Source of the DNA: Takakia lepidozioides
Taxonomy: Eukaryota > Plantae > Bryophyta
DNA length: 64,000 nucleotides
Assembly (NCBI GenBank): GCA_030704615.1
Contig: CM060732.1
Coordinates: forward strand, 45,012,001-45,076,000
Direction of reading: 5' to 3'
Positions 1 to 64,000 of the stretch are shown here, one piece after another. Under the pieces are notes generated by a model. It was not told where the DNA came from. It worked only from the letters and a program-made list of their open reading frames with translations, and did no database searches. Made by a program: the position numbers and the translations under genes. Positions within the stretch are counted from its first letter, which is position 1. Each line of letters starts with the position of its first letter.

Positions 1-1896
1 CTTTGGGTCACACGATGACTCTGACATGCCCACAACCTTACCCTCCTCACTACTTTTCACAAACGGGGCCAACATTAATTACCTGACACATATACATTAA
101 TAGCACGCTTCCCCTACCCAATCTGTAGACTCCCGATACATACATAATCCAATAACTTCCTTTAACATACACATACACACGACCGAATGCAACCCCGATA
201 AAGACATTGACCATGACCCCCCCCCCCACGCTATGTATTGGCCCCCATTTTTCCAATATCTATGCTCAATATGGTCGTTACATTGGTCTAATTCCCAACG
301 ACAGACTCATATGGTTATGGGAAAACCGACGGCTCCCTCACCAAATCTAATGCCGGATATGGAGTATACCACGCTGCCACTAACCGGGGCATCGCCCTCA
401 GACTTCTTGGTCCTGCCACCATATTACGTGTTGAACTTATGGCCATCTTCGAAGCACTTTATCTGATAGATGCATTCCCTCTTTCATACTACATCTTTAC
501 AGATAACCTTACCTCACTGTTGCTTATCCGGAATCACATCTTCCGTCCCTCCTCCCACCATCATCACCCAGACTGCAACCTCAATACAACCATTGTCAAC
601 CTCGTTATTTCCAAGGGCCACCATGTCCACCTCCTCAAGGTTTGCTCACACACTAGCATCCAGGGTGATGAGGCTGTGGACATGTTTGCTCAAACATGCA
701 CCTCTAAACCCCCAGTGGACTCCACAGACGATCCTATTCACATTGCTCATACCCGTCCCTTCTGGTTCATACACCCAGTCCCAGATCCCCCCACACCCAG
801 ACCGTCCGTAATCTTATGACCACTCACACCCGTGGAGCTAACAAACAAGCCATAACATCTATAAGCCACACCAAAGTCACATTCAGAAAAGGACCCAGTC
901 CATAGTCCTCCATCATGAGCTATCAAACCACTTTTGGCACACCAAAGCCACTACTGATGCACAAATCCGATAAACACTCAAATTCAGATACATCCAATAC
1001 ATGGGCCACCAGCGTAAACACATCTTCTGGCCACATCTTTTCCCATCCCTATATTGCCTATTATGCTCAAATACCCACCATACGCGACACCTGGCCACAC
1101 CTCCTTAGCCAATGTACCCATCCAATCATTCATGGCTTTCATATCACCCTCCACAATTACACAGTCTGGCAGATCTATAAACTCCTTCTGAGCCGCGCTG
1201 AAAGCAGGTGGTTCTCATTCATTAACGCCAACACCTACCAAGGCCGACTGCCAGACCACACTCTACCACCATGGTTGCTCCCATGTACATGTACCCGCCC
1301 ACCATGCACCTGCCCCGCCAGACTCTGCCCTGATATTCTACTTGTCCAAGGCCTACCCACTAACACCCCACCACCCACTACACCATCCCCACAACTCACC
1401 ATCCACTTCATCAAATTTACATATTGTCATGATCGCTACCCCAATGACTCGATCTTGGAAAAACGACAAAAATATGTTCTGCTCATCCTTGCAATTCGCC
1501 GTACGGGCTGGATTACCGGCCCACTAACTGTCATCACTACCAGAATTAGAGGCCGCATACATAATGCCAGTATCAACGTTATACATAACAACTTCAAAAT
1601 CCCCATCCCCCATTCATAAATGTTTCAAAACAATCCACCTCACGGCACTCCGATCCTTCACAGCTATTATTACCAACAAACGGCAACTGGAATCCAACTC
1701 TACATCGGTACCCTAGGTACCTAGGGTACCGCTGGGTCCCTTACGATACCATAAATGCCTCTATACCCTCGGTTACTTGGTGTCCTACATGACACCTATT
1801 CTCTTATAGGGCCCACCCCCGAAAGGGGGCAGTAGCCGTAAGGTGAAGTGGCTCTTAATTATGTCGGCTTCGGCCGGAATCTTCTCTCTCTCTCTC
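1..1896 (+). mobile_element. 3' part of a decayed non-LTR retrotransposon with RNase H, CCHC knuckle and restriction-like endonuclease (Dualen/RandI-like)
   Basis: RNase H motifs ELMAIFEAL...IFTDNLTSL...KVCSHTSIQGDEAVD (439-819). DTWPHLLSQC...LHN knuckle and PDILLV...IHFIKFTY...EKRQKY REL motif (915-1619). Ends in a structured 3' UTR and (CT)n. Confidence 0.8.
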
Positions 1897-2167
1897 AAGA
1901 CAATGCACATTGCAAACTGTCGTGGGAGATAAACAGTGTCTTTGTCAGAATTGCCAAGTGGGGGGCAAGAGATGAAAGCGTTGGCCAAGGCTTTCACTAG
2001 CGGATATACACAGCTCACCATGGATACCGGACGATTGAGATGAGAGGAACATTTCAAGTGGGAATGAAAGTTTGTAATCGCAGTGATGATTACCAATAAA
2101 GAGGCACACATCTACAAACTACAAACCTACTTGCCTTTTGTCCTGTTGCTCCATCTTAGGTACTAAC

Positions 2168-2977
2168 CATTGTTGGCCGGGTACCATGTTTTGAGCCCTC
2201 TTCCGGTCCCGGTTATGGCCTACTCCTTGAAAAAAGTGGATGGCCGGGGCAGGGTATAACAACAGGTTTGAAAAACATCTCGGTTACAGGTTCTAATTAA
2301 ACACATGAATTTTTTCTTGTCCGGTTCTCAATCTACCGGTTATGCCATCTTAAAAATTGCCGGTTCCATGGTACCGGTTATGGGATTCATCCATTTTTAC
2401 TTTTTTATTTTTTTCTAGCATTTTTGTGTATGTGTGTAAAACTACACAAGAGGGATGTGGCATGGTGGTAAGCCACTCATGTATTGGCCTGTGGGTCTCG
2501 GGTTCAAAAGTTCAACCCCTACCATCTATCTCTCTGCCTTCAGGCTGCCCCTGTAATACTCTAAGTTTATAACCATTGTTTTAGCCAAATGCTCAACTAA
2601 TTAATTTCCTATTTACTTGGGCATTCTCAATGTTGTGCACCTAATCTCCTCAACCATTGTAAACGTATTGTTACTAGTAAGACATAATCAGGATATGTCC
2701 ATATGCAATAATCTTAACTGCCATCACCAACCCCTATACCTATATTATCTAGAACCGCCTCTACGCCATGCACATTTGCTCTGGATCCTGCTCCGGGTAT
2801 AACACCCTTACAATTCCGATGCCGGTTGTCTAGCCGGTTAGGAAGCTCGATGGCTTTTGCCGGTTCCCTTCCATAGCCGGTTCCTCCTGGGGCTGCACTT
2901 TCCGGGTATGCATATGTGCATAACCGGCAAATAACTGTCGGGTATGCATGTGCAGATGCCATACCCGGCCAACACTG
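2168..2977. mobile_element. Non-autonomous hAT element (MITE-like), 810 bp
   Basis: TIRs CATTGTTGGCCGGGTA / TACCCGGCCAACACTG, 8-bp TSD GTACTAAC (2160-2167, 2978-2985), many CCGGTT/AACCGG subterminal motifs. Confidence 0.92.
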
Positions 2978-4989
2978 GTACTAACCGCATTGTATGTTAT
3001 ACTTGGAGATGCAGGGCCTTGCTGGTACCAGTACCAACTAAGTTAGGTTGATACATCAACTTGGATAGGCTATCGCCACCACAGTAGCCATGACTGTTGT
3101 GTAGTGGCTGGGCGGCAGGGACATGACAATTTGTGAGTGCAGCTGGAATGATGGGACCTACTCTTGTGCACTTCTGAATCTAATTAACAACCCCACTATA
3201 CCTGCTACCCACCTTCTTAGGTCAAATTGCAGATGATGAATCATAAAGACAAACGGATAGCTCTGGATTGATACCACAATGGATGACCATGAACTTAAAT
3301 ACTTAGAATCTGTGGTTTCCTTTTCATGGAAAAGAGGAACGCATGTGCTTCCACAAAGTAGCAAACTCTTCCCACACGCATCTTCCTTCTTACTTCTGTG
3401 ACTGCCCACCACCCTCAAATCTGAGGTGGGACTCCAGGTGGCTACTAACCGAATGGTGGCTAGGTACTTCAGCAAATGTTCACCCCAGACTGCGTAGTAT
3501 TGAAGTGTACAAAAAATTATGAATACAAGATAGATGAATGAAGGCACTAGTTGGGAGCTGGAAGGCTGTTAATTTACCCAAAGTTTGAAATCCATCTGCA
3601 GCGGGCATGGGCAGCAACTTCGCATGTAGCTGCCAAGGCCATGCATTGTAATCTTCCTTGAGTGTAACATCTTGCAATGTCTCATAAGAGCTTTACACTG
3701 TAATGACCAATGGTGAGATAGTTATGCTTGTCATATGCCAGCCCCCCACACCCTCCTCTTTCTCACTGCCTTTCCAGTCTGTCATAATTGAGCCATGATA
3801 CCATAGCACACATCATCAATGTGTTGGTCTGCGTCCATCTCAGCTGCCTCAGCTGCTTAGGCATCTTCAAGCAGAGTCTGAGGCTGCACTAAAGCTTAAA
3901 CAACATTTGAGAGGAAGAGACATTCAAAATTTATCATCACACCTACATTTTGCAACTCAAAATAGTTGTTTTCCCTGAGGAGATGCAATTCATGGCTGTA
4001 TGTAAATCGTAACCAAGAGGGCCACGTGACCAAAGATCACTCATCACTATCATCAATGTCCACACAGTCTTTCACCAGCTGCTTCTGCCGGACAACAGCC
4101 TCTAGCTGGCGGAGCTCATCTATGCCCTGCCATAACCTTCTATCACTAACAAGCTTGCTTTCCATTAGTCGCGCACTGCAGCCTGTGTACAAAAATAATT
4201 CACTCACTCAAAATAAAGTGCAGAACAGATTGATGCAAACAGCTCTACTTACTCCTGTAGAGCTCAAGTGAGGAACAACCTCAAACTCTAAAGAATTTTG
4301 GCAAACAAGATCAAAAGAGCCATGGCTTCCTCATGACACTTAGTACCTAATATATTCACCTAATATTCAAAAACAGGAAAAAAAGAAAAACCCACCAGCA
4401 CTCTAACTGCACATCTCAATGAAAGAACAAAGAGGGAACTTTGTAAGGTCCATGAAATACCATAAAGAGCTTACGGATAGTCACATAAGAAACAAAGAAA
4501 CAAGTACAAACTAGACGAGACATCATCACTTTTCCTTCCACTATCAATCTTAATTGCACCCTTAAGATATCCACAATTTTTATATCCTTGAGTTTAGGAT
4601 ATAAGATAGGTGGAAACATTACCTGCAGCGGCACATTGACACGAACCCTCTGTTTTGTGCCTCGCTAAGTAGCTTGTGGCCACCCCTCGATCATAAATAT
4701 GATGACAATCCTCACAGCAGTTCATTCCAAGCTTAATCCAGGTACCTGATGGTCCAACTCTCAACATGATGGCCCAACGCTTCTTCGCTTCTTGAGGAAG
4801 AACTATACCATAGGATGGTCCAAAGCTCAAGTTCTTCCGAAAGAAAGCAGCCGAGGGTTCTTGGGCAATTCAAGAAAACTGTGATCAGTAATCTCTGATA
4901 TCATCATTGAAGATGCCTTTCTACCCTACACTTCCATTCATTTATTTTGTGCTTCCCTATCTCAGACTGGTTGGCTACATGTCTTGTTC

Positions 4990-7900
4990 CCTCATACACA
5001 GCTGCGCAAGGCTCCCAGATTGGTTGTCTCCACTGCACCTGTCGTGTTCCACCAAGCCTCGATGATAGCAAACTTAACCTCCGCGTCATCAAATGTAGGT
5101 GCATCCTTCCACGCCGTACAAAGGACACGGTGTTCAACTTGGAATGAGCTAGCAACAAATTTGGTAGTGTAGTGAGATCCAATGGAATCCACAGGATGTC
5201 TCTTTCCCCTCCATTGGAACATTGGGGTCCTCACCGTACACACGCTGCACCGTTGCCCAGTTGGCCCGAGCGTTGTCTGCCATGAATCCCCTCAAATTGG
5301 GCTCTGGCAAACCTACCCTTGCCATCTGCTAGTTTATGCCCTCCCACAGATGCATCTCCGACTGTGTGTCCTCCCCTTTCATCTCCCAGATTGCAATCGT
5401 GATGAGCCTCTTGGAGTGATAGTTATAAACATGCGCACCCATGGTCACCCACTGATGGTTTGTAATTCACTTGATGTGGTCAAACATCACCCAAACATTC
5501 CAATTGTCATGCGAGTGACCAACTCGACTCGACTCCCAGGCCCATACGTTGACATTTTAAAAATGTAACAACGATCGGATTCGCTACCTTGCCTTGGAAA
5601 CCTGCTACCTTGGATGTAGTCATATCCAGTCCTCCGTTTCACCTCCAGGATTGAGTGCATGTCCGACACTCGGCCGAACTCCTGCTTGCAAGATACGATA
5701 TGATTCCGCATATTCGGACTACAAACGTGCGAGACGGACTCCAACAGGTCAAACATATCCTCTTCGTTCAAGGGCACTCGGTTTAAACCCTCTTCAGACA
5801 TGATTTTTCCAAGAGCAATCTTGTGGGCTACCTTGAGCTGAATATGCTTTGGTCAGGCTCCGGGGCTCAATTTCACCTCATCTTTTATGATGTCGTGTGC
5901 TTCCTGCAGAGCCTCCCGGATGTTGCATCTCACCAAAGGGTGGCAGTGGACCCCAACGTGTATGCAAGCTCTAGTCAAGTCCGGGAGCAAATGGATTACA
6001 TAATATTGCTTGGCTCTGCACATGGACATGCACGTCGGTGGTTCTTTGCAATGTGCGCACTTGAAAGTACCCGTCGGAGCTTGGCTGGAGACAATGAATG
6101 GATGATGGGTTGTGCCAATCCAATCCGTCTTGTTTCTCCGCCCTCCTTTGGAGAGAAAGTGGAAGCAGGGGGGATTGAGGCACTGCAACTTCCCCGCACA
6201 GAGGACGTATCGTACACGAACACCATCAGCAATTTTCGTGCTACTGGTCTTCGTCACACACCAGGGGTGTCCGTGATGCTTTCGATCCCTGTCTGTTAAC
6301 ATCCATGAGGCTTTGTTTGACGAAGTAACACGTGGAAACTCAAAGATCATATTACCATCGACTTCGAGAGGCAGATATGTTACCTTCATAACTGGAAATT
6401 TGGCATAGTCGAGAGCAGCCAGCTCGGAGCGAGAACCATCGAGGTGATGTTGCCGTAGGAGCTGCATAATGGACCGAGTTGGAGCTATGCTCGAGAGTAC
6501 ATGCGTAGCACCTGCAGAGACGTCCATGTCGGATTTGAACGACCGTGTGGAGGACATGGGGACCTCAATGCACTCATCTTCCTCGTCGGAAATGTCGAAT
6601 ACCTCCACACGAGAAGCTATGGAGGGTCTTGATGGTCCAGGTTGGGAATGATTATCGTTGCATACCTCTCTATTGGCAGTGGCCGCCTGTCGGTTTCCCG
6701 ACTCCTTTGTGAATGGTGTCGGAAGCGACTGATTCGGAAAGGGAATGGGCATTCCCACAGCTCGGTACAAGATGGTGTCTGATGGAGGTAAGTGCCACGC
6801 GATTCCGCAACCTCCGTCGTTACCTAGCACGACAATGGTCTCATCAACCTGTCCAGGAACATCCTTCCTTGCTTCTTCCAAATAAAGTGTGCCTGGTTTG
6901 AGCTTGAATTTGGAACAAAGGTAAGTTTCAGTCACTCCGCAAAGTCCTCCCTCGTTTGGGATCCTGGCTCTCCCAAGTTGCGGAGGACAGCAAACTATAG
7001 TGTATGAATTGGGAGCGATCGAACACCGCACGAAGTTGGCAAGTATGAGACAACAACAGACCAAGGCTTAGTGACACCACATAATTGGAATTGCCGAGGC
7101 CATCGACGATTGGAAGTCGCACATTGAAATCGAGCAGAATGTTTCAAGATACATGCATGAAGGTGGGAGGTGTGATTCCATATCCTATATGTATAACAAT
7201 GATGGCCATGTCGGCGACGAAATAACATCTCCTGACAGTTTTTCCTGAGGGTGGATCCAACAGTATTCTCGGTGCCGACATGAACGTTCACACTGACAAG
7301 TAGGCCTGGGCCCTAGCCTGAATCCACGGCGAACGCCATGCAGGACGGCCTGGAGGGAGTGCAGCTGCGATGGCGGCAGAGCTCGGGGCTCGAGAAAAAC
7401 GCCACGAGGGGTGGGCCAAACCTAGGGCGGGGGTTTGAGAGGGTTGAGGGTGGAGTGGCCCCCCATGAAAGCAAGGCCGGGTAGCCAGAGGAGCTCCCAA
7501 TCCCTGCGCCCTTCTGGGCTACGGCTCCAAATATCTTAGGCCTGCAAGCTATGTCAAAGGTGTGCCATTTGAAGTCTTGGGCAAGGAACCTAAGGATGCG
7601 GTGCATTGGCTGATTGGCCTCAAAGTTTTTCGGGGACTTCATATGGAAGCCCGTGACATTTCAACCGGAGGGTTAGGGATTGACTGGCGGCTGATTTTTT
7701 TTTGTATAATTTTAGGCAAAGAGATTTTGGCCTGCCCAAAGAAAATGGCATATTTTGACCCCCCAATTTGTCACTACAAAGGAGCCCACTAGAGAACATT
7801 TCAGAAAAAACTGAAATTTTATGAGGATGTGTGTTATCAGGTATGGAGCAACATTCTTGAGACTCTCAAACAGAAAAAATTAAAAATGCCCAAATACGAG

Positions 7901-8152
7901 CAAAAAAACTGCTTTTTTTGGCACCTAGTTCTTAGTGGAGATTTTTTTTGGTCCCCACTCTACACTTTATAATCTTCAGATCTGGCAGTTGGATTTTGGT
8001 GAAACTTTTTGTGGTAGGAGGTGGGGTAGGTGGAAAGTAATTCCAACGGTCAGTTTTACAGGGACACAGAGATTCTCTAGATAAAAAAAAAATTGTGGGC
8101 CAGAGTCATGTTTTTCCACGAGAGGGTGAAAATGAGTTTTGACACTTGAGGG
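4990..8152 (-). mobile_element. Decayed DNA transposon with GCM/WRKY-like Zn domain and MULE-type (D...CxxH) transposase
   Basis: ORF 5853-7064 has CAGKLQC..C...CAHC...C...HVGVHCHP. Downstream broken frames give MFDHIK...MGAHVY...EMKGED...LRGFMADNARANW...CGFHW...AIIEAWW. Putative terminus TTAA|CCCTCAAGTG at 8156-8143; other end not found. Confidence 0.75.
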
Positions 8153-10159
8153 TTAAGTGAATGTCGAACAAAGGTGTTGCAATTACAAGCAATGGTCAGT
8201 CCCATTTCAAATTGTATACCAAGCACAACCCATCACAACAGGAGGCCGTGGAGGCTTACAGCGGAGTCTCGTCTTGATGTTGTTGTCAGTGAAATACACA
8301 CTAATATACCTCTATGAAGGTAATTGCGACAGAACAGTTGCGAAGACACAAAATTCAAATTAAGTTTCCTTTTAATTTAATTCAACATTCTGTTATTCTC
8401 CTGTTCAAAAAGCATCTTCCAATCTTGAGATTCCCCGAAGGTCATCCATCTCCTCGGATGCATTCATTCATCCATGTATTGCTGGTTGGAGGAGAAGGGT
8501 ATGCTGGCAAACCCTCGCGAGTCCGAGTCTTCGCGACGTGAGTTGAGAGGAGCACGAATACCTCATAGTGATTCTGCAACCTGTGATCAGCAAGGTATGT
8601 GTTTCGATCTAGTCATATGCTTTCTTACCTTGCTTCTTATTTTTTTCTTCCTTTACACAATTGTTCGTCATCTGCTTGGTGCTTGCACTTCGCTGCATCA
8701 GTTTCCTCGAGTGCATATCCTCGGACGATATGTGTTGTACTGTTAACGCTATTTTTCTTTACTTCCTTGTCCTGTCTTTAAGGCTTCTGCGGTTACCCTA
8801 GCGGTTTTCGTTCCGACTACATATGTGTTATTTTGCTCGGGGTTTGTGGTCCGTGGTGTTTTCATGAGGGTATAGTCGCAACAATTGAAATGTCTAAGAT
8901 TCTTATTTATTTTCTCTCCTTTTTTTTCTATCCTATGGAGCATTTTCTGCCGACCTTGCCGTGCTGGCCTTTTGTTGTGCTGCAGTCCGCCGTTTGAACC
9001 GTTAGGATGCATACAATTCCCGTTTTTCATTTCCTGTCTTTTCTCGGAGGAACATCTTCCGCCTTGCAATACCCTCGTTTGGTCGGTGCCCCTTTGTGTT
9101 GAGTCTCGCTTTGGTGCGTGTGCGTGTCTGTGTTCCTAGTATAAATTGTCTCGCTAAGAGGGAGAGAAGAGGGGGGAGGGTATGGCAGCAGGGCCAGAGA
9201 GTGAGACCTACCGCAGGCCAATGTGAAGAGAATTGTGAAAGGGAAGCTTGCGGAGCTCGCCCGTGCGCACTGGGAGGAGAGAAGGATATTCCTGTGAATA
9301 AGGACGCTCTTCTTGCCTTCTCTGAAAGTGCCAAGATCTCATTCCACTTTTTTTCCGCAACGCACGTCTCTCTGTTTTGTCAAAGATATCTTCCCGCTCA
9401 TTTCTGACTCGCATTGTGTCCTGCCACAATCTCTCTGTGGCTTGTGTTTTTCTGTCTCTGCATGTGGCTCTTTGTTCTTTCTTCCACAACTAGATATGAA
9501 TCATAGAATGAATCAAAGGATGCTTGCTGTTCTTACCACCATCCCTGCGGATTAGACCTGATGTGTAGAAGTAGGCAAAAGACATTTCTGAAATGGGAAT
9601 CTGCATTGTTGTTGTCTTGGTTTTGTGTAGAGTATGATTGTGGCATACGTTGACATACATATCTTTTTAGGTACTTTGCTGTGCAGTTTATGAGAAAGTG
9701 AAATTAGGAACTTGAACAAGTGCAATTTGTTGCCTATTCTTCCCCTAGAGAACCTGAAAATCTCCTAGAGTCCACCAAAGCCATGCCCTTCTCCAAGCAA
9801 CTTATAACTCCTGCAGGATAAATCGGGTATTGTTTGACATTGTCATAGGTGTGCCATGACTTTGGTGTCTCGCAGGTATCTGGACCATCTCTTGTTAACT
9901 CCAGTACAAGTTGTTTGAGCACCAACCCTCTGCCCTCCCCGAATCAACTGACTCAGGTTGTCTTCCCCACACTGTGTCATAAGACAAAAACAAAGGTTGG
10001 TTTCCCTTCTTTTTTCCTTCACTGAATAATCTGGCTTAGAGTGAAGATCCCCACAGCCCCTGTTTCTCAGAAAGCCAGCTCGGCCTTTGTGGAAACAACC
10101 TCTAGTACCCAGATCGACCTCGAGACGAGTACTTATATCTCTGCAAAATATCTGCATTG

Positions 10160-11690
10160 AGAAGCGTGATGCCTTAAATAGTTCCCCAGCTCTTCTCTGT
10201 CACCTTTCTTGTGTAGATTGACAATGATCCCCTGTCGCAAAAGGGGATCATGTCAGTCCTCCAGATAAGGTTAAAGAGAAGTACAAGGGCCTCTATGATG
10301 GGGCCGCCACCCTGCTTGATTAGCTTGTTGACTATGCCATCAGGTCCACCAGCTCTATATCCGTGTAAATGCTCAATTGCTTCCACAATCTTAGAAGAAC
10401 TAATGGGAGCGTTGTAACCCTTTGAAATATACTCCAGGTCATCAGGGCTGTCTTGAATCGAAGGAACAGTTTTTTCCAAGTGCGTCTTTCCATTCTTCAA
10501 AGACCCCTCACAGCTAGAGCTAGAATGTTACCAAGGATACTGTAGTGAGTTTCAAAGGTTTGACAGTATCAACCATTGAAGTCACCACTCCACCCTTAGT
10601 AGTCCTCAGCGCTTGTACATGCTGACAAGTATAGACGTCGAAGGGCCAACCAGAATCCCTTGTCTTTACCACCATGGCGATTTGAGTTTATTTCATTGTA
10701 TAACTTGTCCCGGTATATATTTTCTTCTGAAACCTTACAAGCTGACTGTTATCTTGGCGGATCTGGTAGTACCTAGCCCACAATTTGTTTTGTTGACTTT
10801 CAAATTGCGGCAGTCTTTATAGAGGACTCGTCTCTCGGCTGAGTTTGATCTCATTGGTCCACCAATCAATAGCTCTACTGCAGACAACTAGTGTCCTCCT
10901 ATGATTCTGTCAGCCACAGAGGAGATGAAACTCTCCCAAGAATCCACAGCTCTTTTGACTTCATTTCTTGCACTGCCAGTCTTGGAGCGAATAGACAAAT
11001 TGAGGGAGAACCTGTTGCAAGGCCTGGACATATTCAGCCTTGACTCTTTCATTTTGGAAATTTTTGTATGTGCCACTTCCGAATCAAACATTTCACAGAT
11101 CTTTTGGTGTTGGGGAAACATGTTTTGATCTTTAGTCCAAACCAAGATGTGGTCAGAGGTACTAATATCAGTTCTGTCAATCAAACACACTGGCACTGTG
11201 GGGAAACAAACTCTTGTCCACAATGATACCTGTTCTGTTCGTAATATCAAACCATGCCGTAATGGTTTATCATGGATACCACGGTATCCCTTAAGCTTGG
11301 TAATCCACAATGGATGGTTCCTCAGTTTGGGCTTTCAGCTCAAAATGGGTGTTGAAATGATGAAGCTCCAAAAATATATTACAGTTTGGTAGGTCCATAA
11401 AATTGAGGATAGATGGGTAGATTCCCTTGTGATGTGTATGGAATTCAGCTTGTCAGCTTAAATGGGCATAAAGAACAGGTTGGTGGTTTTACAGGTCCAT
11501 TGCATTAGGTCTCCTTTTGACCTATTATTCAAGGTTGAAAGTTAAAGTTCTTTGGGACAGTTTATTTGACCGTCTTCCATTAGAAATTCAGTTCATCCTC
11601 ACCAAAAGGCCCAATGGTGGGGCATTGAAGTCACCCAATAAGACCACCTCACCTTTGACAAGGAACTTAGCACAGTTCAGCTGGCAATTT
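10160..11690 (-). mobile_element. Decayed APE-RT LINE fragment
   Basis: APE motifs VVLIGDFNA (~11625-11650) and TSDHILVW (ORF 10888-11310). RT N-terminus AGGPDGIVNKLIK..LFNLIW..IP..LHKKGDREELGNY (10170-10400). Truncated and frameshifted. Confidence 0.85.
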
Positions 11691-13219
11691 GATTGAGAGT
11701 AGGGGTCTATGTTCAATCACCACTTCTACTTTCCATATTGACATGTGTAAGCAACTGCAGGATGATGGCGGCCATGCGGGAGATTTCAGTGCGCTTTCAT
11801 GCTTTGGGTTTGCGAAGATTGGTGCCATCTAGGTTGTTCAGCTCCGATGATGTACCATCCGAGTCTGTGTACAAGAAGGTTGAGGAACTCGCTGCTGAGG
11901 TCTCAGAGCTGAAGATTCAATTGAAGAGGATGGTGGCTTGCGTGGATAGGATGTTGCCGGTTTATTCTATGATCTTGACGCGTTCCGCCTTGGGTACTCA
12001 CTGGGGGCGATCAGGAGTTCACGAGGACCCGTAGAATTGCTCTAAAAATAAGATGAGCTCCTCAGGACAGATGTCCTGAGGAACCCGTCTTACTTTTAGC
12101 GCAATTCTACACTGCCTGGTAGTGGAGTGATTTGTCCATTGGGGTGCACAGCAGGGGAGAAATGTATATAACAGAGATTGATGTTGGAGATACATGGCTG
12201 CATCCAGCCTATGTGCCCTGGCATCTGGTCACGTTGTAATTGGGGCAGGTTGGTCAAGCCCATGAGGAGACAGAGAACTGGAAGTGGAGATGCAAGCGGC
12301 TTAGCAAGGGGGTTGGGGGTTGGAAGCATGTCGAACTACTAGACATGCTGCACAGGACCAGCAAAAATCCAGCAAGCCTCCTCAAGCACTCCTGTGGTCC
12401 ATCTGTGCTGCCTGGCAGTGCCGTGAATCGGTGTCCCTTGCTGCTCACTGTCCTTGTGCCCAGCCACGTGCCATGGGTCCATTTATGTAGTACCAGCAGG
12501 GGAGGGAGGGGAGGGGAGAAGCAATGCGAGAGATGGAGAGACGCCACAACTTAGTTGCAAATAGCCTGCACCCCCTGGCATGTACTTTGCTGGTCCAATA
12601 TTGATGCTTGAGTGAGTGCGAGTGATTTGGGGGTGCTCATTCGTAGTAGGCAGAGAGAGAGTGCTACTGTAAGGTAGGGGTTGATGCATGCTGTTGTCCT
12701 TCGCGGGTCTTCTTGTACTGCAAGGCAGTGAAGTTGATGTGAGTCTGTGGCTCGTGAGTACATTTTCTAGGTGTCGCAATCAACGACCAAGCTCTTGTAT
12801 GCCCTGCTCTGCTCTGCTGTGCTGAATGTTGGTGAAGTGAAGCTGTGGTTCCGATATGGTAGATGTGTTGTGCAAGTCCAGCAACCATCCACGAAGCTTT
12901 CGATTGCAGGCCGCCTGTCCATAAACCATCCAAAGAACTGGAGTAAGAAGCGCATAACACTATGGTGTATTGAGGAAGGAGGCCTGGCTTGCAAGCAGAT
13001 GCCAGAGCCCATGGAAGAAGAAATTTATTGGCGACCAGCAGATGCTGCACATTGTGGAGGAGATAGGTGCAGCAGGTGTCTTCTTCCCTGGGACGACGGG
13101 AGTGACACCTGGGCTGCGGGTGAGGGAGGGATGAGAGATTCTGGGTTGCACTGCGACTTGAAGCGGGTTGGGGGAGAGAGGGGAAAAGTGCAGTGGTGGA
13201 GGCGGGGGTTGCACTTTGC

Positions 13220-15263
13220 GAGCGAGCATGTGCAGCAGCAGGGGTTGCAGGGGTATATGTTCTCGGACATAACCTTAAATTTTATGGGGAAGGACTATCC
13301 GCTCTATCGGATTATACTCTTGCAGTCTTCGTACTTCCATTTACTTCTCTCAGGCCCCTGGACAGAGTACAGAAAGCTGCAAATCGAACTGCAGATTGAT
13401 GACCCTTCTGTGAGCGCGGAGGGACTGGAGATTGCCTTCTCCTACATGTATGGTATGAGCCCAGTTTTCATTGGAGATAATGTGATGGCAGCACTGGTCG
13501 CAGGGTGTTTTTTGTTGGATGGAGTTCTGTGACAAGTGTGCAGTGCATTGTAGCCAACTTGAGGGTGGACACTTTTGTTGCTTAGAAGCAGCTGTCCGAG
13601 TGGCATTGCTATGGCTGGTTTGCCGACCTGATAAGAAATGCTTGTTGGACATTATTTGCCCGCATGCATCGCGCGAGGTCGTTCATCTCCTTCCAAAGCT
13701 TTCTTTGCAGGTGCTTCCCACCACTCCACTTCCCTCTTTACACCCCGCCATTCCACCTGATTTAGTAATCTCATCAGCCCCAAGTGTGGCATTCAATATG
13801 GTTGGGGCAATCTGCGGGTGTGCATGTGCATAGCCCTATCCAGGAAGGTCTTTCCATTGCAGTGAGGGTCAAGGTCGGTGGAATTTAGGGGTTGTATGTG
13901 TTGCTCTTGCACATGACTCTGAGTTTGTCATTCAGAATTCTCGGGTGATGTTGAATCTGAGAAGGAAAGAGGTGAACAAGCCTGAGACTCATGACGTGTT
14001 CATCTGGAGAGGAATAATTCACACTGTGCCTTCTAAACTTGGCGAATATGAGGATTCGTTGGGTGCATGTAGTCGGTTGGTCTTAATTACATCAATCGTG
14101 CCTGGAAGTGACATGGAATCTACTGGGGTCATGGAGGAGAATTCTAACGTGCTTGGCACTTGGATGGCACTTACTTCAGGAACCCATGTATGTCCAGATC
14201 TCACCGGATAATCATTGCTACTGAAGTCTTGAGTGGAGAATCATTTTGTCTGAGCTATAGTGATGTGTGCAGATATGTGTCAGTACAGTATCTGCAAAAT
14301 AAAACATTCTTAGGTCACGGGATATGAAATCCCCAGACGTAATTTCCATGTGGATGAAACATTTATGTTCTGGAAATTGGTGGTGAGGATTGGATTTTTG
14401 ACCCCCACCAGTTCGCAAGCATGGGGTCTGGGACACAAAAACATGCACTCATTTTGGCACAAAGATTGTCAGGCAGCACTTTTAATGAGGGAATTGTATG
14501 ATCATACTCTGAAGTGTGAGAGAAGTCAAGAATTTCTGAGGTGATGATGACTGAGACATCAAGAATTGTAGCTACAGCATCCAGTCAACGAATTTGCAGA
14601 TTACTTCATTACCTACAGAGGCAATGGTTTGTCTCTCCCTCTTAGTCATCATGGTTGCCACCTGTGAGAGAGATGATTAGTCACAACCCTTGTTACTTCC
14701 AGCTAGTGAAGCTGGTTTGGCACCTTACTAGGTGGACAACGCGTACAGAGAGACACAGGATAAAAAGGTGCATTGGCAGGGTTTTATGTGTGTCGGTGGG
14801 GGGTTGGATTTACCAGACAGACAGGTAGGTACTAAGAGGGACTGAATAATAATGCTTGTGTGGCTGATCTAGCTCGTTTGGGGAAATAGTCCTTGTGTAG
14901 GTGTTATGCAGGCTGTTGAAATCAGATGAACTGTGGGTTCTCAGTGAATCATAGTGCAGACTGGAAGTTAGCACGTGTGAAACCCACTGATTTTGTTTCA
15001 GAATGCCCAGGTGGAAAAGGTGAAAGGTCAACACTCACTCCAACGGGAAGGCTGCGTGGAATCTGACAGTCATGAGCAACAGCAACAAGAGAAACACAAT
15101 GAAGGCTGGGGCGATTGCAAAGGCTGAGAAGAAGTAAAGGGAGGCTGCTGCTGCTGCTGCTCTCCCATTGATAGAGGTGGCGAAGGAGGCCAGCTTGCAG
15201 ACAAATGAGGCTGTATATGAGACAGACCTAAAGAAGCTGCAGATGTTATGGGAGGTTGATTAG
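13220..15263 (+). pseudogene. BTB/POZ (germ cell-less-like) protein pseudogene
   Basis: FSDITLNFMGKDYPLYRIILLQSSYFHLLLSGPWTE...IDDPSVSAEGLEIAFSYMYG BTB, then BACK-like FCDKC..IVANL..RNACW. In-frame TAG at ~13583 in both copies plus frameshifts. 3' extent uncertain. Confidence 0.75.
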
Positions 15264-15312
15264 CCATTGAGAGGTGTGTGTATGTGTGTGTGTGTGTGTG
15301 TCTCTCTCTCTC

Positions 15313-15630
15313 GCCTATGTCCAGCTTGCATAGGGCGCTGCAAGGAAATTGAAACTGAAGAACACTTCTTCTACTGCCCTCTATACTACGAGATCCGTGG
15401 GAGATTTCACTGTTTATTCAGTGGAACCCAAACTCTCACTGATGTCTTTCACTATGAGGATCAAAAATGCGTGGCAGCCTACTTACAGGCCTTCACCCTT
15501 AGACAATCGCTAGAACATTAATTGTGGTTTCTGGATTTGTTCCTCTCTCATGTTTTCTTCCATTTTGTCCCATAAGCTCTACGAGCTTTCCGCGGACGTT
15601 ATAAAGCACCATTTCATTTCATTTCATTTC
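15313..15630 (+). mobile_element. 5'-truncated LINE tail (CCHC knuckle, 3' hairpin, (ATTTC)4 tail) in a CT microsatellite
   Basis: C..EIETEEHFFYCPLYYEIR knuckle, hairpin GTCC..AAGCTC-TAC-GAGCTT..GGAC, (ATTTC)n tail, tctctctc on both sides. Confidence 0.8.
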
Positions 15631-17137
15631 TCTCTCTCCCTCTGAAAATCCCGAGGCTGAGCCTACAGCCCTGGCACTGTTGGGGTCTAATTGCCGGGCA
15701 GCTCAGACACAGCAGATTTGTGTGAGGGCTTTCTAGAGGATATCTTGAAAGCCTGAACCAATTGTTTATATCAAGGTAAGCCATCCCACTACCGGAATGA
15801 GCCCTTCACAAAGGTAGTGTCTGTTCCCTCTTGTTCTGCCCACACTGGGTGCTGGGTCTGTGGCCACAAGGCTACAACAAACAACGTCTCATGTACATTG
15901 TCTCCTCTCGAGTACAGGACTTGTCCAATGGTACAAGTGGAGACAGAAGATCCTGTTTTCTTCTGGTGCCCTATTTTCTCGGAGATCCCTGGCAGAGGCC
16001 TTCAGGGGACCCAAAGAGCCCTGTATGAGACAGTCCTTGTGCAGCATTATTTTCCTTGCTCTTGGTTTCTGTGATACTGCACAGAGAGGAAAGGGAGCTT
16101 GCAATTGCCCATTGTGTGGGCAACCTGAAGACTATTCATTTTCTGATTCTTATTGTGTTCTCTCACCAGAGAGATGCTCTTTCAAGTTTACGAAGGGAAT
16201 TGTGCCTGTACCTCTGGTTATCAACTTTGAAAGAGTTGATGCTGACCAAAAGCCCAGGCCCTTTTTGGGCCCCAAACCACATACAGCAGGTTGACGCATC
16301 TGGAAAGGGATTTCTAGAGGATAGCTGGGAAACCTAGATCAATAATTGTTTATTCAAAGGTAAGTCTTACTAACGGCATCAGCCTTTGACAAACGTAGGT
16401 TCTGCCCCTTTGTGTTCCGCTCAAACCGGGCGCGGGGTCAATGGCCACAAGGCTAACAAAAACAACGTCTATGAGTACATTCTCTATCTATGTCCCGTGC
16501 TGATACTGGAAGGCTATAGCAGCAGTGGTTTAATGAACGTCATACTCTGCACGATCGATGCTCTCTAGTATGAATAATACTCTTTCCCTTCGAACCTGCT
16601 TGCTGGCTGGTATATCAGTGGGCTCAACCCCCCCAACCAGGTATGTCATATCAAACGTTCGCAGGAACGATGGGGATACACAGAGGCGGTCATAGCAAGG
16701 AGATGTGAAAACAGATGTGCAGGACATCGACATTGGGGTTGAATAAACAAACAGAAGAAACGTCAGGCAGTGAACAAGTGACACACACAAATGCTGCTGA
16801 ATAGATGAGGATCAGGGATTGTGGAAGTACAGAAAGATCAGGGAGCTGCAATTAGCACTCGAGAAACTCAACTACCAACACCTAATCCCCATTGAAGCAA
16901 CGAAGCAACCTATATCCAGACAGAGCAAGCAACACTGGTAACGGTAAGAGTAGAGAGACAATGGCATACGATTGACCTGCCAAAACCAAAGAGAGAGGAC
17001 GCTGACAGGGGCCTATGAATGGCAGTATCGAGTATCGAATTTGACCTCTGCTTCAGACTCGAGCTACCGAGTCTTGTTCTGGAAATTTTCCTTTGCCATC
17101 CAGTATTCCTCATGATCCCTGCAAAGACAGCACTGAT

Positions 17138-17163
17138 GGGTTTAGGGTTTAGGGTTTAGGGTT
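17138..17163 (+). repeat. Interstitial telomeric repeat GGG(TTTAGGG)3TT at the duplication junction
   Basis: gatgggtttagggtttagggtttagggttcagac; absent at both parental sites (391-410 and 33971-33990). Confidence 0.95.
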
Positions 17164-18661
17164 CAGACTTCTTGGTCCTGCCACCATATTACGTGTTGAA
17201 CTTATGGCCATCTTCGAAGCACTTTATCTGATAGATGCATTCCCTCTTTCATACTACATCTTTACAGATAACCTTACCTCACTGTTGCTTATCCGGAATC
17301 ACATCTTCCGTCCCTCCTCCCACCATCATCACCCAGACTGCAACCTCAATACAACCATTGTCAACCTCGTTATTTCCAAGGGCCACCATGTCCACCTCCT
17401 CAAGGTTTGCTCACACACTAGCATCCAGGGTGATGAGGCTGTGGACATGTTTGCTCAAACATGCACCTCTAAACCCCCAGTGGACTCCACAGACGATCCT
17501 ATTCACATTGCTCATACCCGTCCCTTCTGGTTCATACACCCAGTCCCAGATCCCCCCACACCCAGACCGTCCGTAATCTTATGACCACTCACACCCGTGG
17601 AGCTAACAAACAAGCCATAACATCTATAAGCCACACCAAAGTCACATTCAGAAAAGGACCCAGTCCATAGTCCTCCATCATGAGCTATCAAACCACTTTT
17701 GGCACACCAAAGCCACTACTGATGCACAAATCCGATAAACACTCAAATTCAGATACATCCAATACATGGGCCACCAGCGTAAACACATCTTCTGGCCACA
17801 TCTTTTCCCATCCCTATATTGCCTATTATGCTCAAATACCCACCATACGCGACACCTGGCCACACCTCCTTAGCCAATGTACCCATCCAATCATTCATGG
17901 CTTTCATATCACCCTCCACAATTACACAGTCTGGCAGATCTATAAACTCCTTCTGAGCCGCGCTGAAAGCAGGTGGTTCTCATTCATTAACGCCAGCACC
18001 TACCAAGGCCGACTGCCAGACCACACTCTACCACCATGGTTGCTCCCATGTACATGTACCCGCCCACCATGCACCTGCCCCGCCAGACTCTGCCCTGATA
18101 TTCTACTTGTCCAAGGCCTACCCACTAACACCCCACCACCCACTACACCATCCCCACAACTCACCATCCACTTCATCAAATTTACATATTGTCATGATCG
18201 CTACCCCAATGACTCGATCTTGGAAAAACGACAAAAATATGTTTTGCTCATCCTTGCAATTCGCCGTACGGGCTGGATTACCGGCCCACTAACTGTCATC
18301 ACTACCAGAATTAGAGGCCGCATACATAATGCCAGTATCAACGTTATACATAACAACTTCAAAATCCCCATCCCCCATTCATAAATGTTTCAAAACAATC
18401 CACCTCACGGCACTCCGATCCTTCACAGCTATTATTACCAACAAACGGCAACTGGAATCCAACTCTACATCGGTACCCTAGGTACCTAGGGTACCGCTGG
18501 GTCCCTTACGATACCATAAATGCCTCTATACCCTCGGTTACTTGGTGTCCTACATGACACCTATTCTCTTATAGGGCCCACCCCCGAAAGGGGGCAGTAG
18601 CCGTAAGGTGAAGTGGCTCTTAATTATGTCGGCTTCGGCCGGAATCTTCTCTCTCTCTCTC
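17163..18661 (+). mobile_element. Duplicated copy of the Dualen-like LINE 3' part
   Basis: ORFs 17204-17584 and 17680-18384 match copy 1 (one N/S difference); same 3' cassette. Confidence 0.8.
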
Positions 18662-18932
18662 AAGACAATGCACATTGCAAACTGTCGTGGGAGATAAACA
18701 GTGTCTTTGTCAGAATTGCCAAGTGGGGGGCAAGAGATGAAAGCGTTGGCCAAGGCTTTCACTAGCGGATATACACAGCTCACCATGGATACCGGACGAT
18801 TGAGATGAGAGGAACATTTCAAGTGGGAATGAAAGTTTGTAATCGCAGTGATGATTACCAATAAAGAGGCACACATCTACAAACTACAAACCTACTTGCC
18901 TTTTGTCCTGTTGCTCCATCTTAGGTACTAAC

Positions 18933-19737
18933 CATTGTTGGCCGGGTACCATGTTTTGAGCCCTCTTCCGGTCCCGGTTATGGCCTACTCCTTGAAAAAA
19001 GTGGATGGCCGGGGCAGGGTATAACAACAGGTTTGAAAAACATCTCGGTTACAGGTTCTAATTAAACACATGAATTTTTTCTTGTCCGGTTCTCAATCTA
19101 CCGGTTATGCCATCTTAAAAATTGCCGGTTCCATGGTACCGGTTATGGGATTCATCCATTTTTACTTTTTTACTTTTTTCTAGCATTTTTGTGTATGTGT
19201 GTAAAACTACAAAGGGATGTGGCATGGTGGTAAGCCACTCATGTATTGGCCTGTGGGTCTCGGGTTCAAAAGTTCAACCCCTACCATCTGTCTCTCTGCC
19301 TTCAGGCTGCCCTGTAATACTCTAAGTTTATAACCATTGTTTTAGCCAAATGCTCAACTAATTAATTTCCTATTTACTTGGGCATTCTCAATGTTGTGCA
19401 CCTAATCTCCTCAACCATTGTAAACGTATTGTTACTAGTAAGACATAATCAGGATATGTCCATATGCAATAATCTTAACTGCCATCACCAACCCCTATAC
19501 CTATATTATCTAGAACCGCCTCTACGCCATGCACATTTGCTCTGGATCCTGCTCCGGTATAACACCCTTACAATTCCGATGCCGGTTGTCTAGCCGGTTA
19601 GGAAGCTCGATGGCTTTTGCCGGTTCCCTTCCATAGCCGGTTCCTCCTGGGGCTGCACTTTCCGGGTATGCATATGTGCATAACCGGCAAATAACTGTCG
19701 GGTATGCATGTGCAGATGCCATACCCGGCCAACACTG
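18933..19737. mobile_element. Non-autonomous hAT element, duplicate copy
   Basis: Same TIRs and GTACTAAC TSD (18925-18932, 19738-19745). Confidence 0.92.
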
Positions 19738-21749
19738 GTACTAACCGCATTGTATGTTATACTTGGAGATGCAGGGCCTTGCTGGTACCAGTACCAACTA
19801 AGTTAGGTTGATACATCAACTTGGATAGGCTATCGCCACCACAGTAGCCATGACTGTTGTGTAGTGGCTGGGCGGCAGGGACATGACAATTTGTGAGTGC
19901 AGCTGGAATGATGGGACCTACTCTTGTGCACTTCTGAATCTAATTAACAACCCACTGTACCTGCTACCCACCTTCTTAGGTCAAATTGCAGATGATGAAT
20001 CATAAAGACAAACGGATAGCTCTGGATTGATACCACAATGGATGACCATGAACTTAAATACTTAGAATCTGTGGTTTCCTTTTCATGGAAAAGAGGAACG
20101 CATGTGCTTCCACTGAGTAGCAAACTCTTCCCACACGCATCTTCCTTCTTACTTCTGTGACTGCCCGCCACCCTCAAATCTGAGGTGGGACTCCAGGTGG
20201 CTACTAACCGAATGGTGGCTAGGTACAAATGTTCACCCCAGACTGCGTAGTATTGAAGTGTACAAAAAATTATGAATACAAGATAGATGAATGAAGGCAC
20301 TAGTTGGGAGCTGGAAGGCTGTTAATTTACCCAAAGTTTGAAATCCATCTGCAGCGGGCATGGGCAGCAACTTCGCATGTAGCTGCCAAGGCCATGCATG
20401 TAATCTTCCTTGAGTGTAACATCTTGCAATGTCTCATAAGAGCTTTACACTGTAATGACCAATGGTGAGATAGTTATGCTTGTCATATGCCAGCCCCCCA
20501 CACCCTCCTCTTTCTCACTGCCTTTCCAGTCTGTCATAATTGAGCCATGATACCATAGCACACATCATCAATGTGTTGGTCTGCGTCCATCTCAGCTGCC
20601 TCAGCTGCTTAGGCATCTTCAAGCAGAGTCTGAGGCTGCACTAAAGCTTAAACAACATTTGAGAGGAAGAGACATTCAAAATTTATCATCACACCTACAT
20701 TTTGCAACTCAAAATAGTTGTTTTTCCCTGAGGAGATGCAATTCATGGCTGTATGTAAATCGTAACCAAGAGGGCCACGTGACCAAAGATCACTCATCAC
20801 TATCATCAATGTCCACACAGTCTTTCACCAGCTGCTTCTGCCGGACAGCAGCCTCTAGCTGGCGGAGCTCATCTATGCCCTGCCATAACCTTCTATCACT
20901 AACAAGCTTGCTTTCCATTAGCCGCGCACTGCAGCCTGTGTACAAAAATAATTCACTCACTCAAAATAAAGTGCAGAACAGATTGATGCAAACAGCTCTA
21001 CTTACTCCTGTAGAGCTCAAGTGAGGAACAACCTCAAACTCTAAAGAATTTTGGCAAACAAGATCAAAAGAGCCATGGCTTCCTCATGACACTTAGTACC
21101 TAATATATTCACCTAATATTCAAAAACAGGAAAAAAAGAAAAACCCACCAGCACTCTAACTGCACATCTCAATGAAAGAACAAAGAGGGAACTTTGTAAG
21201 GTCCATGAAATACCATAAAGAGCTTACGGATAGTCACATAAGAAACAAAGAAACAAGAAACAAGTACAAACTAGACGAGACATCATCACTTTTCCTTCCA
21301 CTATCAATCTTAATTGCACCCTTAAGATATCCACAATTTTTATATCCTTGAGTTTAGGATATAAGATAGGTGGAAACATTACCTGCAGCGGCACATTGAC
21401 ACGAACCCTCTGTTTTGTGCCTCGCTAAGTAGCTTGTGGCCACCCCTCGATCATAAATATGATGACAATCCTCACAGCAGTTCATTCCAAGCTTAATCCA
21501 GGTACCTGATGGTCCAACTCTCAACATGATGGCCCAACGCTTCTTCGCTTCTTGAGGAAGAACTATACCATAGGATGGTCCAAAGCTCAAGTTCTTCCGA
21601 AAGAAAGCAGCCGAGGGTTCTTGGGCAATTCAAGAAAACTGTGATCAGTAATCTCTGATATCATCATTGAAGATGCCTTTCTACCCTACACTTCCATTCA
21701 TTTATTTTGTGCTTCCCTATCTCAGACTGGTTGGCTACATGTCTTGTTC

Positions 21750-24700
21750 CCTCATACACAGCTGCGCAAGGCTCCCAGATTGGTTGTCTCCACTGCACCT
21801 GTCGTGTTCCACCAAGCCTCGATGATAGCAAACTTAACCTCCGCGTCATCAAATGTAGGTGCATCCTTCCACGCCGTACAAAGGACACGGTGTTCAACTT
21901 GGAATGAGCTAGCAACAAATTTGGTAGTGTAGTGAGATCCAATGGAATCCACAGGATCTCTCTTTCCCCTCCATTGGAACATTGGGGTCCTCACCGTACA
22001 CACGCTGCACCGTTGCCCAGTTGGCCCGAGCGTTGTCTGCCATGAATCCCCTCAAATTGGGCTCTGGCAAACCTACCCTTGCCATCTGCTAAGTGTGGGA
22101 ACAGATTCATCCAAGAGGGCCAGATTTCAAGCACAAGATTACCTATGATTCCCTGTGGCTCAATAGCTTTATGCCCTCCCACAGATGCATCTCCGACTGT
22201 GTGTCCTCCCCTTTCATCTCCCAGATTGCAATCGTGATGAGCCTCTTGGAGTGATAGTTATAAACATGCGCACCCATGGTCACCCACTGATGGTTTGTAA
22301 TTCACTTGATGTGGTCAAACATCACCCAAACATTCCAATTGTCATGCGAGTGACCAACTCGACTCGACTCCCAGGCCCATACGTTGACATTTTAAAAATG
22401 TAACAACGATCGGATTCGCTACCTTGCCTTGGAAACCTGCTACCTTGGATGTAGTCATATCCAGTCCTCCGTTTCACCTCCAGGATTGAGTGCATGTCCG
22501 ACACTCGGCCGAACTCCTGCTTGCAAGATACGATATGATTCCGCATATTCGGACTACAAACGTGCGAGACGGACTCCAACAGGTCAAACATATCCTCTTC
22601 GTTCAAGGGCACTCGGTTTAAACCCTCTTCAGACATGATTTTTCCAAGAGCAATCTTGTGGCTACCTTGAGCTGAATATGCTTTGGTCAGGCTCCGGGGC
22701 TCAATTTCACCTCATCTTTTATGATGTCGTGTGCTTCCTGCAGAGCCTCCCGGATGTTGCATCTCACCAAAGGGTGGCAGTGGACCCCAACGTGTATGCA
22801 AGCTCTAGTCAAGTCCGGGAGCAAATGGATTACATAATATTGCTTGGCTCTGCACATGGACATGCACGTCGGTGGTTCTTTGCAATGTGCGCACTTGAAA
22901 GTACCCGTCGGAGCTTGGCTGGAGACAATGAATGGATGATGGGTTGTGCCAATCCAATCCGTCTTGTTTCTCCGCCCTCCTTTGGAGAGAGAAAGTGGAA
23001 GCAGGGGGGATTGAGGCACTGCAACTTCCCCGCACAGAGGACGTATCGTACACGAACACCATCAGCAATTTTCGTGCTACTGGTCTTCGTCACACACCAG
23101 GGGTGTCCGTGATGCTTTCGATCCCTGTCTGTTAACATCCATGAGGCTTTGTTTGACGAAGTAACACGTGGAAACTCAAAGATCATATTACCATCGACTT
23201 CGAGAGGCAGATATGTTACCTTCATAACTGGAAATTTGGCATAGTCGAGAGCAGCCAGCTCGGAGCGAGAACCATCGAGGGTGATGTTGCCGTAGGAGCT
23301 GCATAATGGACCGAGTTGGAGCTATGCTCGAGAGTACATGCGTAGCACCTGCAGAGACGTCCATGTCGGATTTGAACGACCGTGTGGAGGACATGGGGAC
23401 CTCAATGCACTCATTTCCTCGTCGGAAATGTCGAATACCTCCACACGAGAAGCTATGGAGGGTCTTGATGGTCCAGGTTGGGAATGATTATCGTTGCATA
23501 CCTCTCTATTGGCAGTGGCCGCCTGTCGGTTTCCCGACTCCTTTGTGAATGGTGTCGGAAGCGACTGATTCGGAAAGGGAATGGGCATTCCCACAGCTCG
23601 GTACAAGATGGTGTCTGATGGAGGTAAGTGCCACGCGATTCCGCAACCTCCGTCGTTACCTAGCACGACAATGGTCTCATCAACCTGTCCAGGAACATCC
23701 TTCCTTGCTTCTTCCAAATAAAGTGTGCCTGGTTTGAGCTTGAATTTGGAACAAGGTAAGTTTCAGTCACTCCGCAAAGTCCTCCCTCGTTTGGGATCCT
23801 GGCTCTCCCAAGTTGCGGAGGACAGCAAACTATAGTGTATGAATTGGGAGCGATCGAACACCGCACGAAGTTGGCAAGTATGAGACAACAACAGACCAAG
23901 GCTTAGTGACACCACATAATTGGAATTGCCGAGGCCATCGACGATTGGAAGTCGCACATTGAAATCGAGCAGAATGTTTCAAGATACATGCATGAAGGTG
24001 GGAGGTGTGATTCCATATCCTATATGTATAACAATGATGGCCATGTCGGCGACGAAATAACATCTCCTGACAGTTTTTCCTGAGGGTGGATCCAACAGTA
24101 TTCTCGGTGCCGACATGAACGTTCACACTGACAAGTAGGCCTGGGCCCTAGCCTGAATCCACGGCGCAAACGCCATGCAGGGCGGCCTGGAGGGAGTGCA
24201 GCTGCGATGGCGGCAGAGCTCGGGGCTCGAGAAAACGCCACGAGGGGTGGGCCAAACCTAGGGCGGGGGTTTGAGAGGGTTGAGGGTGGAGTGGCCCCCC
24301 ATGAAAGCAAGGCCGGGTAGCCAGAGGAGCTCCCAAACCCTGCGCCCTTCTGGGCTACGGCTCCAAATATCTTAGGCCTGCAAGCTATGTCAAAGGTGTG
24401 CCATTTGAAGTCTTGGGCAAGGAACCTAAGGATGCGGTGCATTGGCTGATTGGCCTCAAAGTTTTTCGGGGACTTTCATATGGAAGCCCTGATTTCAACC
24501 GGAGGTTAGGGATTGACTGGCGGCTGATTTTTTTTGTATAATTTTAGGCAAAGAGATTTTGGCCTGCCCAAAGAAAATGGCATATTTTGACCCCCCAATT
24601 TGTCACTACAAAGGAGCCCACTAGAGAACATTTCAGAAAAAACTGAAATTTTATGAGGATGTGTGTTATCAGGTATGGAGCAACATTCTTGAGACTCTCA

Positions 24701-24982
24701 AACAAAAAAAATTAAAAATGCCCAAATACGAGCAAAAAACTGCTTTTTTTGGCACCTAGTTCTTAGTGGAGATTTTTTTGGTCCCCACTCTACACTTTAT
24801 AATCTTCAGATCTGGCAGTTGGATTTTGGTGAAACTTTTTGTGGTAGGAGGTGGGGTAGGTGGAAAGTAATTCCAACGGTCAGTTTTACAGGGACACAGA
24901 GATTCTCTAGATAAAAAAAAAATTGTGGGCCAGAGTCATGTTTTTCCACGAGAGGGTGAAAATGAGTTTTGACACTTGAGGG
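21750..24982 (-). mobile_element. Duplicate of the GCM/MULE-like transposon, with extra frameshifts and a 75-bp insertion
   Basis: Homologous to 4990-8152; TTAA at 24983-24986. Confidence 0.75.
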
Positions 24983-26989
24983 TTAAGTGAATGTCGAACA
25001 AAGGTGTTGCAATTACAAGCAATGGTCAGTCCCATTTCAAATTGTATACCAAGCACAACCCATCACAACAGGAGGCCGTGGAGGGCTTACAGCGGAGTCT
25101 CGTCTTGATGTTGTTGTCAGTGAAATACACACTAATATACCTCTATGAAGGTAATTGCAGACAGAACAGTTGCGAAGACACAAAATTCAAATTAAGTTTC
25201 CTTTTAATTTAATTCAACATTCTGTTATTCTCCTGTTCAAAAAGCATCTTCCAATCTTGAGATTCCCCGAAGGTCATCCATCTCCTCGGATGCATTCATT
25301 CATCCATGTATTGCTGGTTGGAGGAGAAGGGTATGCTGGCAAACCTCGCGAGTCCGAGTCTTCGCGACGTGAGTTGAGAGGAGCACGAATACCTCATAGT
25401 GATTCTGCAACCTGTGATCAGCAAGGTATGTGTTTCGATCTAGTCATATGCTTTCTTACCTTGCTTCTTATTTTTTTCTTCCTTTACACAATTGTTCGTC
25501 ATCTGCTTGTGCTTGCACTTCGCTGCATCAGTTTCCTCGAGTGCATATCCTCGGACGATATGTGTTGTACTGTTAACGCTATTTTTCTTTACTTCCTTGT
25601 CCTGTCTTTAAGGCTTCTGCGGTTACCCTAGCGGTTTTCGTTCCGACTACATATGTGTTATTTTGCTCGGGGTTTGTGGTCCGTGGTGTTTCATGAGGGT
25701 ATAGTCGCAACAATTGAAATGTCTAAGATTTCTTATTTTATTCTCTCATTCTATCCTATGGAGCATTTCTGCCGACCTTGCCGTGCTGGCCTTTGTTGTG
25801 CCTGCAGTCCGCCCGTTTGAACCGTAGGATTGCATACAATCCCCGTTTTCATTTCCTTGTCTTTTCTCGGATGGAACATCTTCCGCCTTGCAATACCCTC
25901 GTTTGGTCGGTGCCCCCTTTGTGTTGAGTCTCGCTTGGTGCGTGTGCGTGTCTGTGTTCCTAGTATAAATTGTCTCGCTAAGAGGGAGAGAAGAGGGGGG
26001 GGGAGGTATGGCAGCAGGGCCAGAGAGTGAGACCTACCGCAGGCCAATGTGAAGAGAATTGTGAAAGGGAAGCTTGCGGAGCTCGCCCGTGCGCACTGGG
26101 AGGAGAGAAGGATATTCCTGTGAATAAGGACGCTCTTCTTGCCTTCTCTGAAAGTGCCAAGATCTTCATCCACTTTTTTTCCGCAACGCACGTCTCTCTG
26201 TTTTGTCAAAGATATCTTCCCGCTCATTTTCTGACTCGCATTGTGTCCTGCCCACAATCTCTACTGTGGCTGTGTTTTTCTGTCTCTGCATGTGGGCTTC
26301 TTTCGTTCTTTCTTCCACAACTAGATATGAATCATAGAATGAATCAAAGGATGCTTGCTGTTCTTACCACCATCCCTGCGGATTAGACCTGATGTGTAGA
26401 AGTAGGCAAAAGACATTTCTGAAATGGAATCTGCATTGTTGTTGTCTTGGTTTTGTGTAGAGTATGATTGTGGCATACGTTGACATACATATCTTTTTAG
26501 GTACTTTGCTGTGCAGTTTATGAGAAAGTGAAATTAGGAACTTGAACAAGTGCAATTTGTTGCCTATTCTTCCCCTAGAGACCTGAAATCTCCTAGAGTC
26601 CACCAAAGCCATGCCCTTCTCCAAGCAACTTATAACTCCTGCAGGATAAATCGGGTATTGTTTGACATTGTCATAGGTGTGCCATGACTTTGGTGTCTCG
26701 CAGGTATCTGGACCATCTCTTGTTAACTCCAGTACAAGTTTTTGAGCACCAACCCTCTGCCCTCCCCGAATCAACTGACTCAGGTTGTCTTCCCCACACT
26801 GTGTCATAAGACAAAAACAAAGGTTGGTTTCCCTTCTTTTTTCCTTCACTGAATAATCTGGCTTAGAGTGAAGATCCCCACAGCCCCTGTTTCTCAGAAA
26901 GCCAGCTCGGCCTTTGTGGAAACAACCTCTAGTACTCCAGATCGACCTCGAGACGAGTACTATATCTCTGCAAAATATCTGCATTGAGA

Positions 26990-28517
26990 AGCGTGATGCC
27001 TTAATAGTTCCCCAGCTCTTCTCTGTCACCTTTCTTGTGTAGATTGACAATGATCCCCTGTCGCAAAAGGGATCATGTCAGTCCTCCAGATAAGGTTAAA
27101 GAGAAGTACAAGGGCCTCTATGATGGGGCCGCCACCCTGCTTGATTAGCTTGTTGACTATGCCATCAGGTCCACCAGCTCTATATCCGTGTAAATGCTCA
27201 ATTGCTTCCACAATCTTAGAAGAACTAATGGGAGCGTTTGTAACCCTTTGAAATATACTCCAGGTCATCAGGGCTGTCTTGAATCGAAGGAACAGTTTTT
27301 TCCAAGTGCGTCTTTCCATTCTTCAAAAGACCCCTCACAGCTAGAGCTAGAATGTCTACCAAGGATACTGTAGTGAGTTTCAAAGGTTTTGACAGTATCA
27401 ACCATTGAAGTCACCACTCCACCTTAGTAGTCCTCAGCGCTTGTACATGCTGACAAGTATAGACGTCGAAGGGCCAACCAGAATCCCTTGTCTTTACCAC
27501 CATGGCGATTTGAGTTTATTTCATTGTATAACTTGTCCCGGTATATATTTTCTTCTGAAACCTTACAAGCTGACTGTTATCTTGGCGGATCTGGTAGTAC
27601 CTAGCCCACAATTTGTTTTGTTGACTTTCAAATTGCGGCAGTCTTTATAGAGGACTCGTCTCTCGGCTGAGTTTGATCTCATTGGTCCACCAATCAATAG
27701 CTCTACTGCAGACAACTAGTGTCCTCCCTATGATCTTGTCAGCCACAGAGGAGATGAAACTCTCCCAAGAATCCACAGCTCTTTTGACTTCATTTCTTGC
27801 ACTGCCAGTCTTGGAGCGAATAGACAAATTGAGGGAGAACCTGTTGCAAGGCCTGGACATTCAGCCTTGACCTCTTCATTTTGGAAATTTTTGTATGTGC
27901 CACTTCCGAATCAAACATTTCACAGATCTTTTGGTGTTGGGGAAACATGTTTTGATCTTTAGTCCAAACCAAGATGTGGTCAGAGGTACTAATATCAGTT
28001 CTGTCAATCAAACACACTGGCACTGTGGGGAAACAAACTCTTGTCCACAATGATACCTGTTCTGTTCGTAATATCAAACCATGCCGTAATGGTTTATCAT
28101 GGATACCACGGTATCCCTTAAGCTTGGTAATCCACAATGGATGGTTCCTCAGTTTGGGCTTTCAGCTCAAAATGGGTGTTGAAATGATGAAGCTCCAAAA
28201 ATATATTACAGTTTGGTAGGTCCATAAAATTGAGGATAGATGGGTAGATTCCCTTGTGATGTGTATGGAATTCAGCTTGTCAGCTTAAATGGGCATAAAG
28301 AACAGGTTGGTGGTTTTACAGGTCCATTGCATTAGGTCTCCTTTTGACCTATTATTCAAGGTTGAAAGTTAAAGTTCTTTGGGACAGTTTATTTGACCGT
28401 CTTCCATTAGAAATTCAGTTCATCCTCACCAAAAGGCCCAATGGTGGGGCATTGAAGTCACCCAATAAGACCACCTCACCTTTGACAAGGAACTTAGCAC
28501 AGTTCAGCTGGCAATTT
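26990..28517 (-). mobile_element. Duplicate of the APE-RT LINE fragment
   Basis: ORFs 27026-27319 and 27790-28137 match copy 1. Confidence 0.85.
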
Positions 28518-30039
28518 GATTGAGAGTAGGGGTCTATGTTCAATCACCACTTCTACTTTCCATATTGACATGTGTAAGCAACTGCAGGATGATGGCGGCC
28601 ATGCGGGAGATTTCAGTGCGCTTTCATGCTTTGGGTTTGCGAAGATTGGTGCCATCTAGGTTGTTCAGCTCCGATGATGTACCATCCGAGTCTGTGTACA
28701 AGAAGGTTGAGGAACTCGCTGCTGAGGTCTCAGAGCTGAAGATTCAATTGAAGAGGATGGTGGCTTGCGTGGATAGGATGTTGCCGGTTTATTCTATGAT
28801 CTTGACGCGTTCCGCCTTGGGTACTCACTGTGGGCGATCAGGAGTTCACGAGGACCCGTAGAATTGCTCTAAAAATAAGATGAGCTCCTCAGGACAGATG
28901 TCCTGAGGAACCCGTCTTACTTTAGCGCAATTCTACACTGCCTGGTAGTGGAGTGATTTGTCCATTGGGGTGCACAGCAGGGGGAGAAATGTATATAACA
29001 GAGATTGATGTTGGAGATACATGGCTGCATCCAGCCTATGTGCCCTGGCATCTGGTCCACGTTGTAATTGGGCAGGTTGGTCAAGCCCATGAGGAGACAG
29101 AGAACTGGAAGTGGAGATGCAAGCGGCTTAGCAAGGGGGTTGGGGGTTGGAAGCATGTCGAACTACTAGACATGCTGCACAGGACCAGCAAAAATCCAGC
29201 AAGCCTCCTCAAGCACTCCTGTGGTCCATCTGTGCTGCCTGGCAGTGCCGTGAATCGGTGTCCCTTGCTGCTCACTGTCCTTGTGCCCAGCCACGTGCCA
29301 TGGGTCCATTTATGTAGTACCAGCAGGGGGAGGGAGGGGAGGGGAGAAGCAATGCGAGATGGAGAGACGCCACAACTTAGTTGCAAATAGCCTGCACCCC
29401 CTGGCATGTACTTTGCTGGTCCAATATTGATGCTTGAGTGAGTGCGAGTGATTTGGGGGTGCTCATTCGTAGTAGGCAGAGAGAGAGTGCTACTGTAAGG
29501 TAGGGGTTGATGCATGCTGTTGTCCTTCGCGGGTCTTCTTGTACTGCAAGGCAGTGAAGTTGATGTGAGTCTGTGGCTCGTGAGTACATTTTCTAGGTGT
29601 CGCAATCAACGACCAAGCTCTTGTATGCCCTGCTCTGCTCTGCTTGTGCTGAATGTTGGTGAAGTGAAGCTGTGGTTCCGATATGGTAGATGTGTTGTGC
29701 AAGTCCAGCAACCATCCACGAAGCTTTCGATTGCAGGCCGCCTGTCCATAAACCATCCAAAGAACTGGAGTAAGAAGCGCATAACACTATGGTGTATTGA
29801 GGAAGGAGGCCTGGCTTGCAAGCAGATGCCAGAGCCCATGGAAGAAGAAATTTATTGGCGACCAGCAGATGCTGCACATTGTGGAGGAGATAGGTGCAGC
29901 AGGTGTCTTCTTCCCTGGGACGACGGAGTGACACCTGGGCTGCGGGTGAGGGAGGGATGAGAGATTCTGGGTTGCACTGCGACTTGAAGCGGGTTGGGGG
30001 AGAGAGGGGAAAAGTGCAGTGGTGGAGGCGGGGGTTGCA

Positions 30040-32085
30040 CTTTGCGAGCATGTGCAGCAGCAGGGGTTGCAGGGGTATATGTTCTCGGACATAACCTTAA
30101 ATTTTATGGGGAAGGACTATCCGCTCTATCGGATTATACTCTTGCAGTCTTCGTACTTCCATTTACTTCTCTCAGGCCCCTGGACAGAGTACAGAAAGCT
30201 GCAAATCGAACTGCAGATTGATGACCCTTCTGTGAGCGCGGAGGGACTGGAGATTGCCTTCTCCTACATGTATGGTATGAGCCCAGTTTTCATTGGAGAT
30301 AATGTGATGGCAGCACTGGTCGCAGGGTGTTTTTGTTGGATGGAGTTCTGTGACAAGTGTGTGCAGTGCATTGTAGCCAACTTGAGGGTGGACACTTTTG
30401 TTGCTTAGAAGCAGCTGTCCGAGTGGCATTGCTATGGCTGGTTTGCCGACCTGATAAGAAATGCTTGTTGGACATTTATTGCCCGCATGCATCGCGCGAG
30501 GTCGTTCATCTCCTTCCAAAGCTTTTCTTTGCAGGTGCTTCCCACCACTCCACTTCCCTCTTTACACCCCGCCATTCCACCTGATTTAGTAATCTCATCA
30601 GCCCCAAGTGTGGCATTCAATATGGTTGGGGCAATCTGCGGGTGTGCATGTGCATAGCCCTATCCAGGAAGGTCTTTCCATTGCAGTGAGGGTCAAGGTC
30701 GGTGGATTTAGGGGGTTGTATGTGTTGCTCTTGCACATGACTCTGAGTTTGTCATTCAGAATTCTCGGGTGATGTTGAATCTGAGAAGGAAAGAGGTGAA
30801 CAAGCCTGAGACTCATGACGTGTTCATCTGGAGAGGAATAATTCACACTGTGCCTTCTAAACTTGGCGAATATGAGGATTCGTTGGGTGCATGTAGTCGG
30901 TTGGTCTTAATTACATCAATCGTGCCTGGAAGTGACATGGAATCTACTGGGGTCATGGAGGAGAATTCTAACGTGCTTGGCACTTGGATGGCACTTACTT
31001 CAGGAACCCATGTATGTCCAGATCTCACCCGGATAATCATTGCTACTGAAGTCTTGAGTGGAGAGAATCATTTTGTCTGAGCTATAGTGATGTGTGCAGA
31101 TATGTGTCAGTACAGTATCTGCAAATAAAACATTCTTAGGTCACGGGATATGAAATCCCCAGACGTAATTTCCATGTGGATGAAACATTTATGTTCTGGA
31201 AATTGGTGGTGAGGATTGGATTTGACCCCCACCAGTTCGCAAGCATGGGGTCTGGGACACAAGAAACATGCACTCATTTTGGCACAAAGATTGTCAGGCA
31301 GCACTTTTAATGAGGGAATTGTATGATCATACTCCGAAGTGTGAGAGAAGTCAAGAATTTCTGAGGTGATGATGATCTGAGACATCAAGAATTGTAGCTA
31401 CAGCATCCAGTCAACGAATTTGCAGATTACTTCATTACCTACAGAGGCAATGGTTTGTCTCTCCCTCTTAGTCATCATGGTTGCCACCTGTGAGAGAGAT
31501 GATTAGTCACAACCCTTGTTACTTCCAGCTAGTGAAGCTGGTTTGGCACCTTACTAGGTGGACAACGCGTACAGAGACCACAGGATAAAAGGTGCATTGG
31601 CAGGGTTTTATGTGTGTCGGTGGGGGGTTGGATTTACCAGACAGACAGGTAGGTACTAAGAGGGACTGAATAATGCTGTTGTGTGGCTGATCTAGCTCGT
31701 TTGGGGAAATAGTCCTTGTGTAGGTGTTATGCAGGCTGTTGAAATCAGATGAACTGTGGGTTCTCAGTGAATCATAGTGCAGACTGGAAGTTAGCACGTG
31801 TGAAACCCACTGATTTTGTTTCAGAATGCCCAGGTGGAAAAGGTGAAAGGTCAACACTCACTCCAACGGGAAGGCTGCGTGGAATCTGACAGTCATGAGC
31901 AACAGCAACAAGAGAAACACAATGAAGGCTGGGGCGATTGCAAAAGGCTGAGAAGAAGTAAAGGAGGTGCTGCTGCTGCTGCTCTCCCATTGATAGAGGT
32001 GGCGAAGGAGGCCAGCTTGCAGACAAATGAGGCTGTATATGAGACAGACCTAAAGAAGCTGCAGATGTTATGGGAGGTTGATTAG
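30040..32085 (+). pseudogene. Duplicate BTB/POZ pseudogene
   Basis: ORF 30019-30408 gives the BTB plus start of the BACK-like region, ending at the shared TAG. Confidence 0.75.
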
Positions 32086-32134
32086 CCATTGAGAGGTGTG
32101 TGTATGTGTGTGTGTGTGTGTGTGTCTCTCTCTC

Positions 32135-32455
32135 GCCTATGTCCAGCTTGCATAGGGCGCTGCAAGGAAATTGAAACTGAAGAACACTTCTTCTACTGCC
32201 CTCTATACTACGAGATCCGTGGGAGATTTCACTGTTTATTCAGTGGAACCCAAACTCTCACTGATGTCTTTCACTATGAGGATCAAAAATGCGTGGCAGC
32301 CTACTTACACGAGGCCTTCACCCTTAGACAATCGCTAGAACATTAATTGTGGTTTTCTGGATTTGTTCCTCTCTCATTTTCTTCTTCCATTTGTCCCATA
32401 AGCTCTACGAGCTTTCCGCGGACGTTATAAGCACCATTTCATTTCATTTCATTTC
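32135..32455 (+). mobile_element. Duplicate 5'-truncated LINE tail
   Basis: Same as 15313-15630. Confidence 0.8.
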
Positions 32456-34224
32456 TCTCTCTCTCCTCTGAAAATCCCGAGGCTGAGCCTACAGCCCTGG
32501 CACTGTTGGGGTCTAATTGCCGGGCAGCTCAGACACAGCAGATTTGTGTGAGGGCTTTCTAGAGGATATCTTGAAAGCCTGAACCAATTGTTTATATCAA
32601 GGTAAGCCATCCCACTACCGGAATGAGCCCTTCACAAAAGGTAGTGTCTGTTCCCTCTTGTTCTGCCCACACTGGGTGCTGGGTCTGTGGCCACAAGGCT
32701 ACAACAAACAACGTCTCATGTACATTGTCTCCTCTCGAGTACAGGACTTGTCCAATGGTACAAGTGGAGACAGAAGATCCTGTTTTCTTCTGGTGCCCTA
32801 TTTTCTCGGAGATCCCTGGCAGAGGCCTTCAGGGGACCCAAAGAGCCCTGTATGAGACAGTCCTTGTGCAGCATTATTTTTTTCCTTGCTCTTGGTTTCT
32901 GTGATACTGCACAGAGAGGAAAGGGAGCTTGCAATTGCCCATTGTGTGGGCAACCTGAAGACTATTCATTTTCTGATTCTTTCTATTGTGTTCTCTCACC
33001 AGAGAGATGCTCTCTTCAAGTTTACGAAGGGAATTGTGCCTGTACCTCTGGTTATCAACTTTGAAAGAGTTGATGCTGAGCCAAAAGCCCAGGCCCTTTT
33101 TGGGCCCCAAACCACATACAGCAGGTTGACGCATCTGGAAAGGGATTTCTAGAGGATAGCTGGGAAACCTAGATCAATAATTGTTTATTCAAAGGTAAGT
33201 CTTACTAACGGCATCAGCCTTTGACAAACGTAGGTTCTGCCCCTTTGTGTTCCGCTCAAACCGGGCGCGGGGTCAATGGCCACAAGGCTAACAAACAACG
33301 TCTATGAGTACATTCTCTATCTATGTATGTCCCGTGCTGATACTGGAAGGCTATAGCAGCAGTGGTTTAATGAACGTCATACTCTGCACGATCGATGCTC
33401 TCTAGTATGAATAATACTCTTTCCCTTCGAACCTGCTTGCTGGCTGTGGTATATCAGTGGGCTCAACCCCCCAACCAGGTATGTCATATCAAACGTTCGC
33501 AGGAACGATGGGGATACACAGAGGCGGTCATAGCAAGGAGATGTGAAAACAGATGTGCAGGACATCGACATTGGGGTTGAATAAACAAACAGAAGAAACG
33601 TCAGGCAGTGAACAAGTGACACACACAAATGCTGCTGAATAGATGAGGATCAGGGATTGTGGAAGTACAGAAAGATCAGGGAGCTGCAATTAGCACTCGA
33701 GAAACTCAACTACCAACACCTAATCCCCATTGAAGCAACGAAGCAACCTATATCCAGACAGAGCAAGCAACACTGGTAACGGTAAGAGTAGAGAGACAAT
33801 GGCATACGATTGACCTGCCAAAACCAAAGAGAGAGGACGCTGACAGGGGCCTATGAATGGCAGTATCGAGTATCGAATTTGACCTCTGCTTCAGACTCGA
33901 GCTACCGAGTCTTGTTCTGGAAATTTTCCTTTGCCATCCAGTATTCCTCATGATCCCTGCAAAGACAGCACTGATGGGTCTCAGTTTGTTCTTCACAACA
34001 TGAGCCCATGTTTTTGTGAAAAGAGAGACAAAGAAACAGTTCTCGAAACAGTCTACAATGAAAACTTCTCGAGAACATGTTCCCATGAATGGAACAGAGA
34101 AACGGAAAGGAGGAAAGGGAAGTGGCCAGAAAGGGTCAGCAAACTTGTCTGTGTTCTCGAGAGCCTGCAATCGAAGGCGAGGAGGTCTTTGTTAGTATGC
34201 TTGTTCTGAGCAAGGCAGCCGAAG

Positions 34225-34433
34225 ATGGCGTTCTCGTCGCTGAGAGGGCTTGCCAGCATGAAGCTGAAGGAAGTGCCCAGCTTTGTGAAGTCGAGTGTGA
34301 CAGCGTCAGGCCTTTGAACGATGCGATGATCTCCCTCTTCCTTCTCTCTTACGCCGTTGGCTGGACCACGGAGATTCGGCACCTGCGCCATGCTGAGGAG
34401 GAGGCCAAACATGGTGGCAAAGGACACCACTGA
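34225..34433 (+). pseudogene. Mitochondrial ATP synthase subunit f (plant ATP17-like) pseudogene with internal deletion
   Basis: MAFSSLRGLASMKLKEVPSFVKSSV joined out of frame to DSVRPLNDAMISLFLLSYAVGWTTEIRHLRHAEEEAKHGGKGHH*. The middle segment of about 20 codons is missing. Confidence 0.75.
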
Positions 34434-35686
34434 TATGCGATTTGGTCTTTGCGGTTCTTCTTTATTAGTCCTTCCAATATTCTTCTAAGGTTTCGTAGCA
34501 TGGGTTATCTGGATTGGAGGGTCGCGATTGATAGGGAGGACTCAAGGAGAGCTCCCATTGCTCTCTGCTGGAGTGATGATATAGTTCAAGTCTAAACTCC
34601 TCCTTGAATAAAATTTGCTTGTATTACCAACAACTAGTCAGACTCTGTTTTGTAATGGTAGAACTGTGATCGTGACAAAAAGCTGTAAGCATACCTGATG
34701 TAATGAAAATTTCTGGTGCTGTAAACCAATGTATAGCACCGATGCTCAGCTCTCAAATCGAGGCCGGGTAGTTTGAGCTACAATGCTTTGCAATGTGGTG
34801 TTTAGTGACATTGATGATGTTTGGTAGCATCCAGGGGTGGACTACTGGGCTCATGGGAAGGGCAGGGCCATCCTCAGGGGGTTCCTAAAAATGCAAATTG
34901 GTTTCTGGGAAGGCAAATTTTCTCTGCAGTTGACTACATTGATGAGTGTTTACACTCCCAGAGGATCACAAAAGTCTCAATCTCTATCCGTGTAGAAATA
35001 TGTGACAGCTATGAATTCAAAGAGAACAAATTCTTATCAAACTCCATCACATGTGATTGGAATCAAATAAACTTGAAGCCCCCCATCCACAGGAAAGCCT
35101 CATTGCCCATTTTTCCACAATTGAGCTCTGGGTAGCTATTACAGTGTTGTGTAGGTTCTAATGGTATGGCTCTATTAAGAAAAACCCAATAGAAAGGCGG
35201 TCACAGATTCAAGACCTCAGGGAATATTAGCAAAGAAATGCAAAACGCACACAACATTAAATGACAACACTCTAGGAATCAGGCCTTAATTTCATGGAGT
35301 CAAACAGAGAGAAGTTTGCCTCCAAAAGGTTACTAGAGATCTGAGTAGTACTTGTTATCGAGACACCCCCCTCCGCAAGAAGAATCTGGTAACAAAACCC
35401 AGAACATGGTGCTTGAAAAACATGCCACAAAACTTGTGCTCATGCAGACTTGCTTGGTTGGTCTAGTGGCACAGGTGGTAAAAACCTAAAGAGTTCCTTG
35501 GCACCAGATTCCAACCAGCAGAGGCCCCATGCTTCCAGTGGGTGTCACTAAGGGACAAGTTCCCTTGAGATTTGTCTTGTCTGGTAGTCCTCCTCCTCCT
35601 TCTGCCTCCCATTTACTTGTTCTTTTACTCTTAGCAACATTGCCTCCACAGGATCCAAGGGAAAGACTCACATATCGAAGGTGCCA

Positions 35687-36307
35687 GTGGCACCATTGAA
35701 GGCTGTGGCAGTGCTAACAGGGACTCCTGGAATCAGTGGGGTTGTAACTTTCTCACAGGATGGCGTGCAAGGTTAATATCATATCTTGGTTCTTGTCTCC
35801 CAGTATGTCTGCAGCTAGAGCTTTAATTGTGTCGGGGAATCGACAGTTTAAATAGTCATTGTCTGATCATGGTCAAGTGCCGTCTATTACAGAGTAATCC
35901 AATGTTCCTTTCTCCAAGATAAGTATGCCATTGAGAGCAAGTGATCTTTCTCAAGTTTTAGTGAGACAAGACCACTTTGATCAATGGTGACAATATGTGA
36001 TAGAGGTGCCCAGAATCAAGTTGTTGGATGTACTGGCCACTTCATGCAGTATTCTATTGTTTCAAAACTTTAGATCCAATCCATGGATGGTTACATATGT
36101 AGTTGAAATCTGTTCTAGGTGCTTTACAAATTGGGAAGAAATCCAATGAGACTGTTGCTGCAGGTGAACAAGAGTGAGTGCAATTTTTTATTGCTGAGAT
36201 TGCAGGCCCTACAGTGATCGAGGGAAAAGTTTGTGGTTTGAGGCAAGGCAACCATGGCTTCCACATCCATGCTCTTGGTGGTACCACCAATGGCTGTCTT
36301 TCCACTG
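35687..36307 (+). pseudogene. CSD: Cu/Zn superoxide dismutase 5' fragment (exons 35687-35771 and 36206-36307)
   Basis: (GTG)APLKAVAVLTGTPGISGVVTFSQDGVQ|[35 protein letters not shown] with GT-AG intron. GTG where ATG is expected; no downstream GPHFNP exon found. Confidence 0.85.
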
Positions 36308-36878
36308 GTATGAATCCCATTAGTTTTCCTTGCATTTTCACGGTTACACGTAATCCTGCATCCATCCTCTGCCTTCCACACACATCGTATGAAAAGACTA
36401 GGGAAGCAAAACTTGCATTAAGTAGATCAATAAATGTACCTGCGGACAGGGTCATCTAGGTCAACAACCGGCTTCCCACTGAGTGGCCATGTAATATTTA
36501 GAACTGAGTACTTGCAGCTTGTAAGCAATACATCATTCACATCTCCCTCTGAATGTTCATCTCCAGACTTGTGTGTGATCTTTCTGCACAGATAATACAA
36601 AGTAACAGTAACATTACCCACGGAGGGTTCCCTCCCCTGCCTCTAATCTATCACGCTATCTGCTCGTCTCAAACATCTTCATGGCAATAACTTCTCAGAG
36701 GTCCAATACTTCTTTCCTAAATTTCAAAACAAAATATCCTTGGTTTTCGACATCACCCTATAGATTACCTTGCATTCAGCTCTTGCCTCTCCATCAACAT
36801 ATTGCAGAACTTCTATGAAGCCGTCCTCCTCATCCACCTGCTTATCTGATCTCACATCCTTTGGCATGTCTGCCATCT

Positions 36879-38905
36879 TTAAAACTGTAGCTGTACCCTG
36901 CCCTCGTTCCCAACACCATCCTCCATCATTTTTTTCACCTTTGCTTTGTCATCCCACCTGCCAGCTGTGGCATATATGTTTGATAGCAGCACATAAGCTC
37001 CCGAGTGCTGAGGATCCCACTCAAGAATTTTGCCAGGCATTCTCCTCTTTCTACATCCCCATGAACTCTGCACGCACCAAGCAGGGCCCCCCACACCCCA
37101 GCATCTGGTATGATAGGCATTGAGTAAATGAAGTCCTCTGCCTCGTCCAATTGCCCTGCCCGGCCAAGAAGGTCCACCAGGCAGCCAAAGTGCTCCAACG
37201 TAGGTGTGAAGCAATGATCTCGATTCATGGAATCAAAGTAGTGAAGGCCCTCATCCACTAGACCCACATGGCTGCATGCTGAGAGAACAGAAGTGAAGGT
37301 GATGCTATCTGGCTTCAAGCCTTTCTGCTGCATTTGTTCAAATAGTTGGAGGGCCTCCCTACCACACCCATGCTGAGCATATCCTGCAATCATGGCACTC
37401 CATGAAACCACATTTCGTTTAACCATATTATCAAACACTCTTCGAGCATCCTTTATGCTCCCGCATTTGGCATATGTGTCAACAAGAGCGTTCTCCAAAT
37501 TAACGTATGACACAATTCCGGCCTTGACGATGTCGGCATGGACCTCCTTCACCTTTTCCAGGGCTCCGTAGCTGGCACATGCATTAAGAATGCAAATAAA
37601 TGTGACCCTGTTGGGTGCCACCCCTTCCAGTTGCATTTGCTTATAGAGTTTCAGAGCCTCTGGACCACAGCTATGCTGAGCATATCCTGCCATCATTGCA
37701 CTCCATGAGACCACATCTCGGATAACCATTATGTCAAACACTTGATGGGCATCCTTAACACTGCCACATTTGGTATACATGTCAATTAGGGCATTCTGCA
37801 ATTTGACGTGTGACTGCACCCCAGCTTTGATGATGTCAGCATGGACTCGCTTGCCCTTTTCCAGTACTCCTAGGCTGGCACACGCATTGACAACACAGAT
37901 GAATGTGACCCTGTCGGGGGTCACCTGTTCCTGCTGCATTTGCTCATAGAGGGCTAAAGCATCCCTGCCACAGCCATGCTGAGCATATCCTGCGATCATC
38001 GCATTCCATGAGACCACATCTCGTTCCACCATTTTATCAAACACTTGACGTGCATCCTCTACCCTCCTGCATTTGGCATACATGTGCACAAGGCTAGTCT
38101 CCAAAACAATATCTGAGACCAGTCCAGTTCTGATAATATTAGTATGAATCTGCTTGCCCTTTTCCAGGGCTCCTAGGCTGGCACACACATTGAGAACAGT
38201 AGTGTAGATAACCCTGTCAGGCATCAACCCTTTCCTCAGCATTTGCTCATAGACTTTGAAAGCCTCCTCGGCAGGCCCATGCTTGGCATATCCTGCAATC
38301 ATTATATCCCACGTAACTATATCTCGTTCAGACATTTGCTCAACCACTTGTTGTGCATCCACCATGCTCCCGCACTTCACATACATATTTACAAGAGTGT
38401 TAAATAAGAAGATGTTTAGCTTGAATTCACTTTGGATAATGTGTGCATGCACCTTCTTCCCATCTGCCAGGGATTTCATGCTGGTGCACCTCTGCAAAAG
38501 ACAGACATAAGTATTGAAATCTGCCCGAGCACCTCGTTGGTCCAAAATGAGCAGCACCTCTCTGAGTCTTCCCTCCTTGCACAGTGTCATCAGATACTCC
38601 CGAGTCCCAGACGTGACCTCGTTGACCCCTTCTTTTGGCCCTGCTTTAAAATTATTGAGCTTCTTCTGCCTACAGGCGACAAACATTAAGGCCCTTCCTC
38701 TCCCTCTCCCTCTCCCTCTCTCGATGGAGATGTGAAACCAGAATAACTTTCCGGAATCATACCTGGGGAAAGTCTCACTTGCAAGGAGATTTGCCACAAA
38801 ATCTCTGCTCAAAGCACAGACGGCACAAACGCCTGTAGCCCACATTAGCTTCACATTCGCTCCACTTGATGCCGTTCGTTGTGCACACGGGTGCACCTCT
38901 TGCAT
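36879..38905 (-). CDS. PLS-class pentatricopeptide repeat protein with E domain (organellar RNA-editing-type); frameshift near 37030, no DYW visible
   Basis: Intronless ORF with repeated LVxMYAKCG/DVVSWNAMIAGYAQHG/TFICxLNACASLG motifs. The E-domain tail ILEWDPQHSGAYVLLSNIYATAGRWDD lies in a different frame (36879-37214). Start codon uncertain (38905 or 38686). Confidence 0.85.
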
Positions 38906-40075
38906 GGACGTGAGCTTTCTAACCACTCGTCTAACCCCTGCACATCATGGGCCTTATGTTACATGATAGTGATTTGGAAATGTTGGCCAATGGCAGTTGA
39001 TGTTTTGAAGAAGATGCTAGTGGACAAACTGCCAAATGACCTAGAAGGGATATAATGATACGTGGGATACGCAAAGCATAGATACGTATCCCACGCAAAG
39101 CATAATCGAGACAGTATTTGGATTATGTCGATGACATTGTGGTGACTTTTTTGGCAATGGAACATGCAGTGATTGTCGGAGAAGTTCAAGGAGAGGGATG
39201 TGCATCTCACGGAGTCAGCCACTCTTAGTTACAAGACATTCATGCTTATGGTGCTTCCATTCATTGTCGCTTGAACATCAGTCATCTTCCTGGTGTCAAG
39301 GCTGCCTGCCTAGTTTCTTCATTAATTCAACACCAAATTGTACTCGAGGTACTCTTGTTGTGGAGACTGGCCTAGCATGGCTTTTGGTGGTGTTGCTGTG
39401 TCTAGCCCCAGTAGGAATATTGCCTTACCACCTTGAATTCCAGAGATTTTGACATGGAAAATGCATTTGGTTTAAGAGTGTAAAGTTGTTGAAACAAGCC
39501 TTCCTTTGTAAATGGGTAGTAGCATGAATTGGGTAGGGAAGGAGGTACTATGTACACAACTTTGTACATGATACAGTAGCATGAATTGGTGACAGAAAGA
39601 GGTAATATACAGCAGCCTGTCACATGTTCCCTAAGCTATTCAGAAGGATTATTACATCATTGTTCAGAGAATTGTACTTATATTGAGTTTTTGGCTCCTA
39701 ATTGGAGCAACTAAGTTATGACTTGGTGCTATGGCATGTCATTATTATACAAATAGAGTCCTTGTTGTGACTTGTGACTTGTGGGCTTGGTATTTGGTGC
39801 ATAAGTAACCTCTTTAATGCTTTTTTTTTTCAATGCATTGATTTCCTCTCCCCAAGTTTTATGTTTGTGATTTGTGATTTTATGATGCAAAAGCGAATTA
39901 TGTCCTCAACTACAACCTTTCTGTACACATTGGGCTCAGCAAGCTCACTATGAACTTATGTTTGTATGCACTTATGTTCTTACTCTTTGGCAGCTTGTGT
40001 GTGGTCACTAGCCCTATTTTTAAATCATATCGTGAAGCATTTCTATGAAACATCTATCACAACATGTATACATAC

Positions 40076-40102
40076 TAAACCCTAAACCAAAACACCCTAA
40101 AC
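40076..40102 (-). repeat. Degenerate telomere-like/telo-box run (CCCTAAA)
   Basis: ctaaaccctaaaccaaaacaccctaaac. Confidence 0.45.
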
Positions 40103-40752
40103 ACACTGAGAATGTGTTGAGCACCATGGGCATCAGGATTCAAGCTCCACTGCATTTAGAAGTTGAATGAACACTGACATGATACATTTTGTGCCCCAAG
40201 TCTGGCAACAATAAAATTTATGAGGATCATGTCATAAAGGACAATCCTTCTAAGATTCTGATTGAAGGTATTACTCATGGCTTGAACTCAGTGCCAAGCT
40301 GTTCTGCGAACCCTATTCTATTTTCATGGGACTCTTTTCCTCCACTGTCTGTGGCCTTTCTGCTGTGTGAGAATTATTGATGGCCAGTATTGTAACAGCA
40401 ATCACCAAGTTAGGCCATTTCTTCCAGGAGTTTCCAAGAGGTCCCTAATATTATGAATTACTACTGCCATAGTTGGCTGCTCCGCATCTGACTCGCATGG
40501 CTGTTCACCTCAAGAACCTCAAGATTTCCACACAAGACAGTGATATGATGAAGAATAGCCAACCTCAAGACATTCAATGGGTAGAGGTATTACTACGGCT
40601 CGTCAAAGTTCCTGTCTCAATTTGGTCCACTGCCTTGCTCTTGGAACCAGGGGTGTATTCTAGACTCACTTGGGTCAGCAGCAGCCACAGAATTGGATAG
40701 CCAAGCTTGAGCTTGGTGGTTGGAACTAACATTCAAGACTGCGGAAGCCCAT

Positions 40753-42621
40753 TTAATTTCTGTGACCCATCCGACCGCTTTCAGAGCCAGCATAAGGATC
40801 TAATGTTACATTAATAACTGCTGGCTTCCGCACCAAGAAAGCTTCTTTGAGGGCAGACTGAAGTTCTTGGGGAGTGCCCACCAGGTACCCTTTCCCACCA
40901 AAGGCCTCCATCACCAAATCATATCGAGCACCTGGTACAAATGAGGTCGGAGCAGGATCATCTTTGAACGGCCCCACTAAATCCTCAGGCCTACGGCGGT
41001 CCCCACCATATACTCCTCCATTATTAAATACGATAACCACCACTGGCAAGTTGTACCTGACCAATGTCTGCAAATCAAACCAATAGAAGAATGTGTCAGA
41101 TGAGTCACTACATACAAAAAGCAATGACCAGACAGATAGATGTCACTCCATTATAATATACAAAAACCTCACTTGGTAAGAGGAACGTACCTCCACTTCC
41201 ATACCACTGAAGCCAAACCCGGAGTCTCCTTCAACAGCAACCACAAGCTTCTCTGGGAACACCACAGCAGCAGCAATGGCATAACCCATCCCAACTCCCA
41301 TAGTACCCCACGTTCCTGCATCTAGTCTTGTCCGAGGCTCAGTTTGCTCCAGCACTGACCTCCCAACATCCATGGTGTTTGCACCCTCAGATACAAGGAT
41401 TGGTGCTGGCGATCCAACAGCCAGAATTGCATCCCGGATGATACGCATTGGAGTCAGGAAATTGAAGGGTACCACATCCTTGTTAAGTGATACAGCCATC
41501 TTCTGGACATTGGTTTGTGCTTTTGCCTTTAGTTTCTGGACCCACGGATGCCCCTGCCCCAGTGCAAATGGATCGTCCTTATACTCTTTGATTATCTGCT
41601 GGACAACCACATTAACATCGCCAACCAATCCTACAGCAGGTTTCCGAAATTCGATCTCATCTTGTGAGATGTCCACAAGTATGAACTTCACATCCTTTGA
41701 CCATCGTGGGGGCTCCCCAAAGTGGAGCAGCCAGTTTAGTCTAGCTCCAACAATCAAGACAATGTCACTCTCTCCTATTGCAAGTGATCGAGCAGCTGCG
41801 ACTGATAGAGGGTGTGAGTCAGGAAGTAAACCCTTCCCCATGGGAGTAGCCAAGAAAGGGATGCCTGCTGTCTCAATCAATCTCTTTAAGGAGCCCTCAG
41901 CATGCCCATATGCTGCCCCTTTTCCAAACACAATCAGGGGCCTTTTGGCATGTCGGAGAAGTGACACTGCCTCACTAATCTCCTCTCTCCCTGCTGCTAG
42001 CCCTGTCACTGGACCCTCCCTAGCCCAAGGGGGAACATATGGCTTCAGATCAGCTAGCAGTTTCTCAGCCTCCTCCTCTGTCACTGTTTCATGTAGAACA
42101 TCTGAGGGCAAGTCTACGTAAGTACCACCTGGTCGGCCACTCACCGCAGCCGCCACGGCCTCTGCCACAACCTTCGGAATCTCTGAAACATTGTGAGCCT
42201 TCCCTGAGTATTTTGAGAAAGGTCTAACCATTTCAATTTGATCAAGCTCCTGGAAATCACCCTTACCTACATCAGCCTGCACACTGGACCCGGAGACCAT
42301 GATGAAGGGCCAGGTATTGATCATAGCGTTACTGAGGCCTGCTAGCCCATGTACGCAGCCAGGGCCTGAAACAGTCAACAGGACTCCAGGTTTTCCAGTC
42401 AAGTAGCCTGCGGCACCAGCTGCATAGCCAGCCGATTGTTCATTGTGGAATGCAATAAACCGAATCCCTTCTCTCACCGCAGATGTCGCAAATGTAGTCA
42501 CAGGGATGCCCACAACCCCAAACATTTTCTCCACACCTGCCCTTGCAAAGGCTCGAGCGGCCAGCAAGTTACCGTCCATTAGATGACCCCCTTGCTTTTC
42601 TTCTGAAGGTGCCTCTGCCAT
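40753..42621 (-). CDS. HACL: 2-hydroxyacyl-CoA lyase / oxalyl-CoA decarboxylase (TPP enzyme); exons 42621-41191 and 41067-40753, ~581 aa
   Basis: MFGVVGIPV, FHNEQSAGYAA, SGPGCVHGLAG, DAGTWGTMGVG, EGDSGFGFSGME...FNNGG TPP motif. One 123-bp GT-AG phase-0 intron; reading frame intact. Confidence 0.95.
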
Positions 42622-45386
42622 CAGGGTTGAAGCACAAACACACATACTATATCACAATTCTGACACTGTAAGAGCATCCCCCGGCCCTTGAGCCCCAAAC
42701 ACTCCCTGTAACGCCAAAGATTCAGCCCCTGTTGGCTTCTGTGGCCTCGCCCTTGAATCGCACACGCTAGGTGTCCCTCTCCTCAATTCCCCTCTGAAAC
42801 TGCTGACACGCGCTATGTGACATGGGCATGGTCACGTTGACTTGGTTTCAGGGGCAGGTTCAGGGCCCATGTAATAAGTATGTCTCTTTCGCTTCTTACG
42901 TGTGGTTTAGGGTTACGTGCGGTTGTTGTATTTCTTTTAAGTCTCTTTCTTGGAGCTTGCCAGTGTCGCACAATGTAGAGGTTAGATCATGCGATGGAGA
43001 ATATTTTGATTGTCTGATGTGTGAGGATCTTAACGGTTGAAGAATAAGTATGCCCTTTGCCAAATTCGCAAAGTCCTCGGAGATATGCGTGCAACAGAGT
43101 GCAGCAGAGTGCAGCAGAGAGCCCGATGAAATATTTGGAGCGCAAAGTACGAGCAGGAAGGGATGAAGATCAAATCGTTTCCCATGTATAGAGGAGCTCG
43201 CTCTTGCATTTGTTTCTTGCATCAAGGTTTCAAATACGGAGATAGGGTTATCATGGATGATGTGGGCCCCTTCCTGAGGAGGGTTTTACGCGGAGGAAAT
43301 AAGAAATAGGCATGCGTGAAGACAGACAACAGTTCAACTTATTCGCAGGAAATGAGAGATAGGCAGGCGCGAAGACAGACAACGGTTCAACTGAGAAGTG
43401 GGGAGCGAGAGGAATAATGAGGAGGAAAGGAAAAGGCCAGAAAATGGACTATGGAGACCTCAGTGGCAGTGAAGGAGAAATCTTGTGCTCCCTTCGTACA
43501 CATATCTTGGTGTTGTGCAGATACAGAAATGGTTCAAACAGTGCAACGCAAAGCTTTGGGTCTCACAATAAATAGATGTAGAGAAATATAGGAGATTGCT
43601 TGAGGTGGAAGTGGCCTAAAGACAACATCCATTTTCTCCAACGTCCAGGGTGTTCTCACTAGAGATTGACCCTTGTCAGGACCCATCATGAAGATAGTCA
43701 CTCCAGCTCTGTTCACCAACTTTCAAAATCTCAAGGCAGAGCCAAAAACCCTGGCTGTATCCGGTCTAATCTCTGGGCAAAAGAGCTGAGAGAGAGAGAG
43801 AGAAAGCAGAATTCTGAAATTGAAAGGGTCGCAAGCAAGTGTGGTGGTGTTCGCTGTCTGGTTGAGTTTAATTTCGGCATCCGTGGGTTTTGTTGCGACA
43901 GTGAAGCGTACCAAGGTACGATTGTACTCAAGTACTTCCTCCCGGTCCCGCAATGTTTAGGAGTTTTTCAGTGCAACCCCTTCTGCTCCATCACCCACAT
44001 TTAGACAAGATGGGCATCCCGCAAGGAGGACCAGTTGTAATTTGTGGGCCCAATGCTGGTGAGATTCATTCTCGTTATTGTTGTTCAAGGACCCAACACC
44101 CTGCAAGCATTCTCATTGTTGACATATCGCACGCCAATCGGCCTGGATTCAGTCCCAGTTGTTCATCACTCACCTTGTTTTTAAGCAATTCCGTGAACAT
44201 CTGCTTTCAGGATTGAGGGTCTGATGTTGGTCCAGTCTGTTAGACTACCCACAGGATCTGTCTTCTGGCATTTAGCGATCCAAGGCTTGATGGCTGTAGC
44301 CTGTGAGGTATGATAGTAAAGCTCGGGCCCAGTCAAGCAATGGCACGGATGCACTAAGTATCAGTCCAGATAGAACAAGACGTTTAAGGCACTTCACACA
44401 AAGCGGTTGTCGAAGGGGGAGCCCAGTCCAATGTTGTGTACTTTACGGTCCAGTGTCGTTTACTTCACGGTGGGGTCAGCTGAATCACATGCCTAACATC
44501 ATATACTCTAAGATGAGGAAGCACTGTGGGTTGCGGATTTGTGCAGGAGCCGTAAGCCTCAAGTGGTGTTTACTGGAAACACAAGATTTGTAGAGAGAAT
44601 GATGGGGCGGAGAGGGGGATGTATGAGGGAGTTGCGTTGGTAGGTGCAGGCTCGACTTGCAAGCTGGTCTTGAGAACTTGGGCAAGGCTGAAAAGTCGGG
44701 GGATGTAAACTTTTACGCCTCACCGTTGTGGATGTGTTGGCTGGTTAGTTTTGTTTACCTGGATCACGTTTCTATTGGAAGCTTAGTTCTGTTGATATCT
44801 TTGTAGTGGACTCAAAGCAGTGTAGTCTGGCTGAGTGTGGCTCAGTCGGATGAGCACTTCTGCCAATCAGCTTACTAGCAGTTAGCTATGCCTTGGGGAG
44901 AGAGGGTTAAGGTTTTCTGTCTCGTTTCACCTATCAAATATGTAGGAGAGGACATCTTGGAGCTGACTCCATTGTGTAAGAATTTTGAGTAGTGTTAAGA
45001 TGGTACGACAGTACTCTTACATGATGTGGAATCTTATACCTGGTCATTGTGATAGTGCTGAGTGGGGCCACTACACTGCTGGTGTGGTAGCTGTCCTGTA
45101 CTGGTGGTTACTGCAATATGGATGACAGCTCTGGTGGTTACTGTGCTTGGGTGGAGGTACTTGCAAGTGAATCTCTTTGGGAGGTGGATATGCTGGTTTA
45201 GTGCAAAAGCTTGTTAAGGAGGGTTTTTGGGATGAAGGACAGGCTCTTGGATAACAACCACTTGACAGGGAAAGTTCTAGAGGTAGTCGATTGGAGTGCA
45301 TGTTATGGTGGCTTCATCTAGATTTGTCATCGATTACATGTCTAGCTACATATTAAACAGCAAAATTTTGCCATATGCAAGTTTGG

Positions 45387-45542
45387 GAGCTCATTGAAAA
45401 AGAAAAGATTTTGCTTGGGTGCACAGCGATTGAAGACAAACTGCAAGATGGAGTCCCCAGCTGAATAGTCCTGAATACTTTCCAGGCTGGTTATGTACCA
45501 AGTTGAGTATTTATAGGAGATTGCCATTAATATTGCCTACGG
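45387..45542 (+). pseudogene. P4-ATPase (ALA phospholipid flippase) gene fragment
   Basis: [25 protein letters not shown]...IAINIAY with stops and frameshift; isolated. Confidence 0.8.
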
Positions 45543-46334
45543 CATGATAGCCCCCATTAAGTTATCGGCTTCATATAAGCATGTCATGGGAAGGTACATA
45601 AAATAATGTGAAGTCCTGCTTGATTCAATCCTGTCTGTGGGGGAGATGTTCATACACTGAAGCATACACATGAATATTAGGAGTGAGAGAGGGAAATAGG
45701 GCCATTTTTTAAATGAGAAAGTAGGATTGATTGACAGATTGATTGACGAAGGCAGATTGCCGAGTTCGGTTTTGAAAGAATACTGAGAAGGGTTTGTTGG
45801 TGGTTGGTGTGCAGCTTGCAGCTTGTTATAACTCAGATGTGAAGGTGATGTGGGATGTGGAAGATAGTGAGTAGCTGATTTTGAAGTTGGGAGGGGCAGG
45901 CTTGTCATGAAGGAGACGTTTATGATGCAAGGCTTGGTTTCCAAGTAGTGTTGGCTCACATATAACGCGTAAGGTAAGCAGGGAAATAGTTGTGCCACAG
46001 CGGAAGGCTGAATGTGATCATGTGGTGTTGGAACGCTTGGCATGGGTTAAAAGCAGGGCAATGCAAAGAGGTTGTCTAGGGTGGTTTGAGAATTGTCACT
46101 TTCCATCTTGCAGAATCCTGAAAATTGGATCGTATAAAGAGAAGTGACATTTTGCACATCATGTGCGTCGTTTGGGTTATTTGCCATTTCTTTATGTACG
46201 TTGACTTGGTCATTCATTGTTGGTTTAGTGGGATCTATTCTGTCTTTCATTGTTTTTGCAATTCTAATGAGATGATAGTTCTCTTGTATGGCATATTCTT
46301 ATGTGTATGTAATAGTTGGTATTACTGAAAGTAG

Positions 46335-46870
46335 CACTACAAACACCATACTTTTCAAATTCTCCAAATCACACTAACAACCTTTACATCAACCAATATG
46401 AGTGATTGCTCGAGTAATTTTAAGCTCTTCAAAAGTAGTAAATGAGTGCTATAACTTTCAGTTGTTCGGAGGTCCATTTATGAGTAATCATCTACTGATA
46501 GATTCCTATTGGCAGTCGTATAGGGGTTAAAGTTTAGACGTTGGACCAACGGCCTCTAGTAAAGCTTCCTTGAGAGTCCTTACTAGGTATGAGTCATATG
46601 AGCAACTATGATACTGCGACCCGCCCCAATGAGGATATGCCCTGGGTTATGTACAAAGCAATCATTGTGTTCATGGGGAAAAGGACACATGGTATCCCTT
46701 CAATAATATAAAACCAATAAATATTAGGACTGTCCGATTCTACTCATTTCCAGCGTGTCCGATATCACTAGGTCCGATACTAACTAGTCTTTTACGAGTC
46801 AGAGTCGGAGAGTCGATTTTGTCTGTTACGGCTCAAAATGAGTCGTAAACCGAGTCGTAAAAGACAAACA
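46335..46870 (+). mobile_element. Probable CACTA transposon end with subterminal repeats
   Basis: CACTACAAAC at 46335, then many GAGT(C/A/G) and TCCGAT motifs up to ~46865. Partner end and TSD not found. Confidence 0.45.
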
Positions 46871-49359
46871 TCTACTTAGACATTTGGGCACTACAGAGAT
46901 GATCGCAAGAAAATTGAATACTCTGCAGATGATAATAACGTAGAAACTATGAAGGTATGGACTGATCATAGAGACATAATTTCCCATAGCAAAGGTGGAT
47001 CGTACAGATCAAAACTTGAAATGGAATGGCGATGAGAGTATCTAAAGAAGCTGTCAAAGAAATATGGAAAGCTTTGAGGTGATTGAAAAACACGGAAATT
47101 GATGAAGCAATAACCTTTAGACTACAGCATTTGAGGTGTGTACATAGGACAGTGATGCCATTATGCCTTTGTACCAAAAATGGCATGTTTTCCTAATATT
47201 GTCAAGTTTCATATGCAAAATTAATTAATTAGGCTGGCATGTCATGATATAATGTTGGTAGTAAAGCTGATTTATGTCACACTAATACAGTGTCTAGCTG
47301 ATGAATTCCATAGGATCAGCAAGCACGGAAATTTGATCTAGATGTGTGAAACACAGTAAAAATACTTGAAGCTCTTGTTTTCAAATATCACATGTCTTAG
47401 TCATGTCTAGATATTTTGGAAAAAACATAGAGAAGAAGATGGAGGCAGGTTCCATATGTGGATAATCAAGCCCCATGAAGGTCAGATTGGTCAACACGCA
47501 TACCTAGCATACAAACTGAGATGTCTCGTGATTTAAGCAACGTGTAGTTATGGAATTACGCAGCGATATCGGGCTTAGCAAGTAACGTTGGACATAAGAT
47601 ATAGAGCCGAAGCCAAGTAGATAAAATGGACCTTGTCTTCTTTTCTCCTACTAGCTTTACTGACCTAATAATTCCTTGAACATGTGACATATCTTGCAAA
47701 CTTAGAGAAGTATGCATGTTTGAGCTATAGATAGGCCTCACATACTCACCGAGTGGAGCAGACACATAATAATCTTGCTCTTCACCTTTATAGGTCAGTA
47801 CATCATCTTGCTTACATCTGTATACACATGCTTAGTCTTTCATATTAACCTCATATTGACAGGAGATCAGCAACTCCTTCATTCTTCTTGTCAGATGCTA
47901 GTTTCAATCGAGCTCATGGCCGATTCGATGATCCACAATATGTTCTATCTACTAACACCACGTCAATGTAGTAAGCTTAATCCTGACTCGATCAAAATTT
48001 TATTGTTTAAGATACTCATATTATGCTAATATCTAGTTGTGTTATTCATGGTTTGTAAAGTCTGACTTTTAACATACACCTAGACTCAAAACTAAGCCAA
48101 CATTCGACCAATATTTGTGCACTTGTCAAGAATCTCTCTGTGTGGTTGAAGAACACATATCGAGGTTGTGCTATATAATAAGACATTGGACTAGGTGATG
48201 AAAATACGCTATGTGCAATATTTGATAAATTTCTCATCATTTCTTTTTTTGGCACTCTTTCCTTCGTATTCAGTGCTAGTTGTCCTCTTTTTGTTCATCT
48301 CTCCAGAGTTAATGGAAGGCACACAGTAAGTACACCATAGAATCAACACCTCTCCAAGGCTCAAGGTAGAGTTAGGCTGAGAATCTGGGACCTGGAGTAA
48401 TATCATGTATCCATAGACATGTGGCCAAATGAGATAGATCAAGTGTATCTAGTTTCTTTATGTACAAGTTGGTTTGAGCAGAGTCACGGTAAGAATGTAG
48501 GCAAAGAAGGTATCGAAATTTAATATACTCAGTTGGACCATGATGATTGCCTTATATGTTTAAGGTCATGCAGAGAAGTGCCCATCGAATCTTTCAAAAA
48601 GCTGTGAAAATACGAGCTTGGAATACCGCAAGTTACTCATAAGTAACTCACTAATAACTCAGAGGTTTGGTAACAGGAGGTGCAGGAAAGTCGACATTGT
48701 GCCAGGAGTACGAGATTTTTTATCAAAGAGTACATGACATCCACTCTTGGCATACAATACTTGATTCAAACTTATGTGCAATAGAAATGGGACTGCTTCA
48801 ATATTCATTGAGGTGGTCTAAGAGACATTGATTGAGAACCTTGACACTTTTGGCTCAGGTCCCTACTAGAGATATATGGTAGATCTATCAAAGATGATCA
48901 TTTAGTCATAATTACTGGAGCGACATTGCAGGAGAATAGAGATAATGTTCACCTCCGAGTACCCTCCTCGAATACTAACTTGGAAGCAAGCATACAGCCA
49001 TTAGAGAGGCATAGGTACTTCAAAAGTAGTGTTGAATTTTCAGATCATAGTTTTCTCCTGGGCAGACATTGACATTTGATTTTTGACATATAGATCAATG
49101 TGACAGTAATCATAATTGTTAGATTGTCGATACTAGTCAAGATTTCTGAAATTGTCAAATACTTACTTTGGCAAGCATACAAATAGATGCATCGACTTGA
49201 CAACACATTAGACATAAGATAGGTCGAAGTCCTCACTTACTTTTCTTTCTCGATTAATCCATGCTCTCATGCTTAGGTTCTGTTTCTGGATTAGTCCATG
49301 TTTTGTTTCTCTTCATATTCTGGTAACACCATACTATTGTCTCTCTTTCGTTTTAGACT

Positions 49360-49633
49360 GCAGTCTATAACTCCACGGACCACTGGAGCACGATAATCCC
49401 TATTTCAAGGTGCGTGGCCCAAAATCAAAGATCTTGCCCCGCCGTCTTCCATCCCACATGTTTCATTCGAAGACCATTGGCTTGTATTCACTACTTGCCG
49501 ACAACTTAATGACAACATCATCCTAGGTCTACTCTTTTAGGTGTATATATAGGGCCCACTCCCAAAGGGGGCAGGAGCCGCAAGGTGAAGTGGCTCTTAG
49601 TTACGCTGGCCTTGGCCGGAGTCTTCTCTCTCT
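49360..49633 (+). mobile_element. LINE 3' end carrying the same structured 3' cassette and (CT)n tail as the Dualen-like element
   Basis: 49548-49633 aligns with 1805-1896. Upstream sequence does not match 1600-1800 and reads ...SFEDHWLVFTTCRQLNDNIILGLLF*. 5' boundary approximate. Confidence 0.65.
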
Positions 49634-49646
49634 AGGTATATAATAT

Positions 49647-49800
49647 CAGTGTTTATTTTATTGGCGATTTTTGGCCATATGGCCGCCAGAAAATCCCCTT
49701 GGCGAATGAAACAAAGGGAAAAAGACGTCCAAATAAGGGAGTTTTCGCCAAAAACTCGGGGGTCTCAAAAAGGTCCTCGTCTCGCGGACCCAAGGGGCAA
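49647..49800 (+). mobile_element. Possible hAT-type element end
   Basis: CAGTGTTT start followed by TTGGCG/CGCCA subterminal motifs; other end not found. Confidence 0.35.
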
Positions 49801-52800
49801 CACAGATGTCTCCATGGCGGGGCCCATGCAGGATGATCTGACGGGCCAGATGAGGAGTGGATGTAGGGTTGTGGGCCCCCTCCGTTTCCCATGGAGATGA
49901 TCGTCGCCTGTCTTGCCTACGCGTAGATAGAGTATATACCTCATTTGTACCAATTAGCATGTGATTTTCACATAGAAAGAGTTCCATTCACCTATTATGA
50001 CTTTCAACTATTTATGTACTTCGCCTTCTATTGCTCATCAACATCCATTTGATTCGCAGAATATGACAAGAGTGGAAATACATGTAGCCTACCAATTTGA
50101 GGAAAATTACCTAGAGTGGACCACGTGCACTACCCTACACCCAATAATATAGCCACTCGTACCCCTTTTCAAAATCCTTAAAAAAAACCATGTATAATAT
50201 AAACAAGCACATTACTTCCTAAAATAATGAAGGCTTTGGAAGCACATTAATACGAGGTTAGTTTAATGTTACAAGTCTATGGCAGTCTTTCACAACTATG
50301 GACCAAATTTCATACATGATGCTTAAGTCAATTCATCAATCATTTTTTACCAACAGTGTTGGGCAGATTCATCGTACGCCTTAAGACGCACCACGTGTTT
50401 GAAATTAATATAAATTGTTACATAATCCACAAATTTACATCTAGCCACAATGAATGTGGGATCCATTGGAGATTTCGTTTACAAAATTGATCTGATAGTA
50501 TCCACATAGATCCATAAATGGAACACATAAAGAACATGAATAGCAAAACAAACCTCTGCCCTGGGACCACTCAAGATATAAGGTCTTAAGGTCCTTCCAT
50601 GCAAGTGAATTCGCAGAAAGGCGGCAAACAAAAAAAACGGTATGATTAATGTAAGAGCTTAATTAGGCTTGCAACCTGACAGTACGACAGGCTCTTGTTG
50701 AGTTGTCCCCACCCCCTCTTATCTTGGACTCACTAACTCCTTCAATATTTTAGAGTGCAAATGGATGTTGTGTAGCTGAGTACTAGTCTACTGGCAAGCC
50801 CATAGCGGTAGATTTGATTCTTGATGAATGGTGTCACCCCAATCCATGTGGTTTATGTCACCCTGGTGTTTGGTTTAACTTCCTCTTAGTACAATTAATA
50901 CGTAGTCAAATTATGAATATCAAGTGAACAATATTAATACACCGATTGGAGTGACACTCCACTCCTTATCACTCCGGCGTATGGTGTCATCCCGTTCCAT
51001 GTAACTCCAATTTTGTCATTCTTGAGAAGAGGTGGAAGAGGTGGGAAAGATTTGACATGTTAAGAACCAGTGTACCTTGAAAAGGTTGCACTTGTGCATT
51101 GCGTTTTTACATTATTTCTATATAGTTTTAATAAATAACGATTTAAATATATTATACTTATTATTATTATGTAAAAATAAGACTAATGCCTAATTAATCA
51201 GATTAATTTAAATCAATTATATTTTTAAACACCATTTAATTTTTATTTTACAACATACAAACAGTTCGTGCCGGCCCCTCAATGCGTCTTGGCTTACCCT
51301 GGACAAGTTGATGAGCCTGGAACATACATATAACATTCGGGGTTATGTTCAAGCTTTCAAATTTAATGTTGTTTGAAGTCTCGGATACAGAACCAAAAAT
51401 GGTCTTCGACTTTGTGGCGAGATTGGCCCCATTTGAAAATGTGTGGTAGCAATTAAATTGTTTCTTATATTGCAGATCAAATAACCATCAAATCCTCCTA
51501 CAATTCTACATTTGAATTTTAAAATATTAAAATATGAATATATAACAAGCTTGAATGAACATGTTTTGCAACATCTAAATATTAATGTATGATACAACAA
51601 AATTACAGATTCGCTGAATTACTGAAATATTGACTGAAGATTGAAATATTTGTCGTCGAACTATACTTGTTGAAGTACTTGGTTGAAATACTGAAATGCT
51701 GGCTAAAGTACTGAAATACCTACCCTACCAGACCTCAGCCCAAGTGTGCTATTGTACTTGATGATGCACAATATGAGAGCATCCAATGCTCAACATACCT
51801 TGTGATCATCACATTCCAACACACCGCATCTTGGTGCTTTGTATTGTCAAACGCACATTTTACATCGTTGAAGCTCCCTTTATGTTAGTAGATGACAAAG
51901 ACAATCTAAATCTTTGAGCAAACACCACAATCCCACTTACCACACATTAGTTCATATGTTGGAATCATTCCAATGACTCTATTAATGTGTTGGGGACATA
52001 GATAGGATAAAATCTTCCAGAAAAAACTTTGCAAAAGGGTGATGCCGGACCAAGTAGGTCAAATTTGTATGCATTTGGCAACTTTTGAAAAAGGGTAAGA
52101 AAGTTCATGTTGATATTATGCCAAAAGCCGAGAACTAGATGTGGGAAGCAAACATTGAAACAATGCGTGGTCAAAAAATTACAATGCGCAACTGTGACAA
52201 AAACTGAAAAATAACACACATATCTACAAATTGAGTATTGGAGCTATCGATAGGTTCCACAACACCTATCTAGATCATATGGACACACCGACTCCACCAT
52301 AGAATTCGAAAAGCAATAATAGCCTACAATATACAACATAGACAAATACCTGATATATTCCTTGGAGTCAATACCCACACATCTTGATAATGTTGTCAAG
52401 GTATAGCTCACTGACAAATACAAAGTCTTATCAAGTTTTTATTGGCCCTCTTTTAGGAATGACTACGCAACATTGGTACCAAAACCAAGTTTGATCCTAG
52501 TATAGACCACCAATTAATGTTTGCTTCGACAACCTACAACATTAGCCCAATGCTAAGGGCATATGCCACTTCACTATTGGTTGTGCGTAAAGAGATACCA
52601 TGACGTAAACTTGCTTAGGTGATGCGTCCATATATATATATTAATTTATAAGGTATTATGGAGGGTTAAGTTGGTCTTAGAATGTGTGTTTGATCCATGG
52701 CTGCTCAGCCGGATCATGGTGGTTCTCACATACCAATGTGAGATCAATGACAACATACACAATTAGTGCTCATAAGCGGTCCTTTAGGTTGATGGATGGT

Positions 52801-54155
52801 TTAAACCTCATTGGTGATAGGAAAGCCAATGGTTTTTTTGGCACAAGCGCAAAAACGATGTGATGAGGACATGTTCTTTTTCAGAACTACATTTGGCCTA
52901 TTTTTCCTCCTTATCTGAGTCATCTATAGTTTTTCATATTGAATTTTGTAAATCACTTGTCGAAATAAAAAAACAGAGACAACGATAAGCTTTGTAAGGA
53001 ATATTTTCCAAACAAAAATTAATTGTGGATAAAAATGTCAAATTCTTAACACGTTACAGAGAGAAGATACAAAAAGATGCATTCTCCTAAGTCTCCAAAG
53101 CCCTGAGGCATATACATACCATACAACTGTAACGACAAATTTTGTGCTTTGTTGGCTCTGCCCAAGACTCGACGACACAAAGGGTTGTGAGAATTTCACA
53201 CATCAAAGTTAGTATTTGATAGATTGCTTAGTGGACCAAAATTTTAAGGAGCCAATAGGTTCATCGGGATGTTCTCAATACATTGGATAAATAAGAACAA
53301 CCATGCTGGTATATTCTTGGTACATCTTTTAGCTGTTTGTCCGTAAGACTACGTACACCATCTTAGGCCCAACAGATAATTGAAGGAACATATTGTAGGA
53401 CCACCTAGAGTATGCTATAACGAGCACAGTAGGAACAAGGACATATCTCAAGGCATAAAACTAGTCGCAAGGAAGAAAGGTTTTTGTCAAGGCCGGGTTG
53501 CGCATAGAAAGCCACGAGTGACCCAATCTTTGGCTTACGGCCTCCATGCCGGTGATGGATCACATGGAATGAGGCCCTTAGTGCCCACAATTTTGGGGTT
53601 TCAAATGAGGTCAACAAGAAGTCTAGTTGTTGTCCCCATGGTGGCAACCACATAGGACCAACGACGACTTTTAAAACTGTGTCGTCCCATGCCTACACCG
53701 ACATTCTTGTCACGACCCGGCAAGGCAAGATTGTATAGTGACATTGTTGGTATAGTGGTCAAGGTTGCTTTTTGTCAGTGTGCCTAAAATACTTACATAG
53801 ATTTTGTTAGACATAGATTTGTTAGGTCCAGTAGTATAACGTCATAATTATATCCAAACACAATATTAGTTATGAAGTAACTGAACCATCTGACCAGTAC
53901 GCAAAACAACCAGCGTCCACCCAATTGCAACACACAAAAAATTAATATAGAGACAGATAAATCAATATTTTTTTCTTTTTTTCTTTTAAATTATTTTTAA
54001 AAAAAATGATATAAGGAGCTCATCAATCATATTAAAATCAAGGATAAAGTGATTTTTTGGCCATTCTATTACTTTCCTACACGGTATATAAGAGGACTCT
54101 TTCTCTCTCACTTGCTCTCTAATTCTCTCACTTTCTCTTCAAACTCGTTGCCAAC

Positions 54156-57100
54156 ATGACAACTCCTAACAGCAATCCGCAGTTAAAAACTGTTCCCACA
54201 GCTTTTGTCACAAAAGTTTTATTGGCGGTGGTGAAGACGACGTTGTGGTTGCTCTTGTGGGGGGTGGCTTTGTTTTGGTTGTTGGCATGGTGGTTTGTGC
54301 CAATCAAAGTTGGGTCCAAGTTGACATCATTCTTCGTCAATCATACCACCACTAGCTACATTGGCAATGATGGTAAGGAGATGATGATCTCGCCACATTC
54401 TCTTTTCCACAGTATTGGATTGGAAAACTGCATACATGCATGCGGTAGAGCTGAAGTATACCTCCAAATATTCTGAAACAATGTATACTTCACGTGCATG
54501 CAGGACCAATTTATCTGTTGTATTCGGGACCCTTCATAGCACTAGCGTTATTGGGCATGTTGTATTTAGAACTACAAAAGCGTTTCCCCAACAGGTATTT
54601 TATATTCTCTATCCCTTCATGTCTTGTAGTCATGCTTGCTTTCAAAACATCGATCAAGAGCCCATCTATGGAAAGGGAGTAGACAATACACCAATTTTTG
54701 CCTATAATAACAACAAACAACATAGGGCTATGCCTAAAATACTCAACAAAAGTGACATCCAACTAACAACACCTACTCAAATAATAATAATAAATAGTGG
54801 AACAAGGTGTTCGTCATAAGCTCAGAGGCACAAAGAATCAATCTTACTGGCCCAATTTTGAAATGCTCTAAAATTTTGTATGTCTAATCAAATTACTAGA
54901 GTCCGTTTGCATCCTACACAATGAATCAAGATGAAAATGATTGACTGTGACAAATCTTCATTATGTTGTAGGCTTTGCAAATGTGGTTGTGTTAACCAAA
55001 CTTTAATTTTAACCATCAACATTTGCTTGGTAATAGGCCTCATTACATTAGTAGAACAACTCTTAGCTCCTATTTTATTTGAATCTTCTTTCAAATAGGT
55101 GGTATGTTCTAGCACCAGCAGTAGGTATTCTTTGAAATAGTTACAATAACTTTAAGCTTTTTTGACCATTTTGAGTGTACATGTATTAGGATACAAAATT
55201 TCAAAGGACGATCGACATCTTTAAGGCGGTTATGGAAACGGATGTGCACAAGTATCTGGACACAACCCATACTAGTGAGGGGTCCACTTGGAATAGTGAC
55301 AATCATGGACATACTCTTTAATTGCAATAGTTGTGGCGACGGTCTTATGGCATTCCTCAAATCCGTTATTCCTCAATTTCATCTTATTGATGCTTCTCCA
55401 CCGGGAAAATTTCAAAAGTAAATTATTATGAGTCATTATTGATTTCACCATTCTATCATTATTCTTGATTATGCTTATATATAGCCATGTTATTTTCTAA
55501 GGGTTTGTATGCAACGAACCATTGTCCAACAGTTATTACTAATCTTTGATGGTACATATTATACAAATTTTGGACTAAACTCATGCATACGTTTAGAGTT
55601 TATTAATATGAGCTTAGTTTGATATCATAACAAGTACAATAATGATAGTAGATACTGCCAAAAAAATGAAATCAAATCAAACGTATGGGCAAGTTTTAGT
55701 TTACAGAATGTTGAGACAAAATTGAAACTGAACAATTCATTGAATAAATTGTGAACAGATATGAACAAAAATTGGAGTATGCTGGAATGGTCATGGGGAA
55801 AATAGGAGCATTTCCATTGGCTCTCTTATTCATCCCAGTTTCAAGAGGGTCTCCAATCTTACGATTGGTGGATGTGCCTTTCGAGCACGCAGTCAAGTAT
55901 CACAAATGTTTGGGGCACATTACACTCACACTTTTTGTAACACATGGTCTTACTTATCCTATATTGTTCGCCTCCGAGCGTGCTATCTATGAGGTGGATT
56001 ATCCAAAACAAATTCACATCTTACCTTCTTTGGTTTTAATTTTTTCCACTGAATAATTTCATAAATATTTTGTTGGGACCGTACTATGCTCCCTTTGTTA
56101 TATGTGTGTGTGTGTGTTTTGTTAACATGCTTATAATGTTGTTTTCAACTTATTTCAATTCATGGGTTGTGGGAGAGAGACAAGTCACAAAGCCAATTGC
56201 TTGTTATGTATCTAATCTTATTGATTTGCATGTTTTCTGCGCAGTTGGGGTCTTGGAAGGTATCTGGGCCGATGTCAAAACTGGCAGGTGTAATTGCACT
56301 TATGGTTGGGCTTATAATATGGATCACATCCATAGGTCCAATTCGGAGGGTACTCTTTGATGTGTTCTACACAGCGCACCATCTATACATGGCTTTCTAT
56401 GTCTTCCATGTTGGAGACAAATCAGCAGGTTACGTTCTTGGTGGTATATTCCTTTACTTTGTGGATCGCTTCATCCGGATGGTTCAATCACGTCGGAACG
56501 TCAGCATTTTGTCAGCACAACTTTTGCCCAATGGTGTTATGGAATTAAAATTTCCAAAATTCCCAAGTATGTTTTAGGAAATCCACAAAAGTTTTTTGGA
56601 TTATAAGTTATTGAAATACTATCCTAATTTGAATGATATTACAGTACATATCATTTATATTATATTATAATAACTGATAGGTATAATAATTTTGGTTAGA
56701 GATGGAAGGTCTTAGTATATCAACTACTACTTTTATTGTCTCATTATATGATGTTTGAAATCAGGTGTGGATTACAGTGCTCTCAGCTTTATGTATTTCA
56801 ACATACGGGATATATCACTTTGGCAATGGCATCCTTTTAGCGCAACATCAAGCCCTCTTGATGGGACCAACAATATATCTGTTTGTATTAAGCCATTGGG
56901 AGGTTGGACAAAAAAACTTCATGCATCCATCCATGCCGAGTCCACTAAAAATCCAAATTCAACAGTTGCTTGCCCTTTTGGAATGTTGTTTGTTGAAGGT
57001 CCATATGGTCACGAATCAAACTATTTTCTCAGGTATGATTACGGTACTAATGTCCACACTCAATATTATGAATCAATAATATGTGTGTGTGTTGATAATA

Positions 57101-57676
57101 TCTGTAGTGTGAAAAGAAGGGGCGTGAATCCCCTTCTGGGTGATTCTAATCTGTACTCCTCCCCAGTTGAAGTCAAGCAAAAGGAAGGAACGTTCTAGTG
57201 ATCCAACCATCTTCACACGGCTGTGGGTTTCCCTCAGTTCGTTCGTGATCAGAGTTCATGCAATCCTCATCCACGCCGCAGCGGAAGAGAAGACATGGAT
57301 AGGGAGTTTTGAATTGTTCTTGCTCTTGGTTCTACTTTTATACAACAGCCTTGCCCTATGATCACAGCGCCAGCAGTGCTGCCATGATCTTTTCTGTGAT
57401 GCAACCAGCCCTATGACAGCGCTAAACACGACCCTTAATGTGAAGCTCCCTTGAGCAGTGACACGTCGGAAGCCCCCTTTGTAATGGTGACACAGATTTA
57501 GAGGGAGGCAGCTCAGATCTGCCATGAATTGCAGGGCCACTGGTCTCTTTCAGGGTCCATGTTTTCTTCATCTCATCTCCCCAAATTGGCCATCCCCCAT
57601 CAACCCCTTTTACTCAGCAGCTCTCTCCCTTCCCAAATCATTTTCTCTCTCTCTCTTTTTCCCTTTTTTCTCTGTT

Positions 57677-57740
<64 letters not shown>

Positions 57741-57879
57741 TCTCTATCTTGGTTCTACTCCCACTTCTTCAACAGCAGCATATCTACCATGCAATGCAAT
57801 GCACACTCAGCCAGGCATCCAGTGCACCCAGCCCTGAAATCATCCTCGGTCACACAAGACATAACCATCCCATTCATCA

Positions 57880-57923
<44 letters not shown>

Positions 57924-60696
57924 ATGCCAATGTCCAACCCTTCACACTACCTTTTTCCAGAAGAAGCCATTGCCCAAACAGCTCTCAACTTTTCTACAGG
58001 TTTCAACCAAATACCCCAACAGCCCTCTTTTCCCTTCAACTGTGAACCTCAGTTGTTCATACCCTGAGACCATACTGGAAATCAGTTCCAAAACCAAATC
58101 ATGTCGTGTGTGTTGCTTCCCCATCCACATTATCCTTTCTCTGTTTTCAACAATTCTAACTAACCCTCATTGGTGTTTTCAATCAGCCAAGCTAGGTCTA
58201 CATTGTTTCCAGTGTATCAATACCCAGGGCAGCATTGTGTGCAGGTTCATAACACTGAACAAAGAACAAGAATGAAGACAAACAGTGACCATTCTGATTC
58301 AGTGACAAGCAGTCTCTCCCCCCCCACTCATTTCTCCTACTGACACTATAACATCAGGTGCATCCATCCTTTCCCTATCATGGTTTGAAGTCCAGAGTCT
58401 CCATTCCATTTCCAAAACCTTTTTCCTCCATCACATATCTCTACCTCTTTCTCTTCTACAAAGAGCCAGTCCTAAATCCACACCAAAACGATTTCTAAGT
58501 CACCCCCCCCCCCCCAAAAAAAACCAAAGCCCACAGTCTACGAACGTATCTGTTTTATCCTCCAGCGAAGCGGTGGATCTGCCTGCCAAGATGGCACCTC
58601 ACCATCGCCTGTCAGCAGCCACTTCAACCTATTCTCCTTGTCTTGATTCCAGTATTTATCATGCCATGATGGCTCCTCTTCATCCTATGGAACATCCTGT
58701 GGCTTGCCAACTAAATACTCTATCCTTCTATGCGTGCAATTCTTCCCTAAGAATTGACATGGTCCTATAGTAAGAAGACACAAAAGCAGCTATAAGCTTT
58801 GATTACAGATAACCTGAGTTGCCATCCAGCCAGCACTTCACATGCCTCATCCCCTCCATTGATTGTGCCCACAACTCACTTCCTTGTGCTTCCGGCAGCT
58901 GGCCGTTTTCCTTGCTTGCTCATCTGCCCATAACTGTTTTCTTCAAGGCAATGGCGACAGCGGTGGTGCGCCGCTCTTCTTACATGCTCCTACTCCAGGA
59001 ATTGATCATCACTACGAGAAAAGTGGCACCGCTTCCCTTTACACATAATACCAAGCAGAAGCACTTAATGCCGCTCTCTAAACCAAGCAGAGTCCCATAG
59101 CGTAGGTGCAACCTCCCAAAAACAGACTGCCCTGCCAACCCCACTGCTCGCAGCAGCTGCTAAGAGTTGCCCGTCATCTTCCTCTTTGTTTTCCTCAACC
59201 CGCGTTTCTAGGTTAAACACTTGGGATGAAAACGTTCACCCCACGGATGAAAATACGCATGGTCATGACTTAGCTATTTTTATCCTGGCAAAGCATAAGC
59301 ACAATATGCCCATGAAATTACCTGTATGCAGGGATATATCCCTCCTGCAGTTGTACCCGGGCACTCCCGTTGTAGTGATGCAGGGTCTTAACGGTAAAAC
59401 AAAAATGTAATGTCTCTCCCCTGCATTCACACTACATATCTTTCTAGGAAGCAATCCAAAATTGATTGAATTTCTATGTCTTTGTTTTCTCCTTAATAAT
59501 AACAGGAATATTTGGATTTGGAACAGATACAAGGTTCTACTACTAGTGGCCGGTGGGATCGGAATAACACCATTCCTAGCAGTTATTCGAGATTTGTTGC
59601 ATCGTCATCAACAAGAAGAAGATGGACTGCCAACAAACATTGAACTCATTTGGAGCGTGAAAAACAAATCAGAATTAATTGCTTTGAAGGGAATTCATCC
59701 CAGAAGACTTTTTTCGAATTACTCGGAGGGCAAGTGTAAAATTGATGTAAAAGCATTTGTAACAACTTACAATCAAACTAACCAATTAGTTGAAGACAAT
59801 TCTATGACAAAACCAGGAGGAACCTATCTTCAAGATTTAACAAACAGAAAGTTGCCCTCTCCTATTGTCGGAAATGGAAACAACTTGTGGGTGGCAGGAG
59901 TCATCGTCTCTGCAACCTTTGGGTTTATGTTGATGTTCGGAGTATTCCATAAATATGTAGTCCATCCTCACAACCCCCTCGACCACGGAAAACCCTTCCC
60001 ACAATGGATCCAAGACATATATTTTTTTGCAAGTATGTTTATAGGGATTGTTGGTTTTGGTGGGATTGTCATTGGTGCATGGAACATACATATAAGTAGA
60101 TCAAATCACTACAAGACCAATACATCAAATGCTTTTGATGATTTGGTCGACGATTTGGAGAAAGAAGAAGTGTCTCTTTTTCATGACAAAAGTATCATCA
60201 CCATCACCGAAGGCACACGACCGAAATTTTCAGGTATTCCTCTCTCAAACTCCATGTTTTTCAATTGACTTGAATGTCAAATAAACTGTGATTGGTAATA
60301 GACAGTAATGTTGATTATTGGACTGTAATGTCTCATGACAAGAAATTGGTTAGACCTTTTATATATCACTTAAAAAAAAAGTCCACTCGAAGATATGTTG
60401 GTCTTGCAGTCACCTTATGTCTACAAATTGAAGTTGAAAAAAAACCCAAAAGAAGAGAGATTTGAGGAATTTTGCACAAATTTGTTTGTACAGTCCAAAT
60501 GAAATATTTCGAAATGTGGTTGTGGGATGCAGAACTGTTTGAGATCGCAGAAGAACAATATAAAGGAGAAGATGTCAGAGTGCTTGTGTGTGGCTCAGAA
60601 GGCTTGCAAGAGTGCGTTGCTGCTGAATGTCGTTCCAAAAACTTTAGAAACTGGAAAACTTGGTTTCACTATCATTCTGTTAGTTTCAACCTGTGA
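54156..60696 (+). CDS. FRO: Ferric reduction oxidase, 8 exons: 54156-54372, 54504-54594, 55190-55417, 55759-55993, 56245-56566, 56765-57032, 59527-60233, 60533-60696 (possibly damaged)
   Basis: LFIPVSRGSPIL, YHKCLGH...THG, QWHPFSATSS (FAD), VEGPYG, LVAGGIGITPF (NADPH), VLVCGS, FHYHSVSFNL*. GT-AG introns give a continuous frame. Confidence 0.92.
57103..59436. mobile_element. 2334-bp solo-LTR-like (or Ginger-like non-autonomous) insertion in FRO intron 6
   Basis: Termini TGTAGTGTGAA...TTCACACTACA, 4-bp TSD TATC (57099-57102, 59437-59440), no recognisable coding capacity, internal (CT)n tracts ~57683-57733 and ~57881-57922. Confidence 0.85.
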
Positions 60697-60705
60697 TGAT
60701 GATGA

Positions 60706-61020
60706 CACTAAAAGAGATGAGTGTTTTTAGGACTACGGCTTTGGCGGAGTCATAAAAACTGCACTAGGTAGATGACTACAGAGCGCTAAAATGCATTGCA
60801 GTCATAGTTTTATGACTTTGTAGTAATGGATATCACTACATGACTCCGGAAAGTTAGGGAGCATTGGTCAAACATTGTTGACCATGATGACATGGATGGT
60901 TTATATGACTAGTGTGATATGTTTGACTACACGTGGACGACGTTTCATGGAATCTTATGACTCCATGACTGAAGATGGTTTCACAGCTCTATTTATACGA
61001 CTACATCACTACACATGTCA
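60706..61020 (+). mobile_element. CACTA transposon end 10 bp after the FRO stop codon
   Basis: CACTAAAAGAG at 60706, then dense GACTAC/ATGACT/AGTCAT subterminal repeats in both orientations. Partner end not seen. Confidence 0.65.
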
Positions 61021-61779
61021 TTTTGAAGGCACATATAATGCAAATAAGGTTGCCCATTAGGTTTAAAAAAATTAAAAAGTTGCTAATAAGGTTGCCCATT
61101 AGGGTAATCGTGAACAGAAAGGAGGGCTGGGACTTGGCATTTTTTTTGTCTCCTGCGCCACACCACATAGCCGAGGGATGGAACACGATGATAGCAGGAT
61201 ATGCAGGGGCGTGGGATGGAGGCGTTGAGCAAATGATGCACGAAGGAGAAGAGGAGGAGGAGACGAGACGAGGAGAAGCGAGCTCGCCGTTCTTGGGAGA
61301 GTCAGCTTGGTCTTAGCAGGCGATGCTGCTAGCAGCTGACAATGACAGCCTAGAATTGCTTGAGCAAACACCCCAACCCTACTTATCACACTAGTTCCTA
61401 TGCTGACTTGCGTCTGCTTCCAACAGGCATTCACCTTTTGCCTCGATTGTTCCACCATTGACTGAGGTCGGGAACGTATTCATCCTAGAGCTTCTCCTCG
61501 AGTCTCTGTTATCTATTTATTGATACTTTCCTGTCGACCACATTGGCAGTAACATGTCAAAATCACTCCAAAACTACCATAGATCCACCAACGAGCTAAC
61601 TTGCAGAATTCAACATTAAAATTTAGGGACGACTCTGATAGCAGGGGAAAACAAGGTGAAATATGTTGAAGAATGTACCTTCATTAGCAGCGCCTTGTTT
61701 TATGAATTTTGTTGTTGCCGCTGCTGTTTCCAGTTGACCATCTACCCACTTGTAGCCGCTGTGAGCTATTGAAGAAGGT

Positions 61780-62425
61780 GCCCCCTTCCCCCATCATTTG
61801 ATCATAGGTCTCCATACCATGTCCCTGCTCTGCATACCCTGCAAGCATCGCGTTCCATGACACCACATCTCGTTCAGCCATAGTGTTGAAAACTCCCTTC
61901 GCATCCTTAATGCACCCACATTTCGCATACATGTCCACCAGGGCAGTGTTTAGAATGACATCTGGTACAATTCCAGCTTTGATGATGTCACCATGGACCT
62001 TTTTCCCCTTTTCCAGAGGTCCTAGGCTTGCACACGCATTGCAAACACAAACAAACGTGATGTGGTTGGGCTTCACCCCTTCGCGCAGCATTTGCTCATA
62101 GGTCTCCAAAGCATTCCTACCACACCCATGCTTGGTAAATCCTGCCAACATTATATTCCACGTGATCAAAGATCATTGAGACATTCTGTTGAAAACTTCA
62201 TGAGCATGCATGCATGATGCTCCTGCACTTAACATACATGTTTGCTCCTGCACCCACATTTTGCATATATGTCCACCAGGGTATTGTTCAAAATGACATT
62301 TGGTACAATTCCAGCCCTGATGATGTCGCCATGGACCTCTTTGCAAGCCCTTTTCCAGAGCTGCCATGGCTGTGTTCAGAATGACATTTGGTACAATTCC
62401 AGCTTTGATGGTGTCACCATTCACC
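61780..62425 (-). pseudogene. Fragmented PLS PPR sequence with internal duplications
   Basis: ORF 61684-62169 WNIMLAGF..TFVCVCNACASLG..LVDMYAKCG..DVVSWNAMLAGY. The GDIIKAGIVPNVILN segment recurs at ~61950, ~62290 and ~62380. Confidence 0.85.
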
Positions 62426-62614
62426 TCTTTGTTTGGTGAAGAAGAATGCATTGGCATGGACAACATTTACAGTTCAACACGGTTTGAGCTCCAACCAGAG
62501 ATATTCATGGGAGAGGGTGACAAAAGCGAGGAAGAAACCAAAACACAAAGCCTTGACGCATTCACTGAAGACTGGGCAGACAAACAGATAAGAGAAGACA
62601 GCTCGCAAGAAACG

Positions 62615-63436
62615 GATAAGAGGGAAAAATAGGGTGAAATGTGCTGAAGGAGGTGCCATCAGTAGAAGTGCCTGACCTTATCAATTGTGCCGCTGCTGCT
62701 GCCGCTTCCAGTTGACCATCTACCCATGTAGGTTTCTTGTAGCTATCCTTCCACAGGGAATCATAGGTAATGTGGAGCTTGAAATCCAACCCTCTTGGAT
62801 GAATCTGGACCCACACTCTATCCCTGCTCCTTCAGCTATCCATGCCTCTGACAGCCTAGAATTCTACCAGCAAACACCCCAACCCTACTTATCACAATCT
62901 GAAATGCATCTGCTTCTCTCTGTAGTCCAACAGGCATTCGCCTTTCTGTCTCCATTGTCCCACCATTGACTGGGGTCGGAAAGTGTTCACCCCAAAGCTT
63001 CTCCTCACCTCTATTATATGTTTTTGGATACTTCCCTGTTGCCACACTGGCAGTAACTTGCCAAAGACACTCCAAACCACCACAGATCTACCCAACGACC
63101 TAACTTACAGAATTCAATATGCATCTTGCGGCCGAGTCTGATGAGAGGGCAACACAGGCTGAAATAGGTTGAAGAAGAAGATGTATGCATGATTTTGTGC
63201 AGGGGCATGGATAGCTGAAGGAGCAGGGATAGATGTGTGGGTCCAGATTCATCCAAGAGGGCCGGATTTCAAGCTCCATATTACTTATGATTCCCTGTGG
63301 AAGGATAGGTACAAGAAACCTGCATGGGTAGATGGTCAACTGGAAGCCACAGCAGGAGCGACACAATTGATCAAATCAGGCACTGTTAATCAAGGCACCT
63401 TCTTCAACACATTTCACCCTGTTTTTCCCTCTTATC
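62615..63436. repeat. Unidentified ~525-bp coding-like repeat; diverged inverted pair 62615-62850 / 63200-63436, related copy 61337-61760
   Basis: ORFs 62562-62816(-) and 63235-63465(+) both read WVQIHPRGxDFKLHITYDSLWKDxYKKPxWVDGQLEA...TFHPxFPSY. Confidence 0.85.
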
Positions 63437-64000
63437 AAATCGGCCGTAAGTATTGCACTGTTTAACATGGTCCTTGATTCTAGTAGCACCAGAACAAACT
63501 AGTATTACGACAATTCAGCCCATGTGTGGGCTTGCTTATTTTTTGCTTACTGGACCTTTTCAGGCATGGATTTTTGGACCTTGTGGCCTTTGAGGTGTCC
63601 ATTGGGACATTGGTCTCATTTGGATTTTTGTAATATAATTTACACAACGTGTATTCCCCTGTACTTGTCTATTTTGAATGTCCTTGTGGTTGCTAGTATG
63701 CAAGAGGGGTCCATTCTGTTTTTATATTAGAATTTCATCATGTAATGAAGAATTTAAATCATTTAATCTATTTTTATTTTGTATAACATTATTAAATTAA
63801 ACAATAATACCACTAAAAAATTTCCAAGCTGCTATCCTCTGTTTTCAAAAATAAAATATAAATTTAAGAATTTAAAATTACAAATATAACTATTAAATTA
63901 TTTTCAGAGACATTCTTGATGACACGTGGCATAAACCCTGCCATATATGCTAGTCATATATTATGTCTAAGTGTGACATGTCACATCTGAAGTGCAACAG

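Follow-up and report, generated by a model that had tools for sequence, protein, structure and literature searches.

Telomere repeats lie between the two copies of a duplicated segment at this locus, and the question is which process placed them there and how this process relates to the duplication itself. In the window, which is the whole 64-kb stretch of DNA that was analysed, a 16.7-kb stretch is present twice in head-to-tail order, as bases 398-17141 and 17163-33979 (parental sites read directly; self-BLAST). The repeated motif of the seam, TTTAGGG, is the plant-type telomere unit. A sequence-only reading of the same DNA had taken the seam for the trace of a broken end that was extended by telomerase and then joined upstream, and had seen in it a generator of segmental duplications.

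Structure of the duplication and its junction

Self-BLAST of the 64-kb window revealed two direct matches, namely 398-5331 with 17163-22091 (99.35%) and 5330-17141 with 22164-33979 (98.75%), and no other repeat of comparable size. The period of the duplication is 16,765 bases. The two direct copies are adjacent and their outer flanks continue natively, which defines the arrangement as a tandem segmental duplication. The window contains no runs of N. The elements of the duplication and its breakpoints are the following:

398-17141, + strand: copy 1, 16,744 bases (self-BLAST, MAFFT), with the native left flank at 1-397
17138-17141, + strand: native GGGT seed that closes copy 1 on its 3' side; it shares the register of the repeats added after it and recurs at 33976-33979
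17142-17162, + strand: filler TTAGGGTTTAGGGTTTAGGGT, 21 bases, exactly three perfect TTTAGGG units, with the G-rich strand on +
17163-33979, + strand: copy 2, 16,817 bases (self-BLAST, MAFFT), with the native right flank from 33980
397-401, + strand: CTCAG at the native left breakpoint, the same five bases as after the native right breakpoint
33980-33984, + strand: CTCAG directly past the native right breakpoint (parental site read)

The letters of the junction are ...GCACTGATGGGT, followed by TTAGGGTTTAGGGTTTAGGGT and then by TCAGACTT..., the right side in its longer form being TCAGACTTCTTGG. The unit natively starts as ...ATCGCCC|TCAGACTT, in which T is base 398 (longer left flank, GGGCATCGCCC), and natively ends as ...CACTGATGGGT|CTCAGTTTG, in which T is base 33979. 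The anatomy given by the sequence-only reading, a tandem duplication with a seam of ~21 nt of (TTTAGGG)n and with its coordinates, including 398, is therefore accurate, as the sites and self-BLAST demonstrate. Its statement that the filler is found at neither parental site is borne out by the letters at 398 and 33979, where the bases of 17142-17162 are missing, and the GGGT seed that it noticed in the native flank, matching the repeat, is indeed present at both positions listed above. The T at 17141 may be counted as native or telomeric and the T at 17163 as telomeric or native; the latter constitutes the 1-base microhomology at the right join, which had likewise been described correctly.

The telomeric register is kept without a mismatch over 26 bases (17138-17163). 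Four in-register seed bases, GGGT, have a chance probability of 1/256. A second tract like 17138-17163 is absent from the 64-kb window, in which the next longest telomere-like runs comprise 14, 11 and 9 bases at 40075, 42904 and 40094, respectively, and 100 shuffles of the window yielded 0 matches to the tract, even with three mismatches allowed. The 64 kb thus contain no template for the filler, nothing being above 14 bases.

The same five bases, CTCAG, stand at both parental breakpoints, a match that occurs in ~0.4% of cases by chance (random position pairs, offsets -1 to +1; p about 0.004) and that the sequence-only reading had overlooked. A plain microhomology join would be expected to read GGGT-CTCAG-ACTT, and the actual junction has 21 telomeric bases in place of the C. 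The TCAG past the tract keeps the telomeric register with one mismatch. The sharing of CTCAG suggests a microhomology-guided choice of partner or a series of template switches, and it may be a coincidence; it is not predicted if telomerase action was simply followed by a blunt join.

The left breakpoint lies within a mobile element, whose two versions are arranged as follows:

1 to about 1900, + strand: 3' part of a non-LTR retroelement that enters at the left edge of the window (Pfam RNase_H; translation; 3' end approximate)
17163 to about 18665, + strand: the retroelement in copy 2, its 5' side cut by the junction in the middle of RNase H (>99% identity, colinear with 398-1900)

The end of the second version, ~18665, corresponds to the approximate 3' end in copy 1 (~1900) plus the 16,765-base period. 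The RNase H domain is located at about 325-696 (Pfam RNase_H, E = 4e-8), so that breakpoint 398 falls inside it. The reading frame of the domain is intact across 398, which indicates that copy 1 has the native left flank and that copy 2 starts in mid-domain. The tract therefore adjoins the middle of the RNase H domain and no terminus of an element, and its right side is colinear with copy 1 for 16.7 kb.

The duplicated unit further contains (i) a BTB-domain frame at 12771-13529 (Pfam); (ii) a 403-residue Cys/His-rich frame with no family match; (iii) a repeat, at 15185-16563, of extreme abundance in the reads. In Pfam analysis of the further ORFs of the unit, RNase H and BTB were the only matches. 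The unique flank carries an intronless PLS-type PPR reading frame at 36938-38926, with a frameshift, and a thiamine-pyrophosphate enzyme frame at 41146-42645; the PPR gene marks the window as plant DNA. No recognisable gene is found at the right breakpoint, and Rfam analysis of 1-36000 identified no known RNA family. Exact-product look-ups gave no record for the RNase H tail ORF, for both versions of the 234-residue retroelement ORF or for the 46-residue ORF that ends inside the tract. The protein search with the BTB-domain ORF returned one distant relative, whose contig is without DNA similarity to the window.

State of the two copies and short-read contigs

The MAFFT alignment of copy 1 with copy 2 contains 87 indel runs, single-base in 63 of them, and 16 isolated substitutions, of which 12 are transitions. 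The indel runs are unevenly distributed, with 8 (1.6 per kb) in 398-5331 versus 79 (6.7 per kb, over 11.8 kb) beyond this point. The head of the unit, 398-5331, thus shows few indels and clean substitutions, and the shift in density falls at the clearest real structural difference between the copies:

22093-22167, + strand: 75 bases present in copy 2 only (self-BLAST, MAFFT)

Among these extra bases, 66 of the 75 are ~89% like repeats at 62751-62817 (- strand) and 63235-63300 (+ strand). At the transitions, copy 1 has A/T in 10 of 12 cases, and CG or CHG sites account for 9 of the 12 (p = 0.04), a pattern which fits either methyl-cytosine miscalls or real deamination.

Read evidence came from the four runs of sample S1 and from a plant metagenome run, in the form of short-read contigs only. 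The contigs were placed on 14200-20100 (5,901 bases), and the resulting lists are dominated by the high-copy repeat 15185-16563. Over 14200-14946, the S1 contigs side with copy 2 at most indel differences, and elsewhere long reading frames are kept in copy 1 and broken in copy 2, which together indicate errors in both copies. Many of the differences look like errors of an unpolished long-read consensus, and errors in both copies are what is expected where nearly identical repeats are passed over in short-read polishing. In contrast to sequencing noise, the indel of 75 bases and those of 3 to 7 bases look real. It is concluded that two distinct copies exist and that their divergence, and hence the age of the event, is unreadable from this assembly.

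At the junction, 210-base contigs from S1 runs X3 and X4 match 16932-17141 over their whole length, and their end falls precisely on 17141, the last base common to the junction and the native flank. Such a stop indicates that the read graph branches at this base into two continuations: with the native flank alone, the contig would have been a loose end running on, and with the junction alone, it would have passed through the tract. A chance stop at exactly 17141 has a probability of about 1%, given contigs of a few hundred bases. The branch carries no frequency information, and among the contigs listed for 14200-20100 there is no contig or read that spans the junction. The X3 and X4 contigs also have an unexplained start, at 16932. 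Three substitutions in the S1 contigs (16971, 16978 and 16998) are absent from both assembled copies, and the metagenome run has both versions. Contig depths are uneven, about 80-156 in the head of the unit versus about 150-600 in the tail (tail ~1.5-4x), and are not readable as copy number. The left flank, used as an exact pattern, found no match among JGI metagenome contigs.

Origin of the junction

The seam was almost certainly made inside a cell, as a duplication or as a circle closed from 398-17141, in view of the strand pattern, the 21 new bases, the lack of N runs and the same-strand partner 16.7 kb away. The G-rich strand stands on + right after the end of copy 1, so that it is the 3' end of the left fragment that the repeats prolong, the sole end extendable by telomerase. 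That a telomerase-type extension of a break, followed by end joining, gave the junction is a reading to which we attach about evenly balanced confidence. It would have begun with a free 3' end at ...GATGGGT, arising presumably through a double-strand break or a collapsed replication fork. Telomerase would have paired with GGGT and added three TTTAGGG units. The extended end, not grown to a stable telomere, would then have been joined 16.7 kb behind at TCAGACTT, inside the RNase H of the retroelement, through a 1-base microhomology or a T.AG match that includes one mismatch. The sister chromatid, or DNA that had already been replicated, is the probable partner, and the interval between both points would in this way have been duplicated. 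One one-ended break at a failed fork, re-primed on the sister strand, would demand fewer assumptions than two breaks on two chromatids. The proposal of a break that was extended and then joined thus agrees with the anatomy, the register, the strand and the absence of a template in the window, and the claim of a new generator of duplications attached to it is too strong. The more specific reading, that a plant germline has fixed a neotelomere fusion, in which healing was begun, the end was joined behind itself and a 16.7-kb tandem duplication resulted, is offered tentatively and ranks somewhat below an even judgement.

The same bases could have been laid down by a repair polymerase in a real duplication, through polymerase theta end joining or an MMBIR/FoSTeS template switch, which we regard as quite unlikely. 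The GGGT would have paired for a short time with a C-rich template of telomeric origin, whether in a telomere, in an interstitial tract or in telomeric DNA outside the chromosomes, ~21 bases would have been copied, and a switch to the upstream site would have followed. Such a course accounts for the microhomology of the left join (GGGT) and of the right join (T or T.AG), and for the CTCAG common to both parental breakpoints, which is typical of microhomology-guided switching; telomere insertions with microhomology in cancer have also been put down to end joining or microhomology-mediated repair (PMC7002710). Templated fillers usually copy sequence near the break, however, and the window is without a suitable source, although a distant one is possible; the filler has no nearby source of the kind used in templated insertion by polymerase theta, as the other telomere-like runs are 6-9 kb away. 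An exact whole number of perfect in-register units is moreover what telomerase produces, and in-register seeds form the published case for this enzyme (PMC2246262). Bases from outside the telomerase RNA template are absent beside the tract, and from sequence alone telomerase is indistinguishable from a polymerase copying a telomeric template. A retroelement process, with copy 2 as a 5'-truncated retrocopy of a non-LTR read-through transcript or with the tract made by a Penelope-like reverse transcriptase, is extremely improbable. The left breakpoint does lie inside a sense-orientation retroelement, as in 5' truncation, and the CTCAG microhomology recalls the 5' junctions of LINE insertions, but the copy runs 15 kb beyond the 3' end of the element and stops precisely where its own template ends, with no tail and no intron loss. 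A telomere-primed cDNA would furthermore put the 3' end of the element, and not the 5' end, against the repeats, and Penelope-like sequence is absent beside the tract.

The junction may also belong to a real molecule outside the germline, that is, to a minority somatic rearrangement or an extrachromosomal circle which the assembler unrolled into a second copy. In the circle version, one end of the 398-17141 segment would have been extended by telomerase before closure. This is judged unlikely. In its favour, the junction of a circle and that of a tandem duplication are identical in sequence, a low-frequency variant can make a k-mer graph branch, no spanning read is among those listed, the depth is uneven, and errors of the raw-consensus type, at about 6.7 indels per kb over 11.8 kb, are found in both copies. 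Against it, the copies differ by the 75-base indel and several multi-base indels, the head 398-5331 is clean, as if short reads told the copies apart there, and errors in both copies also arise when short-read polishing skips true repeats. A purely computational artefact, either a false haplotype duplication or a wrong contig join at a chromosome end, is very improbable. The assembly is noisy in this region, as the frameshifted PPR gene of the unique flank illustrates, but an overlap of haplotigs makes no 21 new bases, and two joined chromosome ends would give TTTAGGG followed by CCCTAAA, with long arrays. The seam also has no run of N, and the S1 short-read graph branches exactly at 17141. 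The extension of a broken end by telomerase and its subsequent joining remains the preferred reading.

The following candidates were rejected: (i) the join of two chromosome ends, owing to the wrong strand pattern and a tract that is too short; (ii) a chromosome end, for which the tract is too short and too internal; (iii) an overlap of haplotigs, by which new bases are impossible; (iv) a random in-vitro ligation chimera, given a partner 16.7 kb away in the same orientation; (v) Hi-C ligation at CTCAG (C^TNAG) sites, as no fill-in signature is present; (vi) a captured promoter telo-box, such runs being <= 14 bases; (vii) a retrocopy with a 15-kb transduction, since the copy has no tail and its end coincides with that of its own template.

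Comparison with known systems

Chromosome healing is the de novo addition of telomeres at short G-rich seeds, which ends in a long terminal array with the distal part lost. The present junction resembles it in the seeded, in-register addition of repeats to a broken 3' end. In contrast to healing, three units only were added before chromosomal DNA resumes; the long terminal array and distal loss of a neotelomere are not seen, the telomeric bases numbering 21-26 and the distal flank being retained from 33980 onward. Tandem duplications of ~10 kb at stalled forks, closed by end joining or template switching, are said to have been described by Willis et al. in Nature in 2017. The duplication is similar to such fork-derived duplications in its size class, its head-to-tail order, its little junction microhomology and the occasional occurrence of insertions; we know of no description of telomeric filler as one of their features.

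No new category is proposed here, since repair junctions and duplication borders with telomere tracts have precedents. The suggestion of a new generator of duplications is too strong for the same reason, such tracts having been found at borders of rearrangements and duplications (PMC2246262, PMC7002710, PMC11293586, PMC7367193). In the part of the literature covered, we found no tandem duplication reported to be sealed by telomere units in register, and no plant case. Should reads confirm the junction, it would represent a clean natural case, outside vertebrates and tumours, of telomerase acting at an internal break that was later rejoined, and would link this process to the origin of a tandem duplication of considerable size. 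As the two parental sequences lie in one window, the event can be reconstructed base by base, which is rare. A genome-wide screen of structural-variant junctions for in-register telomere units could indicate the frequency of telomerase versus end joining in plants.

In Magnaporthe oryzae, segmental duplications with relics of the telomere-repeat-bearing MoTeR elements at their borders have been described (Rahnama et al. 2020, PMC7367193). The likeness consists in short internal telomere tracts at duplication boundaries, which in that fungus are read as break repair at chromosome ends (PMC7367193). The MoTeR tracts are associated with telomere-specific retrotransposons and terminal duplications (PMC7367193), whereas no telomeric element adjoins the tract described here.

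Double-strand breaks repaired in primates and rodents have acquired short telomeric tracts (Nergadze et al. 2007, PMC2246262), and 1-8 in-register bases at the 3' end form the main argument for telomerase (PMC2246262). As in those insertions, a few perfect units absent from the empty site are present here, and rejoining, not capping, closed the break (Nergadze et al. 2007, PMC2246262). In the mammalian cases a single break was closed by rejoining its own two ends, and any deletions or target-site duplications were small, whereas the end considered here was joined 16.7 kb upstream, with a large tandem duplication. Flanks derived from telomerase RNA, the strongest evidence in the mammals, are lacking at this junction, and the host is a plant with TTTAGGG.

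Two-sided telomere insertions and neotelomere fusions have been described in tumours (Sieverling et al. 2020, PMC7002710; Tan et al. 2024, PMC11293586). The term "tandem duplication" is applied to these bridges in neither PMC7002710 nor PMC11293586. The shared feature is a telomeric tract that connects two fragments where a structural variant is joined, with frequent microhomology at such junctions (PMC7002710, PMC11293586). The tumour events are somatic, often ALT-associated and often have longer tracts, whereas the junction described here belongs to a plant assembly and is presumably of germline origin.

Repeats and differences within the duplicated unit

The following elements lie within the two head-to-tail copies of the duplicated unit. 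S1 refers to short-read contigs of one sample (four runs).

15185-16563 (copy 1) and 31990-33400 (copy 2): very high-copy repeat family, recognised by abundance in S1 short-read contigs
5331/5332 (copy 1) and 22092-22167 (copy 2): step in copy-difference density, from the copy-versus-copy comparison
5856-7064 (-): Cys- and His-rich open frame of 403 residues

The segment at 15185-16563 and its counterpart in copy 2 represent a member of a very high-copy repeat family lying within the duplicated unit. In the S1 contigs, the copy 1 segment is characterized by numerous internal joints and by a summed depth of up to 3-4 x 10^5, compared with values of a few hundred in the adjoining sequence, contig depth not being equivalent to copy number.

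The density of indels between the copies rises from 1.6 to 6.7 per kb, and the step falls exactly at the 75-base indel present only in copy 2; a possible reason is that polishing or assembly was not the same for the parts of the unit on either side of it. The Cys/His-rich frame, whole in copy 1 and represented by three separate frames in copy 2, gave no Pfam matches and may be part of a transposon.

At positions 16971, 16978 and 16998, the S1 contigs carry T, A and A, whereas both assembled copies carry A, T and G. Both versions, at similar depths, are present in the plant metagenome run X5. The mismatch may indicate that S1 comes from an individual other than the assembled one, or that one of two natural variants was assembled into both copies.

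Repeats near the right end of the window

62615-62853 and 63196-63436: inverted repeat of about 240 bases, 90% identity
61343-61673 and 62849-63176: direct pieces related to this inverted repeat
57676-57924: clustered short repeats, in tandem or dispersed, each about 45-50 bases long, 93-96% identity

Of the 75 extra bases of copy 2, 66 are a piece of the family to which the inverted repeat belongs.

Reading frames and telomere-like motifs in the right flank

36938-38926 (-), downstream to about 36600: PLS-type PPR reading frame
40075-40102 (14 + 9 bases) and 42904-42914 (11 bases): telomere-like motifs of the telo-box kind

The PPR frame is lost shortly ahead of the E motif, and YVLLSNIYATAGRWD is found in a different frame; this loss reflects either a pseudogene or a residual indel error in unique sequence. 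The telo-box-kind motifs flank the thiamine-pyrophosphate enzyme frame (41146-42645) on both sides.
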